This document shows positions 1-64,000 of a stretch of 64,000 nt of DNA, in pieces. The position numbers and the translations under genes were made by a program. The stretch's first letter is position 1. Each line of letters starts with the position of its first letter. The stretch lies in contig CP142736.1 in NCBI GenBank assembly GCA_036630325.1, positions 682,001 through 746,000 of the forward strand, read 5' to 3'. This DNA comes from Vairimorpha necatrix. Its lineage: Eukaryota. The notes beneath the pieces were generated by a model, which saw only the letters and a program-made list of their open reading frames with translations, was not told where the DNA came from and ran no database searches.

Positions 1-1571
1 TATAAAAGATCTTTGCAATCATTATTTCATATATAAAGGTCGCTTATTTTTTTATTTAATATCGGTAAAAAAAGTACTATGTATTTTTAATTCTGAGCCC
101 AATAACTTATATTTTTGTCTCTAATGAATAAAACGAAGGTAAATCAAGTTTAAACCAAACAAACTTAAAAAAGATCCATCAGTACATTAATTAATAATAG
201 ATAAAAGGGGTTTATCGAATATTCGAACCGCATGTTTTTTTAATTTGGTTTTATGGAAATTAATTGCAATTTTTAGTTCTAAAATAGTATTTTTTATTGA
301 AAACATTTGGAACTTTCATCTTAGATAGTATTTTTGTTTTTTTCATTTGCCATTCCTAACAAATTCCTATCTTTCCATTTGTGGCAAAAAAGGATTATCT
401 ATGTAAGAAAATATCGCTTTGTTTTTGACAATTCTATTATATAATTTTTGATAATTTAAATATAATTTGAGATTTGTTTTTTTAAAATATTAGATGTCCT
501 ACCTCCCGTCTAATGTATATAGCTCATAAAGGGATTTTCGCTTTCATGATTTGGTAGTTACATAGAAGTTATTCAAATGTATATTATGATATTGTCATTC
601 ATTCATTTTAATTTTTATGTTCTCATAAGATATAGATCTGCAACAAAAACAAAATTTTATTAGCTGCAAACTTTTCATATTAAATTAGAGATGAATTTCA
701 GTCTATAAGTAACATTTATTTATAAAACTTTACTCTAAAAGAGAAATACTTACTCTTTAGTATATAGTTTTTGTATTAGAATTTGATATAATCAAAACAG
801 TACTATAAAAATGACGAAAAAGCATACTCGGGGTTTTTTATATGAAATAATATCTAATATCCTATTTTTTTGTGAATTCTAAATAATTATCAGTAATATG
901 GTTTGTGTACATCGAGAATCTGTCTATATTTTGTATATATATTATAGAGGCATCTAAACATCTCTTCTCTAGTAACGATGGCTTTGTAAATTAGCTAAAT
1001 AGAAATATTATTTTCAACTACTATTCTTATTTCAGGAAAACAATATTTTATTTAACTATTATATATATTTAAAAATTCCTAAAAGCCTGAAAGCTGCACG
1101 AATAAACAAACTTGTTTCTACTATATCCAAGGATAATGCTATAAAAGATATGGATGTTTTCATCATCATTAGTATCCTTAGTTGCCTGAAATTAGTTCAA
1201 TTATTGCTTAATTTAATATTTATAAAGATATTAGTTAGGTCGAGATCGATTTCTATATCAGACGTTACGGACTACTAGGTTGTGTAAAAATGAATCAAGA
1301 GTTGTTATAGAGTCAAGTATCATGGATTTATAGAAAAGTTGTTTTTGCGAATATTATTTTGTTTATCTCTATAATGATGTATTTATCCAGAAATTATATG
1401 GGAAAACCTTTGAAATATAGTAATTTTTTATAAAAATAAAAAAAAACTGATGCTTGCAATAGTTAACAAGAAATTTTTACGAATATAAGCTATAAGTTAA
1501 ATCTAAAACTTTTGTTACGAATTACAAGTACGAAGTTCTTTTTCATGCTTAAATAGATTACAAATTATACC

Positions 1572-1933
1572 TGTCACACGACATCCTTCCTGTACCTATT
1601 ACAAGCCCAGTGAGACTCTAATATTTGAACCCCGGGCTGTCATATCTCAATTACAGCCGGGTCATGGGCGTAAACAAATACGTCTCCGTCAACAAACAAA
1701 TGACGAATAAGAAAATGTCTATTCTATTGAATATGGCCAGAATATGGAAAGCTGTACAAGAGACCAGCTTCCCCTCCAATAAATGATATGCTTGACGTTT
1801 ATTATAAATAAAACATAAAAGGATGAATTTCTAGCCCTTCACCGAGTCATGAGAGATTATAAAACCAATAAATAGTTTACTAAAAACTCATATATAGACA
1901 CACCGAGCAGCCAGGGAGGCAGCCAGTGTCACA
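1572..1933 (+). repeat. 5' LTR of element 1 (362 bp)
   Basis: Near-identical to 4146-4507, with about 3 mismatches seen. Confidence 0.95.
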
Positions 1934-1992
1934 ATGGCGACAATGCGAATGCCAAAGATAATTTAGAGAATATTATCAAAAAACTAGCAGGA

Positions 1993-4195
1993 ATGCTTAC
2001 AACTGAAAAATACTGCAAATTTAAGGGAACTAGAGGAGAAAACCCAAGAGATTTTATCCAGCAATTTACAGAGTTAGAAGGTGAGAAAACACCGGAACAA
2101 ATCTATAAAATTATAAAAACAAAACTAGAATTTAAAGCCCTCGCATGGTTCGAGGCAAAGGAAGGTCACGAAATACACGATTATGAAAGCTTCATAAAAG
2201 AGTTTGAGGAGGAATATCTGCCGGTATCGGAACCCGAAGATAATGAAAATATGTTTTTTGAACTAATATTCAAAGGCCCAAAATTTCAGGACATCATAAC
2301 TTACGTATACGAGCTAATGAAACGTTCAGAACGAAAGGAAAAGAAACTAATTTACGCAAGAAGGAAGATTAAGGAATACGTCCAGAATGACAACTATCTT
2401 TTTAGATAAACTTGAAGATAGTGAATCCTGGAATGATTTATTGTGGTTCTGCAAGAGATACGAACAGAAGATAAACCTACAAATAAAAAACAAAATTAAC
2501 GGAATTAACCTTAATAATAACAGACGAGAATCCACAAACTCGGAAAAAAGTAACAAAAAAAAGGAGGATAGAGTAATAAAGATAGCGACCTAATAAAACA
2601 TATTGACGATATTAGACCAAGAATAAGGTTGGAAAGCGGATCTATAAATATAAACACACTTTTAGATACAGGAGCGATTGACTCCATAATCAGAAAGGAT
2701 ATGGCTGAGAAATTAAAACTAAAGATAATTTCAGTAAACTCTACAATCAAGGGAATAAGTGGGGAAATGAAAATATATGGACAAACGACCCTATACATCA
2801 AAAAAAGAAAGACATAAAATCTATAAAATGTCAAGTGCTAGAAAACGTCGAAGAGGAACTGATCCTTGGATTCAACGAAATAAATGAATCTGGCCTTTCA
2901 AAATATATAATCAGAACAGGATTGAAAAATAATAACTTAGACAAATAAAAAATAGTCTTAGTTTTAAAACTAGTAGATGAACAACAAGAAAAAACACCAG
3001 AAGTTAATATAGAAGATTTGAATTTAGATAAAACTGTTATTAAAGAACATATCGATGAGTTACGACACATGGTAAACAAATACAAATCCATATTTCTAGA
3101 AAGTAAACAAAGAATACATTATATTTACAACATGCAATTGAACTTATTCACTGGCCAGATAAAATAACATGTGTGAAATACAAAAGATCACCGAAAGAAC
3201 ATGAGTTCATAAAAAAGGAAGAAATAAATTTTTAGAGTGTGGGCTTATTGAAGAAAGTAATAGCAATTTCATTTCACCAGTAGTAATAGTAAAGAAAGAA
3301 GGGAAAAGGCCAAGGTTTTGCATTGATTACCGCAAATTAAATAAATTAACAGGTAAAAATGGATTATCCAATCCTAAGAATCGATTAAACCCTAGATACA
3401 CTATCTAGAGCACAGTACTACACCACGTTAGACATGAAGAGTGGTTACCACCAAGTATATCTAAGAGATGGTGATAAAGAGAAATCGGCCTTTTACACAA
3501 GAGAAGGCATCTTTCAATTAAAACGAATGCCGCATGGATAAACGCACCATTTACTTTCCAGAAAATTATGAATAGGCTATTCAAAGAAATACCACACAAA
3601 TTTGTAGTAATCTATCTTGACGACGTTTTAATCTATTCAAAAACCAAAGAAGAACACCTTTTACATCTAGACAAGGCATTACGGATTATAAAAGACATTG
3701 GTTTCAATCTTAAACATAAAAAAATGCAATATCTTCAAAACCAAAGTAGAATTTATAGGCTACGAGATAACGAAGGGCGAAATGATAATACCCATGAAAC
3801 AGAAAACCAAAGCTTTAGAATTTGCAGAGCTGAAAACAAAGAAAGACGTTAGAGCATGGATGGGATTTACATCCTTTTCCAACCGATTTATAAAAAATTA
3901 TGCGGCCAAAATGGTTCCGTTGTACGAAAGCATTAAAGGAAAAAGAAAAAAATCAGTAATTAAAAAAATAAGGAAATTAAATATTAAACGCGAAGAAAAT
4001 GTTAGACCTGATAAAATATTGGGAGGAGGTGGATTGTACAAGAAATATTCACTAGATGAGAAAGAATATAAAGTGAATTGGAAGGATATCATGTGGATTA
4101 TAGAATCAGATCCAGCAGAGTGGATCTTTCGAAAGGAGGGGAGTGTGTCACACGACATCCTTCCTGTACCTATTACAAGCCCAGTGAGACTCTAA
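1993..4195 (+). pseudogene. Disrupted gag-pol: gag, aspartic protease and RT; RNase H and most of the integrase are missing
   Basis: Gag-like FKGTRGENPRDFIQQF, protease LLDTGAIDS, RT RFCIDYRKLN and IYLDDVLIYS. Broken by several stops and frameshifts. Confidence 0.9.
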
Positions 4196-4507
4196 TATTT
4201 GAACCCCGGGCTGTCATATCTCAATTACAGCCGGGTCATGGGCGTAAACAAATACGTCTCCGTCAACAAACAAATGACGAATAAGAAAATGTCTATTCTA
4301 TTGAATATGGCCAGAATATGGAAAGCTGTACAAGAGACCAGCTTCCCCTCCAATAAATGATATGCTTGACGTTTATTATAAATAAAACATAAAAGGATGA
4401 ATTTCTAGCCCTTCACCGAGTCATGAGAGATTATAAAACCAATAAACAGTTTACTAAAAACTCATATATAGACACAACGAGCAGCCAAGGAGGCAGCCAG
4501 TGTCACA
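4146..4507 (+). repeat. 3' LTR of element 1 (362 bp)
   Basis: Direct repeat of 1572-1933, preceded by the PPT. Confidence 0.95.
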
Positions 4508-4677
4508 ATACCATCAGGGGGATTACAATACAGAGTAAAAAGAAGGTTTAAATTAAACTATCATATTTCTTAAATTGTCATAGCTTTTAAGTTTTAATTG
4601 CGCGGTTTCAATCTAGATGTTTCTTTTATTTCAAAAAAAACACAATTTTTCGTACTTATATAATCTTTAATTATTAT

Positions 4678-7600
4678 TGTCGAATGCTCCTTTATTTACG
4701 AATTGCATGGGGGTAAAAATATATAATATTTATAGAAGGATACGACACCTCTCCCCTAAATTGAAGTATCTGCTTTAACTCGTGTTTTGTTAAGCCTGTA
4801 TACTTTTCTATTCTTTTTTTACCACATAGGCATCGGGTAAAATTATTTCTGTGATCACGTATCCATCTTCCCAATTGCACTTGAACTTCTGGCTTTTGGT
4901 TTCACGATATATTAAAACTTTATCGCTTACGTTTAGCTTTTTCGCTACCTCTTCTTTCCCTTTCACGATTGCTTTTTTGTACTTTTCGAAGTTTTCATCG
5001 CGCTTACTCTTCGTTTCCTCCGCTGAGAATGTCACTTCTTCCTTGTCTAGCGCTTTGTCTACAGACAGCATCGGCAATTTATTCTTCCTTAAAATGAACG
5101 GCGATGTTGTTTATGCTCCGATTATAAACAGGTTGAGGCATCTTGTGGCTTCTGGAAGCTTGTTCTTCCAGCTTACCCTTCCGAAATCTGTAATTTTATT
5201 TAGTATCTTCATTGACGTCTGATTCGCTCTTTCTACTGCGCCTACAGTTTCGTGATGTTCTGGTTTACTGTATTGCCAGTCAATACCGTTCTTTTCGGCC
5301 AGGTCTTTGATGTCAGAATTTATAAATTCAGGCCCGTTGTCAGTCAAGATTCTTTCTGGAATGCCGTGTTTCTCGATAATCAATTGCTGGATTAATCCCA
5401 TTATTGTCGGCCCTGTTTTATAGTTAATAACAGCTGTCTCGACCCATTTAGAGTAGTGGTCAATAGCAATGAATATGAAGCTGTTTTGACCCGAAGTGTC
5501 GCATATGCGTCCTATGAGATCTACCACCCATATTTTGTATGGCCTTTCTGATCGTATAACTTTGTTTTTTGTGTTTCGTAATGGGTATCCCGATTTCAAC
5601 CACGTTTTACACTTTTCTACGCGTTCCTTGATGTCCTTATGCATTCCTGCCCATTTGTACCTCTGAGAAATCATGAAGCTCATCGTACTAGCGCTAGCAT
5701 GTCCAACGTATAGATGGTAGGATTCTAAGATCTTCTGTCTGTCTTCATCGCTTGGTCCTGTAGCTTCGATGATATTTATATCTTTCTCTGTCGGGTTTTG
5801 TCTGCTTAACCCGTCTGCTCCATTAACCTCTCCTTTTATGTAGGTTGATTGAAATGCATACTCCTGCAACTTCATTGCCCACCTCAGCAATCTACTGGTA
5901 GGGTTCTTAGCTTCCCATAGATAAGTCAGCGCTTTGTAGTCCGTCTTCAGTATGAACTCTCTACCCAGGAGGTAGTGTCTATAGTTCTCGATGCCTTTTA
6001 CAACGGCCCAAAGTTCTTTGTCTGTTGTAGAGTAGTTCTTATGGGCTTTCTTTAAACTTTTGCTGAATGCACTTACGAAGTGCTCCTTCCCATCATCTCC
6101 AATCTGTGAGAGGATCGCGCCTATTCCCTGCTCTGACGCATCCGTAGTCAGTATAAACGGTTTCCTGAGATTAATCTTGTATCTTATGTTCTCTTCTGTG
6201 AGAAGTCTCTTTAGATCTTCGAATGCCCGTTTCTCCTTTTTGCTGAGAGAAATACTCTTAACACTTTGCTTTGACTCTCCTTTAAACAGTTCGTAGAGAG
6301 GGGCTGCTATCGCTGATAAGTTACGGATGAACTCCCTACAGTAATTTATGAGCCCATGAAACGACCGTTTTTGAGCAATATTTACGGCTCATTATACTCG
6401 TTTATGGGTTTGACCTTCTCTGTGTCCGGTTTGATCGTCTTGTTTGTGACTATATTTCCTAGAATTTTAATTTCTTCTTTGAAGAAGTGACACTTCTTCC
6501 TGTTAAGTGCGATTCCTGCTGCCTTAAGCTTACGTAATACGATTTCCAAGTGTTCACGGTGTTCCTGGTGATTTTTAGAATAGATAATAATGTCATCCAG
6601 GTATGGTATGACGAATTTTCTGTTTTCTTTCACAAAGATCTTATCCATAGTTCTCTGGAAAGTAGCAGGAGCGATACATAGCCCAAACGGCATCCTGTTA
6701 AATTCATAATGTCTTCCTCTCTAGCTGAATGCTGTCTTCTCCTTGTCTACTTCTTCAAGGGCTACCTGATAATATCCCGACGTAGCATCTAATGTCGAAA
6801 AGATAGTAGCGTCAGCTAGATCGTCGAGAATTATATCAATTCGTGGGAGGGGGCATTTATCTTTGACTGTTATCTTGTTGAGCTCTCTGTAATCTATACA
6901 GAGCCTGATCGACCCATCAGGTTTCGTTACCGGAGCAACTCTACTGTTCCAGGGGCTTCTACTATTTTTTATTACGCCCAACTGCAAGTTTTTCTTGATC
7001 TGTTGTGTGATTTACTCTTCGAAGTGCAGAGGAATCTTTCCGTTTTTCTGGTAAATTGCCTTCGCTACTGTTGTCTCGATTTGATGTTTCCCCATGTTGC
7101 AAAGTGTAAGCTCTAAAATTTCAGTTTTGAACATGTCATGGTATTTCTCTTCGATTGAGATGTAATTGACTTTGTTAATCAGTGAGCCTTTCTTGACTGT
7201 ATTGGCGAATTTTCTGATCAGTTGTTCCAGTAATATGGGGTTCGTTCGTATAGCGTCAACTCCTAAGATTATGTAGTCCGGTGTCCATTCTGTGACGCAA
7301 GGGCTGAAAGTAATTAAAGTGTTTTCCGTCCTAAAATTGATATTTAGACATCTTCCTGTAAACTCCAATGGTGTCCCTGATGCTGCTCGTATGATCGTTG
7401 AAGATCTGGTAAATCTGATATTTGTCCCTTCGAGGACTCTTGTGGGTATCAGGGAGACATCAGCTCCGGTATCAATTAATGCTCGATGTCGTTTACGATT
7501 GAATTCTACGTTTATGTAGCAAGGGTTAGTGAAACAGCTGTTGATCTTGTAGTTTTCTATGGTGTATGGCATATTTCCCTTCTTCGATGGTGCGACCTTC

Positions 7601-8218
7601 AAAGTCCTGTTATCTAGTGTCTCGTCCGTATTAATCGTGTTACTTTTCATAGGGAATGCTATCCAAGAAACTTCCTCTGTGCGCCTCAGGAATTCACTCC
7701 AATCTTGGCATTGTCTAGCAAAATCATAAAGAATTGATTTGAGGACTGAAGGAGACTTCTTGATTACTATGGGGCTGACTGCTTTGTACTCCATTGTTTG
7801 TTGCTCTATAAGGGAGTTTCCTTTCCTGCAGAAGTCTATGAAAGCCTCTAGGTTGCCAAATTGTTGCGGTTTAAAAACCCGTCTAGAGTGGCCAGAGTTT
7901 TCTGTGAACTGTAAAATCTCGATTTTAGACTCTTAGTAACCTCTGCCAGATCAAGTTCGGACACCCGTTCAAATGCCATTGCTATCCATGAGAGGGCTGG
8001 CCCCGTAGACCCAGGCAGATAAGTCTGGCGGTCTGATCTTCTGTCAGTCCAAAAACCCTCGCCGTGAACGTTGTGTCACGCAACCATGTATTTATATCCT
8101 CTTCCTTCTTTCCACTGAAGCAGCCAACAGTTTTTATCGCTGTCGCCATGTCGAATGTTCCTTTATTTACGAATTGCATGGGGGTGAAAATATATAATAT
8201 TTATAGAAGGATACGACA
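4678..8218 (-). mobile_element. Ty3/gypsy LTR retrotransposon with 70-bp LTRs (element 2)
   Basis: 70-bp direct repeats at 4678-4747 and 8149-8218 (TGT...ACA, 2 mismatches). TSD ATTAT at 4673-4677 and 8219-8223. On the minus strand the PBS is TGGCGACA (8148-8141) and the PPT is AGGGGAGAGG (4757-4748). Confidence 0.95.
4808..8179 (-). pseudogene. Fragmented gag-pol with domain order gag-PR-RT-RNaseH-IN
   Basis: ALIDTGADVS (protease), CIDYRELN and PYLDDIIIYS (RT), TTDASEQGIGA (RNase H), integrase core VDLIG...IDHYSKW...TDNGPEF...VERAN. Confidence 0.92.
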
Positions 8219-9073
8219 ATTATAGTTTCTTTTTGAATAGGTTTTTCCAATTATAAACAAAATTATATTTTATTAAAATCATTTTAAATGAACGCGTCTA
8301 GAAAAACAGTTTCTCTAATATATAACAAAAGTACTATATGTTCTAACAAAAATATCTTATAGGCTTGTTGAAAAATAAGATAAAGTCCAAAATTACTTTA
8401 CAACCGGAATACCAATATTAGTAGAATAAAATATACAATAAATATTAATGTCTATTAAAGATGATTTGTCAAAAAATACAAATACAACCGATTTATATTA
8501 CATTTAAATTTATATACGATCCAAGAAGAGTTAGAAATATCAAAAAAGGTACATAGTATCTTATGTGATTAGTTCTTGGTTTTAAGTCAATAGAACATTG
8601 TTATTTCATTTTTTAATTGGAGTTAATTCCGATTTAAAAAAAAATCAACTAAGTTGAATAGATTTCAATTTATGAGGCATCATGGTCATTGTTCTTGTCG
8701 AAATTGATGCCTTCTATTCTTAGGCAGTACACAATACAGCCCCAAATTAACTTTATGATGTTTTATAAAGGTAAATTTTTTTTAAATTCACAAATTTGTC
8801 CTATTTATTTCAGTTAGTGCTCTAAATAGATGTTAAATCTTTTGATATATTTCTTCATAAATTTTCTTATATAATCAGGATGTAAATTAATAAGTAAGAT
8901 TTTAATTTTGATATATTTTCTTAAACTAAATTATTCGTTTCAAAAAAACTATATCCGCGCCCATTACTATGTGGTTTCGATATTATAATCGCCCTTGGGA
9001 AATGTCATAATATTTAATAAGAGATTTGAGTTCAAATTTTTAAAATATGTCCTAATCCGGGTAGTTATTAATC

Positions 9074-9100
<27 letters not shown>
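9074..9100. repeat. (TA)n microsatellite
   Basis: About 13 perfect TA units. Confidence 0.9.
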
Positions 9101-9104
<4 letters not shown>

Positions 9105-9979
9105 ACCTGGTTTTCGGGACGAACACTATTATCAGGACATTATTCATATTCTAAACGAGAACAAAGTTTAGAACATATTTTTTGGCCTTTGACATATATA
9201 TACATATAAAAAATAATACTAACACAAACCTTTAAGAAATACATAATATAATGGTCAAATGAAATTTTTGGTGTTAACATCATAAACGCATAATTAGTTT
9301 AAGCAATTGTATCAATTTATCCTGTTACAAGTCAGCAATTAAGTAGGTGCGACGTTTAGGAATTCAAATTTCATCATGCGAATATGGAAAAAGGTTAAAA
9401 ATATAAAACAAGAATGAGGTTTTACTGATGTTATGTTGGAAATTGATATTTAAAGTCGTTTCCTAAATTTGATAAAATTTGTCATTAACGGCCGAAAAAA
9501 ATACACATAATTGTATTGTGAACTGTGCATTCACATACTTTCAAAAACGCTGTATTATTGACCATATATCATCATATAAAATTATAAATTACTAATTAAA
9601 AATAACTTTAATATTTGTTTAATCTGTACTAAATGCTTGAAAGAAAAATATCAGAGACCAATAGATTTGATATTTTACCTTTTCTGTTAAAATTATCAAT
9701 GCCTGCATTGTTTTGTGTTATTATTTCACTAATATTTCTATGTATTTTTTGGATTGTTTGTGACGATTGGATTCAACTTAGTGATATAATACGATTAATT
9801 TTTTGTAATGTTAATGCGAAACAAAGCCAATCTATAATTTTTATGTAAAACTGTACTGTTTTAGAGACAGATTTTTGAATAAATTGATTTACAACGATCT
9901 CATATTTCCGGTTTAAAAGTTTTAGACCTTTAGGTATCACTTGATGTTATATGTTAGTGTATTGGTGGAAGATATTCGA

Positions 9980-12513
9980 TGTTATATATTCTTATATTTA
10001 TGAACCCCATTATGGAGAATAAATAAATGGTGGGATACAAATCGTGAGTTAACAAGTGTTGGCTGTGGTCAAGAGGCCAGAAAACTACTGCAAGAATATA
10101 AGATTATTATGTATGAGATCAAAGTTATTGAGTGTAGAGCAATGAAGATTTGAAGAAAATTATTTTTGAAAAGGGAAGTTTGGAGCTAAAATTTTTATGG
10201 TTATGAATATAAGTTTAGAGAATCATCATGACATGATAGGAATACGACTAAAAGAGATTGTAAAAGATTATGAAGATGGAGAAGAGAGATTTAGAATGAT
10301 TGAAGAGGTCACAAAGAAATTGACAAAAGAAATATATACAGAGGAGATAGAGCGTAGGAAACGGTATTTGAGGACAATGAGATGTTTTTATTGTGAAAGG
10401 TTAGGACATAAAAGTAATATATTTTATAATAGATACAGAGAGGAGAGAAATAGACAAGAATGTGAGAAGATATATCAAGAGGACAGTAGCAGCAGCGACG
10501 GAAAATATTACAGGAATACGTGGGCCGGTAAAAGGCAAAAGAAACAGATAGAAGTTGGGCCAGGTATACTATGGAAACGAACTGGAATTGTTAAAGACCT
10601 TAATAAGAGAAGTTATGACACGACAAATTGTTTTTAGAGGCAATTAGACTGTTAGAAGAGAATAACATGAGATTAAACTCAAAGAAGATACATTATCGTC
10701 AATCTGAAGTTAAATTATTAGGAGTAACATTGAATGAGCAGGATATGATGCCATCCGAGATAAAAAAGAATGAAGCATTAGAATTTCCGAAGTTGCAAAA
10801 TGTAACCGACGTAAGAAGATTTTTAGGATTAAGTGGTTGGTTCAGAGGATTTATAAAGAACTACGCAGAGAAAACGATGCACATGACAGATTGCTTAAGA
10901 GGGAAAAACAAAAGTTGGAATTGGACTGAGGAGTTGGATATTGAATTTAGAAATATGAAAAAAGTGCTTAAGAATTTAGGAAAATTGAGGATTGTTAATT
11001 ACGAGAAAGAATTTTTATTAAGAACGGATGCGAGTAAAATTGGTATGGGAGCTGTACTTTTGCAGAAAAATGAAAAAGAGGAATGGGTGCCGGTACAATG
11101 GGCATCAAAGAAATTTACTCCGACTGAAACTAGATACGGAATTAGCGAGAAAGAGATGTATGCCGTATATTGGGGCATAAAGAAGTTTGAGTATGAATTG
11201 AGAGGAAGAAAGTTTAAGGTTGAAACTGATCATAAGGCTTTAGCAGAAATAAGAAGAAAGCCATGTTTTAATAATAATAGGATTAACAGGTGGATAGAGA
11301 TGATTTAAGAGTTTGATTTTGAAATCGAGTACAGGCAACCCGATCAGATGGTTGTTGCTGATGCATTGAGCAGAATTCATGAGGTAAATGAACCGAAGAG
11401 AGAAATGATTAGACAAAGAACAGAGAAACAGATAGCGGGAAAATGGTTAAAGCATGTTGAGAAAGTCGGAGAAAAGGAGTACTGGAATTTTGATTCTGGT
11501 CGTAGAGCGAAAATACCTGCAGTAGGTGATAGGTTAGAGTAAATGAAGAGGTACCACGAAGAACAGGCCCACAGAGGACTAGGAAGTGTCTATTATGCTA
11601 TGAAGTTTGACTATTATTGGCCAGGAATTAAGGAAGATATAAAGATGATGATAAAAAAATGTGAAAAATGCCAAAAATACAATAGGAAAAAATCAGGAGG
11701 ATGTGATTTTATTGCGACAAGTAGATACCTAGAAAAGATGGCAATATATTTAATCGATTATAGAGAATTGGGTAAATTTGTCTTGTTCGTCATTGATTAC
11801 TATACGAGAGTCGCATGGGGTTGCGTGTTGAAAGATAAGCGTGCTAGCTCGATAACTGGATTTATAGAAAATTTGAGTAGAAATGGTAAAAGACCAGAAG
11901 AAATCATATCGGACAATGGAAGATAATTTGCAAATGAGGAATTTCATGAGTTATACAGAAAGTTGGATATAACTCACAGAAAGACCAGTATTGAATCACA
12001 TAAAAGCAATGGGAGAGTTGAAAGAGTTATTGTAACGTTGAGAGAATCTGTTTTGAAAATGAATCCCAAAAATAGCTTTGAAGAAAGAGTTATGAAGGCC
12101 TTTGAGATTTATAATAATAGTTACCTTGAAGGTCTAAGATGCACACCATTTGAGGCAGTTAAAGATAATACGGGCAATGTAATGCTAAGAAATGGACCAG
12201 AAGGAGATTATAGTAGTCGATTTAAAAAGAGATATACAGACAAGTTCGTCGAGAGTGCGAGTTGCGAAGAGTGAAAATTTAAAGGGTCTAATAAGTATGA
12301 AAAAGGTAGGTTTTTGGATATTGGGACGATTAAGATTGTGTGTCCAATGGATTCTTATGTAGTAAAATTAATGAATGGACGATTAGTTAAGAAGAGGCAC
12401 TATGACTTAAAAGATCTGCTTAGGGTTGATGATGACGTAGGAGACTAACCGTCTTGGAGGGGGGATGTTATATATTCTTATATTTTTGAACCCCATTATG
12501 GAGAACAAATACA
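9980..12513 (+). mobile_element. Ty3/gypsy LTR retrotransposon with 48-bp LTRs, internally deleted (element 3)
   Basis: 48-bp direct repeats at 9980-10027 and 12466-12513 (3 mismatches). TSD TTCGA at 9975-9979 and 12514-12518. PBS TGGTGGGATAC at 10028 and PPT GGAGGGGGGA at 12456-12465. Confidence 0.92.
10197..12448 (+). pseudogene. Disrupted gag (CCHC knuckle), RT C-terminal half, RNase H and integrase
   Basis: CFYCERLGH knuckle, RRFLGLSGWFRGFI, LRTDASKIGMGAVL, VVADALSR, H...H...CEKC zinc finger, IISDNG, SNGRVER. Protease and the RT N-terminus are deleted. Confidence 0.9.
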
Positions 12514-12937
12514 TTCGATAACATTTTTTGTAATTACAAAATCTGAACCATTATGAAAAGTAAAAATATTAATTTTGGTCAAATTTCCGCTCTAATTTTA
12601 TCAGATGAATGTAGGACATTTTGCACTAAAAAAAATTTCTGTTTTTTATTTATAAAAAATGTGAATCTGCATGCAGTAACTTATAGATTAAATTTAGTTT
12701 GCCTATAATTGTTCAATACAAAAACATCACATAACATCATAAAACAATGCCGACTCATTGCACCAAAACTATTTGACTTTTTACAATGGAAGATTTTTGT
12801 TCCAAAAATATTATTAAATGTATAAGAACTGAAAAACATTATATAATATTTATTTCTTAAAAAAAAATAATAGTCTTATGAAAATTGTAGAATAAATAAA
12901 ATATATACAAATAGAAAAATCACTTGTAAGAATTTAT

Positions 12938-13552
12938 TTATAACGCGATTAGTACTAATGAAAATCCAATGACAGAAATAGACACCAATACTTTGTCTGA
13001 ATTGCTACTTACAGATTCTTCATCAACGTTTTTATCGTCGTTTTTTACTTTCGTATTTTTTTTTTTCGTTTGCGGGCTAGAAGCTGCATTCTTTTGTTGA
13101 GAGGTTGGTTTATACTCATAAAATGTAGACCTTTTGTCGGTCTGTATTCCTTCTATAAACCTAGGTTTGGAATTATAAACAGCTTTGATTGTTTTTTCGT
13201 CATTAGCCATTTCATTGTATTCTTGTATATTATAATTAAATTTTTCTGGTTTTAACTGAAAATCATTCGGTGTTGGGGCATATGCAAGAATGTATTTGTT
13301 ACCTTCAGTCTTGACAATAAGAGCTCCACTATCAAGTAATTCTCCGGCGTTTTCATGTACAGCAATTTTCTTAGGCATACTCCATTCATTATCATTTGGC
13401 CCTTTTGATTTTATTTCTATTCCTCCTCGACCATCAGTCTTTATAGAATAGGCCACATTGTCTTTTAGATTGACCAATTCTTCAACGTGTATGTCTGGCT
13501 GTTCTTTAAGACTAACATTGTTGAATATGAATACTAGAAGTTGCAGGTCCAT
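12938..13552 (-). CDS. Putative secreted or GPI-anchored surface protein, 204 aa
   Basis: Short hydrophobic N-terminus, Ser-rich spacer and hydrophobic C-terminal tail VLVSISVIGFSLVLIAL. GGGGG motif just upstream of the ATG. Confidence 0.8.
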   Translation of the reverse strand: MDLQLLVFIFNNVSLKEQPDIHVEELVNLKDNVAYSIKTDGRGGIEIKSKGPNDNEWSMPKKIAVHENAGELLDSGALIVKTEGNKYILAYAPTPNDFQLKPEKFNYNIQEYNEMANDEKTIKAVYNSKPRFIEGIQTDKRSTFYEYKPTSQQKNAASSPQTKKKNTKVKNDDKNVDEESVSSNSDKVLVSISVIGFSLVLIAL

Positions 13553-15899
13553 TTTTATTTACCCCCATAAAAATTTTATTTATATTTTACATGTTTATTT
13601 ACACTACAAGAAAACACTGTGAATAAACAAACTTAAACAATTGAATAAACAAATTTCTTAAAACAAACATACGAGTATCAAAAAAATATTTTGATAACTT
13701 TGATTGCTTTTTACTTATAAGAAAAAATTAGAATGTTCAAAGTCGATTTTCCATGTCATATAAATCCTATTGTTGGAATGAAACCATAGGTTTATTTATT
13801 ATAAAATATTTAAAGAACAACATGTCAAATGTCTCAGAAAGGCCAATGCCGGATTTGACATGTGTTACACTTCCTACACTTATAATTATAAAGTTTTTTT
13901 GATTATCAAATCTATTAAAAGTAATTCGTATAGCCAACAAAGATAAATGTGTAAATCCAATTATAGTTTGTAGAAAATAGACATGTTGTAATATGGAAAA
14001 AAGTAATCAATAATTCTTTCGATTAGCAAGGTTGCATAGGGAGTTAAAATTAAATAAAACCTAAGATAGAGCATCAAAAATACTTTTTTCAGGTATTAAC
14101 TGGACATCATAAATTATAAAAAGCAATTTAATCATCTATACCATATGTATTTGAAATAAAAAGCAGAAAATAACTTATAATAACAAAAACTAATGTGATC
14201 GGATAACCCCACGTTTTTGCAAAACATAAGTTAGCATATTAATCAATATATATATATATATAGAGTTCGTATTTTCATTAACAGACCTATGATGAGTAAA
14301 TACTCAATGAACGTTCATTGAGCATACAGCACGAAATATAGATCATATATCTGTAATCAAAATATTATACTGAAATTTCAACATGAATCAAAAAAATTTA
14401 AATCCGCCTACGGCTAAATTCTACGACATCATGTAATGAATATATTACTTCCATCTATTTGTTGCAAACCAATAATTCATACTATAAGGGTCAAAAAAAT
14501 ATAATGTCATTTATATTCGGTTTGCTTTTTACAAATAACATTATAATGTCTAAATTTAATTCTTACGTTGTGATTCTATCGATACAAAATTTTTTAATTT
14601 GGCGGGAAACGATTTTTTTGCGTTAAAATTTATACACATAAAAATAATGAATTCTCTAGTTAAAATACTGTAATAGAGACGAGTTTGACATATATAATAT
14701 AATTTGAAGAGATTTTTATTATTATAACCTATATTTGCTTTTTTATTTTACTCTTTGAAAAAATCACATTAAAAAAAAAATTTATTTGTTGGTGTTTCAT
14801 ATTGTCATAATCAAACATATAAGCCCAAATTTTTCTATACTAAATAAATTTCCGAAAGGATTTGTTAACATCCGAATTGGCGGAACTTCAATACATTTCT
14901 TAAAAACTGTAAATAGCAAGATCGGCGAGTAATATAAACATATGAAAGAGTAAAAATCATTATAGTATTACATTCTTTATAAAGAAATAGAACTTCTATA
15001 AAAAAATTGATAAAAAAGTACATAAAGTATCTTTAGAAATCTTGTAAAAATAATATATACTCTAATATTTTTGAATAAAAAACCTAACTGTAAATCTCAT
15101 AAAGATGCTTAGAGAATTATCCAACAAATGTGGTCGAATATGGAAGTTTGATTATATGAAAAGACAAAAAGATGTGGTTAACATGTATAACATTTAACAT
15201 GTTATAATCTACTTTCACGAAGTAAAAAATATATACGTGACTAAGTATAGAAGATCTTATTTTAATTGATCAGAAATAAAGTCGAGACAAAAATATCTAA
15301 ATATTTTAAAATACCCCGATACCAGGTATTTCTAATTTGACAAGAAGAAAAAAGAAAGGACATTGGCGAAGCTGAAATTTCAATCGGGATAGACTTACCA
15401 TAGTTGTGAATGAAGAGTTAAGAAATATTATTCTTTTACTTTAGGAAATAAATATGATCGTGTAATAGTTTTAGAGAAGACACAGGATGAAAAAAGGTCA
15501 AGTTACTACTAAAGAACGATAAAAAAACTAAAAATTAATTTTTTTTTCGAAGCATACATCCAATATTTTTCGCTACAAAGGCGTTGGTGTATCTCCATTT
15601 GAAACAAAGACTAGAATTACGATCACTAAAGATGCTAGAGAGGAATACGTGGGAAGACTCTAAGTGCACTGGCCGAGAATATATTTGCTAAAGAAGTGGT
15701 ATGTGTATGAGAATAGTAGTATATCAAAAGATTTTATAAGCATTTATCATATTAGTATTTGAAATTGAAATTCAAAATATATAAGCGCTCCTAAATATAA
15801 GTGCTATCAACATCTAACATCTAGGAAAAATGCACAATTATATGAATTATTTAAATCTTTTTCAAAATTAAAAAAAATTTACAAATGTATTAAAATAGT

Positions 15900-18516
15900 G
15901 GAGCTTTGTATATTAGGTTTGTGTCTATATACTATATAAAAAAATAACCCTTTTGCTTGTTAACTCTTTCGACGTGGCAGCTGGTGCGGAACTGAAAATG
16001 AAAGGATTAACATTCAGAATTTCTAAGGCCAAGGCAGACTTGGAATATTTATAGTTACAGTTCAACCCCCATAACATTATCCAAGACAAGGCGAAGATAT
16101 CAATTTTCCTTATGATTTTTGAGAGGGAGGCCCAAATTCTACTTACACAAATAGAAAAATCTATAAATGTAATATGAAGCAACTAAAAGGGGAATTGAAA
16201 AAAATGACAGAAAAAATACACTTTTTAAATTACTAGAAGCTAGACAAAATTTAAATGAACCAGTGAGAGAATGACTAGCAAGAGTTATAACTATTGCTTA
16301 TGATTCGGGCATTAGGAAGAAATCGGCAATTAAATAATTTTAAGGACATTTTATTATAGAAGGATTTGTAACATTTAGAGGCTACTTTTTCAACCAGTAT
16401 CTATTCGAGGATTGCTTAAATAAGATAGAATTATTAAGGAGGAGAGAATACTTAATGAAAAAAAAAGGAAAATTTGGAAATAAAAAATCCATAGGGTTAG
16501 CATTAAGCAAAAAAGAATCAACAAATATGTTCCGGAAGAGAACAAAATATGTACTTAAAAATTATAATTAACAATCTACAAACACCATTAGGAGAAGTCA
16601 AGACAACGGTAGTATGTATTGCGGGCGATAAAATATATGCAGTAGTAGATATTAGAAGTATTTGTAATTTAATTAGTTGGAAGCTGGTAGAAGAAAAGAG
16701 ATTTCTTAACAACAAAATAAAAGTGACTACTAAAACTAATATCTTTGAACAAGAAAACACTTTAACAGAGTACGTAGAAATAACTGCACCTTATATAACA
16801 TCCAAATAACGACCAACTTCAACATTATGACCAATAATCAGTTCATCTTTTGATTGAACCCCTAAATTATGTAAATTAAAAAAATTGAGACATGAGATAG
16901 GTGAACTTGAGAAGAAGGGTTGTAAAGTATTTAAAGTAAGCCATCAGAAGGTTCTAATAAAATATTAGGCACAATAAATACAAAAGAAGCAACCTGAGTC
17001 AATGTTAAAAAAATAAATATACCAAATGGGGCATAAAAGGTAACTGAAAAGCAAAAACAAAGCTATTAAATTCAAGTTATATAAAAAGACAACCTAGCCA
17101 TGATACAATCATGCCCCCAGTAAAAACCCCCCCGATGAAAATATAGAATATCTGTTACAACAGATGGTTAAATAAAATCGTAGAGGACAATAATTACTCG
17201 GTCCCAAAAATAAATGAAACTATCGATATGACACAGAGCAAAAAGATTTTCACAGTATAAAACCTAACGGATAAAATTTTTCCAAATTAAAATTGATCCT
17301 AAGGATAAATTTAAAACATCCCTTTATTTAAGAACAATTTGTATCAAAGTACTAAAATGCCATAAGGTTTTAAGAATTTACCTGCAATTTTTCATAAGAT
17401 AATGGACAACATCTTATGCGATATCATGAAAAATAAATTAAAGGCCTATATAGACGGCATAATTGTATATGGCGATTCCGAAAAGAGCTGATCAGAGCTT
17501 TTTAGAAGTTCTACAATAAGTTATAGAAAAAAAATGCATTATAAATGTACAAAAAAAAACTTTTGCCATCTAAGATCAACGAGTCAACTCAAAGACCAAA
17601 AAGAGAACATCAGAGAAAGATTTTAAATTTAAAAGAACCAAAAATAAGAAACCCCTACAAAAAAACTAGGATTTGCTAATTACTATAAAAAATATATCGC
17701 GCGGCTAGCAACAATTTCGCAACCATTAAATGATGCACTTGATGGTCTTTAAAACAAAGATTAATTTTAAAGGAATGAAGAATGTGAGACGCATTTTGCA
17801 ACATAAAACTATAGATAAATTCTGTCATAGCAACAAACGTAACAGACTTTACAAAACTTATTGTTCTTACAATAATTACTTCTAATAACGGAATCAAGTG
17901 TGGCCTTTAAGAATTAAAAGTTGGTGAACTTATGCTATTGATTGGGGATAAAAAAACTGCCCTAAGCAAATAAAATACCTATTAACTGTGAAAAATATCT
18001 AGCAATGGCTTGGGGATATAGCACTATAAACTATATCCTTGGACTTGGTTTTAAACTAATAATTAAATACACTGCCCACACAGTTCCTAAACTAAACATA
18101 TATTTTATAATATGAAACTAGAACATAGGGTAACAACTTTAAAGCTTTGGTTCCCCGATACACTACAAGAAAGGCACAAAAATCATTGAGGCTGATGTAT
18201 TAAATAGAACTTATGAACCGTCAAACCGAACTAACGATTTGAAGTGCTCAAAAGATGAGCTCATCGATTCTAAAGATACACAGTATTATTAAGTAAATAA
18301 CACAAAAACAAAGAACTTATCGCCAGTCGAAGATAGGCCAGCGCTTCCTGAGGATGCATATAAAAAGCTTACAAACTATGGTGGAAGAGATACAATGCTT
18401 CATGATAAAAAAAGAAACTATCAATGGCCCAAATAAAACGAATCAATTGTTCAATATCTTAAACGTCGTAAACCTTGTCAATGTAATCAACAAAAGACAC
18501 AAGGAGAAGAAAAATT
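15900..18516 (+). pseudogene. Heavily decayed Ty3/gypsy gag-pol remnant, cut off by a Merlin derivative
   Basis: Residual motifs: MP*GFKNLPAIF (about 17356), AYIDGIIV (about 17444), IIEADVLNR (about 18182) and an integrase zinc-finger region near 18350-18480. The left boundary is approximate. Confidence 0.7.
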
Positions 18517-19095
18517 AGTACATTACCGTTTGGAACCCGCATTGAAAATTTGAAAAGACCCTTTATACAAAAAAAAACCAAAATTTGAAAAACAGATGAG
18601 TTTTTTTTATATGGAAATAAATTAAAGTTCATTTAAAAAATTGAATAATGCATAAATGACGGTTGTCTTACTTGTTTTGTTTGCTGTATAAATGCGGCTT
18701 TTCTACTTGAAGTAATGCAATATAATATATCATCATGTTCTATTGTGGTTACTGATCAATGGAGAACATATTTTGCTGTACAGACAAATCGCGCTGATAA
18801 GCACAGGACTATGAACCACGTCGTCAATTTCGTTTACTTATACGATCTCGAGACACAATACCAAACAATAAAGAATTTGTTTTCGTTTCAAGAGATATAT
18901 TTAGTAAGAATGGAATTAATAGGACAACACTCTGAGTACCTTTTATAGTTCCTTTGTCTTATAAAATACCCCAAACCGATGTATAAATAATCATCTTTTT
19001 TTTGATTTAAAATAAATTTTAAAGTCTCTTTATATATTTTTTTTTTATATTTACTTTTTTAAATTTAAAATGCAGGTTTCAGACGGTCATGTACC
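18517..19095 (+). mobile_element. Non-autonomous Merlin (IS1595-like) deletion derivative, family 2
   Basis: Imperfect TIRs of about 35 bp (AGTACATTACCGTTTGGAACCCGC / GCAGGTTTCAGACGGTCATGTACC). Internal transposase remnant SIVVTDQWRTY...HRTMNHVVNFV. No matching TSD. Confidence 0.75.
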
Positions 19096-19625
19096 GATTA
19101 AAGTATATTTAGAGATTCTACAATGTTGGATTTTAATATCGAATCAATATTTAATTTTGTAGTATCTTTCTTGTTTAATTTAATTTAAATTCTAACTCGT
19201 ATAATTATATGTACACAGATCTATAGCTATCATTTCTTTGTTTTAATTCTTTTAAAAAATTAAAAAATAATGCGAAATAAACAATAAACATTCATTGTGT
19301 GTTGTATGGTACAAAAATAACATACATATAGTTACAACAATGGAGATTCATCAGGAATTTATTCTTAAAATATCATAGACGTACAGAACTCAATAATTAA
19401 CTAAAATATCTGTTGTAAACTAGCACAATAATTTCTTTAAATAGAATTAAGGATAAATACCGACAATATCAACTTGGTGGCAGGCATCTTTTTTCATAAC
19501 ATCACTTATTTTACTTTTGTTATCATGTTAAAAAACATGACTTGTCATATTTGTCCTGTTATATTTATATCTACATTATAACCTTTTGTATTAATAAATT
19601 TGTTTCATTGTTTATGTTTGTGTGC

Positions 19626-19745
19626 GATATTGTTTAAGTTCCATTGTAAAATTGTTTAAGTTTGTTTGCAATATTGTTTGAGTTTGTTTGTAATATTGTA
19701 AAATTGATTGAGTTTATATGTAAAATTGTTTAAGTTTGTTGATTA
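19626..19745 (+). promoter_or_regulatory. Tandem imperfect repeats (about 22 bp) of the ATTGTTTAAGTTTGTT type upstream of the EnP1-like gene
   Basis: About 5 copies lie 60-180 bp upstream of ATG 19804. The regulatory role is inferred. Confidence 0.5.
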
Positions 19746-19803
19746 AAAAGTTATTTAAACAAACAAATAAAACTATAAATAAAGAAAAAAATTTAACCCC
19801 AAT

Positions 19804-21201
19804 ATGTTTTTCGTGAACTTGCTCATTGTTTTCATTAAAACAATAAGACCATTTACTGCTGTCATTGCAGAAGGAACATGCGAACAAATACCCGAAGATA
19901 TTTGTAAGGCTGTAGGTAGACGAGGGGTTGTAGCTAATTCTACAAATATCAATGCCATGGTAAACTTATTGAATAAAATGAACATTGAAAAGGCCTATGT
20001 ATTTGGGTGGGAAGATTGCCCCGAGACCATGGTATTGTATTCTAATGGAGCTCTTGTCCCATACATCAAAGACAGAATCAGTAGTAAATACGCAATGTGC
20101 ATAGGTGATTGTCCATGTAGACCTAAAATACTAGGTGAATCTACTAAAGAATGTTGTGCTATTAAGGAAGAGAGACCTAAATCATGTTGCGGAGCAAAGA
20201 ATGTAGAATCCAAGACCTGTTGTAGTACAGATAAAAGGGCCGAAAGTCTATGCTCGTGTAATCAGATGCTAGTTAACAAATCTGGTTTTACAATGAAAAG
20301 CCAACCTCGCGTGTCGTGTTGTAATACGCAAGAAACAACATCATTCTGTAACATTAAAGATCATGAAGGTAAAATGACAGAATCCAAAAAGAGTTTTCTA
20401 ACTCAAGAATCAGCGCCCCGTCAATTTGAAAGATATAAAGGTTCATGTTGTTACATTGACAAGAGATCGTGCTGTAAACAGACACGACCGAGAGCTTGCA
20501 GTAATGATCGTAAAAATAATTGTAGATGTCATTTAAATAAAAGACCGTGCTGCAGTTATGATTATAAACAGCATTGTTTTAAAACAAAAAGATGTTGTAT
20601 TGATAAAAACTCATACAATGATAATAATCATAAGCGACGCCTTTGTAATAATGAACACTACGAAGAATCTCATGGATCAAGACAAGAAAGCGAGTCTTCT
20701 TCAGACATTTATATTCAGAGCTCGGAAGAATATTGTGACGTGAAAATAGATAATTGCTTAGTACCTCCTACTATCGAACATAATGAATATTTTCAAGAAT
20801 TTTTTTATGCCGATGAAGAAAGAAAAAATAAAACGACGACAATAAAATCAAAATCTTTTGAATTTAAGACAGTCGAAGATGGAAATATTTCTTTAGCAGA
20901 AAATGAACACACATATCAACACACAAAAAAAGAAATAGTAATTGACAAATGTGATGGTAAACTGTTGAAAATTCCTAGAAAATTATATGATCCATTCCTA
21001 CTCTATCAAATTACTAGTAAACTCAGTTCCAAGCATCGTATGCCCGTGTGTCTATATATCACTGACGATGATTTATTATTTGTGATGATAAATCATAAGA
21101 TGTATCACGTTGACATAACATGTGGAAAGTTAGTACTTGAAGAAGTATGTAATAAAGATAGGGAAATGCTTCAATTGCATCTCATAAGATTTAGAAATTA
21201 A
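19804..21201 (+). CDS. Cys-rich spore-wall protein, EnP1/SWP30-like
   Basis: Signal peptide and CCCC motif before the ATG. N-terminal AEGTC...AYVFGWEDCP...YAMCIGDCP and C-terminal PVCLYITDDDLLFVMIN blocks recall Encephalitozoon EnP1 (recalled similarity, not searched). Confidence 0.75.
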   Translation: MFFVNLLIVFIKTIRPFTAVIAEGTCEQIPEDICKAVGRRGVVANSTNINAMVNLLNKMNIEKAYVFGWEDCPETMVLYSNGALVPYIKDRISSKYAMCIGDCPCRPKILGESTKECCAIKEERPKSCCGAKNVESKTCCSTDKRAESLCSCNQMLVNKSGFTMKSQPRVSCCNTQETTSFCNIKDHEGKMTESKKSFLTQESAPRQFERYKGSCCYIDKRSCCKQTRPRACSNDRKNNCRCHLNKRPCCSYDYKQHCFKTKRCCIDKNSYNDNNHKRRLCNNEHYEESHGSRQESESSSDIYIQSSEEYCDVKIDNCLVPPTIEHNEYFQEFFYADEERKNKTTTIKSKSFEFKTVEDGNISLAENEHTYQHTKKEIVIDKCDGKLLKIPRKLYDPFLLYQITSKLSSKHRMPVCLYITDDDLLFVMINHKMYHVDITCGKLVLEEVCNKDREMLQLHLIRFRN

Positions 21202-24200
21202 ATAAATACTTAGTGTAACATATTTTCTCAATACACAAAAAAAAAACACTTTTCTTTAACACTTCTTTTTTTTTCTGATATATTACTATTAAAGTTATGA
21301 CTTAAAAGTTTGAATTTGAATCTTATAATAATGTGCCTTTGTAAAGACTCATGTCATTTACAAGCGTGAAAGATGCATTATTTATTTTTTATGAAAATCA
21401 TTATTAATAGAGTTTATTTCTAATTGATATTTGCTCGAACAAACACAATAATACTAATCTACATAAAAACATCGTTTAGCATATTTTTACTAAAATTTAT
21501 CTTAATCATATTTTTTTTTCATGGCTTATATACTTATAAAATCATTTTTTTGTTGTAAAAGGTCTACGTATTACTAGACGTAAAATTTAATGAGTTTAGA
21601 AAGATTTAGAAATGATATATTTATTTTAAATCATCAAATTGTATTTTGTAATTGACAATTCGTTATGTACGCTAATATATCAATTAAATTTAAATTTTAT
21701 GTTTTAATTCGTTTTGAATGAGTTCTACGATATATTTTATGATATATTTCGTAGAGACCAGGGCATACATCATATCATGAGACTTAAAAGCATCGGAATT
21801 AGAGTATAGTTTTTTGTACTTACAAATTGGGATATAATACATTTGGATTCATTTCACCTTTAGATCATTATTACTATAAGTCACTTCTGTGTCAGATTAA
21901 CAAACTCCGATTAAACTTTCTATTTTTATACAAACCCATTTTTGTGGCTATAAAGTCAATGATGGCATTATATTTTTTATATATCTACTTCTACTATATT
22001 ACACCAATAATGTTAAATGGTTTTTATTTTTTTCGTGTTTTAAAACACACCAATTTTATAACTTCATACTTATTGTGTCATTAAGATTTAATCTAGTTGA
22101 GATTCTCAAACTGATTTTTCGAAGAGCATTTATTATATTAATTACATCTTTAAACGAATTATGTTTTTGTAAAACTTAAATCCAATATATCATAAAGACA
22201 TTTTTTAGGGTTTTTTAACATTTCCACAAAAAAAAAAACGAAAACATATTACTCATAAAAATGTGTATAATTAGTATAAAACAATTGAACCTAAAACATT
22301 TAGAAGATACTTTATTATTGTTATTAGGTTGGTATGATTTAATTTTCTATTTAAGTTTTGCTTAGATGTAATTTCTAATTTTTTAGAAACCATGATCTTT
22401 TTTTTTTAAATTCACCCAGCACAGGTAGAAGTTTAAATAAAAAACAAGAAGAAGAACGAATCAAGTTGATAGCGTTATAAAAAAAAAGAATGCATACGCT
22501 AGTGTACTTTTAAAATATTAAGAAAAAACAATAATTAAAAATTAAAACAATAATACTTATATAAAAAAATATGAAAATAACAAATTGAAAATTTATCCAG
22601 GATATTTCAAATTTTTTAAAAAAATGCAAAGGTCTTATTGAAGATGATGAAAGTCGAGTTGTACAAAGGGAATTAAAATACTAGTAACGGGAGTGTCTTA
22701 CACGATTATTGTTTTTATATTATGAATAATGACTACTTTATTCAAGAAAAACTTTATAATATGAGAAAATGCATAAATGTTATATGTAAATAGATATTGG
22801 AAGTCCAACATAAAGTGTTTATGTTTGTCTGAACAATACAATGTAAATTGATCCTGTTTCTAAAACAAATATTTTTTTAAAAATAATCGAATCGGCTCTT
22901 TATGTCTAAAAAAAAATTTAGATAAAAAAGATATTGCAGTAATTTTTATTTCGGAAAGATTTTTAACTCGAACCACATAAATCTGAACTCAAATAGGAAG
23001 TTTAAGCATCCTATTAAATGCCTGAAACCGTTAGGGTGTTTAGACAAACAACTATGTACATTCTGTCATTGTTTCTCACTTCTTCGTATTTCAATGTATT
23101 GATATGTTACACAAAAGCCAAATATCTATAATATAATTATCGCTAATATAAAAATAATCCAGAAATAATTATAATTTATAATATAAAAATCCATAATTCA
23201 AATTCTACTATACTGTAACATATTGACGTATAAATTTTGAAGAGCACGAAGTTTACACATTTTATATGGCGTATAATGATTTCGCATAAATGAAATTAAT
23301 TATAGTTTAAAATGAAGTATTAGATTTTTTACGATAATAAAGACCTAAAAACATTTTGGATTGGTTTTAATTTAAATGAAAATAGAATCAGATTCTACTA
23401 GTGTTTTATTAGAAATCAAAACTCAGTTGTAAGTTCTGTATCTCATACATTGCGACTTTAAGATTAACGATACAATGATTTCTTTAAATATTGAAACCAT
23501 ATTTAGTAGTCATTGTTTATGGTAAAAATAAATAAAGCTTAAAGAAAACGTATGAACTGTAAAATACAACATATGTTATTGTTCAAACAGCCACAGTATA
23601 TATGCAATTAGGCTAGAGCTAGAAGACTGTACTGAGACAAATACGGACAAAATTACACAAAATGAATTTGGAATCCAGACAAAAAATTAGATATCAAAAT
23701 ATGCAAAGGAATAAGCCATTATAGCCCAATTCTAGAGTTTTTTGGGTCGCTTCGCAAAAAACTTAAAGCCATGAGACAATTCTCAATTGTATATTTTTTT
23801 TATTTCACTAATCTAATGCAAAAATTATTTTCATATTTTTAATTTATAATCGGAATCTATTTATTTTATATTTATACGACTGTTTTTGATAAAAAAATTT
23901 TCTTTATTAAATCAAGGGCCTATTTCTAAAAAATTATTGTTTTCTTTTTTTAGACATTAAAATGCATTTTGTTAATATTTTCTAATTTTTTGTTGGAGAC
24001 AATATATCCCGAGAGACACAAAGACGTTTTACAAATTCAGAAACATAATCTTATAAATTTAAATTGAAGTTTTCACTAAAAGGGGGTTACTTGTAAATAT
24101 TGTTAATTACAGTCAAATTAAATAGATCCACGAGAGTTCAAATAATTGAATGTTATATTTAAGTTTTTAAATAGTTTTAAAACATATATATAAATGAGAA

Positions 24201-25547
24201 ACTAAATATTTTAGAAATATATGTTTTTTTATATATTCTTGCTGTAGTATCCGATCAAATATTGACGAAACATATTTTTACAAGTAGAGATTTGTTTGCC
24301 TGCATAAGCTTTAAAAACATTTTAAAAGAAGGGTTGAGATATTACACTAAAATATTTACAATTCTTGTAACAGCTACATCGATTTCCCACGTTGGTTATA
24401 TACAGTTACAACTCCTCCTCTAACTAAAGTTATATGTAAATGTTTCAAAATTACCTCTCAAAAAATATATTATTTTTTCTGTCGCGGCCAAATAAAGGGC
24501 CTGGTCATGATGGTATGTTGCTTTATCATTTTTTTTAGGTGTTTCATCGTTTCATATATTAATTTTGTGGCTCAATGTTTATATTTTAGAAAATCCACTA
24601 CTTTTGTTTGTATTTATCAAAAGCTAACAAAATATACCTGTATAATTTTATATTTTTGTAGGGCTACTTTCATGTCATAATGACATATCACATAAAATAA
24701 ATCTGTCAAACAACTTATCATTGACCGATAAACGTCAAAAAATCAACAAAAAATATTTATAGAGATATATTTTCATGTACGATACAAACAATTAGTATTC
24801 TTGTTAAACATACATTAAAAATAAAAAAAGAAGTGCATGTAATCAAATAGGAACAAGGCCAATGAAGCTATCAGTAAGTGAAGAAATAAAAATATATTTT
24901 AAGAGCATATGTACTTTATACTACATAAATTAATATACAATTATACATGATGCATTTATTTGTATTATACATCACAAACTCACCATGGAAAAGATATAAT
25001 ATATTTTTATGTGAGTATCAAAGTCAAAGTGTCATCTCACATCTTAAAAATGTCAAGTTTCTTGTTTATTTGTTTAAGTCAACAAATAAACAAAACAAAT
25101 GTGTATTAGACAAAATAATTTTATATCTGAGAATTAGATAATAGATCATTTAATTATTAGAATAATCATAATTTAAGATAAATATATAAGTTGTGTTATG
25201 TATAATACTGCAGTATCATATAGTCTCAGTTGTTCATGAAGCATCATGTAGAATCCATTTTGTTTTTTATACATTATTTACACAATTATAAATGTTGCTA
25301 ATCTCAGATTACAATTTTGATCAGTGAATCAGTGATTAATCAATCATTTGCTGATTTATTAAAATAATTTTTTACCCTTGTAAAATTTTATTTCATCCAA
25401 TCTGATATTATATCATTTATTAAGTATTTTTAAACAATTATAGTTTTCATATTTTATATTATAAGAATTTGTATTAAGAAATATATTTATTTCTAATATT
25501 TTCATAAATACTGATTAAAATCAAATATATTGATTTTTAATACACAA

Positions 25548-26794
25548 CACCAGGTTGATTCTGCCTGACGTAGACGCTATTCCCTAAGATTAACCCATGC
25601 ATGTTTTTGATATGGAAAAATGGACTGCTCAGTAATACTCACTTTATTTAATGTATTAAATTAGTATAACTGCGTTAAAGTGTAGCATAAGACATATACA
25701 GTAAGAGTGAGACCTATCAGCTAGTTGTTAAGGTAATGGCTTAACAAGGCAATGACGGGTAACGGTATTACTTTGTAATATTCCGGAGAAGGAGCCTGAG
25801 AGACGGCTACTAAGTCTAAGGATTGCAGCAGGGGCGAAACTTGACCTATGGATTTTATCTGAGGCAGTTATGGGAAGTAATATTCTATTGTTTCATATTG
25901 TAAAAGTATATGAGGTGATTAATTGGAGGGCAAATCAAGTGCCAGCAGCCGCGGTAATACTTGTTCCAAGAGTGTGTATGATGATTGATGCAGTTAAAAA
26001 GTCCGTAGTTTATATTTAAGAAGCAATATGAGGTGTACTGTATAGTTGGGAGAGAGATGAAATGTGACGACCCTGACTGGACGAACAGAAGCGAAAGCTG
26101 TACACTTGTATGTATTTTTTGAACAAGGACGTAAGCTGGAGGAGCGAAGATGATTAGATACCATTGTAGTTCCAGCAGTAAACTATGCCGACGATGTGAT
26201 ATGATATTAATTGTATTAGATGATAGAAATTTGAGTTTTTTGGCTCTGGGGATAGTATGATCGCAAGATTGAAAATTAAAGAAATTGACGGAAGAATACC
26301 ACAAGGAGTGGATTGTGCGGCTTAATTTGACTCAACGCGAGGTAACTTACCAATATTTTATTATTCAGAGAAGATTTATAATCTGAGAATGATAATAGTG
26401 GTGCATGGCCGTTTTTAATGGATGCTGTGAAGTTTTGATTAATTTCAACAAGACGTGAGACCCTTTTATTAATAGACAGACACAATCAGTGTAGGAAGGA
26501 AAGGATTAAAACAGGTCCGTTATGCCCTCAGACATTTTGGGCTGCACGCGCAATACAATAGATATATAATCTTTATGGGATAATATTTTGTAAGAGATAT
26601 TTGAACTTGGAATTGCTAGTAAATTTTATTAAATAAGTAGAATTGAATGTGTCCCTGTTCTTTGTACACACCGCCCGTCGCTATCTAAGATGATATGTGT
26701 TGTGAAATTAGTGAAAACTACTTGAACAATATGTATTAGATCTGATATAAGTCGTAACATGGTTGCTGTTGGAGAACCATTAGCAGGATCATAA
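25548..26794 (+). rRNA. Microsporidian SSU rRNA (about 1.25 kb)
   Basis: 5' CACCAGGTTGATTCTGCC plus universal blocks GTGCCAGCAGCCGCGG, TTGTACACACCGCCCGTC, AAGTCGTAAC and GGATCA. Confidence 0.98.
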
Positions 26795-26831
26795 TAAGTT
26801 AAATTTAAATTAATTAGTAATTATTAAATTT
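26795..26831 (+). other. Very short ITS (about 37 bp)
   Basis: AT-rich spacer between the SSU end and the LSU start. Ends are approximate. Confidence 0.8.
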
Positions 26832-28427
26832 ACCCACACATGGGATCAATAGGATACCATAACGATGAAGGTCGTAATAGAATACGAAAGTATATTATTT
26901 ACCTAATTAATATATTTATAATGTATTGATAACCCTTTGAACTTAAGCATATCATTAAAAGGAGGAAAAGAAACTAACTAGGATTTCTTTAGTAGCAGCG
27001 AGTGAACAAGAAATAACCCTCCATTGTAATCCTTAATTGGAGTTGTAAATGGTTTATTCTATTAATTATATTTATAGAGAATATTATATTCGTTATTAAT
27101 AGAATAGAATAATGTACTTGAGTAGAGCTGCTTGGTAGTGCAGTTTGAATAAAGGTAGAATGAAATATCTAAGGTTAAATATAATGGTATACCGATAGAA
27201 AATAAGTACTGCGAAGGAACTTGTGAAAATGTGTGGAGTTTAGCCTTATTTTTAAGGACCCGTCTTGAAACACGGACCAAGGAGATTATAATTATAGCAA
27301 GATAAAAATTAAATTTTTTAATCTTTATTAACTTGATTAGTTATAATTATAAGACCCGAAACACAGTGAACTATACATGTTCTGGTTGAAGATAAGCAAC
27401 AGTTTATTGGAGGACCATAATCATTCTGACGTGCAAATCGATGATTTAAGATGTGTATAGTGGCGAAAGACCAATCGAACTGTGTGGTAGCTGGTTCACA
27501 GCGAAATGTCTCTCAGGACAGCAGTTATTATTATATAGGACATAGATGTAGGACACTGTTATAGTTTTTTTACTATGAGAAATCTTTAATTCTATGGAAT
27601 TATATAAATTAAATTTATATAATGAATCTATTGTATAACTAGTGGGCACATGATTGTAAGAATGATGTGCAAAAAGGGATGAACCTTATGAAATATTAAA
27701 TATTCTAAATAGTAGATATTATACCATAAATATGATGAATACATTGAGACAGTAGGGCGGTTGTTATGGAAGTAGAAATCCGCTAAGAAACGTGTTACAA
27801 CGTACCTACCGAATGTATTATTGTATAAAATGGAAGAAGATTACTACTTTTATGAGATGTTTCTAATAAATATTTAGGTAGCTGTGCAATTTGTTTGTAT
27901 TGAAGTATATATGTGAGTATATATAGAAGAAACAAATGAGCCGATCTTGGAGGCAGTAACAATATATTTGTATAGATATAGACTAGGGTTTTCAATTATT
28001 ATTGAAGTGAATCGGTGTTATTTATAAAAACAAAAAAGATTAATAATTCTTTATTAAATTATTATAAGGTAACTTGATAATGACAGTATATTTCAATAAA
28101 TTTAAGATAAATGAATTAAATTTTATTTTAACTATGGATTGTCATGATAAGAAATAGTTAATTATATATACTTGATAAAAATAAAATAATTTTAACCGTA
28201 CCTATACACCGCATCAGGTGTCTTTGTATCATAACAAATATTTTAAATTAAAGTAAGTAAGGGAATTCGGCAAATTAGATCTGTAACTTTGGGATAAAGA
28301 TTGGCTCTAGCATGCTAGAACTTTTACTATGTAAGGAATCTGACTGTTTATTAAAAACATAGCTTTTTGTATTTACAAGAAGTGAATTCTGCCCAGTGCA
28401 TTTATTGTTAAAGTTGTGTAAGCGAAT

Positions 28428-28480
<53 letters not shown>

Positions 28481-28579
28481 TTAATTGGTGACGCGCATGA
28501 ATGGAGCAACGAGATTCCTACTGTCCCTACTTACAATTTTGTGAAACCACGAGACAAGGGAACGGGCTTGTTATTTATC

Positions 28580-28611
<32 letters not shown>

Positions 28612-29046
28612 TTAGTATGTTTTAATAAATATTCGGTATATTGTAGAGAGGTGGGAGAAGTATTGTGAAACCACTAGTATGTTTGAATATTTATTTATTA
28701 GAATATATGGGGAGTTTGGCTGGGGCGGTACAGCTGTTAAAAAGTAACACAGCTGTCCTAAGGTAGATGAATGATGGATGGTAACCATCAGTTTATTATA
28801 AGGGAATAAATCTGCTTTACTTTATGCATATGACTGTATTTAGTAGGGAAACCTTGGCCTAGCGATCCCAATTACATTCATTATGTATTGGGTGATTGAA
28901 AAGTTACCACAGGGATAACTGGCTTGTAGCAGGCAAGCGATCATAGCGATTCTGCTTTTTGATTCTTCGATGTCGTCTCTTCTGATCATCGTAGTGTATA
29001 TGTTACGAAGTGTTGGATTGTTCACCCGGTAATGAGGAACGTGAGA

Positions 29047-29088
<42 letters not shown>

Positions 29089-29311
29089 TAAGTATTTTTG
29101 AGTGAACTTTGATAGTACGAGAGGAACTCTAAGTGATGACCACTGGTAGTGCGATTAACTATTAAGTTATGTTGCTTAGCTACGTCGTTTCGATTAAGGC
29201 TGAAAGCCTCTTAAGCCTGAAGCGTAGCTCAAAGATACATTTAGGAGAATACTACTCTTTTAAGCAGAACTGTAAGAATGAAGGTGTATGCCGACATTTT
29301 GAGGTTACTGC
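26832..29311 (+). rRNA. Microsporidian LSU rRNA with fused 5.8S (about 2.48 kb)
   Basis: 5.8S-like CGATGAAG, GACCCGTCTTGAAACACGGACCAAGGAG, GTAACTATGACTCTCTTAAGGTAGCCAAA, sarcin-ricin loop AGTACGAGAGGAAC. Followed by a T run. The 3' end is approximate. Confidence 0.97.
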
Positions 29312-29380
29312 TTTTTTTGTATGTATAGTAGGTGTTGTATACTATAAGAGAGCGTACTTTATGTCTAGATTTGGTACCCT

Positions 29381-29449
29381 ACCCTCCACAAGAGAGCGTC
29401 CACGTCGCGGAGGGTGGGACCGATGTTTTTTAACTAGGTGCAGATCTCT
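29381..29449 (+). ncRNA. HDV-like self-cleaving ribozyme (predicted)
   Basis: P1 ACCCTCC (29381-87) / GGAGGGT (29409-15). P2 AGAGA (29391-95) / TCTCT (29445-49). P3 GCG/CGC with L3 TCCACGT. P1.1 CC/GG (29416-17). P4 ACC..GTT[TTTT]AAC..GGT. J4/2 G-C-AGA with candidate catalytic C29441. Confidence 0.85.
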
Positions 29450-29450
29450 A

Positions 29451-29881
29451 AGTCTTACCAACCTTCGGCTGCTGGTTGGTAAGTAGGGTCAGCTATACTC
29501 TAGGGGTGGGAGACCCATTGCTGGTGAGAAGGACACCGTTAACTTTCGAGTAATTCTTCATATTTTTAACCTGGGAGAGGTTGGGCATGATACTGAAGCT
29601 GTATTGTTCCGCTGAACTGAGTCGTGTTCTTAAATGGTGTATTGAACCAGGCGTTGTGTTTTCGTCAGGTCCGCGAAATATGTAGTCAGAGATGACTAAG
29701 GATCTGTTACCTACGGGAACAAATTTTTCTCCTACAAGCGAGGCCGTTGAGGTATGCTGGCGTGTAATCGCAATTATTGATGTTTTTCTGGTTGGTGGAG
29801 TTTTTGGTGGCTTGGTGGCTTTTCTTCGTTTTGCTGATTCTGTCTTTTTTACAATAAACAATTTTATTTTTTTTTTTTATT
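29451..29881 (+). mobile_element. Short non-autonomous element sharing the LINE 3' UTR
   Basis: Flanked by an exact 28-bp direct repeat (29423-29450 and 29882-29909). 29569-29881 is a diverged copy of the LINE 3' end (37153-37474, 41160-41474). The first 115 bp or so are unrelated to the LINE. Confidence 0.8.
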
Positions 29882-29908
29882 ATGTTTTTTAACTAGGTGC
29901 AGATCTCT

Positions 29909-31582
29909 ATGAAGGGTAAAGTAAGAGAAAGCAGGAGCGAGCTCAGTAGAGCAAAAAGTGACCACTTTGGTGGTCCAAACAACAATTTAGATACAGAAAT
30001 GTATTTAAAACAACAAACTAAGCATGTATATGCTAGTAAAAGTTTCCCAAGTGTTACTTTTAAAAATGATGGAGAAATGAAATATTTTCTCAAGAAAATC
30101 AAAATTCTTTCAAAAAGAATTAATAAAAATGATATTTTTGACACATCAAAAAAAGATAACAATAAAGATCTTATTGATCTTAAAAGATACATATCTAGCA
30201 CTACTGAATTAGTATTGATTCAGCAGACATATCTGGAGCTCTTTCATGAAAAGCTAGAAAAACAAAACATCAAACTAAAAAATTTGATTAAAAATAATGT
30301 GATGGATGACAGTGATCAAATTACTGATTCATCAAAAAATAAATTTGAGATAATGATTGAGAATCACTCAAAAGAATGTGTAGAACAAAAGGATAATAAC
30401 TCCGATGTTCCAAATGATACCAGTAGCGAAACCCTTCAGTTAGCTACTGGAAACAATGATATTTCTAAATTAGAAATCATAAATGAAGATGTTTTAATTA
30501 ATGTCAAAAATATCGTGTCTGCTGTCAAAGTAGAAGAAGAAGATCGATTGTCAGAAGATGGCAAAAGAAAATGTATAGGTGTCTCAAATGCGTCTACAAA
30601 TATTATAATTAACAAGAATAGTAAAACACAAGATGGTAAGCTAGATATAGCCTCCATTAACAAAAAAGCAGTAGTTAGACATCTGTCAACTATCTCTGCT
30701 ATTATAGCTGGTAAAAGAAAAGCTCCTAAGAATGAAGTCAAACTTTACCATACAAATGAAGACGGATGGACATCTGTCAAACACACATTCAAGCCTAAAG
30801 TCCAGATAGACTTGAAGAAAAACAGAAGGGGTAAAACCACGTATAAATCCAACTTTAATAGATTTAAATCACTTAAAGTGGAATCCGCTGGCAATGTAAA
30901 AGTGCCCAAAAATTCTATTCATGCAGCTTTACATGAGAAAAACAAATTATCTACTAAAGACTATAAAAAAAAAAGATTACAATATCATAAAATAAATTTT
31001 ACTCAAAAAATGAAAAATAGAAACAATGAGAAATGTCAACAAAAAAGAAGTCCAGTTTTTCCAGTGAAAAACTGGGCCAAAGAGCTAACGGAAGAAGCTC
31101 TTATGAAAATTATAAAGGATGGTAGAATTATTTCCAAATGTAAGTTTAGGCTAGCTCTTGCTTCTGGACTCGGATTACAAGGGAAACCTCAATCTAGAGA
31201 CGCATGGGCAGCCCTAACGGATGTTGAAAATAAAGATATACCACTTATAAAACAATTTAAAGATTCGGAAGTAGTACTTTTGATGATTAGAGAAAACGTG
31301 TGCCCTAAGGTACTAGGCAAAATTAAAGAAAAGTTCGTAGGTTCTAATATCTGTGAGGAAGTTAATTTCTTCATCGACTTTTTGTCTTTAACAAAAACAA
31401 CTGTTCTAGGAGAACTACAAAGACTCTCTGGAACGCATAAAAACTTTGTACCACTTGTTAAAGCATGTAGGTACATAACTAAAGAATTAAATAAAGAAAA
31501 GCCAAACCATGGATATTTCATTTATTTAGAAAATATGATGGGTGAGCCTGCCCGAGAATCTAAGGACTTTAATAATGAATAA
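29909..31582 (+). CDS. LINE ORF1 (outer copy), basic, no recognisable domain
   Basis: Intact ORF of about 557 aa starting MKGK, paralogous to 31685-33379. Its stop overlaps the ORF2 ATG. Confidence 0.85.
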   Translation: MKGKVRESRSELSRAKSDHFGGPNNNLDTEMYLKQQTKHVYASKSFPSVTFKNDGEMKYFLKKIKILSKRINKNDIFDTSKKDNNKDLIDLKRYISSTTELVLIQQTYLELFHEKLEKQNIKLKNLIKNNVMDDSDQITDSSKNKFEIMIENHSKECVEQKDNNSDVPNDTSSETLQLATGNNDISKLEIINEDVLINVKNIVSAVKVEEEDRLSEDGKRKCIGVSNASTNIIINKNSKTQDGKLDIASINKKAVVRHLSTISAIIAGKRKAPKNEVKLYHTNEDGWTSVKHTFKPKVQIDLKKNRRGKTTYKSNFNRFKSLKVESAGNVKVPKNSIHAALHEKNKLSTKDYKKKRLQYHKINFTQKMKNRNNEKCQQKRSPVFPVKNWAKELTEEALMKIIKDGRIISKCKFRLALASGLGLQGKPQSRDAWAALTDVENKDIPLIKQFKDSEVVLLMIRENVCPKVLGKIKEKFVGSNICEEVNFFIDFLSLTKTTVLGELQRLSGTHKNFVPLVKACRYITKELNKEKPNHGYFIYLENMMGEPARESKDFNNE

Positions 31583-31684
31583 AGTATCCTTGTTAAAGTT
31601 CTGTTTTTATAGGAAATTATTTTCCTATAACAAAAGTGATATTTTTAAATCTCTAAATAAAAAAACTCATAATCCAATTGGATA

Positions 31685-33379
31685 ATGAAGGGTAAAGCGC
31701 AACAAACCAGGAGCAAGCTCAGTAGAGCAAAAAGTGACCACTTTGGTGGTCCAAACAACAATTTAGATACAGAAATGTATTTAAAACAACAAACTAAGCA
31801 TGTATATGCTAATAAAAGTTTCCCAAGTGTTACTTTCAAAAATGATGGAGAAATGAAATATTTTCTCAAGAAAATCAAAATTCTTTCAGAAAGAATTAAT
31901 AAAAACGATATTTTTGACACGTCAAAAAAAGAAAATAACAAAGATCTTCTTGATATTAAAAGATACATATCTAGCACTACTGAATTAGTATTGATTCAGC
32001 AGACATATTTGGAGCTCTTCCATGATAAGCTAGAAAAACAAAATATCAAATTAAAAAATTTGAAAAAAAATAATCTGATGGATGACAGTAATCAAATTAC
32101 AGAATCAACAAAAAATAAAATTGAGATGATGATAGAGAATCACTCAAAAGAATGTGTAGAACAAAAGGATAATAACTCCGATGTTCCAAATGATACCAGT
32201 AGCGAAACCCTTCAGTTAGCTACTGGAAACAATGATATTTCTAAATTAGAAATCATCAATGAAGATGTTTTAATTAATGTCAAAAATCTCCCATCTGCTG
32301 TCATAAATCTCGACACTGCTGTCAAAGTAGAAGAACAAGATAAATTGTCAGAAGATGGCAAAAGAAAATGTATAGATGTTTCAAAGGCATCTACAGATAT
32401 TATAATTAATAAAAATATTAAACCAAAAGATGGTAAGCTAGATATAGCTTCCATCAACAAAAAAGCAGTAGTTAGACATCTGTCAACTATCTCTGCTATT
32501 ATAGCTGGTAAAAGAAAAGCTCCTAAGAATGGAGTCAAGCTTTTCCATATAAACGAAGACGGATGGACATCTGTCAAACACACATTCAAGCCTAAAGTCC
32601 AGATAGACTTGAAGAAAAACAGAAGTGGTAAAACCACAGATAAAACCAACTTTAATAGATTTAAATCACTTAAAGTAGAAACTAGTGGCAATGTAAAAGT
32701 GCCTAAAAAGATTAATCATGAAGCTGTAAAGAGAAAAGATATCATTCCTAAAAGAGATCATGAAAAAAGAAGATTACTAAATCAGAAAATAAATTTTACA
32801 AAAAAAACGAAGGACAGAAAAAATGAGAAATGTCAACAAAAAAGAAGGCCAGTTTTACCAAAGAAAAACTGGGCCAAAGAGCTAACTGAAGAAGCTCTTA
32901 TGAAAATTATAAAGGATGGTAGAATTATTTCCAAATGTAAGTTTAGGCTAGCTCTTGCTTCTGGACTCGGATTGAAAGGGAAACCTCAATCTAGAGACGC
33001 TTGGGCAGCCTTAGCTGATGTGGAAAATAAAGATATACCACTTATAAAACAATTTAAAGACTCGGAAGTAGTACTTCTGATGATTAGAGAACACGTGTGC
33101 CAAAAGGTACTAAGCAAGATTAAAGAAAAGTTCGGAGGTTCTAATATCTGCGATGAAGTTAATTTCTTCATCGACTTTTTGTCTTTAACAAAAACAACTG
33201 TTCTAGGAGAGCTGCAAAGACTCTCTGGAACGCATAAAAATTTTGTACCGCTTGTAAAAGCATGTTGGTACATAACTAAAGAATTAAATAAAGAAAAGCC
33301 AAACCATGGTTCCTTCATTTATTTAGAAAATATGATGGGTGAGCCTGCCCGAGAATCTAAGGACTTTAACAATGAATAA
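31685..33379 (+). CDS. LINE ORF1 (inner copy), 564 aa
   Basis: Intact ORF, a diverged paralog of 29909-31582. Confidence 0.88.
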   Translation: MKGKAQQTRSKLSRAKSDHFGGPNNNLDTEMYLKQQTKHVYANKSFPSVTFKNDGEMKYFLKKIKILSERINKNDIFDTSKKENNKDLLDIKRYISSTTELVLIQQTYLELFHDKLEKQNIKLKNLKKNNLMDDSNQITESTKNKIEMMIENHSKECVEQKDNNSDVPNDTSSETLQLATGNNDISKLEIINEDVLINVKNLPSAVINLDTAVKVEEQDKLSEDGKRKCIDVSKASTDIIINKNIKPKDGKLDIASINKKAVVRHLSTISAIIAGKRKAPKNGVKLFHINEDGWTSVKHTFKPKVQIDLKKNRSGKTTDKTNFNRFKSLKVETSGNVKVPKKINHEAVKRKDIIPKRDHEKRRLLNQKINFTKKTKDRKNEKCQQKRRPVLPKKNWAKELTEEALMKIIKDGRIISKCKFRLALASGLGLKGKPQSRDAWAALADVENKDIPLIKQFKDSEVVLLMIREHVCQKVLSKIKEKFGGSNICDEVNFFIDFLSLTKTTVLGELQRLSGTHKNFVPLVKACWYITKELNKEKPNHGSFIYLENMMGEPARESKDFNNE

Positions 33380-36300
33380 AGTATCTTTGTTAAAGTCCTG
33401 TTATTATAGGAAATTATTTTCCTATAACAAGAGTGATATTTTCAAATCTCTAAATAAAAAAACGCATAATCCAATTGGATTTACTCAGATTAAAAATACT
33501 TTCCAAACGACAACGAGATTGAATAGTCTCAAATATTTTTCTATTAGAAAGAATATGTGGTGGAAGAAAGTACAAGAACAATATTGTATTGTCAAGATAC
33601 AAAGAATTCCTTATGGAGTGAAAGATCTCCTCAAAGACTTATGTAAGAAGAACTCTCTTTTGGAGAATTCCATTATTACAGCAAGAAAGTATAGACGAAG
33701 AGACACGTCTTTTACAAAAATAATAGTTGAAAAACTATACGCAAATTTATTGATTAAGACAGTTAAAGCTAAAGGCTTTAAAGTTTTAAATGATAATAGA
33801 AAAAAACTAGAGAAATCTAGTAAAGTAAATAAAAAGACCAAAGAGAACATAAAACTCTTAAGTCTAAACATTAACCATCTCTCTAACAAGAGAGAAGAAC
33901 TCGAGTGGCTTCTAAAGAAGGAGGAACCAGAAATTATGTGTTTACAGGAAACTTGGAGACAATCTACAAGACCTTTAAAACTTGAAAAATACACTACAGT
34001 TGAAACACTTAGTAGTGGAAAAAATAAACCAGGATTAATAACTCTGGTTAGAAATAATGGAGCGATCAGATGTTCCAAAAAAGGAACCGACTCAAACATT
34101 CTGCAAACTGTAGTTGAGTTTAGTTCAGCAGGCAAATGGATTAAGTATTTAGTCTTAAATGTCTACATACCACAAAACAAGGATCTCAAAAGGGAGACCT
34201 TGGCCAGATTATTTTCTCTTTTAGAAAAAGAGAATTTCAGAAATAACTATAGTGAGATCATAGTGATGGGAGATATGAATATGCAGAGTTCTAGTCTCAA
34301 GAAAAAACTAAAGGTAGTTGGTTTGCCAGTTACAATAAAATATAACAGCAACGATGGTACAAGGATTCTCAAAGATGGTAAAAGATCTAAGAGAAAAATT
34401 GATACCATCTTTCGACTAAAAAGTAATGATAATGAGAAGATCATTATATCCAAGTCTTGGGTATTAAGTGATCACTTAGTGCTCAAAAGAAATATTAAAC
34501 TTACTGTTGATAAGACCTCAGATCAACTAGTTTATGATAAGAAGATGCTGGAAAATCCAAAAGTGATTAAAAAGCTTAAAAAGAAGTTGTGTAATCAACA
34601 ATTAAACATGAATAATCTTCCTGAGATTATTCAAAAAGTTTGTACATCTTTGAAGATTTACAAAAAGAGAGGAGGCCATACTGGACTTACAATGAGATGG
34701 AGATATTTAAAAGTCTTCAAAGAAAAACGTCTAGCAGCAAGAGCTGTTATGAAAAATTATAATGAAATCAACTCAATTAGATTCGAATATCTCAAAAAGA
34801 GAGTAGACGAAACTAAAAAGTTGATTCGCAAAGATAGATCGAAACTTTGGGCTTTAAGAGGAATAAAGCTCTTTAAAAGTAACAGATCCCGAGAATTCTG
34901 GCAATGGCTGAAAAATAGAAGTGTCTCCATTCGTTTGGATCAAGTGGCTCTAATTGACCACAATAAGATTCTTCAGACTTGCCGAGAAAGAAGCTAGAAA
35001 TAGCGAATAAATTTTACGCTGATTTGGCGTCAGAGAATGATATAGATGTCAATGTCTATGATAAAGTAGATCTTGTTGATCTTCCCCCAGAGATAACAGA
35101 TGAAGAATTTCTATCCGCACTGAAGAAATGTGGAAATAACAAAGCAGCCGGTCCTGATGAGATTCCAACCGAGCTATACAAACACTTACTGACTAGAGCA
35201 GTAGAAGATAAATTCTTTAAATTCATGCTACATGAATTTAATAAATATATTTGTGGAAATAGTCCTCCTGAATACTGGAGCATGGCAAACATGATTTGCC
35301 TTCACAAAAAAGGAGATGAGACAGATCTGAATAATTATAGGGGAATCTCCTTAATTAACACAATTAGTAAGATCTATCTCAAGATAATAAATGACAGGTT
35401 AACTCAATTTGTCGAAGAACAAGATATACTCTCTAGATACCAAGCAGGATTCCGAGCAGGTGAAGAGTGTATGAATCAGATTACATCTCTACTAGAAATA
35501 GTGAGAAGAAGAGAATTCAGAGGCCTGAACACAATAATGTGTTTCATTGACTTTGAAAAAGCTTATGATAATGTAAGTCATGACTTATTATTTGAGAAGC
35601 TTACAAAACTTAATATCCCATTGTATTTAATCAATACAATAAAGGGTATTTATAAATATACCACCATGCGTGTGAAAATTGGTGGTGACACGTCAAGTGG
35701 CTATAGCTACAGAAAAGGAGTGAGACAAGGGTGCCCTTGTTCTCCAATGCTGTTCAATATATTCATCAATGATATTTTTGACGGCATAGAAGGAGTTTTG
35801 ATCCCAAGATCAAATACGAGAGTTCCGGGACTGATGTTCGCAGATGATATTGTTGTCTTCGGAAACAACATTGATGATCTTAATAATAAGATCAATAGAA
35901 TTTCTAATTGGGCGGTTAATAACAGAATGAGGATTAACTGCACAAAAAGCGGAATATTAGAATGGGCTGCTCATTCTAAAATACAAGAATTCCGAAGTTT
36001 GTATTCTCTCAGTACAGACTTTGGTGTGATTGAGGAAGTCACTGAATACAGATATCTAGGTGTCTTAATTAAAAGAAACACGCTAGAAGAACACTTGGTC
36101 AAAGACGCAGCAATGCGTGGCAAGAAAGCCTTGGACGCCTTGATGCCCAAGTTGATGAATAATAGCATCAACCTTTACTTCAAGGCGATCTTAATCAAAT
36201 GTGTACTAGTACCCACACTAATGTATGGTAGTGAACTGTGGGGAATGTCAAGTACAAGAGCAGGTAAGATTAACAGGATCTTAAGAAAATCTATCAGAAT

Positions 36301-37063
36301 GATATTCAAAAGAGTATTAGTTCCACTAGATAGAGTAATGGACGAGTTCAGTATCGAACGAATTCATATACAAGCAGCTTTAAGTAGATTTAGAGCATAC
36401 AACAAGTGGAAACACAATAAGACAATCATATCGGATATAATCTCAATCAATCCGAAAGAAAGAAAAACTACCTGGTGTTCAAGAACACAAAGATGGTTAA
36501 AACGATTTGTCGGCAACGATTATGAATCAACTGATAGTAGATTTATCACTACAAAAATAATTGATGTACTAAGAAGTCGAAGAACTCTAAATACTTCTTT
36601 AGCTGCATCAATAGCAAACCAATATGACATAAGAAATTCACAAATAAAATATGTCATGAACAAAATAAATAATAGGAAAATTAGAACATATGCTAGATTG
36701 AGATGTAATCTAGTAAAGTAATCCTCAGCAATAGCCAATTCAAAAAGAATATCTATGAGTTATAGAAACGAATGCTTTTTGTGTGATGGACCACAAGAAA
36801 ATTTAGAACACTTTCTGCTGGAGTGCGTCTGTTTAACTGACATTAGATCATCTTTTGAAAATAAACTGCCTCTACTGACTTGTTCAAAAACAAATATCCG
36901 AGATAAAACCAAGCAACTCCTTGGTAATAAAATCGGACTAAAAAATAACCCAGATAAGATAAAAGAACTTTGTTGCACTATAGAGTTCTTAGATAGAATG
37001 GTTGTCTCTAGAAGAATTATGATTAATAACAAACTGAAGGAGATAACGAAACAAAATAATTAA
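33372..37063 (+). pseudogene. LINE ORF2 (inner copy): AP endonuclease, RT and C-terminal CCHC finger, with one frameshift and one in-frame stop
   Basis: APE motifs LNINHL, CLQETW, MGDMN, IDTIF, LSDH. RT motifs NYRGISL, FIDFEKAYD, GVRQGCPCSPMLF, FADD. Finger CFLC..ENLEHFLLEC. 1-nt deletion near 34986 and TAA at 36719-36721. Confidence 0.92.
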
Positions 37064-37473
37064 TATAGCTTAATTAAAAAAAATGAAAATCTAGAATTAG
37101 AAGAAAGAAGTGTTATATTATTAACAAAAAGACTTATATTTAATTATATTTGACCTGGGAGAGGTCGGGCATGATACTGATGCTGTATTGTTCCGCTGAA
37201 CTGAGTCGTGTTCTTAAATGGTGTATTGAGCCAGGCGTTTTCGTTTTTCATTAGACCCGTGAAAGTGGGTCTCTAGTCATATTATGACTAAGGATGTGTC
37301 CTATGGGAACAAACTTTTCTCCTACAAGCGAGGCCGTTAAGGTATGCTGGCGTGTAAACGCAATTATTGATGATTTTTTCTTTATTAGTGGAGTTTTTGG
37401 TGGCTTGGAGGCTTTTCTTCGTTTTGCTGATTCTGTCTTTTTTACAATAAACAATTTTATTTTTATTTTTTTT

Positions 37474-40400
37474 TAATCCAATTGGATATAATAAAATAAA
37501 AAATACTTTCAAAACACCAAGGAGACTGAATAGTCTCAAATATTTTTCTATTAGAAAGAATATGTGGTGGAAGAAAGTACAAGAACAATATTGTATTGTC
37601 AAGATACAAAGAATTCCTTATGGAGTGAAAGATCTCCTCAAAGACTTATGTAAGAAGAACTCCCTTTTGGAGAATTCCATCATTACAGCAAGAAAGTATA
37701 GACGAAGAGACACTTCTTTTACAAAAATAATAGTTGAAAAACTATACGCAAATTTATTGATTAAGACAGTTAAAGCTAAAGGCTTTAAAGTTTTAAATGA
37801 TAATAGAAAAGAACTAGAGAAATCTAGTAAAGTAAATAAAAAGACCAAAGAGAACATAAAACTCTTAAGTCTATACATTAACCATCTCTCTAACAAGAGA
37901 GAAGAACTCGAGTGGCTTCTTAAGAAGGAGAAACCAGAAATTATGTGTTTACAAGAAACTTGGAGACAATCTACAAGACCTTTGAAACTTGAAAAATACA
38001 CTACAGTTGAAACACCTAGTGGTGGGAAAAATAAACCAGGATTAATAACTCTGGTGAGAAATAATGGGGCAATTAGATGTAGCAAAAAGGGAACTGACTC
38101 AAACATTCTGCAAACAGTGGTTGAGTTTAGATCAGCAGGCAATTGGATTAAGTATTTGATCTTGAATGTCTACATACCACAAGACAAGGATCTCAAGAGA
38201 GAAGTCTTGGCCAGATTATTATTTCTCTTAGAAAAAGAGAAATTCAGAAATAACTATAGTGAGATCATAGTGATGGGAGATATGAACATGCAGAGTTCTA
38301 GTCTCAAGAAAAAACTAAATGTAGTTGGTTTGCCAGTTACAATAAAATATAACAGCAACGATGGTACAAGGATTCTCAAAGATGGTAAAAGATCTAAGAG
38401 AAAAATTGATACCATCTTTCGACTAAAAAGTAATGATAATGAGAAGATCATTATATCCAAGTCTTGGGTATTAAGTGATCACTTAGTGCTCAAAAGAAAA
38501 ATTAAACTTGCCGTTGATAAGATCTCAGATCAACTAGTTTATGATAAGAAGATGCTGGAAAATCCAAAAGTGATTAAAAAGCTTAAAAAGAAGTTGTGTA
38601 ATCAACAATTAAACATGAATAATCTCCCTGAGATTATTCAAAAAGTTTGTACATCTTTGAAGATTTACAAAAAGAGAAGTGTCCATACTGGACTTACAAT
38701 GAGATGGAGATATTTAAAAGTCTTCAAAGAAAAACGTCTAGCAGCAAGAGCTGTTATGAAAAATTACAATGAAATCAACTCAATTAGATTCGAATATCTC
38801 AAAAAGAGAGTAGACGAAACTAAAAAGTTGATTCGCAAAGATAGATCGAAACTTTGGGCTTTATGAGGAATAAAGCTCTTTAAAAGTAACAGATCCCGAG
38901 AATTCTGGCAATGGCTGAAAAATAGAAGTGTTTCCATTCGTTTGGATCAAGTGGCTCTAATTGACCACAATAAGATACTTCAGACTTGTCGAGCAAAGAA
39001 GCTAGAAATAGCGAATAAATTTTACGCGAATTGGCGTCAGAGAATGATATAGATGTCAATGCCTATGATAAAGTAGATCTTGTTGATCTTCCTCTAGAGA
39101 TAACAGATGAAGAATTTTTATCCGCACTGAAGAAATGCGGAAATAACAAAGCAGCCGGTCCTGATGAGATTCCAACCGAGCTATACAAACACTTACTGAC
39201 TAGAGCAGTAAAAGATAAATTCTTTAAATTCATGCTAAATGAATTTAATAAATATATTTGTGGAAATAGTCCTCCTGAATACTGGAGCATGGCAAACATG
39301 ATTTGCCCCCACAAAAAAGGAAATGAGACAGATCTGAATAATTATATGGGGAATCTCCTTAATTAACACAATTAGTAAGATCTATCTCAAGATAATAAAT
39401 GACAGGTTAACTCAATTTGTCGAAGAACAAGATATACTCTCTAGATACCAAGCAGGATTCCGAGCAGGTGAAGAGTGTATGAATCAGATTACATCTCTAC
39501 TAGAAATAGTGAGAAGAAGAGAATTCAGAGGCCTGAACACAATAATGTGTTTCATTGACTTTGAAAAAGCTTATGATAATGTAAGTCATGACTTATTATT
39601 TGAGAAGCTTACAAAACTTAATATCCCATTGTATTTAATCATTACAATAAAGGATATTTATAAATATACCACCATGCGTGTGAAAATTGGTGGTGACACG
39701 TCGAGTGGCTATAGCTACAGAAAAGGAGTGAGACAAGGGTGCCCTTGTTCTCCAATGCTGTTCAATATATTCATCAATGATATTTTTGACGGCATAAATG
39801 GTGTTTTGATCCCAAGATCAAATACGAGAGTTCCGGGACTGATGTTCGCAGATGATATTGTTGTCTTCGGAAACAACATTGATGATCTTAATAATAAGAT
39901 CAATAGAATTTCTAATTGGGCAGTTAATAACAGAATGAAGATTAACTGCTCAAAAAGCGGAGTATTAGAATGGGCTGCTCATTCTAACATACAAGAATTC
40001 CGAAGTTTGTATTCTCTCAGTACAGACTTTGGTGTGATTGAGGAAGTCACTGAATACAGATATCTAGGTGTCTTAATTAAAAGAAACACGCTAGAAGAAC
40101 ACTTGGTCAAAGACGCAGCAATGCGTGGCAAGAAAGCCTTGGACGCCTTGATGCCCAAGTTGATGAATAGCAGCATCAATCTCTACTTCAAGGCGATCTT
40201 AATAAAATGTGTACTAGTACCCACACTAATGTATGGCAGTGAATTGTGGGGAATGTCAAGTACAAGAGCAGGTAAGATTAACAGGATCTTAAAAAATCTA
40301 TCAGAATGATATTCAAAAGAGTATTAGTTCCACTAGATAGAGTAATGGACGAGTTCAATATCGAACGAATTCATATACAAGCAGCTTTAAGTAGATTTAG

Positions 40401-41070
40401 AGCATACAACAAGTGGAAACACAATAAGACAATCATATCGGATATAATCTCAATCAATCCGAAAGAAAGAAAAACTACCTGGTGTTCAAGAACACAAAGA
40501 TGGTTAAAACGATTTGTCGGCAACGATTATGAATCAACTGATAGTAGATTTATCACTACAAAAATAATTGATGTACTAAGAAGTCGAAGAACTCTAAATA
40601 CTTCTTTAGCTGCATCAATAGCAAACCAATATGACATAAGAAATTCACAAATAAAATATGTCATGAACAAAATAAATAATAGGAAAATTAGAACATATGC
40701 TAGATTGAGATGTAATCTAGTAAAGTAATCCTCAGCAATAGCCAATTCAAAAAGAATATCTATGAGTTATAGAAATAAATGCTTTCTGTGTGATGGACCA
40801 CAAGAAAATTTAGAACATTTTCTGTTAGAGTGCGTCTGTTTAACTGACATTAGAACATCCTTTGAAAATAAACTGCCCCTACTGACTTGTTCAAAAACAA
40901 ATATCCGAGATAAAACCAAGCAACTCCTTGGTAATAAAATCGGACTAAAAAATAACCCAGATAAGATAAAAGAACTTTGTTGCACTATAGAGTTCTTAGA
41001 TAGAATGGTTGTCTCTAGAAGAATTATATTTAATAACAAACTGAAGGAGATAACGAAACAAAATAATTAA
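37474..41070 (+). pseudogene. LINE ORF2 (outer copy), continuing from 31575-31684, with multiple lesions
   Basis: Same domains as the inner copy. TGA at 38864-38866, frameshifts near 39027, 39347 and 40293, and TAA at 40726-40728. Confidence 0.92.
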
Positions 41071-41582
41071 TATAGCTTAATTAAAAAAAATGAAAATCTA
41101 GAATTAGAAGAAAGAAGTGTTATATTATTAACAAAAAGACTTATATTTAATTATATTTGACCTGGGAGAGGCCGGGCATGATACTGATGCTGTATTGTTC
41201 AGCTGAACTGAGTCGTGTTCTTAAATGGTGTATTGAGCCAGGCGTTTTCGTTTTTCATCAGACCCATGAAAGTGGGTCTCTAGTCATATTATGACTAAGG
41301 ATGTATCCTATGCGGACAAACTTTTCTCCTACAAGCGAGGCCGTTAAGGTATGCTGGCGTGTAAACGCGATTATTGATGTTTTTCTTATTGGTGGAGTTT
41401 TTGGTGGCTTAGTGGCTTTTCTTCGTTTTGCTGATTCTGTCTTTTTACAATAAACAATTTTATTTTTATTTTTAATGTATTTTTTAAGCTTTAGTTGATT
41501 TTTTTTATTTAGTATTGAATGTGCCAGCGTTGGTTTTCTACGGGATATAACTAAAAACACAATAATAAAATAATTTAATTCA

Positions 41583-42680
41583 TCAATTTTCATAATTATT
41601 ACTATCAATCAGGCTTTTATAATGTTGATTTATATAATACATAAGCTTGACTTTGTTATTACACTCTAAAATGGCATCCGTAATGCTCTTCTTAGCTTCT
41701 TGGTAATAATACATTATATCGTTTCTTGTATCGCTGGCGTAGTGTTTTACCACATAATTAGTGAAATAAATTATGCAGTCTGTTTTAAAAGATAATTCTG
41801 AAAATCCCAAAAATTTACGAGGATGTAATAGATATCTTTTTTCCTCTCCAACGAAGACAGTTATTTTTATGCAAGCACTGTCTATTTTTTCAATTAGATT
41901 AGAAACAAATATTTGTATTTCTTGGTCAGTAAAAAATTCTGAAACACAAGAGTAAAGATGAGCGTCAATAGGCGGCGTAGATAAATGAATTGTTGATGAT
42001 TGTATATGAGAATTAGAAAGATTATTGTTTTTTAAAATATCTTCTTGAGATTTGATTTTTGAGTCATTTCCTTCAAATTTCCGTGTAATTTTTTCTTTTA
42101 TATATATTTTCATGTTTTTCTCGTACAGTTCTTCGTTTCCTTTATAAAGTATGTAATTCGATATAACACACCATATTTTTTCATTAGTTTCTATTTCTTT
42201 ATATCTTTCATGAAATTTTATAAACTTGCCGTATAAATAAGTGATAATTGGATCTTTATATAAATATTCTTTAACGGGACGAGTTCGTTTTTTAAGTATT
42301 ATATCAGGCTCAATAATTTCAGTTTTTGGTGGTAATTTCGTATCGCTTGCTTTTCTTTTTCTTCTTACATTGTAAAGTGACTCTTCAAATGTTTTTATTT
42401 CATTATCATTTTCTGTAGAAAAATTTGGCTTGGTTTTAAAAAAATTTATAACTTTTCTAGTTGAATAAGGAAGAGGGCCTTGGAATACAAAAAAGTTATT
42501 TAGTGAACATTCAAGTTCTACTTGTTCATTTTCGCCTTCAAATGCTTCTATAAAGTCGTCTTCATAATCATATTCGTCCAATTTACTTCTTCTTCTTTTT
42601 TTCTCTGTTACAGTTTTTTTCAAATCTACTTCTGTAGATTTTAAAACATCAAAAGTAATTTCTTTAATAACTTTTCCCAT
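41583..42680 (-). CDS. HPC2/ubinuclein (HUN/HRD) domain protein, probable HIR histone-chaperone subunit
   Basis: Motif DEYDYEDDFIE...NNFFVFQGPL matches the Hpc2-related domain pattern YDxxDxFID...GFFVxxGxL. Basic NLS-like stretches and CCCC before the ATG. Confidence 0.75.
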   Translation of the reverse strand: MGKVIKEITFDVLKSTEVDLKKTVTEKKRRRSKLDEYDYEDDFIEAFEGENEQVELECSLNNFFVFQGPLPYSTRKVINFFKTKPNFSTENDNEIKTFEESLYNVRRKRKASDTKLPPKTEIIEPDIILKKRTRPVKEYLYKDPIITYLYGKFIKFHERYKEIETNEKIWCVISNYILYKGNEELYEKNMKIYIKEKITRKFEGNDSKIKSQEDILKNNNLSNSHIQSSTIHLSTPPIDAHLYSCVSEFFTDQEIQIFVSNLIEKIDSACIKITVFVGEEKRYLLHPRKFLGFSELSFKTDCIIYFTNYVVKHYASDTRNDIMYYYQEAKKSITDAILECNNKVKLMYYINQHYKSLIDSNNYEN

Positions 42681-42917
42681 TTAGAGGGGCTTAGAAAATT
42701 CTTCTTATATAAATAACGAATTTTTCTTTTTTCAATAAGCATTTTAAATATTAAACGAAATTTCAAATGAAATTTATTAAAACTAAGAAATTAAATTTAC
42801 TTGATTTAGACATCATCTAATTATTCATTGTAGATTTATTTTTAATTTGCATCCTGTTTTACAATAAAGGTCGATAGTAGCTTTTAGAAAGCAATTTCAG
42901 TTTTCACAAATTCCAAC

Positions 42918-43745
42918 ATCCTAGTGAAAAAAGGCAAAATTCTTTGGCGTACGTTTCTGGTTCGAATCCCAGAGGCAAGATTTTTTTATTTTTATGATGC
43001 ATTGGGAAAACACAGATTATGAAAATCTTTACGACAATAGGAAAATTGATCTAATGAAACTTGTGTGCATCCAGCCATAAGTATATAAAGCATCTAGTGT
43101 AGAAACGGAGCTTAAGACCAAAACAATATCGTCTTTTTGAGCTATGTATATCCAAACAATATTCTGGTACAGCGTAGTTGGGCTCACGGCCAGCACATTA
43201 TTGGGTGGGATTCCAAACAAATGAAAAAACTAGACAACTAGAGCAATAGAAAGCGTATTGAACATATTTACAGGATTCCAGATCACGGCGATTGATAGGA
43301 ATGAGAAGCCAGTTATCAACACAGCCCAATAAATATTTGGACGGAATATGAAGTAAGACCACGCGTTGGAAATAGATAATATTATTGACCTTTAAGCTAA
43401 TACTATGAAGACTCTCTTCAACTTATTAAAACAATATTTTTGTATATTCGATTTAGAGACGCAGATAATAGTAAATACTTGATTTTAATACAATAATATT
43501 TCTCCTATATGTTTAGACCATGTCCTTTGGTATATTCGCGTGGAATCGCTCTAGATGCGATTTGAGGTATAGATCGAAATAAATTATCCTGATACCAAAG
43601 CCGCAATACATAATGGCTATTGCTCCCTAAATTTTTGGATGGGTTTTTTTAGTAAGAATCTTACAGTACCAGTTGTATAACGATCATACCTAACTCCTCG
43701 TATTTCTCATATAGAATTCTTTTTACCTATTATTTGCAAAAAAAG
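42918..43745 (+). mobile_element. tRNA-headed SINE-like element, copy 1 (decayed)
   Basis: Box B GGTTCGAATCC at 42959-42969. Collinear conserved blocks with 53519-54301 and an A-rich end. Ends are approximate. Confidence 0.7.
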
Positions 43746-44847
43746 AAGAGCAGTATTTGATTATTATTTATAAATAGCACAACATAAAAACATCGATACT
43801 GTCTAAACATGAAACCATCTAGTAATTTGCAGACCTATTGCTATGTCGATGATATGTAACGATATTTTTTTCAATCCGAATGCAATAGGTATTTTAATTT
43901 TAATTACCACACTAAAATTTGCAAATTTATTTTTTCTTGGATTATATTTGTTACATCTCACATTATTTTTAATATTTCTTTTCAATTAAAATTTTTATTT
44001 ATACAACAAAATTTAAGGCGACGAAAGATGATCATTACTAGTTGATATAAGACAGTAGAAAGTAAATTAAACACTATTTTCTGCCTTAGGTGTGGGCAAG
44101 ACTCGTGAAAAGATATTAATAAAAAAGTAATTAACGTGTTATACGGAGGAATTTATATCATAAATATTTTTTACAATTATAAAGCTTTTTTGCTGGTCAC
44201 AAAGCCGTCGATTTAATTATTATTGTATATCGTGACAATTTTTAGATTTAAATACTTTCTTTATGTTTCCATTTTTAATAATGTTGTAAGTAACATTTTT
44301 ATGATTTATTATGCTTCTTTGAACATTTAATTGCTGCAATTGTCAACAAGTAAATAGGTATTTTATGAATTTTAATTTTGTCTTCATTATTTTAGCAATA
44401 TTGTCAGTCATGTGGGTATTATAATGTGATTAATATATAAAAAATTCCTAATATTTTTTTTAATGGTTAAAATTATATGCTAAATTTTTTTAAGTTACAA
44501 TCTATAGAACAATAACAAAATTAAGTAAAATTTTCCGTGCAAACGCAAACGTTTGACATTGTTTATTTAAATTATCTACATCGCAATAATTTAAGATCAA
44601 CTGTTTATCAATGTACTTGCTTTTAGGACAATTATAAATCTCATAATTTTTAATTTCCCGATATACTCTTATGAATTAATGATAAAATTATATACTTACA
44701 AGACATTTATTGTAGATCAATAAATTGACTATTTCTATAGTTTCATATTACTTGTACTGTGCAAACAAAAACTTAAGAAGTAACATGCCTTTTTTCTTCA
44801 CGTTTTATCGATTTAATATTTTAAGAACTCAAACGATTACAGGTTTA

Positions 44848-44976
44848 GACCAAAGTGCACTATAGGAATATTTTTTGAACTAGGTTTTTTGTGTTTATTT
44901 TCTTCCTTTATTTTTCAAAAAAAAAGGGGCAAAAAAAACCCTAGTTCAAAAAATATTCCTATGTTGCACTTTAGCC
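44848..44976. mobile_element. Merlin-type MITE (129 bp)
   Basis: TIRs of about 45 bp and an 8-bp TSD CAGGTTTA (44840-44847 and 44977-44984). Termini resemble the element at 61959-62976. Confidence 0.85.
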
Positions 44977-47345
44977 CAGGTTTAATCGTTGTGCAGTACA
45001 TATCCTTCATCTAACCATCAGTACGATTAACGACTTCATAATAAGATCAAAATTAGAACATAGAGACGGCATGATGCAGAATGCTGAGTTTTTATAAATT
45101 CTAACTTGTGTATCGAGCTATCTTGTCATTTCTGTGTGATTTTTGAGACAATATCATTAATATTGGGGGTTGTCACTCACAGTATTCCCGCACATCATTT
45201 TTTATTGTAATGTCTCTTTCAATAATACTCGTAATTATATGTCTTCTACAATAAGTATCTTTTCGTTGCATAATTCTTACAATTATACAAGCCTTTACAC
45301 AATAAGTGTTGTTGGCATTTTCTGTAACTAAAAAAGCCTTTAATAGCATATGTAGGCAAAATACAAAAATTTTACATTCTAACTAAATTAGACATTTTCA
45401 TAACTCAAAATTGTATTAGCACATTATCAAGCTTCTTTTTGTATGTTTACGAATACTAGTACATGTTACCTGCGAACAAAAAACCATAAATGAGATTCAA
45501 TACACAAAACATAAACAAGCTTATCCGCAAAAAAACTGAAAAAAAATAATACCAACGATGAAAAAACGTATTTAGTCTTCCTAGATAACAAAAAATGTGT
45601 AATAAGTACCATGTATATATTATTATGACTACAATGCTATAATATTCATCTAAAAAATACTAAAATCCTGGTTAATATGGCCAGCTATAAAAAACATTAA
45701 ATCGTAAAATCGTTATTCAATAACTCATAACAATTTTTTTTTCTTCGTTCTTCGGGGCAATTTATATAATAAAGAAAGATGCCTTTTAAACAATTTTTAA
45801 GTATGCTCCATATCATAAAAAGCCACAGGCACATTGATAATCCCTTAAAAGCTGGATTTTTTCTCCAAAGTTTTATGTTTTAATTTCTACACAATAAGTG
45901 AAGTGAAAATTTTTACGTATAGTAAAGAAAAGAATAAATATAAAAAAAATTCCCATACCAACCTATCATATCAGAGAATTTTTGCAGAAAGATTCCAAAA
46001 AAACTCATAGATTTTTATCTTTTAGTATAGTAATGTAAAGATCGCCGCTTTGTTCATCGTCCGAACTATATCTTTAGTTGATGAGACATCGACAAAAAGG
46101 TAAACAATTAATATAGGACCTAAAAGCTGGTGTGTAATAAATTTCGAAAGCGTTTATACGGCCAATTTTCAGATTTTTATTACTAATTAATATATGATTA
46201 AAGGTATAAAAATTTATATTTATTCAAGCCTTTGAACATCGGCAGAGACCCCGAGGGGGATCTGGAACCAAGAACATAGTATAGGTAACTAGAAGGGGGT
46301 GACAAGATAGAATGCGCGGAAGTGGAATAAACCAAAGAAAACATAACAAAAAAGCTATAATAATTTTTTTTATATTTATTCAATTATATACACTACATCG
46401 ATAATCCAACCAACAAGGTAAAAATGCTGGAAGCTAATAAAATTTTGCACCATACTAATTTTAATTCGTTAATGAACTCAAGCAAATGGATAAGCGGAAT
46501 CACAAAAGCGATCTGTCTTTATAAATCCTGTGTTTTCATTTATTTACTATTCTTCGCCGCAGACAGAAATTTAAACTTTTGCAATACTTTCAGTCTCGCT
46601 GTTTACCGTATTGTAAAATAGTTATTAACATTTTTGTATATCACATTTTTTCTGCTTCTGTATAAGATATATTTCAATTAATGTTTTTATATTATTACTA
46701 ACACGCACATAAGTCTTCCTTTTATTTTTTGATTCTGATTTTCCACCTAAATTAATGTACTAATCTGTTAATCAACCACACCAATCAACATATGTTTTAC
46801 ATCCACAGATCAAAAATAGCATACAATAATTTTTTAACTTCAAAGTTTATTTCTCCACCATGGTTTAGAAAAAATGTAAACTCAAGATAATTTTATTTAA
46901 CAAAAAGACTATGTTATAAGAAACTTATTATTAATAACTTAAGAAACAGACATTAAAAAAAGCATCTTTTTATAAATGAGAGAGGTTAAAAGCAGACTTG
47001 TTAATGCAATTATCTACTATAATTTAACTTGTTTGCGACACGAGGGTTGTTTTGTTATAAATTATTCTATAATTTTTTTAGAATCTTCAAAATCAATAGA
47101 AAACATCAATTTTTTGTGATAGATAAGCGATCAAAAAAATTATTATTCATTTGGAACATTGTGTCAATTTTTTATTTTCAAATATGACAAACAAAAAATG
47201 TGATATGATTTTAGTAATATTTGTAACATTTGTTGACCATATTCTTAAATTTTATATACACATTAAACAAGCATATTATTGAAATTCTGTTATAAAAATG
47301 ATGTTTACTTTAAAAACTTTGTATATTATACTTAATTTATTATGT

Positions 47346-47636
47346 TCATCCATTCAGTGTGTTCATATAATAATCTATCATTAATTGCATTTCTCTACCT
47401 CTTTCTACATCTCGTTGTTGATTGTCTAAATCCCTATTATCTTGATTTATATATATATGATTACTTAATGTTTTATCACCAAGGCGACGAATTATTAGCT
47501 GGAGATTATATTGAGGAAATTCTTGTGTACTCGTTTGATCGATTATTCGATTAATTCTATTGTTTTCTTTGTGATTTTTCTTTTTATTAATTGTATTTCC
47601 TCTCATTCCAAGACACAAAAGATAAAAAAGATTCAT
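47346..47636 (-). CDS. Small putative secreted protein, 96 aa
   Basis: CCCC motif directly before the ATG, hydrophobic N-terminus MNLFYLLCLG and polar body. Confidence 0.6.
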   Translation of the reverse strand: MNLFYLLCLGMRGNTINKKKNHKENNRINRIIDQTSTQEFPQYNLQLIIRRLGDKTLSNHIYINQDNRDLDNQQRDVERGREMQLMIDYYMNTLNG

Positions 47637-48559
47637 TGGGGTATTTTAGTGAGGGTATTTTACTATTTTTTTTTACTATAAATGCGATTTAAACATTGGT
47701 TTTATTAAAAACAAAAAACACGTTATTGTAAGACCAGCATGTCATATAAATAAAAAATTAACAACTACACTAGGAGATCTAGATTAATAACCATTTAAAA
47801 TTAATCAATGAAAACAATCCATATTGACAATTTCTCCTAAAAATAATTTTATATTAAAAAAATTGAAAGTCATGAAAACTAGAAATTTCATTATTAGACA
47901 AAGGCTAATGTCTTTATTATCTGTCTGTAATTCATATTACCTAAAATCAACTTAATTTAGAAGCAATTGTTTACCAGAAAACAAATTTGTAACTAAATAT
48001 TATCATGAGATAGTTAGTATAATTTTTTTAGTGCTTTAAACAGATATAAAAAAAATTGGATGAATATTTTAAAGAATATAATACATTTACAAACCTATTT
48101 AGAATTATCAATAAGAAATTGGATGGCATTCATTAAACAAACAAATTCCCTATGTATTCTAAGAAACGACATGGGGTAAACAATGCCATATAGTTCTAAA
48201 TACTTTCTTGATTTTTGTACGTTTTTTGACTTGTATATTTTTACTTAACTTTAATATAATATACGTACAAGAAAAAATAGGTTATAATAGATGATAATAT
48301 TATAAATTTTATCGACATGATTTAGATAATAGTTAAGGATTAAATATATTTTTTTTATTTCAATTTAGTATACAAAGAACAAAAAAGATTGTATGTAATG
48401 GAAATGTAAAAAATAAGAGATTTTAATATCATATTTAAGAGCACTCTTCATTGCTGTAAATCTTCGTTAATATTCGAAGAAAAAATCATAAAACATCAGG
48501 GGTTCATTTATACGTATTTATTATATTCTGCTGATAATTCCCTGACATCTATCAATACT

Positions 48560-49301
48560 TGTTGAGAATATAGATTTAATAAATTTCTTAACTTACAATT
48601 GTTTAATATGGTGGAGAATAAAATTATTGAACCCAAACAAAAACAAAAGAAGAGGTCGTAAGTTCCGTCGAAGCATGATACGTAAAAAAAAATGCAGTCT
48701 AGGTTAGAATGGGGATGGTTGGTTTTCTAACAGAAGAGAAGGTGATGGCTTGCATCAGTCGAAGACCCGGATAGGTGAAGACGTAAAGTAGCTATAAAGA
48801 GCTATGGAGAAAAGTATTGACTGTAATAAGATCTGGCATAAGAGTTGTCGAGATTGGGTGTAGTGGTAATCCCACTATTCACATTAAAGCTATCGTGGCA
48901 AGATAGTTGAACCAATGGTGTTCAAAAATCCAGAGAGATTTTAAAAGAGAAGAAAATCAAAAAGAAACTGTGTTATAGTCGAAGGATGAGATAGACGGAA
49001 AAAATTCGATTTCATTGTTGGGAAGACATGTGTAAAGAATAATCACATGCCCATAGACTACATGTATTAAAACAGGGAAAGAAAGTACCTCGAAGACCAA
49101 TACTAGAAGGGATTGTAAGACGCGGTAGAGTAAAGCGCAGCCCATGGTCAGTTAACATAAAAATGCACTTTTATTTTGAGAGCCCAGTAGTAGGCGTAGA
49201 AATATGTAGATAATTTCATCGCCCAATTCTAAATTTATCGCGGGGATGTTAAGAATATAGATTTAATAAATTTAACCCTTAACTTACAATTGTCTTTAAC
49301 A
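48560..49301 (+). mobile_element. Miniature LTR element (TRIM-like, 742 bp) with 49/55-bp LTRs
   Basis: Direct repeats at 48560-48608 and 49247-49301. TSD ATACT at 48555-48559 and 49302-49306. PBS TGGTGGAGAAT at 48609 and a short purine tract GGGGA before the 3' LTR. Confidence 0.85.
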
Positions 49302-51214
49302 ATACTGATAACTTTTTTTGTTTTTTTTGCATGACTTTGGATTAAGAAAAGTCATCAAACCCAGAATCTCGCCTGATACTTATAATTGCCATTTTTCCAT
49401 GAAGATACTCGTAAAAGAAAGTATCTATTTAGATATAACTATTCCTATATGTCAAAAGGGTAGAATGACCTTTATACTGGCCTTCTCAACATGTTATAGG
49501 TACTAAATTAAAGTGGATGTGGCATTTCCGCTTTTGAATATCATGCGTAAAAAATAAACATTAGCCTTTTACAAACGATATAAGATCTTGTGAGCTATAG
49601 TTATTCCAATCATGATGCATAAAACACTTTTTTTAAATAAATATTTTATTGTGACATAAAGTGTTCACGAACATAAAGAAATACATTTGTATCTAGCATT
49701 TATACAACTATTATCGACGAGTAATAATATCATTATCTATGTAAGGTTCAAAATTTAATTCTTACACTACTTAACCTCAACAGAACGTAAGTTTAGTGTC
49801 ATTTTTAGCACTATAATAATTATTGAATGTATATCTTCACGCTGATATCAAAAATCTGCTATATAGTAGAAGATCTAAAAACTATACCTTACCAACTTTT
49901 GTTTATTAAAATGTCACTTGTTTGGTTATTTCATACAAAGTAACTCTAAAAGTATACTACTTGAACTCATACAGCGTTTAAGTAAATTAGTTTTGAATTG
50001 AAACCTGCTAAACAAGAGCAACGGTCGAGCAAAAAAGCACGCAGGCTATCAAGTTCTTAATATAAAAAGCATTATTAAAAAAAACCACATTCTCAAAGTA
50101 CATTATCTTTATAGTATTTCCAATTTGGCCATCTCACGTAGATCCTATCTAACTTCTAAGAGCATTTTTTTGAATAAACCAACAATGCTTGTACTATAAA
50201 GATAAAAGTAAAAAAGTATTAAACAATATAAAACATCCTTGCAGTCTGTAATTTCCCTGTAAATTTTATGTATCCATTTTGTGTATCATAACATGGTGTA
50301 TTTTTCGAAAGGCCAACAATCCTCGAGGTATATGATTTTCTATAATTTAAATATCTTAAATCTTCTAATACTTTTGCGGCTGATCTTCTTAAGGAAAACA
50401 TGTCGAAAAAATATTAACGATACAATAGTAAAAGTTGTACTTCATTAAAAAAAACTATAGAATATTTAAAGGTGGAAAAAGGCATAATTTACGATTATAA
50501 AACGGATTGTATAAAATAATATAGTAAATTTAATCCATGTATGTTGATATAGACACTATGTTGTACAAAAATTAGTATTTGTTTTTGGTTTTATACCATA
50601 AAATTTAGGCATTGTTTTAGTAAAAATACAAAAAAATAAAATCAAACCGCTATTTAGCAGATGCGTAAATTAAAAAGAAACATTAAAACCTATCGTTTAG
50701 CACTTAGTTTTCATTGTCATAAAACAAATATTTTGGCCTCTTGTATATTCTTTAGCCCACATTCTCGAAATCTTTAATAAAAGAGTCGGATCGAGTTTTT
50801 TATCAACAGTATGTTTGTTTTCCTTTGAGACGACAGTGTTTTTTCTCTTTCTGTTTCTTTCGTGGCAACTATATTTTTTGGATTATCTTCATTCGTCAAA
50901 TTTTGATCGGGTCCCTGATTTGTATTGGTATTTTCAGTATTGATATCTGAAGGTCCTATATAATGCCATTCGTCTAAGTGTTTAGAAACATTTCCCTCTA
51001 ATAATATATTTCTTCATCCTTCTTATTAAAAAATTCTAATCTCGCACAAATATTTTAGGATTTAGATTGAAATATTTGCGTATGTTCCCAAGTAAGATGT
51101 TCTTGCTGAAAATGACGAGAAAGTTTATTAAGAAAAAATTTCTGGTGGTATCTTAAATCAAAGAAACATTTATGATACTCTATACAATTAATAAATTCAT
51201 TGTAAAATTCTTTA

Positions 51215-51490
51215 TTATTGATCGCACATGCTAATTTTCTTATTTTTCCGATCTAGCACATCAAGATCATCCAAAGAAACGCTATTGTCGGGAAAATCTT
51301 TCATAACTTCATATAAAGAACAACCATCTGTATAAATTTTCGATAATAATTCTAAATCTTTAGAGAGAACCATTTGATGTTTAAAATAAACTTCTTCTGC
51401 TAAAAATCGAATACAAAGTTCACAAATTTCAATATTATACTTCAAAAATAATAATATTTTGCAATATCCAAAATAAAAGAATAATAACAT
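51215..51490 (-). pseudogene. Possible secreted-protein gene or pseudogene 5' fragment
   Basis: Hydrophobic N-terminus MLLFFYFGYC and a 91-aa ORF. Coding-like sequence seems to continue toward about 50700 with interruptions. No clear CCC motif. Confidence 0.3.
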
Positions 51491-53518
51491 CTGTCAGAAC
51501 ATGTGTTATCATCAATTACAAAATATAAAGCGAAATTAATATAAGCCAGCAATACACGAATACATGATTTATCAATACAATTAAAATTGTTAAGATAGAT
51601 TTTACAGTATTATATGAGGAAATACGATGTTTTTGGATTCATAAAAATAATTTAATGACATATTATAATGCAAATATCAAAATTAAACCCACATTTAGAA
51701 AAAAAGAAATTTAATTAGATTTATTTATACTAAATAATCCATTGAAAAATACAAAAGTATGATTACCCCTGCTGACCTTGTAATGAATAATTTTCAATCT
51801 AAAAATTAAGAATTGAATAAAATTTAAATTATATTAACATCATTACTATAGGGGGTTTCTTAGAGACCTTTTCAACAGTGCCGTAATTTTAAAAAGTGAT
51901 CAATAGAGTTGTATTCGTATATTTTCGTCATTTTGGTCAAAAAATTTTTTTCTTTTACAAAAAACATCTGGTTTTTAATTGTACTTGATAAAAAACACAA
52001 AGTATTACAACCAGGATACCATGCATAAGAAATCAATTCAAAGAGATCTTTGAATATAGTACAGTTCGTATAAAAATCAAAAAGTACAAAAGAAATTTCC
52101 TTGCATTAACTGCAAGGAAATGCGGTACCAATTTAAGTTGAGATCTTGTTTCAACCTTTCAAAATTAAGAGAAATTTAGACAAACATAAATAACAAAAAC
52201 ACTCTCTGACTTAGTTTAATTATATGAATAACTTAGCGAGCGTGAGTTCATATATTCTATCTTACAAATTACTTTATTTCATAATTTAATTTGCTAATAC
52301 ATAAAATTTCATTTTCTATCATAATTTTTATTTACGAATGTCCAGAATATGTATATTTATACAACTAAAATTAAATAAGAAACTAGAAAGTTTGCCCTAT
52401 AATTTTCTTCAAAAAGTCTATTTATATCGTATAACATAATATTTCTAGCATTTTTTGTCGGCTCCAAAAGTAATATTTTATGAAACTCGTCGTATCCTGA
52501 CTAAAATTAAGTAGTATATTTACGTTTAATATATGCGTAACCTACCGTACATACTCTTCTTATAACGACAATTGTTTTTTAGCTCTTCCAAGTTTTTGTG
52601 TTTGTAAGTATTAACTTTCAAAAGCAAGACGTGGGGCTATTTACTTTTCGCGTATTATTTGTAAATTGTACACAGTAATAAATTTCGATATCTATTTTGC
52701 TTTTTTCGTTCTAGAACATCTAATCGTATAAGTTAAGAATAACTTATTATAATGCATGAAACAAGCTAATGGGGATGTACATACTTTATTAAAATTTTAA
52801 TGTATCAACATGTGCAAATTGCAAGTATAACATCAAAGCATCATTTTGGTCTCAAAAATGGTTTCGTTTGTTATGATGCTTCCATTTAAATCTTATAATG
52901 AATACAAAATAAAAATATTGAAATAGTTTTCTTTGGTCTTATTGTTTATTGATCTTAGGGATGCCGCTAAAATTTATTGATGAAATTCGAAATATTTCTC
53001 AAATGCTTATCGCCTTGCACAACATTTGATTTTTTTATAATTATAAAATGGACTATATGGGTTTAATTTTTATATGAATATTTAGATTTAGGATTAATTA
53101 TTCAATAGCGCTTTTCAATTTGGATTTTATATTTTTTTAAATCGCTGTTGTTCTTAGAATTTAAAATCTAAACTGTGATGCATAAATATGTAGCAATAAA
53201 AACGTTTATAAAAAAAACCTTTCTTTATAATTTATCTATATTTAAAAATCAATTAAAAAGAGATTTTTATTATAAGCTTTATTATACAATTTCATTTTTA
53301 CGGAAACAAAAGAAAAACGACATTTTTGACAATTTAATATAGGTTTATACATCAAAAATTTAAAAAATATAAATAAGAGTAAAGTATCAATTAAGACAGC
53401 AAATGGTGTAACCCGCAACAAAGTTTATTTTAATAGACAATGATGTATTAACATCGTAGTTGTGACAGCTAATTTTGAATAAAAATGTCATTTACAAGAT
53501 CATATAAAATTTTTTTTA

Positions 53519-54301
53519 GCCCTGTGGCACAAGGCGATGCTTCCATTGAGCAATGGCTGGGTTCGATTCCCAGGGCACCAAAATTTTTTCTGTTTTCTAT
53601 GATGCAGTTGGAACAACTCAGATGATGAAAATATCCACGATAATCATTAAGTTGATTCAATGAAACTTGTGTGTGTCCAGCCACGGGGGGATTATCGTCT
53701 AGTGTAGAAACGCACTAAAAAGCCAAAAAACAGTATCACCCTTGTGGTGACTTAATGATACATAAAAGTATCTAGTGGGTACGGCCTAGTTGAAGCCTAT
53801 GGCTTGTGCACTCTAGAGTGGGATCCTAGAGCTAACTAAGAGAGAAGAAGAAGTGGGGCAATAGAAGGTCTCGTGAACCCTATCCTACAAGATTCTGTAA
53901 CGCGGTGGCAGAAAATAGTGGGAGACTGGTGGTCAACTCAGCCCAATAAAAATGCCGGGCTGATGATATGGTCGTGTAAGGAGCCGTGTGTGTAATACAG
54001 ATGATTGTAGGGACCTTTAAGTCAGTACGATGATGTCTCTCCTCGGGTTATAGATAACCATGCCCGTTAAGCATATCCGCTGTGAGGTCACTCTGGACGC
54101 GATTTGAGGTATAAATGGAAAGTATTCTTTTGGAGCCAAAGTCCAATGGATACGGCGGAGCTTGCTGCACCGGCAAGTTGCATGGAGGGAGTTTTAGTGA
54201 GTAAGAATCTCACAGTACCAGTTGGATGAGGATCACACCCAAATCCCTCTGGTCCTTAAGTAAGGTTTCTCTCTACCTCTTACATGCAAGGAAAAAAAAA
54301 A
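53519..54301 (+). mobile_element. tRNA-headed SINE-like element, copy 2 (best preserved)
   Basis: Box A TGGCACAAGG (53525-53534) and box B GGTTCGATTCC (53560-53570). GC-richer hairpin-rich body, A tail, and imperfect flanking repeat ATATAAA(A)TTTTT. Confidence 0.75.
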
Positions 54302-55044
54302 TATAAATTTTTCGCGAAATTATACTTACATCTTTATATTACAATATAACTTCTGTTTACATATGGCTATTTACATAATTCATAACGTTGCTTTAAAAAA
54401 TTTAAATATATTATTCTAGATTTACGGCTGATATATAGACCATGTTGAAATTTCTCAATTTAGGGGTTTTAATAGGAAAAAAATCCAAACAAATTTGGAC
54501 TTATCGATGAAGGGTGTTTGTATATATTAATAGTATGCAATACACTTTTAAAAAAGTTTTATAAAAGTCTTACTGTTCTTGTTAAGTACGATTAAATTGT
54601 TTCAAAGAGGTATATTCTCATTAATAATGGGTACTATTATAAATTTATTAAGAAAAGATATTTTAGTAATTTGTTATACGACGAAAAAGGCTAGCATAAA
54701 AAATTGGTGCAAAAAATGTTATTTTTTATAAAATTATATCTAATGTTCCTATACTTTTGCTATTTTTGTGAAATATAAAAAATTGTATTATTTAGGATAA
54801 AAATTTCAAATTTTTTTTTAATATTGGTTTTATATCTAATAAATTAAAAAAATTTATACATAAGAAATCTATTTCATTGACCCAAAATTTTCATAAATGA
54901 ATTACTATTATCTTTCGATAAATATATTGTAAAAATGTTAACAAAACAAGAAAGAAAAAATATAGAACGACGTATAGAAGATAAATATAACTTGAGAAAA
55001 AAAGCACATTTTAATTTTTATTACATCTTATCCCAATCTTGGTG

Positions 55045-55728
55045 TTAATGGAATATATGTAGCACTCTTATTGTGTATTTGAGACATAGAAAATACGGTG
55101 TTAATATTTTGTCGTTGATTTTGTATCTTGTTAGTATATTTAGTATTCTAATAATATAATAATAATCTTCGATATCAAACACTTTCGAAACTTTAAAACT
55201 CTCATTTGGATCCATCTGAATATCTATAAAAAATGAAACAATCGCCTCAAGTTTCTCCATATCGATTTTTCTGTTTTTAAAATTATAACATAGGATCGTT
55301 TTGTATAATTTTTTAGATTGTCTAGCAAGAGAAATAACTAAATCATTACAAGCTTTATATTTACCTTTTTTCTTTATAAAAAAAACAATATCGTTTAATA
55401 TATTAGAAAATATCTTGAAGCTCAAGTCTTTTCTTGTAATTTCATAAGTTTGCAATGTAGTGCCGGATTTGGGCCAATTAAAGCCACTTTTTATTGGAAA
55501 TTTCAGATTGTCTAAAAGTAAATTCCAAAAAATTTCTGTTATTCCATTCGCTTCATTTATATCAAATCTGTGATAGATATAAAGAGGATTTTCCAAATAA
55601 AGTAATTCATTGCATTTTTCAAAGTCCGAATAAATTTCTCTACCTTCTTTGGTTAAAAACTTCGTATTTAATCCAGAACCAACGACTTTTTGTACATTTA
55701 AAATGGTTAATACGAAAACTAGAAACAT
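55045..55728 (-). CDS. Putative secreted hypothetical protein, 227 aa
   Basis: Signal-peptide-like MFLVFVLTILNVQKVVG, CCC motif upstream and an open frame. Confidence 0.75.
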   Translation of the reverse strand: MFLVFVLTILNVQKVVGSGLNTKFLTKEGREIYSDFEKCNELLYLENPLYIYHRFDINEANGITEIFWNLLLDNLKFPIKSGFNWPKSGTTLQTYEITRKDLSFKIFSNILNDIVFFIKKKGKYKACNDLVISLARQSKKLYKTILCYNFKNRKIDMEKLEAIVSFFIDIQMDPNESFKVSKVFDIEDYYYIIRILNILTRYKINDKILTPYFLCLKYTIRVLHIFH

Positions 55729-56766
55729 ATTATGGGTTGATAATTGAAATATGATTTATATAAATTTTAATTAGCTAGATGATCGGGAACTAATTTATCA
55801 TAAAACGAAAATGCTTGGTGTTTTTGTACTAGTTCAAATGTAAATACATGATGAATGTCATTTTTTATTTATTTAAGTAAATTTAAACAAATGCGGGTTT
55901 ACAGCATCTGTTTGTTACACCAATGCTAATATGAGCCAAATATATATATAAAATAAAAATAGGTCATAATAAAAAAAGGGAAATCAATCATTTCCCCGTT
56001 TGGGCACTAGCCGACAGGTATTATGATAGTCATAGTTACTTCTCATAAAAGAAATTTATAAAAAAATAATACAACAACTTGTTCATTTATAAGATGATTT
56101 GTTTTTTTTTCATTCAATAAAATTTAATGTAAACACTCTTTTTATGAATTAAACTATAACTATGGCCGGCATGTTTTACCTTTCAGTATTTCATGACACC
56201 TTTAAGTGTTTTCATAAAACTATAATTATACTGTGACAAACGTATAACTATATTGTATTCATATATATTTTAGGCAAAATCGCCTTAAAATTTAACAGTA
56301 GATAATGTTTTTTTGAAAAACATATATACATTAGATTTTACGGCCAACTGGAAACACCAAATTATTTTATTTTTTATCTTATAACGTATTATGGCGTAAA
56401 ATGGTTTATATTTTTATATGCATCGCGTTGCAGAAATTTTAGAGCAATCGAGGATTATTTTTAGCTTAAATTTAATATTTAAAGATTTTTTAGTATTTAA
56501 AAAAAATTTAACGCGAGTGGGAAAAATGAAAAATTCATTTTTTTTGATTAAAGAATGATCTAAAATCTACACGAGACAAAAAATGGTGAGTGAAGGGATT
56601 AGATTGCATAAAAATGTCGAGTATGTGAATATTGTAGACGTGGAGTAGTTCCAAATATTATTTCATCGTAAATATAAATCAAAATGCAAAAATGAACATA
56701 TTTTAAATGTGTTAATTTAATTAGGGTATGCTTAGTGTAGTTTATACTTCTAATTTAACAAGGATA

Positions 56767-56950
56767 TGTTACGCGTTAGCGTCTCCTGCTGAAGGTAGTT
56801 TCCGGCACCATAGTCCTTCCACATTGGCTTCGTCTCCTCATCTTCGGTAGTCCAGAGAAATGCTTTCTAGTGTCTTCTTTAGCGTGATCATCTGGGTGTA
56901 CGCTTCTACATTCTTGAGAATTTCAAGTCTTGTGAATAAGATTTGTGACA
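56767..56950. repeat. Candidate solo LTR (184 bp)
   Basis: GC-richer block bounded by TGTTAC...GTGACA. No matching TSD and no second copy in the window. Confidence 0.35.
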
Positions 56951-57115
56951 TATTTTTATATATAATTTATAAAATTACATTAACTAAAATATAAATATTA
57001 ATTTTTTACGCAAAAATAGTTAAAGGAGAACCCCACCCAGGGTTCAAAAAATTATAGGCCGACTCCTCTTCTAACATAGCTTGTAAATTTTTTTTACTCA
57101 AACTTAAAACTCGAC

Positions 57116-57880
57116 TTTTTTCATTGCAAGTAAAAGGTAAAAAGAATTTTTTCATAGATACCGATAGAATTCAAGTGTGGTTTTTTTTTATTTAGTTATT
57201 TGAGATTCTCACTCACTAAAACTCCAAATATTTTGCATGTGTTGCAAGCTCCGCCGTATCCATTGGACTTTAGCACAAGGTATTTCTTTTCATTCATACA
57301 TCAATTCGATTCTACGGACCTCACAGATGGTATCTCTAATGGACAAATTTTATAACTCCTGGAGAGACTTCATCATACTATCTCAAAGGTTCCTAAAATC
57401 ATCTACATTTAACGCACGGCCAATTAAAGTGTCACATTGCTTGCCCGTATTTTATTGGATTGCGTTGACCGCTAATGCTCACTAATTTCGGACACCATGT
57501 TACATAACCTCTCAGGATGGAGTCCACGATACCTTTTATTCTCTGCCATAATGTGTCTCCCGGTTGGCTCTGAATCACATCTAGGGTGCGCCAGCCATGT
57601 GGCTATATTTAACTGTACTTAGTAGATGTTATATGCTTAAATATGTTATCACGAGGATGATGCTGTTTTTTCGGCCTTTTATTGTATATTTACCTAGACG
57701 TTTTCTCACTATAATTTGAAGCACAGAAGTTTCAATGAATCATCTTGACAATTATTGTAGACATTTTCATCATCTAAGTTGTTTTAACTGCATCTTAAAA
57801 AGTAGAAACATTTTGGTCTATTGAGATTCGAACCTAGCAATGCTCAACGAAAGCTCTGCCTTCGACTATTAAGCCAAAGG
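57116..57880 (-). mobile_element. tRNA-headed SINE-like element, copy 3
   Basis: The minus strand shows box B GGTTCGAATC, blocks GATGCAGTT, AGATGATGAAAAT, CCAAAGTCCAATGGATACGGCGGAGCTTGC, GTGAGAATCTCA and an A-rich end, collinear with copy 2. Confidence 0.75.
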
Positions 57881-58956
57881 TATATCACATGAACAATGAG
57901 CTTCGCATACTTATCTGACTTTGGATCCTAAGAATTGTAAACTCTATGTATTCCCTATTGCGTCCATAAAGTTTCACAGCTGTTATAATCATTCGACATG
58001 GTTTATATATTTCCAGATGAGACATCTACGTATTATCACAAAAATTCTACTATTTCTAAATCTAAGACATGCCTTTACGCTTATTACTACAAACACGATA
58101 TTTTATAAGTTGCGTTATATTTTGTCTATTACATGTTCCGCCACGTTTAAAATTTTGCGCGAAACATTCATGCTTTGATTCGCCTAATCGTACGCCCTAG
58201 CTTTTATACCTCTCAATTTTACAATTTTAAATTTTTTATTCATTTAATCTTATCATAAAATAAGTAGTATCGATACCACCTCTTAGTTGATATAAGGTGG
58301 CTTCAATACTAAACTACAAACTACCAGTGGCTAATAGAGATTACTTCGAGACACTTAATAGCGATTATCTTAAATAACTTTACCAATATATATGATTTTA
58401 AAGGCTTAATTACATAAATTATTCAGCTAGTCACAATCTAATCTGTACTTATGTTTAACGAAATATCTGTGTCTAAAAAGAACGAAATACACGAGTATAC
58501 TTTAATAACACCAAGCGACTTTAAATCAGAACAAGACTAAAACATTCAATTTTATAAAGCATAACAATTTTGAAAAATTACAACATGTTTTTATTTTATT
58601 GCACCTACATAAAGCTATTAATGTCCTTTCTACAAAATAATAACCTAATCCACGATCATTTAACACAAAAAAAAGTAACAGCCAACACTTATATTCAGTT
58701 TTCAACAAATTTTAATAATATTTTTATATAATATTTTTTTTTGCAATATATAACTATTTTAAATTGAACATATTTAACTTTTTAATTCATCAAAAATTCC
58801 AAACAACCTCTTAAAAGATTTTAAAAAATTATAAGAGAACTAGAGAGCATAAAAAATATATAAGGACGAGATAAAAATCTCATTGAAGCAGCTAATTTTT
58901 CTCTTATTAATAACGATGATATATCTTAAAAAATTGTCTTCATAAAAAATTTTAAG

Positions 58957-59406
58957 TTATAGAATAGTCTCTGCTGTTTCTTCCGTAAGTTGATAACTAA
59001 GACCATTAGATTCATCATATAAAAAACGAACATTTATAAAACGCGTGGTATTTTCTGTTATTACCGAAACAATTCCCTCATTTTCTAGATTTTCGCCAAT
59101 TTGAATATTATTCTCAGAATTGTCTTGATTTTCAATCAACTGAATGTCCAAGTCAAGATTTTCCTCTGTTCGAATATTTAAATCATCATTTTCATTTGTC
59201 CTCGTAGTAAGGACTTCATTTTCTTCTGTATGAGAAGTCAACTGATCGTTTTCATTTGTTTGAATACTTCTAATAAAAGGTATTAAAATGTCTATAATTG
59301 CTTGAATAGGAATATCAATTGTGTGTTGTTTCACTCTTTCCTCTTCATGTTTAATGATATTTCCTATATTTCCTTTTATTATTCTCAAAATTAGCAAAAA
59401 GAGCAT
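58957..59406 (-). CDS. Secreted acidic decapeptide-repeat protein, paralog 1
   Basis: CCC-ATG at 59406 (MLFLLILRIIKG), 10-aa xTxEN repeats and C-terminal NGLSYQL. Confidence 0.78.
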   Translation of the reverse strand: MLFLLILRIIKGNIGNIIKHEEERVKQHTIDIPIQAIIDILIPFIRSIQTNENDQLTSHTEENEVLTTRTNENDDLNIRTEENLDLDIQLIENQDNSENNIQIGENLENEGIVSVITENTTRFINVRFLYDESNGLSYQLTEETAETIL

Positions 59407-61283
59407 GGGCTTGCTCATTTTTTATTTTTATACTTTAATTTATCATTTTAAGATTAACTTTATTTTTCAATATTGTATAGATCATTGTCAGATCTAAGTA
59501 ATTAAATAAAAAATCAGTTTTATAATTTAAAAAACCAGAAATGTTACTAATATTCCAAGGTTTTTGCAAGAAAAATTCATATGCAAAAATTTAAAGGCTC
59601 AATTTTTTCCACTTATAGCAGATGCTGTTCTTTGTGCAGACAATCCATTTTTGTTAAACAAAAGGGAAAAGAAAGGAAATATTTGTCGATTGCGAGAAAA
59701 CAAAATTGAGGATAAATAATAGAGCTAGAAAGGCCATAACCCTCATGTAGTCAGACGTCGTAAATTGCAAACCATAAAAGTTTTTTGTACAAAAAACTAC
59801 CTAAGTTTGATGCTAGGAATTAGTCCTATTCGATTTTAAAGTACAAAAAACATTTCTTTTTGTTATTCAGAAGTTGAATCTTTTTTCTAGAAAAAACGAA
59901 TTTTAAAAAAATAACAAGATAAATACAAAAACAAATACGCAGATCATCTCAATGTTCAGAACGAAGAAAAAAAAAATCTACTGCTAACAAAATAATAGAT
60001 TGTCAACAAAAAATGATGCCATATGTAGAATTCCAATAGTAATAACAAGAGAGAATTTATAAATGTAAAAAAATACAGTAGAAAAAATATTTTCGTGATT
60101 TAGTAAAAATAGGTCGGCTTCGCTGTTAACTATTAATACTATTAGAAGAACTTTTCTATAGTTCAAATCTTTTAAAAAAGTAACTACATATTTATGTAAT
60201 CTTTTAATTAAAGCTATATTTTTTAAACATTGCAAGATGAAACAACTATTTTACTATTATTAGCTAATAATGTTCAATATATTACAACATTATATCTGTT
60301 AGTTTAAGCCATGATTACAACAGGTTTTTGAACGAAATAAATCCCAAATACACTTGATGAATGTTCTGTATAAATAAAATATTCAAGTTGTAAAAATTTT
60401 AATTTTAGGATAGAAAAATGAAAACTAGAAACTACTGTATTATATAAAAATTTTATTTTTTACTTTTTTTTGTGAATTTTATTTACTTAACTAACTAATG
60501 GGCTTATTATGGTGAAAAAACTTTAAATAATAGTCTAATATTTGAATCTGATATTTATAAGTGCGTATACTATTATTCTATACATTTAAATTGTTATTTA
60601 AAAAATTAGTTCTAAAAAATGAATCGTTCGATTCATTTTTGAACTTATTTATACTTCCCACAAAAATTCCAGCACATATAGTCATCAAAAAATCCGTGAT
60701 TTTTGTCAAAATTAGAATTTAAAAAAATATGCAGTTTTCTTTTAAAAGTTCATAAAAGATTTTTATGCATATTTATTTCACTTATGCTAAAATTTGATTT
60801 CTACTGCTTTAAAATTACATTTCTTTCCTTTCTTTTTAGACCAAAAATTGTAAATCAAAATAAACTGCAATTTTTATTCAATTCGATCGTTTAAAACGGG
60901 GAAGCGTGCGCTATAAGAAAAACTAAATCAAAATGTAAAATTTGATAGTTTTTTTCGGTACATAAAGTCATTATACTTTTTTGGCTGGTTGTAAAATGAT
61001 ATAACCGAACTTGCAATTTAGTATATATTTTCATACTATTATTATTATTATTTTTTTAAGGGCTGTGAAGATCTTCAGTTACGAAAAATACTTCATTTTA
61101 ATATGTTATTTTAACTATAAAATTAAAATGAGGTTAGACATAAAATATCTCACTGTTTAATGAACAAAAGGATGTTGAAAAGACGTTTATGGTGTTTAGT
61201 AAAAGCTTCAATCTATCAAGCCATTTTAGTCTGCCATAAAACAAAATATATAGATAAAATGTAGCTAATATTAAATAGTTTAT

Positions 61284-61760
61284 TTAATTAGAAGTCTCGT
61301 TTGTTTCTTGTATTAGTTGATAACTAAGCCCATTAAGCCCGTCCTCTACAATACGAATAACAGCACGTGTATTGTCACCTGTTGTTATTTCAACATGTCC
61401 ATCAATTCCTGAATTTTCACCAAGCAAAAAATCCAATCCAGTATTTCTGCCGGTCTGACCACTAGCAAGAAAATTAACAAAACTTTCTTCAGTAAAATTT
61501 GCTGATCCACTAGATTCACCAGTCTGATTATTGGGATCAACAGTATCACCTGTATGATCATTCTGTAAAGTATTTTCGTTATTTTGAATAGTAAGTCCAT
61601 TATTTTCTGTAGTTTGAAGAGCCAGCTCCTCCTGTCTAAGCCTGATTATTGGTTCTGGAACTGGAATATTAACTGTACTGCGCGTGACTCGTCCTGCCTC
61701 ACATTTATCTGTTATCTCTAGTTCTCCTCTTATTATGTTTAATAAAAACAACATGTTCAT
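61284..61760 (-). CDS. Secreted acidic decapeptide-repeat protein, paralog 2
   Basis: CCCC-ATG at 61760 (MNMLFLLNIIRG). Shares NTxxxIxxxxDxxNGLSYQLxxET with paralog 1. Confidence 0.78.
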   Translation of the reverse strand: MNMLFLLNIIRGELEITDKCEAGRVTRSTVNIPVPEPIIRLRQEELALQTTENNGLTIQNNENTLQNDHTGDTVDPNNQTGESSGSANFTEESFVNFLASGQTGRNTGLDFLLGENSGIDGHVEITTGDNTRAVIRIVEDGLNGLSYQLIQETNETSN

Positions 61761-61958
61761 GGGGTGAAAAAGATTTTTTTCTATAGTTTTAAATTCAAAA
61801 ATAATTTTATTTTTCAAATTGTTGTGCCAAAACTGTTATTAGAAAACATAAGTTTTTTATTTACTCGATTTATACACCAAACGTCAAATACCGTTTATTA
61901 AATAATTGAATGACATTTGCCATCTCGGACTTTCAACATATTTTTTTTTTAAAATTTG

Positions 61959-62976
61959 GGCTAAAGTTAGCTTTAGGACGCAAATTTCGATATAGGGTTT
62001 TTTTGTTTTTTTTTGCCCCTTTTTTAAAAAAATGGAAGAAAGAAAATGTGGAGGAAGGAACAAAAATTAAAATTAGAACAATAAATTTAATTATGCATCG
62101 AAAAAGAATTAAAGGAATTTCTCTGGAGCATATACCTAAGTAAATAAAGTTTAGCGCTGTTTTGGGGCCTGTTTCTGTTAGGTATAGAATTTTTGAGTGA
62201 ACGCCAATTACCTTCAATGGTATTAGTGTGTACTCCAGTATTTGGATCTCGAAAGTTTAATGAGTGGTTTACCATATAATGTTTTTTAAATAAGGTGCCC
62301 AAAGAATGATAAGCCTTCACATATCACTATGTATAGTGCTTTTTGCATCAACGAATTTCAATAAGAGATCTGTAAGAGTTTTTTTATCTCTTTTCTTAAT
62401 ATATAGAACCACAATCTTACGTTCGATAGTACGTTCTATCATGCCGAAACACCAAAACCCCTCACTAATTTTCCTCTGTTATATTTATTTTTTCCGATTT
62501 TAGTTTCATCAATTTCAACAATGATATTTTCTCCTACTATCTTGTTTAAAGGTGATAAATATTTATCATAGAGATTTAATTTCTTTAATTTTTTAAGTAA
62601 AAAAGATATCGAAGGTTTTGAACAACAGAGAATTTGGCAAATAAATTTACGAGAATAGCCAAGAATCCACAAATTTAGTACCTGCAAAATTGTGATATGA
62701 TCGAGTTTGGAGTTTTCAAAGAAAGTATTCGTCCATCGATGTTTGCTTCTTACAATCTTTCCAGGTACAAAATAAAACACAAATTTGTTTTCTCGTGAAT
62801 CTCATTCTATTATCACACACACTGCAAATCTGATCTTGTCTTTTAGTAATTAGATTTTTATACACTATTTCTAATTCTGCTCTTGTCATTATTCTTTCTT
62901 CCATTTTTTTAAAAAAGGGGCAAAAAAAACAAAAAAACCCTATATCGAAATTTGCGTCCTAAAGCTAACTTTAGCC
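61959..62976 (-). mobile_element. Merlin (IS1595/ISXO2-like) DNA transposon, full length, family 1
   Basis: Near-perfect TIRs of about 85 bp (GGCTAAAGTTAGC...GCTAACTTTAGCC) and an 8-bp TSD AAAATTTG (61951-61958 and 62977-62984). Confidence 0.95.
62087..62904 (-). pseudogene. Merlin DDE transposase, frameshifted
   Basis: Zn-ribbon CSVC...CTWKDC, VEIDETKIGKNKYNRG, TIHSD and VNHSLNFRDPNTGVHTNTIEGNW, spread over several frames. Confidence 0.92.
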
Positions 62977-63337
62977 AAAATTTGTACCGTGTAAATTATT
63001 TTCTTCTTTAGTTCTTGTTTATGAGATGTAGATGTATTTGTGTTTTCGATTTACTAATTTTCTCATTTTTATAATGTCGCATTCGATGATGTTTTTTTTG
63101 TACCTGCATCAGTTTTGGTTATAGAAATTTTATTAGCAGATTGTCTTTGTTTTTTTTTGATTTTAACAAAAGGTATATTCTATGGTTTAAGATTATTATA
63201 TTTTTCAATATTTAAACCACATGTCCCATTGAAAGCTGCATTACTTTTTCTTCTTGCTTTGATCTATTTCTTGATTTTTTATAGTGATCTCTTTGATATT
63301 TTTAGGTATCTAGTTTAAACAACTGATATATTTTTTG

Positions 63338-63934
63338 GATACATTATCGTTTGAAACCCGCTTTGAAAATTTAAAAAAAAGAGAAAAAAATGACTTAACG
63401 ATTTAAATTAAATAATGAAAGAAGACGTTTTATCCGTTGATTTTGGGGATTTGGAAAGCTCAGAGGAACTGTTGAAAGATACTCACAGTGTTTTTCCTGT
63501 TATTTCTATGTCTAGATCATATAATTCTTATAAAAATGAGCCAAAACTACTTAAATTATTTGGTATTGTGGCTGAGAATCCCTAGGGGCTACAGCATTGA
63601 TGGAGTGATTCACAGTACTGTGCTCGATCTCTTTGCCTGTCAAATGTAGCCTCATATGCTATCCATTGATTAGTGATAATAATAGAAACAGGTTATACAT
63701 TATCTTGTATTACCTTAAGGAAATAGCAGTATTTCTACTAGTTACAGAAACGAGCAAGGCGCACGCCGATTCAGCACTAAATGTTTCCAAAATAAACCTT
63801 TCATTTATTTCCATGTTCAAATTCATTTCATCACGAAAAAGTTTATCTGCCTAAAAACCATCTTTTTTTAATTTTGCCATTTTTTAAAAGGGGTCTTTTA
63901 AATTTATAAAGCGGGTTTTAAACTGTCATGTACC
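63338..63934 (-). mobile_element. Non-autonomous Merlin deletion derivative, family 2
   Basis: Imperfect TIRs matching 18517-19095 and an 8-bp TSD ATTTTTTG (63330-63337 and 63935-63942). Minus-strand remnant SIIITNQWIAY...HSTVNHSIN. Confidence 0.85.
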
Positions 63935-64000
63935 ATTTTTTGTTTAGCTAGTTAGAAAATTTTACCTCCAATACATAAACATTTAATATTTTTAAAGCTT

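Follow-up and report, generated by a model that had tools for sequence, protein, structure and literature searches.

The element and its ends

The window, a stretch of 64,000 nucleotides (64 kb), comes from Vairimorpha necatrix, a microsporidian that parasitises insects, and its minus strand carries a 3541-bp LTR retrotransposon (8218..4678), a defective member of a highly compact Ty3/gypsy family. The ends are those of a Ty3/gypsy element, with direct LTRs of the TG...CA type and a target-site duplication within the usual 4-6 bp (here 5 bp, ATAAT), a primer-binding site that begins with TGG beside the 5' LTR, and a polypurine tract beside the 3' LTR (Table 1). As ATAAT flanks both ends, the interval 4673-8223 given by an earlier, sequence-only reading is right for the element together with its duplication, whereas the element alone covers 4678-8218. 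The two 70-nt LTRs differ at LTR positions 33 and 61 only (2.9% divergence); a third LTR copy was not found in the 64-kb window, and none of 100 shuffles of the sequence gave an LTR match.

At the primer-binding site, 17 nt (TGGCGACAGCGATAAAA) are identical in the related element L002, despite a protein identity of only about 50%, and the 64-kb window holds no tRNA gene. Polypurine tracts are found at the equivalent place in the relatives L001 (AGGAGGAGAGG), L002 (GGGGAGGAGG) and L003 (GGGGGAGGGG). The best protein matches, with identities of 100%, 95% and 87%, come from V. necatrix itself; behind them, at about 50%, are those of other microsporidia, and the top named matches belong to V. necatrix, Nosema granulosis, Pancytospora, Enteropsectra and Pseudoloma. 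The GC content of the window is 0.30, and that of the V. necatrix genome has been reported as 28.3% (PMC10759460). In the public V. necatrix annotation the dead copy of the window is carried as a spliced 'endonuclease' gene.

Table 1. Features of the element and its flanks, in window coordinates.
Feature	Position	Strand	Remark
Target-site duplication ATAAT, upstream copy	8219..8223	-	identical to 4673-4677
5' LTR, 70 nt, TGTCG...CGACA	8149..8218	-	68/70 positions as in 3' LTR
TATAAAT, TATA-box-like	8199..8205	-	26 nt upstream of ATG 8179
TTTTCACCCCC, T-run and C-run, microsporidian gene-start motif	8180..8190	-	-11..-1 of ATG 8179
LTR-internal ATG, proposed gag-pol start	8177..8179	-	start shared with P0002; ATG-CAA kept in L001, L002, L003
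AATAAA, poly(A)-signal-like hexamer	8163..8168	-	in frame as Asn-Lys; ends 13 nt before LTR end
Second in-frame ATG (border ATG)	8147..8149	-	last LTR base A plus TG of primer-binding site
Primer-binding site TGGCGACAGCG	8138..8148	-	first base directly after 5' LTR; within reading frame
gag (capsid-like) region	7520..8179	-	bounds approximate; frame broken near 8005 and 7872
Aspartic protease	7243..7515	-	Pfam gag-asp_proteas and RVP; mapped via P0002 alignment
Reverse transcriptase	6454..6927	-	Pfam RVT_1 on P0002 419-576, mapped to window; in-frame stop 6723
RNase H	5858..6244	-	Pfam RT_RNaseH 5.1e-35 and RT_RNaseH_2
Integrase, H2C2 zinc-binding and catalytic core	5255..5749	-	Pfam Integrase_H2C2 8e-11, rve 1.9e-14
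pol stop codon TAG	4756..4758	-	TAG follows 4818-4759, to which the final 20 residues of P0002 align
Polypurine tract AGGGGAGAGG	4748..4757	-	abuts 3' LTR
3' LTR, 70 nt	4678..4747	-	direct-repeat comparison
Target-site duplication ATAAT, downstream copy	4673..4677	-	read from sequence

Coding domains and decay of the window copy

The coding region has the order capsid-like gag, protease, reverse transcriptase, RNase H and integrase, gag being assigned by resemblance. The pol order of Ty3/gypsy elements is seen by Pfam in P0002, the protein of an intact copy elsewhere in the V. necatrix genome (PR 223-313, RVT_1 419-576, RNase H 647-775, Integrase_H2C2 812-864, rve 879-975), and the ORF pieces of the window follow in the same order. 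The LTRs, target-site duplication, primer-binding site, polypurine tract and Pfam domain order thus bear out the sequence-only reading in its claim of a Ty3/gypsy element of complete architecture with 70-bp LTRs. It had also called the element all-domain, and every domain is indeed present by homology, but it had not noticed that the copy is defective. In comparison to P0002, there are four frame changes (near 8005, 7872, 6370 and 4816) and four premature in-frame stops (at 7014, 6723, 6384 and 5113), so the uninterrupted gag-pol frame of an autonomous active element is missing; the window copy is dead, and no protein can be made from it. The frame from ATG 8179 translates as MQFVNKGTFDMATAIK..., just as had been stated, but in the window copy it stays open for just 65 codons (7982-8179). 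An integrase end inside the LTR, which had been claimed as well, is refuted for this copy, where the pol stop overlaps the polypurine tract 8 nt ahead of the 3' LTR; L002 differs in that its pol frame extends 8 nt into the 3' LTR.

No Pfam match to a gag domain was obtained with P0002, and an Atlas look-alike for gag, Retrotrans_gag at 0.90, is a lead only. A sequence profile of the L001 and L002 gag matches PNMA2 (E 0.02), and L001 gag as modelled with AlphaFold from 2 sequences (pLDDT 69.9) matches the PNMA2 capsid (E 3.3e-4, TM 0.49/0.58) and also dArc capsids. The capsid comparison relates to L001, the window's own gag being frame-broken, and suggests that the gag of this sister element is capsid-like.

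Conservation of the LTR-internal ATG

In the intact relatives, gag and pol lie in one ORF of 1141 (P0002), 1153 (L001) or 1221 (L002) codons. P0002 begins with MQFVNKGTFDMATAIK and ends with ...ADTSI, and its first 16 residues are those read from ATG 8179. L001, an element of 3590 bp with 75-nt LTRs that are 100% identical, has a single ORF (205-3666) that starts at the LTR-internal ATG, and the single ORF of L002 (195-3860) likewise starts within its LTR of 176 nt.

Since shuffling of the window LTR gives an in-frame ATG without a later stop in 14% of the cases, such an ATG is meaningful only in comparison with relatives. In all four LTRs that were read as DNA (window, L001, L002 and L003), CCC or GGG is directly followed by an in-frame ATG-CAA, within a string ATGCAAG that is shared by L001, L002 and L003, the window having ATGCAA. 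AATAAA or ATTAAA lies 10-16 nt from the LTR end in all four (13 in the window, 10 in L001 and L003, 16 in L002), and the register of AATAAA in the window, L001 and L002 is always the one that avoids TAA and gives Asn-Lys. The in-frame LTR ATG and the hexamer are thus conserved across related elements.

The same is seen at the protein level in 32 related polyproteins, which were selected with a motif pattern and are mutually related and therefore do not represent independent trials. An extension of 8-28 residues ahead of the border motif M/L-A-[ST] is found in 24 of them, a count that is inflated by the preference of gene callers for the longest frame; a binomial estimate at p0 = 0.19, the upper end of the 14-19% obtained with shuffled LTRs, gives p = 1e-11 if relatedness is ignored. 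Counted by eye, Asp (GAC-A|TG) is the last residue in 18 of the 24 extensions, and Asn-Lys occurs in 10 of them. The border position is Met in 30 proteins and Leu in the other two, P0033 and P0155, both of which are among those with extensions and must start upstream of the border, as Leu replaces the border Met. Eight of the 32 begin exactly at the border Met. Met-Ala is invariant at this position in alignment A3, to which only rows with Met-Ala were admitted, and conservation of the Met is also forced, because the terminal A of the LTR and the TGG of the primer site create it. The extensions differ in length and sequence, and residues 1-8 of the L001 gag model are disordered (pLDDT <50); there is no sign of a protein-level role. 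Conservation of the LTR-internal ATG frame, named in the sequence-only reading as a point to be checked, has thus come out positive in the four LTRs as well as in 24 of the 32 polyproteins.

A host-like gene-start context in the LTR

As that reading had pointed out, about 80 bp accommodate a TATA/CCC module that resembles a promoter, together with an ATG, an AATAAA and the primer site. Even the LTR terminus is in frame, as the last bases GAC-A contribute GAC for Asp, and the final A together with TGGCGACAGCG then gives Met-Ala-Thr-Ala, of which the primer-binding site encodes part.

In N. ceranae genes, TATA[AT]A[AT] peaks at -27 from the ATG, and a T-run with CCC is found no more than 15 nt from it (PMC2685015); start codons in Nosema have the motif TTTTTTTACCCC or CCC at a distance of up to 15 nt (PMC2685015; PMC11592040). 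TTTTTTTACCCC occurs across Nosema and is linked to expression, and a C-run is an uncommon feature of these genomes that goes with gene starts (PMC11592040). For E. cuniculi, 5' UTRs of less than 7 nt have been described by RACE (PMC2803860). Ten ORFs of the window, two of which (1876-2409 and 29897-31582) are transposon ORFs, were inspected for their start context. In five of them (19804+, 42680-, 55728-, 61760- and 13552-), a TATA lies between -25 and -34, and CCC or GGG is at most 10 nt from the first ATG, with the start of host gene 61760(-) reading TTTTTCACCCC|ATG; these signals are absent in the other five, one of which is without any ATG. Judged by its sequence, ATG 8179 sits in a standard Nosema/Vairimorpha gene-start context, while no CCC is found within 15 nt of the border ATG 8149. 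Because the LTR resembles the start of an ordinary host gene, the protein of the element probably begins inside the LTR.

Proposed expression of intact members and alternatives

The best overall explanation, which we hold to be fairly probable, is that intact members use a host-like LTR promoter, start gag-pol at AUG 8179, translate R, and have a leaky 5' poly(A) signal. The 70-nt LTR would then consist of about 33-38 nt of U3 and about 32-37 nt of R, U5 being very short or absent, and the U3 would contain the integrase-recognition end TGTCGTA, the TATA box and the T-run/CCC gene-start motif of the host. Transcription would begin within a few nt of the CCCCC run, like in host genes, to give an almost leaderless mRNA, the first AUG of which (8179) would open the single gag-pol frame of 1141 codons. 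This frame would pass through R, with AAUAAA translated as Asn-Lys, continue across the LTR terminus and the primer-binding site, and close at the TAG that overlaps the polypurine tract.

In the 3' LTR the same AAUAAA would direct cleavage at or just past the LTR end, and in the 5' LTR most transcripts would escape polyadenylation and run on, because the signal there is only about 12-18 nt from the cap, because the UA-rich tract of U3 is missing upstream of it in the RNA, and because microsporidian poly(A) signals are read inefficiently. AAUAAA recognition in E. cuniculi has been described as stochastic, with transcription overrun (PMC2803860). An RNA structure that would shield the 5' hexamer was not significant (z-scores 0.87 and -0.59; 0 pairs with RNAalifold). 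Judging from sequence, transcription may start where proposed here, translation may use AUG 8179 in place of AUG 8149 or alongside it, and the site of cleavage and the bypass of the 5' poly(A) signal may likewise be as proposed.

The strongest alternative is that the border ATG (8149-8147) is the sole real gag start, either because transcripts start downstream of 8179 or because ribosomes skip an AUG so near to the cap, and that the LTR-internal ATG is a by-product of a conserved promoter or initiator (CCC-ATGCAAG) whose frame is open by accident. The proteins that begin at the border Met would fit this, as would P0005, the closest full-length relative outside Vairimorpha, which begins with MATATK, and the short, variable and predicted disordered extension. 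The TATA at -26 could place the transcription start on or just after ATG 8179, the best TATA[AT]A[AT] match of L001 lies at -19, not at -27, and the conservation of the ATGCAAG nucleotides could mean a DNA or RNA signal instead of coding. Against it stand the stop-free in-frame ATG in four of four LTRs and in most of the proteins, at a frequency well above that of the shuffles, the AATAAA that is always in the TAA-avoiding register, the two families without a border Met, and the host gene starts, which resemble the context of ATG 8179 and not that of ATG 8149. A sole start at the border thus appears rather unlikely, but transcripts may start at or just downstream of 8179, and because 8/32 proteins begin at the border and 30/32 keep the Met, the border AUG may be the main or a second start.

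It is considerably less probable that the TATA box in U3 (TATAAA, as UAUAAA) serves as the functional poly(A) signal, and does so solely in the 3' LTR, with an R of only a few nt and an AATAAA that lies in U5, unused or auxiliary. There would then be no problem of premature polyadenylation, because the RNA has the U3 signal at its 3' end only, a solution that is known from the retroviruses RSV, MMTV and HTLV-1 (PMC3694450). TATAAA (8205-8200) is indeed upstream of every plausible transcription start, and L002 has TATAAATAAA, which contains AATAAA, at the equivalent place, but a canonical hexamer in U3 is absent from L001 and L003, all four LTRs keep AATAAA/ATTAAA at just the spacing from the end that is expected of a working signal, and an R of a few nt would offer the first strand transfer hardly any homology. 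A chance coincidence of ATG, C-run and AATAAA in an AT-rich, decayed repeat is highly improbable and already disfavoured: the window copy is dead, 14% of its LTR shuffles yield an in-frame ATG and AATAAA-like strings are common in DNA of 30% GC, but three further families, at 50-68% protein identity, show the motifs in the same order, and two of them have intact ORFs starting at the LTR-internal ATG, and C-runs are scarce and bound to gene starts in these genomes (PMC11592040).

Implications of the proposed layout

If the favoured explanation with the host-like promoter and the translated R is true, a working LTR can be as small as a promoter of about 35 nt plus an R of about 35 nt that doubles as coding sequence. 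The same bases carry four kinds of signal, namely the integrase end, the poly(A) signal, the tRNA primer site and the protein code, and because of this sharing the motif Asp-Met-Ala-Thr/Ser-Ala would be conserved for nucleic-acid reasons. Such a design couples the element to the near-leaderless mRNAs and the leaky polyadenylation of its microsporidian host.

A more far-reaching reading, to which we give slightly less than an even chance, is that the LTR of 70-75 nt is complete and essentially without U5 or leader, that the host gene-start module is the whole promoter, that R is translated, and that this layout is common to an entire clade among the microsporidian gypsy elements. In that case translation would give Asn-Lys from the hexamer, Asp from the integrase-recognition end and Met-Ala-Thr-Ala from the tRNA primer site, coding sequence would make up about 97% of the element, these would be the most compact autonomous LTR retrotransposons described, and the minimal size of an LTR would be set by how compact the expression signals of the host itself are. 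Programs that search for LTRs with a default minimum length of about 100 bp would overlook such elements.

Comparison with known systems

The family has its nearest relatives in microsporidia and a single gag-pol ORF. In Nosema bombycis, the Nbr elements (Xu et al. 2006) are reported to belong to the single-polyprotein Ty3/gypsy elements of microsporidia. The microsporidia-specific Ty3/gypsy groups of Parisot et al. 2014, three in number (PMC4202319), likewise encode a single gag-pol polyprotein and share with the window family the microsporidian nearest relatives, the one ORF and the order PR-RT-RH-IN. LTR lengths, primer site and start-codon position were not found there, the term PBS occurs 0 times in the main text, and the main text and most supplements contain no description of a 70-75-nt LTR that holds the gag start (PMC4202319).

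Short LTRs and often a single ORF are also features of the Mag-lineage Ty3/gypsy elements of insects. Bombyx Mag has LTRs of about 77 bp. Mag-like elements of Culex measure 4-5 kb and have a primer-binding site for tRNA-Ser or tRNA-Leu and LTRs of 119-304 bp (PMC3286476). No LTR in the published table is as short as 70 nt, and the elements exceed the one in the window by at least 0.5 kb (PMC3286476).

Retroviruses with the hexamer in R face the same problem of premature polyadenylation as the window element. Occlusion of a poly(A) site by promoter proximity is known from HIV-1 and from cauliflower mosaic virus. HIV-1 solves the problem by U3 enhancers combined with U1 snRNP suppression at a splice donor that lies downstream, and MoMLV by weak poly(A) sites in both LTRs (PMC3694450). 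Unlike HIV-1, the window element has a single ORF without an evident splice donor, and its hexamer, at about 12-18 nt from the proposed cap, would be far nearer to it than in RSV, MMTV, HTLV-1, HIV-1 or MoMLV.

The principle of a gag start in the LTR is not new but known from Ty1 of S. cerevisiae, which has an LTR of 334 bp, an RNA start at nt 241, a 5' UTR of 53 nt and the GAG AUG inside the 5' LTR (PMC5454406). Its primer-binding site (RNA nt 95-104) lies within the GAG coding region, which is why silent mutations were needed to alter it (PMC5454406). The window element is like Ty1 in having the primer-binding site in gag and, as far as start use can be inferred, the gag start in the LTR, whereas Ty1 belongs to the Ty1/copia superfamily with IN before RT, has an LTR about five times longer than 70 nt, a 53-nt leader in place of the few nt inferred here, and a gag/pol frameshift instead of a single ORF. 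The second ATG, formed by the last LTR base and the primer-binding site, is a feature of the window element and not of Ty1. As Ty1 already has both the LTR gag start and the primer-binding site in gag, the design of the window element is an extreme variant of a known one.

Structure and state of the element

The element on the minus strand is bounded by two 70-nt LTRs that differ at two positions, and no third copy of this LTR is found within the window (0 of 100 shuffles gave a match). The repeats are flanked on both sides by ATAAT, and the coordinates that a sequence-only reading had assigned to the element thus comprise 3541 bp of element plus a 5-bp target-site duplication. The repeats, the flanks and the reading frame confirm what that reading had observed, namely a gypsy element with an ATG in its LTR. 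Pfam detects aspartic protease, reverse transcriptase, RNase H, integrase zinc domain and integrase core between the LTRs, which is the Ty3/gypsy order. The scan took in 23 of the 28 long ORFs of the window; the other five are 4830-5222 (+), antisense within the element, and the minus frames 29493-29876, 32212-32715, 33611-34162 and 37618-38169 of the LINE-like region. The element has a GC content of 41% and the window one of 30%, and the composition of the window agrees with the 28.3% GC and about 50% repeats reported for the V. necatrix genome (PMC10759460). A tRNA search found no tRNA genes in the window, and a promoter and terminator scan of 8100-8300 returned no sites, the tool being a bacterial one and ill-suited to a eukaryote.

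Features of the element
Feature	Position	Strand	Remark
LTRs (direct repeats, 70 nt)	8218..8149 and 4747..4678	minus	begin TGTCG, end CGACA
Target-site duplication ATAAT	8223-8219 and 4677-4673	minus	on both sides of the repeat pair
TATAAAT	8205-8199	minus	-26 from LTR-internal ATG
T-run/C-run TTTTCACCCCC	8190-8180	minus	-11 to -1 of LTR-internal ATG
LTR-internal ATG	8179-8177	minus	
AATAAA	8168-8163	minus	
Last LTR base, A	8149	minus	forms a second ATG with the TG of the primer site, in frame, ten codons after the first
Candidate tRNA primer-binding site TGGCGACAGCG		minus	directly 3' of 5' LTR
Polypurine tract AGGGGAGAGG		minus	directly 5' of 3' LTR
Pol stop TAG	4758-4756	minus	overlaps polypurine tract; 8 nt upstream of 3' LTR

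If the copy were intact, the frame from the ATG at 8179 to the pol stop would take up 3424 of 3541 nt (96.7%), and in the related element L001 the coding share is 3462 of 3590 nt. The end of the integrase had been placed inside the LTR as well, which does not apply to the window element, as its pol stop only adjoins the LTR. In L002, a more distant relative, the pol frame crosses the polypurine tract and stops at a TAG inside TGTCGTAG (3853-3860), 8 nt into the 3' LTR, and the C-terminus of the protein P0005 (...SAGEVS) is consistent with a stop of this type. In some relatives, the integrase end thus does overlap the LTR, unlike in the family of the window element.

A protein search gave 693 hits out of 5229 candidates, and among the best 120 of these, the top matches are three V. 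necatrix proteins with 100%, 95% and 87% identity, followed by proteins of Nosema granulosis, Pancytospora, Enteropsectra and Pseudoloma at about 45-53%. One of the V. necatrix proteins, P0002, is encoded on another contig and is an intact polyprotein of 1141 residues with the N-terminus MQFVNKGTFDMATAIK and the C-terminus ...RVKADTSI. Compared with it, the window copy has frame changes near 8005, 7872, 6370 and 4816 and in-frame stops at 7014, 6723, 6384 and 5113; it is dead, which the sequence-only reading had overlooked. The public V. necatrix protein P0001 (1026 residues), annotated as 'endonuclease', maps to 4811-8179 (-) in three blocks that jump the frameshifts and stops; its gene model covers a decayed retrotransposon, and the introns in it are spurious. 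It is almost certain that the element is a defective compact gypsy element of microsporidian type.

The putative start codon in the LTR

The surroundings of the LTR-internal ATG are those of host gene starts. Genes of Nosema ceranae have a TATA motif of yeast type that is most frequent at -27 relative to the start codon; a T-run and then CCC stand no more than 15 nt from the ATG, and CCC is enriched at positions -10 to -3 (PMC2685015). The motif TTTTTTTACCCC is present across seven Nosema species and is associated with expression (PMC11592040), and RACE in Encephalitozoon cuniculi revealed 5' UTRs shorter than 7 nt, with a CCC-like motif adjoining the start codon on its 5' side (PMC2803860). 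In the window itself, the pair of TATA and C-run precedes the first ATG in five of the ten ORFs examined (19804+, 42680-, 55728-, 61760- and 13552-), whereby 13552- has a GGG variant and 61760- reads TTTTTCACCCC directly before its ATG; the pair is absent from 25885-26331, 58957-59421, 62439-62801 (which has no ATG) and two transposon ORFs. There is no C-run within 15 nt of the second ATG at the LTR border. An ATG in the LTR is by itself weak evidence, because 14% of the shuffles of the window LTR yield an in-frame ATG without a stop. Promoter-like signals, ATG, hexamer and primer site are indeed overprinted, as had been proposed, at positions 8205-8149 and the adjoining primer site.

Conservation among relatives

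Three related elements could be read as DNA (L001, L002 and L003), all from one scan of genome contigs. The conservation of the LTR-internal frame, which the sequence-only reading had left to be checked, is borne out, as the arrangement is kept in four of four LTRs. The primer-binding site of L002 is identical to that of the window element over 17 nt.

LTR arrangement in the window element and its relatives
Element (identity)	LTR	Before ATG	From LTR-internal ATG	Hexamer, distance to LTR end	ORF
Window	70 nt	TTTTCACCCCC	MQFVNKGTFD then MATAIK	AATAAA, 13 nt	broken; PBS TGGCGACAGCG
L001 (64%)	75 nt, pair 100% identical	TTTTTAACCC	ATG CAA: MQELINKQVD then MATATK	AATAAA, 10 nt	one, 205-3666, begins at LTR-internal ATG
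L003 (68%, 3' end only)	75 nt	TTTTTACCCTC	ATG CAA, ten in-frame codons, end GAC A	ATTAAA, 10 nt	
L002 (50%)	176 nt	GGAGGG (5' LTR), GGGCCC (3' LTR); TATAAAT at -27	ATG CAA, 16 in-frame codons	AATAAA, 16 nt	one, 195-3860

Within L002, two variants thus stand in the same place, GGAGGG-ATG at 188-197 versus GGGCCC-ATG at 3973-3982, and both GGG-like and CCC-like forms of the microsporidian start motif have been described (PMC2803860). The three contigs (1.7-4.2 kb) are binned in a bacterial MAG and nevertheless encode microsporidian-type elements with eukaryotic signals. Several other top protein matches likewise carry bacterial MAG names, and such contigs are probably eukaryotic repeat DNA that was mis-binned into bacterial genomes. 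Of eight more distant elements from other organisms (L004-L011, 28-40% identity), L004 and L005 were inspected for repeats and L004 also for its start, and these two were uninformative.

At the protein level, a pattern of the border (M/L-A-[ST]) followed by the gag motif F-x-G matched 34 of 263 proteins, of which P0001, being the locus itself, and the N-terminally incomplete P0044 were left out. In 24 of the remaining 32, an in-frame extension of 8-28 residues precedes the border, which again agrees with a conserved frame, and the other eight begin at the border Met. In two of the 24 (P0033 and P0155), Leu replaces the border Met, and these must therefore start upstream. Shuffles would give 14-19%; relative to this, 24 of 32 corresponds to p ~1e-11, a value that ignores kinship, the pattern-based selection and the bias of gene callers for long frames. 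By eye, the extension ends in Asp in 18 of the 24, as would be encoded by an LTR ending GAC-A before TGG, and it contains Asn-Lys, the in-frame reading of AATAAA, in ten of the 24, a count without a control. Of the 150 hits of a profile made from an 11-row alignment and searched against 1.84 billion representatives, most were long multi-copy gene models, and only six added usable N-termini (P0123, P0155, P0160, P0186, P0214 and P0220).

A possible route of expression

The anatomy, the host-like context of the ATG and its conservation are established. As judged from microsporidian gene structure, transcription would start no more than a few nucleotides away from the C-run. This would give a U3 of about 33-38 nt and an R of about 32-37 nt that extends approximately to the end of the LTR, with almost no U5. 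The first AUG of this nearly leaderless mRNA would open a single gag-pol frame, the translation of which would run through R, the LTR terminus and the primer-binding site, and the conserved Asp-Met-Ala-Thr/Ser-Ala would thus be a protein motif that is held by nucleic-acid constraints. Because the leader would be so short, initiation at the border AUG by a share of the ribosomes is also conceivable, and the data are compatible with a use of the first AUG only as well as with a use of both. The mechanism as a whole, with its start at the LTR-internal ATG, is considered rather probable.

This layout raises the question of how premature polyadenylation at the 5' LTR is avoided. Promoter proximity is known to occlude poly(A) sites in HIV-1 and cauliflower mosaic virus, and in the window element only about 12-18 nt would separate the 5' hexamer from the cap, and about 30 nt the cleavage site, which may be too short a distance for the cleavage machinery to assemble. 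Poly(A) sites of yeast include a UA-rich upstream element, and the UA-rich tract TATAAATATTATATATTTT, lying upstream of the presumed start site, would be present in the RNA at the 3' end only, where it could work like such an element of fungal poly(A) sites. Recognition of AAUAAA in microsporidia has been described as stochastic with frequent read-through (PMC2803860), and such inefficient use may let the 5' hexamer be passed. Retroviruses either place the signal in U3, or depend on U1 snRNP at a downstream splice donor together with U3 enhancers, or tolerate weak sites (PMC3694450). A splice donor is unlikely in the window element, because it has a single ORF and its host is nearly intron-free. 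That the TATA box (UAUAAA) itself serves as a 3' signal located in U3 is weakened as an explanation, as L001 and L003 have no canonical hexamer in U3, and the hexamer 10-16 nt from the LTR end is kept in four of four LTRs. Masking of the 5' AAUAAA by RNA structure finds no support either: minimum free energy folds of the predicted leaders are no better than those of shuffles (z 0.87 for the window, -0.59 for L001), and RNAalifold on three R regions gave no pairs. A possible stem would join CCAUG around the first AUG to CAUGG where the LTR ends and the PBS begins (window 8186-8140 (-), L001 198-240, L003 1599-1636), with an inner stem that varies by family (UCG/CGA, CAA/UUG, CAAG/CUUG) and the hexamer in the loop; with the folds at shuffle level, it is a lead only.

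The gag part

No Pfam gag domain was found in residues 1-220 of P0002, and residues 1-230 as a protein query returned only the three V. necatrix proteins and no further families. A language-model search for look-alikes led to Retrotrans_gag clusters at 0.90, which is of lead grade only. A profile of the gag parts of L001 and L002 matches PNMA2 (E 0.02 and 0.055), a domesticated Ty3/gypsy capsid. The AlphaFold model of the L001 gag, made from an alignment of only two sequences (mean pLDDT 69.9), resembles the PNMA2 capsid (E 3.3e-4, TM 0.49/0.58), followed by the dArc1 and dArc2 capsids and, lower, the Ty3 capsid (E ~1). From these matches, the gag is probably capsid-like, and for the window copy this assignment derives from its homology to L001. 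Most relatives have, in the alignment consensus, a knuckle-like C-x2-H-G-x3-H-x-T-x2-C between gag and protease. The V. necatrix family (P0002 residues ~180-220) and also L001 are without it, which is partly why that family is smaller.

Other retroelements in the window

About 110-160 bp from the element lies a second gypsy-type element of another family (1572-4510, +). Its LTR copies match at 100% over 300 nt (1572-1871 and 4146-4445) and extend to ~1933 and ~4507, and a PBS-like TGGCGACAATGCG begins at 1935, one base past the LTR CA, and has the 8-mer TGGCGACA in common with the PBS of the element studied here. It looks internally deleted, because the LTR starts are only about 2.6 kb apart and what is present of the reverse transcriptase, with 33% identity to P0002, is a fragment. 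More gypsy-type pieces are found at 10170-12151 (+) and 17087-17746 (+). They encode RNase H, the zinc domain of the integrase and rve and share 25-28% identity with P0002, and debris of retroelements makes up most of the window's first 20 kb. Further on, 29897-40728 (+) contains two successive sets of long ORFs with endonuclease/exonuclease/phosphatase and RVT_1 domains (33336-36721 and 37451-40309), which are copies of LINE-like non-LTR retrotransposons; two long ORFs without a Pfam match (29897-31582 and 31673-33379) precede them.

Comparison with known systems

Nbr of Nosema bombycis is reportedly the subject of a paper by Xu et al. from 2006. Microsporidia-specific Ty3/gypsy groups with one polyprotein have been described, and the accessible portions of that work do not give LTR, primer-site or start-codon anatomy (PMC4202319). 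The main text of the V. necatrix genome paper, as far as accessible, does not contain the words LTR and retrotransposon and leaves the LTRs undescribed (PMC10759460). The open literature, as distinct from subscription journals, yielded no earlier description of the LTR/PBS anatomy of microsporidian elements, for which priority is not claimed, and nothing specific on the smallest autonomous LTR elements. The principle as such is shared with Ty1, where a gag start inside the LTR and a primer site inside gag are established (PMC5454406). Insect Mag-like elements also have short LTRs, but these measure 119-304 bp as compared with 70 nt in the window element (PMC3286476). The layout is thus rated as known in principle and as an extreme, clade-wide compaction here.

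Follow-up and report, generated by a model that had tools for sequence, protein, structure and literature searches.

Short terminal repeats of 48 bp in a Ty3/gypsy-derived retrotransposon family of Vairimorpha necatrix, and a dead, internally deleted copy of it

LTR retrotransposons replicate by tRNA priming, two strand transfers, priming from a polypurine tract (PPT) and integration. In Ty3 of Saccharomyces cerevisiae the long terminal repeats (LTRs) measure approximately 340 bp, gag and pol are separate genes linked by a frameshift, and there is a two-domain capsid, a protease and an initiator tRNA-Met primer. TRIMs carry short terminal repeats, a primer binding site (PBS), a PPT and a 5-bp target site duplication (TSD), but are non-coding and shorter than about 1 kb. 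The Nbr elements of Nosema bombycis are reportedly Ty3/gypsy elements with a single polyprotein. Three microsporidia-specific Ty3/gypsy groups (groups 1-3), each with one polyprotein, are described in Parisot 2014 (PMC4202319), where the 50 complete Anncaliia algerae families have a median LTR of 191 bp (100 bp or more in 46, below 100 bp in 4), an ORF beginning inside the LTR in 43/50 and, for most elements, a length of 3.6-4.3 kb. Table S1 of that paper lists without comment an A. algerae element, retro L, with a 50-bp LTR, an ORF at 32-3049 and a total length of 3127 bp, and the sub-50-bp LTR design has a published precedent dating from a 2014 supplementary table. A 45-bp LTR entered there for retro S looks doubtful, as its 5' repeat appears by eye to run for about 80 bases to the PBS. 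In the main text of the same paper short LTRs go unmentioned, and 'protease' does not occur once. To judge by titles, abstract openings and passages, none of the papers listed in literature searches discusses LTRs below 50 bp or the loss of a protease in elements of microsporidia, and papers on Nbr (Xu 2006, Xiang 2010) may already report short LTRs; passages of PMC13174016, PMC11358816, PMC3286476 and PMC7313128 contain nothing on very short LTRs, with 'LTR' having 0 occurrences in the last.

The window analysed here is a stretch of 64,000 nucleotides of V. necatrix DNA (contig CP142736.1, positions 682,001 to 746,000), and the element of interest lies on its forward strand. Direct reading placed a left TTCGA duplication at 9975..9979, a 48-bp 5' LTR at 9980..10027, a G-rich polypurine tract (GGAGGGGGGA) at 12456..12465 abutting a 48-bp TG...CA 3' LTR at 12466..12513, and a right TTCGA at 12514..12518, confirming the perfect TSD, the 48-bp repeats and the PPT before the 3' LTR that had been reported in an earlier, sequence-only reading of this DNA. 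In the window copy the 5' LTR runs TG...AA, not TG...CA, the CA end being present in 29/30 of the family's 5' LTRs. The window LTRs are identical at 45/48 positions (3 differences), with a longest exact run of 20 nt, and when up to 3 mismatches were allowed, direct repeats in 8001-15000 reached 51 nt, compared with 27 nt or less in 50 base shuffles. Judged from its parameters, LTRharvest at default settings (minlenltr 100, seed 30; PMC2253517, as given in Table 1) would miss this element, as had been predicted, and de novo LTR scans run at such settings would skip microsporidian elements of this kind.

The window element, which belongs to a multicopy LTR retrotransposon derived from Ty3/gypsy, is dead and has suffered an internal deletion, a state that the sequence-only reading did not mention. 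It measures 2534 bp against approximately 3.14 kb in its sisters. The frame from its LTR ATG (10012) halts after 4 codons, and the short Gag-like region (10012..10617) is a broken remnant aligning by tblastn with residues 2-35 and 63-181 of the ORF of a sister copy, L018, and showing in translation a decayed CCHC knuckle at approximately 10380-10421. At the deletion junction (10618..10626, a 9-nt overlap) about 625 bp have been lost, corresponding to sister ORF residues ~182-401 and including the RT active site (YMDD). In the remaining pol (10619..12448) the end of RT is followed by RNase H and by the zinc finger and core of integrase, matching Pfam PF17917, PF17919, PF17921 and PF00665, and its frame is broken by stops at 11306, 11540, 11924 and 12272. 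A PBS had been placed directly after the 5' LTR: a site with a TGG start is indeed present there (10028..10041), but it is decayed, with only 3 contiguous nt pairing with tRNA-Pro(AGG), whereas in well-kept sisters 13-14 nt match the 3' end of this host tRNA. When the L018 PBS was compared with 63 host tRNA genes, tRNA-Pro(AGG) plus CCA matched over 14 nt and the runner-up over 8 nt.

The same deletion was found in 2 further copies, which share the TSD and flanks of the window copy at 98-99%. Because TSD and flanks are common to them, the three deleted copies represent one duplicated insertion, and spread of the deleted form as a non-autonomous element was rejected. The insertion flanks form part of a multicopy host segment, and in seven paralogues lacking the insertion the left flank joins the right flank directly, with TTCGA present once in 6 and TTTGA in 1. 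These empty sites fix both ends of the insertion independently of the repeat itself. A stretch at 9943-9974 resembling a second LTR end and PBS is host flank, being present in the empty sites also.

The value of the locus lies in the family to which it leads and not in the dead copy, and we regard it as practically certain that 48-bp LTRs are a real, family-wide trait. A genome search gave at least 71 matches, and the family unit is approximately 3.14 kb with 48/49-bp TG...CA LTRs and 5-bp TSDs. An unconstrained repeat search of the best 30 loci recovered terminal repeats of 48-53 nt in 18, shorter decayed repeats in 4 and no detectable pair in 8; none was longer than 53 nt. Longer LTRs in intact members, named beforehand as the result that would overturn the 48-bp length, were sought in the family and not found, and the copies carrying identical LTR pairs (L018, L022, L025 and L023) all have LTRs of 48-49 bp. 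With up to 2 mismatches, the opening 20 bases of the LTR are present at 88 places in the genome, versus 7 for the reversed control; conservation of this stretch is biased by its use as the search pattern. Of the LTR copies, 78 are distinct, and 72 of these measure 48 or 49 bp, a count that is not independent since lengths were fitted within 44-53 nt, and the ends are TG in 74 and CA in 74. The TSDs of 33 paired elements were perfect over 5 bp in 17, matched at 4/5 in 4 and at 3/5 or fewer in 12; shuffling gave a mean of 0.95 perfect TSDs and a maximum of 6. Five candidate solo LTRs had neither PBS nor PPT; a perfect TSD flanks 3 of them, of 48, 49 and 48 bp, and marks these as solo LTRs. Metagenome contigs yielded 3 relatives, in none of which an LTR pair could be detected, and viral contigs no relative, and LTR lengths beyond the V. 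necatrix genome are those of the published Parisot 2014 table.

A PPT abutting the 3' LTR, a Ty3/gypsy feature, is present in the family, and the PPT+TG pattern had 138 genome matches versus 3 for the reversed control. Related families were sampled by taking the first 40 exact PPT matches listed outside the window's family, a sample that, sharing one common PPT, describes the clade and not the genome. An LTR pair was present at 36/40 loci, of which 14, one of them decayed, belong to a 38-bp family and 22 to three 49-bp families. The duplication at the LTR end was perfect in 32/36 of these elements, and 15/36 contain uninterrupted ORFs of 1003-1035 aa. The PBSs of the 49-bp families correspond to tRNA-Pro and that of the 38-bp family to tRNA-Arg(TCG) over 13 nt. 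Lengths of 48-49 bp here and 38 bp in the related family show how small the LTRs of a coding retrotransposon can be in nature. A neighbouring element on the reverse strand of the window (4678-8218) has 70-bp LTRs and bears a protease (PF13975), and its family has 8 further copies at 95-97% identity in the same genome. An apparent third copy of the window LTR at 8147-8197 (63%) is the LTR of this neighbour.

The coding design was examined in L018; when 31 loci of the window's family, full or nearly so, were scanned for ORFs, it alone retained an uninterrupted one. A single ORF of 1014 aa begins at LTR base 34, with 16 nt of the 5' LTR still to come, and continues across the LTR boundary and the PBS. 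It encodes in order a short Gag-like part, a CCHC motif, RT, RNase H and integrase, with no protease detected, and the Pfam spans (RT 281-439, RNase H 503-633, integrase 704-854) follow the Ty3/gypsy order with integrase last. The best profile matches among solved structures were Ty3 Gag-Pol (E 3.7e-114) and Ty3 RT. Within the best 47 of 115 matches, the named proteins are microsporidian bar one labelled as a Clostridium MAG, and the closest named proteins among the matches listed come from Vairimorpha, Nosema, Enteropsectra and Pseudoloma, which places the host among the microsporidia. Thirty proteins were aligned, namely L018 and 29 near-full-length sequences from these 47, and 15/30 open with M-x(3-7)-M[AG].

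No aspartic-protease Pfam family was detected in L018 at E values up to 1, nor was one present among the 25 of 39 Pfam families listed for the 30 aligned proteins; a weak Peptidase_A17 score was obtained in 3/30 (best E 0.047). The linker from CCHC to RT spans 51-129 aa, with D[ST]G in 2/30 homologues, and in the predicted structure of the L018 protein there is no beta-rich domain between CCHC and RT. As a positive control, the protease of the neighbouring 70-bp-LTR element was detected as PF13975 at 1.6e-07. Used alone as a tblastn query this protease gave 0/40 matches, and in pairwise comparison its best E was 0.47, both being weak tests. Among atlas rows for residues 15-225, 4 of the 10 listed were aspartic-protease-bearing clusters with scores of 0.80-0.83, under the 0.9 level taken as a lead. 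Ahead of CCHC the model contains approximately 125 helical residues, with helices at 20-124; its confidence is low at 145-197. Atlas look-alikes include gag-like clusters, at scores of only 0.78-0.83. No capsid match to the helical residues was found in Pfam or PDB, and a fold search with the whole model, which returned solely RT among the ranks listed, is uninformative on Gag.

Compared with the systems above, the family shares with Ty3 the order RT-RNase H-integrase, a CCHC motif, a tRNA PBS, a PPT and a 5-bp TSD, but differs in its 48-49 bp LTR, its one ORF and the absence of a detected protease. It descends from the Ty3/gypsy group and functions in the same manner, but is treated as a derived variant and not a canonical member, because the protease feature was not found. 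Short repeats, PBS, PPT and TSD are common to the family and TRIMs, which it does not resemble in its 3.14 kb length and 1014-aa polyprotein. The microsporidia-specific groups of Parisot 2014 likewise have a single gag-pol polyprotein whose ORF usually opens in the 5' LTR, although their LTRs are mostly far longer (median 191 bp). Retro L is closer in that its ORF begins inside a 50-bp LTR, and by eye on the tabulated sequence the first 11 bases of this LTR are the same as those of the window LTR and CCC stands directly before the ATG; unlike in the window's family, AATAAA precedes CCC and the PBS begins differently.

Within the window 5' LTR, a host-type CCCC (10005-10008; motif as in PMC2803860) precedes the ATG at 10012 (CCCC through ATG, 10005..10014), which lies 16 nt from the LTR end and opens the polyprotein frame in intact sisters, and an AATAAA at 10018..10023 doubles as ORF codons Asn-Lys and may be a polyadenylation signal. 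All three had been named in the sequence-only reading, in which AATAAA was assigned to the 5' copy; this holds for the window, where the 3' LTR has lost it, but not for the family, in which AATAAA is found 10 nt from the LTR end in 29/30 5' and 30/38 3' LTRs, leaving 4 nt between the motif and that end. In six families with differing LTR sequences, CCC lies 0-11 nt ahead of the LTR ATG, the distance from this ATG to the LTR end is 16, 16, 16, 16, 10 and 31 nt, and the ATG is always in frame with an ATG formed by the last LTR base and the PBS. The position of AATAAA is variable: the 38-bp family has it at 20 and 24, upstream of the ATG, and the LTR of one 49-bp family lacks AATAAA altogether and instead carries ATTAAA at 20, before its CCCC. 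In a set of 136 ORFs, reduced to 37 host families by removal of 90 TE-like ORFs and collapse of paralogues, the 20 nt preceding the first ATG contained CCC in 22/37 compared with 7/186 internal ATGs. By its sequence the family LTR looks like a host gene start.

It had further been suggested that minimal microsporidian transcription signals allow the LTR to shrink below 50 bp. The host-like CCC-ATG start, and the intact ORF opened by the LTR ATG, support part of this suggestion; it is weakened by the varying place or absence of AATAAA and by the 46/50 A. algerae families with LTRs of 100 bp or more (PMC4202319). Compact host signals permit, but do not themselves produce, a 48-bp LTR: they are insufficient because A. 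algerae LTRs are mostly 100 bp or longer even though 43/50 families start the ORF in the LTR.

Taken as a whole, the findings are probably best explained by a dead copy of a short-LTR family whose LTR would act as a host-style promoter and give a strong stop of approximately 16-20 nt. Following the host pattern, and in keeping with the 5'UTRs of less than 7 nt and blurred 3' ends reported for E. cuniculi (PMC2803860), the AT tract and CCCC would place the transcription start a few bases ahead of the LTR ATG, leaving a U3 of about 29-32 nt and only some 16-20 nt for R plus U5. tRNA-Pro would then prime minus-strand strong-stop DNA of ~16-20 nt, which would transfer to the matching short stretch in the 3' copy; the plus strand would be primed by the PPT, and integrase would join the TG...CA ends with a 5-bp stagger. 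As only 4 nt of the LTR follow AATAAA, poly(A) would probably be added at the LTR boundary or beyond it. The RNA 3' end would probably be loose, at or just past that point, and U5 may amount to next to nothing as a separate region. Some retroviruses have R regions of 16-21 nt, and the unusual part of the design would be the missing U5, not the short R. The polyprotein may remain uncut or be processed in trans, perhaps by families of the same genome that do bear a protease. Counted against this explanation are the variation of AATAAA position by family, the 12/33 TSD pairs matching at 3/5 or fewer, the single uninterrupted ORF among the 31 loci scanned, the D[ST]G and weak Peptidase_A17 signals in a few homologues, the protease-bearing atlas clusters and the three metagenome relatives in which no LTR pair was seen. 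The design raises the question of the minimum length of strong-stop DNA and of the strand-transfer overlap.

Two other accounts of the LTR differ from the favoured one in where the RNA begins and ends. The LTR might consist only of integrase ends and a short strand-transfer overlap, the RNA coming from host read-through and the PBS and PPT alone trimming the cDNA. The frequent transcription overrun and weak poly(A) recognition reported for E. cuniculi in PMC2803860 are in keeping with this, as is the lack of a fixed place for AATAAA across families; we nevertheless consider it improbable, since all six families checked retain CCC ahead of an in-frame ATG, as by eye does the tabulated A. algerae retro L, in an arrangement fitting the host gene-start pattern, for which the same source gives a CCC motif. 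A classical but compact U3-R-U5, with transcription start and poly(A) site both within 48 bp and a U5 of a few bases, is what the sequence-only reading proposed and would suit the 38-bp family (AATAAA at 20/24) and the 49-bp family with ATTAAA at 20, in which cleavage about 20 nt further on could come at or close to the LTR end. In the window's family AATAAA falls 4 nt short of the LTR end, whereas AAUAAA usually lies ~20 nt upstream of the cleavage site as a general rule (PMC2803860), and this arrangement too appears rather unlikely.

The remaining alternatives concern autonomy and the origin of the repeat. The protease-less short-LTR families may be non-autonomous, packaged and processed by protease-bearing relatives, with the tiny LTR a trait of a parasite of a parasite. 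This is compatible with the host-style promoter explanation, and the lack of a detected protease, the mere ~125 residues before CCHC and the presence in the same genome of the protease-bearing neighbour's family, whose 8 further copies are 95-97% identical, are in its favour; but the short families retain full RT, RNase H and integrase, 15/36 related-family elements keep uninterrupted ORFs of 1003-1035 aa, and the protease-bearing neighbour itself has a short, 70-bp LTR, so that we treat non-autonomy as a tentative possibility. That these elements instead form a self-mobile microsporidian clade with 38-49 bp LTRs, effectively no U5, a strong stop of 10-20 nt, a Gag lacking the length that a normal capsid requires and an uncut, protease-free Gag-RT-RNase H-integrase protein is conceivable, and we hold it as doubtful. 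Derivation of the 48-bp repeat from a longer LTR, or its origin as an assembly artefact, might be suspected from the degraded window copy and its duplicated segment, present three times. Such an origin is exceedingly improbable and, in agreement with the earlier view that the length is not a truncation artefact, is refuted by the empty sites, by sister LTRs at independent insertions with their own TSDs, by identical LTR pairs and by TSD-flanked solo LTRs, all of 48-49 bp.

Within the 48/49-bp-LTR family to which the dead Ty3/gypsy copy at 9975–12518 belongs, TSDs were non-matching in 12 of the 33 elements retaining both LTRs (e.g. loci L004, L011, L012, L095 and L096 elsewhere in the genome), and some of these mismatched elements carry nearly identical LTRs. 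The mismatches could be due to recombination between copies, to decay or to wrong pairing. Against the 33 paired elements, only five solo LTR candidates (L110, L111, L113, L116 and L128) were recovered by a pattern search of a kind that old solo LTRs would escape, a low number that would be consistent with recombination being infrequent between repeats of such short length.

A related family with 49-bp LTRs is represented by eight copies (L149, L159, L161, L162, L167, L173, L174 and L181) in which the LTR terminates in TA rather than CA. Despite this terminus, TSDs are perfect in seven of the eight copies; ORFs exceeding 1000 aa are present in five, and no AATAAA was found in the LTR of this group. 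Members of a further family with 38-bp LTRs (L145, L152, L156, L158, L160, L163–L165, L172, L179, L180 and L182–L184) are 3.05–3.08 kb in length and have a tRNA-Arg(TCG) PBS, with only 10 nt separating the ATG from the LTR end.

A second gypsy element in the window, 3541 bp in length and located on the minus strand at 4678–8218, encodes an aspartic protease and has 70-bp LTRs with two differences between the pair and a TSD of ATAAT. Its PBS is tRNA-Ser-like, AATAAA is present and the in-frame ATG is directly preceded by CCCCC. This copy is interrupted by stops, and eight others with 95–97% identity were observed in the genome.

The region at approximately 8200–14000 is a multicopy host segment. 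A second copy with the 9975–12518 element inserted lies on the same contig at a distance of approximately 45 kb (L002, 99.5%), and a further one on another contig, C5 (L003, 98.6%). A multicopy minus-strand ORF of approximately 206 codons at 12938–13558, which had no match in Pfam and whose product would end in a hydrophobic C-terminal tail, has paralogues in the empty sites, the uninserted counterparts of this segment.

Elsewhere in the window, an additional RT fragment was present at 3478–3852, and two broken LINE-like elements with APE endonuclease, RT and zf-RVT domains lie in tandem at 33336–41070, preceded by two long ORFs (29897–33379), neither of which matched Pfam. A degenerate tandem repeat with a unit of approximately 22 bp (19600–19740) immediately precedes a 472-codon ORF at 19783. 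The stretches at 43002–43697 and 53608–54246, approximately 10.6 kb apart, form a diverged duplication. The minus strand at 41583–42680 carries a host gene whose product has an HPC2/ubinuclein (HUN) domain.

What the first reader, a model, noticed from the sequence alone, without database searches (positions are those of the whole stretch)
25548..41474. Ribozyme-headed LINE lies about 70 bp downstream of the LSU rRNA in sense orientation: a possible Pol I hitch-hiker
Seen: the LSU ends near 29311 and the predicted cleavage site is at 29381, on the same strand. ORF1 lacks the CCC/GGG motif found before most cellular ATGs here. The classical R2 site TTAAGG|TAGCCA in this LSU (about 28456-28467) is empty. 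Known: R2 is co-transcribed with rRNA and released by its HDV-like ribozyme, but it disrupts the 28S. Inference: this element could use Pol I read-through from the 3' spacer without damaging the rRNA, and its cleavage would also trim the pre-rRNA 3' end. A single locus cannot prove targeting.
Basis: inference. Interest (0 to 1): 0.8.

Follow-up and report, generated by a model that had tools for sequence, protein, structure and literature searches.

The report
Ribozyme-headed LINE behind microsporidian rRNA gene
Just past the end of a microsporidian large-subunit rRNA gene, on the same strand, sits a decayed, nested cluster of jumping genes whose first 69 bases fold like a self-cutting HDV-type ribozyme, so it could ride on rRNA transcription, though no RNA evidence was available to test that.

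Summary
The anatomy is largely real, but it is not one simple element. The window holds a microsporidian rDNA unit: SSU 25548-26794 and LSU from 26910, whose last helix closes at 29311-29312. At 29381-29449, 69 nt past the LSU on the same strand, all helices of an HDV-like ribozyme are present. The Rfam match is weak (CPEB3 model, 17.6 bits, below its threshold). In one public run, copies join head-to-tail exactly at 29382/29383, the predicted cleavage site. Behind the ribozyme lies an APE-type LINE family related to Vairimorpha copies. It is best read as a resident full-length copy (29381-29450, 29882-31683, 37476-41476) broken by two later insertions. One is a 431-nt ORF-less unit flanked by a 28-nt duplication. 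The other is a 5.8-kb 5'-truncated LINE flanked by a 12-nt duplication. The only complete ribozyme is therefore no longer joined to ORF1, and both ORF2 copies are broken. In one run, a single contig identical to the window except for one fewer T in the T run links LSU end, spacer, ribozyme and the next 57 nt. Pol I read-through, targeting and cleavage remain untested, because no genome and no RNA run were available. This is a new variant of a known kind and of moderate interest.

The parts
25548..26794 (+). SSU rRNA (microsporidian type)
   Evidence: Rfam RF02542, 1055.7 bits
26910..29312 (+). LSU rRNA; the end is inferred from the last closing helix
   Evidence: Rfam RF02543, 1345.1 bits. The alignment is forced to 29480 with low posterior probability after about 29256. 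The helix 29263-29271 with 29303-29312 appears in both the MFE and centroid folds.
29312..29380 (+). 3' spacer: T run 29312-29318, an A/U hairpin read by eye at about 29325-29347 (TATAGTA/TACTATA), and a 10-nt copy of AAGAGAGCGT (29346-29355) that recurs in the ribozyme at 29390-29399
   Evidence: Sequence. The repeat score was reached in 38 of 2000 shuffles.
29381..29449 (+). Candidate HDV-like self-cleaving ribozyme, with cleavage predicted 5' of A29381. P1 is 29381-87 with 29409-15. P2 is 29391-95 with 29445-49. P3 is 29396-98 with 29406-08. L3 is UCCACGU. P1.1 pairs G29416-17 with C29400-01. J4/2 is C29441-A-G-A.
   Evidence: Sequence. The MFE fold recovers P1 and P3. CPEB3_ribozyme model: 17.6 bits, E 0.013 in a 121-nt search. 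It is the single descriptor hit in the window. X2 contig joints land at 29382/29383.
29423..29450 (+). 28-nt direct repeat, left copy (3' part of the ribozyme)
   Evidence: 100% identical to 29882-29909
29451..29881 (+). 431-nt ORF-less unit. Unique part B (29451 to about 29552) contains a 10-bp hairpin. Part C (about 29553-29881) is 88% identical to the LINE 3' UTR and ends in a T run. It is read as an insertion, or as the body of a short non-autonomous element.
   Evidence: 5'-truncated copies that start inside B follow 3' ends in X2.
29882..29909 (+). 28-nt direct repeat, right copy; its last base is the A of the ORF1a ATG
29909..31582 (+). ORF1a (557 aa, no Pfam family), assigned to the resident copy R
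   Evidence: Relatives are found only in V. necatrix (58% identity) and V. ceranae (48%).
31672..31683 (+). Palindrome ATCCAATTGGAT, left copy of a 12-nt duplication
   Evidence: The same 12 nt occur at 37476-37487 and, inside copy I, at 33468-33479.
31684..37475 (+). Inserted LINE copy I, starting one base before its ORF1 ATG. It holds ORF1b (31685-33379), the EN ORF (33372-34997), the RT ORF (34979-36721), a CCHC tail (36755-37063) and the 3' UTR up to 37475. Reading is interrupted by one frame change near 34987 and by an in-frame stop at 36719-36721.
   Evidence: Pfam Exo_endo_phos 24.5 bits and RVT_1 133.7 bits
37476..41476 (+). Right part of resident copy R: ORF2 in five pieces, then the 3' UTR
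   Evidence: 97% identical to 33467-37470. Pfam hits. 98.5% identical to residues 130-262 of a V. necatrix protein whose residues 1-96 match the ORF1a end at 96.9%.
41583..42680 (-). Convergent cellular gene (HUN/ubinuclein domain) that bounds the cluster
   Evidence: Pfam PF08729, 27.1 bits

Best explanation
An APE-endonuclease LINE family of the Vairimorpha/Nosema group starts with a 69-nt HDV-like ribozyme that is followed directly by the ORF1 start codon. Such an element needs no promoter of its own. Any transcript entering from upstream is cut 5' of the ribozyme, giving the element RNA a defined 5' end.

One full-length copy (R) landed 69 nt behind the LSU rRNA in sense orientation, outside the mature rRNA. 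The nearest upstream transcription is therefore Pol I, if Pol I passes the T run at 29312-29318. Cleavage would also leave a 69-nt 3' tail on the pre-rRNA.

Copy R was later hit twice by members of its own family. A 431-nt ORF-less unit inserted inside the ribozyme's 3' part with a 28-nt duplication. A 5.8-kb copy lacking the ribozyme inserted at a palindrome between ORF1 and ORF2 with a 12-nt duplication. Both ORF2 copies are now broken, so the locus is a fossil of this strategy rather than an active source.

Shown: the fold, the domains, the repeats and the junctions. Inferred: cleavage, use of Pol I, and the order of the insertions.
For: Ribozyme:
- All HDV-type helices, a 7-nt L3 and a C three bases before the P2 3' strand are present.
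- The fold is the single hit of my descriptor in the window.
- The core matches the CPEB3 ribozyme model, E 0.013 in a 121-nt search.
- In X2, three listed joints place a new copy at 29382/29383 right after an upstream copy: 29795, 29868 and 29612 going to 29382/3. Two of these contigs read G at the first position.

LINE:
- Exo_endo_phos and RVT_1 domains are present.
- Relatives are 79-85% identical in V. necatrix and 51% identical in N. granulosis.

Nested reading:
- An exact 28/28 repeat and an exact 12/12 repeat flank blocks that each end in the family's 3' end.
- The ORF1a end and the right-hand ORF2 start are contiguous in a V. necatrix protein. Identity there is 96.9% and 98.5%, against 89.6% and 90.6% for copy I.

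Link to rDNA:
- One X1 contig covers 29150-29506 with 0 mismatches and one fewer T at 29312. It supplies 53.1 of the 53.6 depth over 29320-29404.
- Literature: LINE repeats lie between rRNA operon tails in H. tvaerminnensis and G. vavrai (PMC12449221, passages).
- Literature: R2 RNA is cut out of the 28S co-transcript by such a ribozyme, P4 is highly variable, and few positions are invariant (PMC3774820, passages).
Against: - No Rfam family reaches its gathering score. Nothing of this class appears at E up to 10 in the 1201-nt search.
- Folding energy is no better than shuffles (z 0.09).
- P4 is weak and P2 has only 5 pairs.
- My descriptor was designed after seeing the site, and about 10% of shuffled windows give a hit somewhere.
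- No copy in the window shows a complete ribozyme joined directly to ORF1, and no such joint was listed.
- In X2, two contigs have a T run directly before 29366. In those copies, 15 nt upstream of the proposed cleavage site travel with the ribozyme, or the spacer is shorter.
- A run of 7 T directly after the LSU could end transcription.
- The whole cluster has no target-site duplication.
- X1 may be the sample the window was assembled from, so it may not be independent. Contigs also drop rare variants.
- The junction to the LSU is uniform in X1, whereas R2 lineages that cleave at the element's 5' end have variable 5' junctions (PMC3774820, abstract).
Confidence: 0.5

Rival explanations
1. Same parts, different history. 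The locus is a serial head-to-tail array. A short non-autonomous element (ribozyme, then part B, then a LINE-like 3' UTR; 29381-29881), comparable to the R2 SIDEs, sits behind the LSU. It is followed by 5'-truncated LINE copies that each inserted at the previous copy's T-rich 3' end. Under this reading, the element next to the rRNA is the short parasite, not the LINE.
For: - X2 shows many joints from a 3' end (29874-29878, plus extra T) to variable starts at 29435, 29437, 29447, 29491, 29517 and 29549. It also shows joints into ORF1 at 30161, 30344 and 30396. This is the pattern of 5'-truncated copies in tandem.
- The joint 29874 to 29554 is seen in both X2 and X3.
- Part C differs from the LINE 3' UTR by 12% and by indels, and part B is absent from the LINE. 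The short unit is therefore a family of its own.
- R2 SIDEs have exactly this build: a 5' ribozyme plus a 3' end (PMC3414825, abstract).
Against: - It needs a coincidence. ORF1a stops, and the right-hand ORF2 piece starts, at positions that overlap by exactly 12 nt in element coordinates.
- The ORF1a end and the right-hand piece are one lineage that is contiguous in a V. necatrix protein.
- X2 contigs average about 39 nt. Joints into the 28-nt repeat cannot show whether B or ORF1 follows.
Confidence: 0.35
2. The position behind the rRNA gene has no functional meaning. The family is dispersed and piles up on itself in repeat-rich DNA. The rDNA unit was copied around the genome, or homogenised, together with its flank. 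The LINE is expressed from other copies by other read-through or by a promoter of its own, and Pol I stops at or near the T run.
For: - The window is gene-poor and also holds decayed Ty3-like pieces upstream of the rDNA.
- Insertions here went into earlier copies.
- X2 shows ribozyme heads preceded by other copies rather than by LSU.
- In X1 the 3' UTR part reaches depths of 122-374 against 53 for the rDNA end, so most tails are elsewhere.
- V. necatrix has 18-20 dispersed single rDNA loci per pseudo-haplotype (PMC10759460, passage). A uniform LSU-spacer-ribozyme junction fits duplication of the unit with its flank.
Against: - A ribozyme head only makes sense with upstream transcription, and here the upstream unit is the rDNA on the same strand.
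- In X1, essentially all depth of the ribozyme's 5' half is in the LSU-linked contig (53.1 of 53.6).
- LINE repeats specific to rRNA operon tails are reported in two other microsporidian lineages (PMC12449221).
Confidence: 0.3
3. The HDV-like fold is a chance look-alike, and the LINE's true 5' end lies elsewhere, for example at the ORF1 ATG.
For: - About 0.11 descriptor hits are expected per shuffled window.
- The only Rfam match is below its threshold.
- Stability is not exceptional.
- Two copies begin at the ORF1 ATG: copy I at 31684/5, and the second ORF1 inside V. necatrix P0123.
Against: - The one hit falls on the sense strand within 70 nt of the point where the LINE sequence begins. Expectation for a 100-nt target is roughly 1e-4, taken.
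- L3 and P3 match the CPEB3 core letter for letter except one base.
- 28 nt of the fold are conserved 100% in front of ORF1.
- X2 joints fall at the predicted cleavage site.
Confidence: 0.08
4. The ribozyme has been taken over by the host as the 3'-end processing site of the pre-rRNA.
For: It lies at a fixed 69 nt from the LSU end, and one contig links it to the LSU end in X1.
Against: - There is no comparison across species. The only close relative found (L031, 94.5% identical rDNA) ends before the spacer.
- The same head occurs in tandem element copies away from rDNA in X2.
Confidence: 0.05

Closest known systems
R2 (28S-specific non-LTR retrotransposon with a 5' HDV-like ribozyme)
   Same: A ribozyme head cuts the element RNA out of an rRNA co-transcript. 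The element lies in sense orientation to the rRNA, needs no promoter of its own, and has a conserved 3' UTR for priming (PMC3774820 and PMC3414825, abstracts and passages).
   Different: Here the endonuclease is APE-type, not the restriction-like type. There are two ORFs, not one. The element lies behind the mature LSU, not inside it, and the R2 site is intact. Site specificity is not shown.
R2 SIDEs and R2/R1 hybrid SIDEs
   Same: They are short ORF-less units made of a 5' ribozyme plus a LINE 3' end, moved by the LINE's proteins (PMC3414825, abstract).
   Different: The middle part (B, about 100 nt) is not derived from the LINE seen here. Whether ribozyme and B are one unit, or were joined by an insertion, is unresolved.
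L1Tc / NARTc of Trypanosoma cruzi
   Same: An APE-type LINE and its non-autonomous partner share a roughly 77-nt 5' head that is an HDV-like ribozyme acting co-transcriptionally (PMC3185411 and PMC3383444, abstracts from the search listing).
   Different: That head is also an internal promoter, and the elements are dispersed in Pol II polycistrons. No promoter function or rDNA link is known here.
R1 (APE-type, 28S-specific)
   Same: It has an APE endonuclease, two ORFs and an rDNA association.
   Different: R1 sits inside the 28S gene, and as far as I recall no ribozyme head is described for it. Here the LSU gene is uninterrupted.
LINE repeats between tail-to-tail rRNA operons in Hamiltosporidium tvaerminnensis and Gurleya vavrai
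   Same: In those microsporidia, specific LINE repeats are found predominantly next to the 3' ends of rRNA operons (PMC12449221, passages).
   Different: Those species are from other clades and their operons are paired tail to tail. No ribozyme, orientation or transcription data are given in the passages I read. I could not test relatedness to this family.
CPEB3 ribozyme (Rfam RF00622)
   Same: The P3/L3 core is nearly identical: GCG-U(C/U)CACGU-CGC followed by the P1 3' strand.
   Different: CPEB3 is a mammalian intronic ribozyme. The score here (17.6 bits) is below its gathering score of 35. The resemblance is in the core only and may be convergent, as discussed for R2 (PMC3774820).

Membership tests
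HDV-like self-cleaving ribozymes | A P1 helix of about 7 pairs starts at the cleavage site, and its 3' strand lies immediately after P3/L3 | tested here: met
   29381-29387 pairs with 29409-29415: 7 Watson-Crick pairs directly after P3. The rule is quoted from PMC3774820.
HDV-like self-cleaving ribozymes | A 3-pair P3 with a short L3, and a 2-pair P1.1 between L3 and the bases after P1 | tested here: met
   GCG/CGC with L3 UCCACGU; G29416-17 can pair with C29400-01
HDV-like self-cleaving ribozymes | P2 closes the second pseudoknot, with a catalytic C in J4/2 just before the P2 3' strand | tested here: met
   AGAGA (29391-95) pairs with UCUCU (29445-49), preceded by C29441-A-G-A. The spacing rule is recalled from the HDV ribozyme, not taken from a call.
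HDV-like self-cleaving ribozymes | Reaches the curated score of an Rfam model of the class | tested here: not met
   Best match is CPEB3_ribozyme at 17.6 bits against a gathering score of 35. Nothing is found at gathering threshold. These models cannot score the pseudoknots.
HDV-like self-cleaving ribozymes | Self-cleavage giving a 5'-OH product | not testable with these tools
   Needs an in vitro transcription and cleavage assay
HDV-like self-cleaving ribozymes | Base-pair covariation among relatives | tested here: inconclusive
   Only fragments of variant copies were visible, as loose ends in X2. No relatives' DNA could be fetched.
APE-type non-LTR retrotransposons (LINEs) | An apurinic-type endonuclease domain upstream of a reverse transcriptase | tested here: met
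   Exo_endo_phos scores 24.5 and 26.8 bits against a cut-off of 24.5. RVT_1 scores 133.7 and 99.8 bits.
APE-type non-LTR retrotransposons (LINEs) | 5'-truncated copies with a common 3' end and target-site duplications | tested here: met
   Three copies of the 3' end. Exact 28-nt and 12-nt duplications flank the two inner blocks. Variable 5' starts follow 3' ends in X2. No duplication was found for the outermost copy.
R2 | Restriction-like endonuclease C-terminal to the RT, in a single ORF | tested here: not met
   An APE domain lies N-terminal to the RT and there is a separate ORF1
R2 | Insertion at the conserved 28S site TTAAGG|TAGCCA | tested here: not met
   The site is intact at 28456-28467
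Site-specific (rDNA-flank) LINE | Independent insertions at the same position relative to the target in many units and in relatives | tested here: inconclusive
   One locus in the window. One X1 contig links the LSU end to the ribozyme at the depth of the rDNA end, but this does not separate targeting from co-duplication. No genome is held.

The most novel reading that the evidence does not exclude
In this microsporidian, the dispersed single rDNA units all carry a LINE-derived HDV-like ribozyme 69 nt behind the LSU, as part of the Pol I transcription unit. The ribozyme would both set the end of the pre-rRNA 3' spacer and launch the retroelement RNA. Its 5'-OH end would escape 5'-to-3' exonuclease-driven termination. 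This would be an R2-like strategy that does not cost the host a single rRNA gene. The LINE may also have helped to scatter rDNA units across chromosomes.
Probability: 0.12. Interest if true: 0.8.

Novelty: new variant of a known kind. Interest (0 to 1): 0.55.

Why it matters
Ribozyme-headed LINEs that live on rRNA transcription are known only as insertions that inactivate the rRNA gene they occupy (R2). A family that sits just behind the mature LSU would show a cheaper way to tap Pol I. It would also give a concrete mechanism for the LINE-rDNA co-location reported in other microsporidia. It would extend HDV-like ribozymes to microsporidian retroelements: my searches found no paper holding both 'microsporidia' and 'HDV-like ribozyme', and none of the three holding 'microsporidia', 'non-LTR' and 'ribozyme' is, by title and abstract, about such an element. 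It also offers a handle on Pol I termination and 3'-spacer processing in microsporidia, which as far as I recall are poorly known. If the position is only an accident of repeat accumulation, what remains is a new host lineage for a known ribozyme-LINE design.

Tried and rejected
- Whole-genome mapping: no genome is held for this window.
- RNA evidence: no RNA holder was listed by the look-up of sequencing runs. All four runs laid were Logan contigs, so no RNA starts, ends or strand could be read. X2's LSU to ORF1 depth ratio is a few hundred to one, against about 2 to 1 in X1. This made me suspect X2 is RNA, but its kind is only guessed on record, so I draw nothing from it.
- Relatives' DNA, ORF1 route: a scan of metagenome contigs with the first 250 aa of ORF1 gave 192 pattern matches, none confirmed.
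- Relatives' DNA, LSU route: a scan with a 20-nt LSU 3' pattern gave 41 loci. Only L031 is a close relative (94.5%), and it ends at window-equivalent 29222, before the spacer. By blastn the other 40 showed only short conserved-core rRNA matches or none; L025, the one checked with Rfam, is a eukaryote with a separate 5.8S.
- Viral contigs: the ribozyme core pattern and the RT query found nothing.
- The multi-source Rfam call failed internally.
- ORF1 function: no Pfam family, and Atlas hits of at most 0.76, which are uninformative.
- A target-site duplication for the whole cluster was not found. The likeness of the 3' flank (41477 onward) to the 28-nt repeat is not significant (505 of 2000 shuffles).
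Each copy has its own single-base length difference, 34 nt apart. Only the in-frame stop is shared.
- Telomere repeats (TTAGG)n: none. tRNA-like heads: none. The bacterial-type promoter and terminator scan is not informative for this organism.
- LSU length from the V. necatrix ribosome literature: not found in the papers listed.
- Supplementary files of the papers were not opened. Figure and table supplements of PMC12449221 and PMC10759460 may hold rDNA and repeat coordinates that bear on the co-location claim.


Full report
What the window is. Rfam finds a microsporidian SSU rRNA at 25548-26794 and a eukaryotic-type LSU rRNA from 26910, both on the + strand. G+C is about 27-37% and the window is gene-poor, with 17 ATG-ORFs of at least 150 aa in 64 kb. 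Several of these ORFs are decayed Ty3-like retrotransposon pieces upstream of the rDNA. The LINE proteins are closest to Vairimorpha necatrix. Identity is 79-85% for one annotated copy and 97-98.5% for parts of another. Relatives also occur in V. ceranae and Nosema granulosis. The organism is therefore V. necatrix or something very close to it. No genome is held for the window.

End of the LSU. Rfam's global alignment runs to 29480. From about 29256 it is an alignment of an A/U-rich model insert to unrelated sequence, with posterior probability 2-4 out of 10. Folding 29236-29325 gives a terminal helix, 29263-29271 with 29303-29312, in both the MFE and centroid structures. The z-score is -2.75 and 3 of 200 shuffles do as well. 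A run of seven T (29312-29318) follows directly. It is not measured. The R2 site TTAAGGTAGCCA is intact at 28456-28467.

The ribozyme. From A29381 the sequence can form every element of an HDV-like ribozyme:
- P1: 29381-87 with 29409-15, seven Watson-Crick pairs.
- P2: 29391-95 with 29445-49.
- P3: GCG/CGC, 29396-98 with 29406-08.
- L3: UCCACGU, 7 nt.
- P1.1: G29416-17 with C29400-01.
- P4: a weak region.
- J4/2: C29441-A-G-A directly before the P2 3' strand.

The nested part, P1 plus P3, is the minimum-free-energy fold. The energy is not exceptional (z 0.09), which is expected for a pseudoknot that the program cannot score but is still no support. No Rfam family reaches its curated score, and nothing of the class appears at E up to 10 in 1201 nt. 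When only 121 nt are searched, the CPEB3 ribozyme model matches the P1/P3/L3 core at 17.6 bits with E 0.013, against a gathering score of 35.

A descriptor that I wrote after seeing the site hits exactly once on both strands of the window, at 29381-29449. It requires 7-pair P1, 3-pair P3, L3 of 7-8 nt, P1.1, a 5-pair P2 and C-N-R-A before P2. It hits 153 times in 1379 dinucleotide shuffles, or 0.11 per window. The fold alone is thus weak evidence. Its placement on the sense strand at the very start of LINE-family sequence is the strong part.

Independent support comes from public run X2. Listed contig joints go from inside or at the end of an upstream copy to 29382 or 29383: from 29795, from 29868 with a G between, and from 29612 with AA between. 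A loose end before 29382 reads like the 3' end of a variant ribozyme followed by G. Copies thus begin at the predicted cleavage site, as expected if the template RNA is cut there. Against this, two X2 contigs have a T run directly before 29366, so in some copies 15 nt upstream of the site travel along, or the spacer is shorter.

The LINE and the structure of the cluster. Self-comparison and the sequences at the junctions give the following.
- (a) 29423-29450, the 3' part of the ribozyme, recurs 100% at 29882-29909. Its last base there is the A of the ORF1a ATG.
- (b) 29451-29881 lies between the two copies. It consists of about 100 nt of unique sequence (B) plus a part (C) that is 88% identical to the LINE 3' UTR and ends in the family's T-rich 3' end.
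- (c) ORF1a (29909-31582) and ORF1b (31685-33379) are 91% identical.
- (d) 33467-37470 and 37474-41473, each ORF2 plus 3' UTR, are 97% identical.
- (e) The palindrome ATCCAATTGGAT stands at 31672-83 (end of the ORF1a block), at 37476-87 (start of the second ORF2 block), and at 33468-79 in its normal place between ORF1b and ORF2.

The simplest history is nesting. A resident full-length copy R (29381-29450, 29882-31683, 37476-41476) received a 431-nt unit with a 28-nt duplication. It also received a 5.8-kb copy I (31684-37475), which starts one base before its ATG and so lacks the ribozyme, with a 12-nt duplication. A V. necatrix protein supports this. Its residues 1-96 match the ORF1a end at 96.9%, against 89.6% for ORF1b. 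Its residues 130-262 match the start of the right-hand block at 98.5%, against 90.6% for copy I. The two halves I assign to R are therefore one lineage and are contiguous elsewhere. That same protein then runs straight into another ORF1 (M-MKGK...), a second case of a copy that begins at its ATG nested in an older copy.

The rival history is a serial array: a short SIDE-like element followed by truncated LINEs. It is favoured by the many X2 joints from 3' ends to variable starts inside the ribozyme tail, B and ORF1, and by a 321-nt tandem of the C unit in X2 and X3. Both histories may be partly true, because B plus C is clearly a multi-copy family of its own. In either case, a complete ribozyme head of this family sits 69 nt behind the LSU in sense orientation. 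In neither case is a complete ribozyme now joined to an ORF.

State of the genes. Pfam finds Exo_endo_phos at or just above its cut-off (24.5 and 26.8 bits) and RVT_1 (133.7 and 99.8 bits), with a C-terminal CCHC motif. ORF1 has no family. Copy I's ORF2 is read in three pieces and copy R's in five. Each copy has its own single-base length difference at the EN-RT boundary, 34 nt apart. Both share an in-frame stop at a column where three relatives have W. The locus is therefore decayed.

Link to the rDNA. In run X1, one 429-nt contig covers 29150-29506 with no mismatch and one T fewer in the T run. Its depth (53.1) accounts for nearly all depth over the 5' half of the ribozyme (53.6 in bin 29320-29404). 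ORF1 contigs have depths of 4-38 and the C part sums to 122-374. In that sample, the majority form of the LSU end therefore runs into spacer, ribozyme and B, and complete heads are seen only there.

Caveats are that X1 may be the sample behind the window, that contigs drop rare variants, and that depth is one figure per contig. With dispersed single rDNA loci, 18-20 per pseudo-haplotype as reported for V. necatrix (PMC10759460, passage), this pattern means one of two things. Either the element targets this spot, or the rDNA unit spread or was homogenised together with at least 195 nt of flank. The uniform 5' junction leans to the second reading. R2 lineages that cleave at the element's own 5' end have variable 5' junctions (PMC3774820, abstract).

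A paper on microsporidian genome architecture reports that in H. tvaerminnensis and G. vavrai pairs of tail-to-tail rRNA operons surround specific LINE repeats found predominantly there. It also reports that V. necatrix has more repeats near rRNA genes (PMC12449221, passages). Co-location of LINEs with rRNA operon tails is thus in print. A ribozyme or Pol I mechanism is not, as far as my searches show.

Mechanism. Shown: the fold, the domains and the junctions. Inferred: transcripts entering from upstream are cut 5' of A29381. The downstream RNA, with a 5'-OH, is the element RNA. In the intact design the ORF1 AUG follows the ribozyme directly. The conserved 3' UTR is what the RT recognises, which would explain an ORF-less partner with the same tail (compare R2 SIDEs, PMC3414825). 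At this locus the upstream unit is the rDNA, so Pol I read-through is the obvious source. Whether Pol I passes the T run is unknown. ORF1's lack of the CCC/GGG start-context motif (0 of 2 ORF1 starts, against 5 of 6 cellular ORFs) fits a non-standard mode of expression. However, 46% of predicted transposons in V. necatrix also lack it (PMC10759460).

Verdict. It works like R2 but is not an R2, and its build is closest to L1Tc/NARTc and R2 SIDEs. I rate it a new variant of a known kind, with interest 0.55.

Noticed in passing
protein P0123 (V. necatrix); window 31283-31682 and 37475-37873: A V. necatrix protein named 'ATP-dependent RNA helicase' by its source is a read-through chimera. It joins a LINE ORF1 C-terminus, the inter-ORF stretch and the start of the endonuclease, then runs straight into a whole second ORF1 of another subfamily. 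The name looks like an annotation error.
   Followed up: partly
window 31672-31683, 33468-33479, 37476-37487: The 12-nt perfect palindrome ATCCAATTGGAT lies between ORF1 and ORF2 of the LINE. It is the site, and the duplicated target, of the LINE-into-LINE insertion. It may be a preferred nick site.
   Followed up: partly
window 29554-29874 (runs X2 and X3): The 3' UTR-like unit C occurs as a 321-nt head-to-tail tandem (joint 29874 to 29554) in two runs from different studies, one of them a bat gut metagenome. X3 contigs are identical to the window over 29554-29798. This is a satellite-like spread of a LINE tail.
   Followed up: no
window 29346-29355 and 29390-29399: The 10-nt string AAGAGAGCGT (the P2 and P3 5' strands of the ribozyme) is repeated 44 nt upstream in the spacer. 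The score was reached in 38 of 2000 shuffles. It could be a remnant of an older head or a competing alternative pairing partner.
   Followed up: partly
window 36719-36721 and 40726-40728: Both ORF2 copies carry the same in-frame stop where three relatives have W. The copies are 97% identical in ORF2 but only 91% identical in ORF1. This suggests gene conversion between the neighbouring copies, or descent from one defective master.
   Followed up: partly
window 29256-29480: Rfam's LSU_rRNA_eukarya model over-extends by about 170 nt. It aligns its last helices to the spacer, the ribozyme and the hairpin 29456-29485 of part B. Automatic rRNA annotation would swallow the ribozyme.
   Followed up: yes
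window 5111-11308: Decayed pieces of a Ty3-like LTR retrotransposon (integrase, protease, RNase H) lie on both strands upstream of the rDNA unit.
   Followed up: no
run X2, window 29150-29914: Summed contig depth in X2 is about 480,000 on the LSU end and 119,000-728,000 on 29405-29914. It is only about 160 at 29342 and 70-11,600 on ORF1 (three ORF1 bins had none). Either the short unit is extremely abundant in that sample or the run is RNA. The record does not say which.
   Followed up: no
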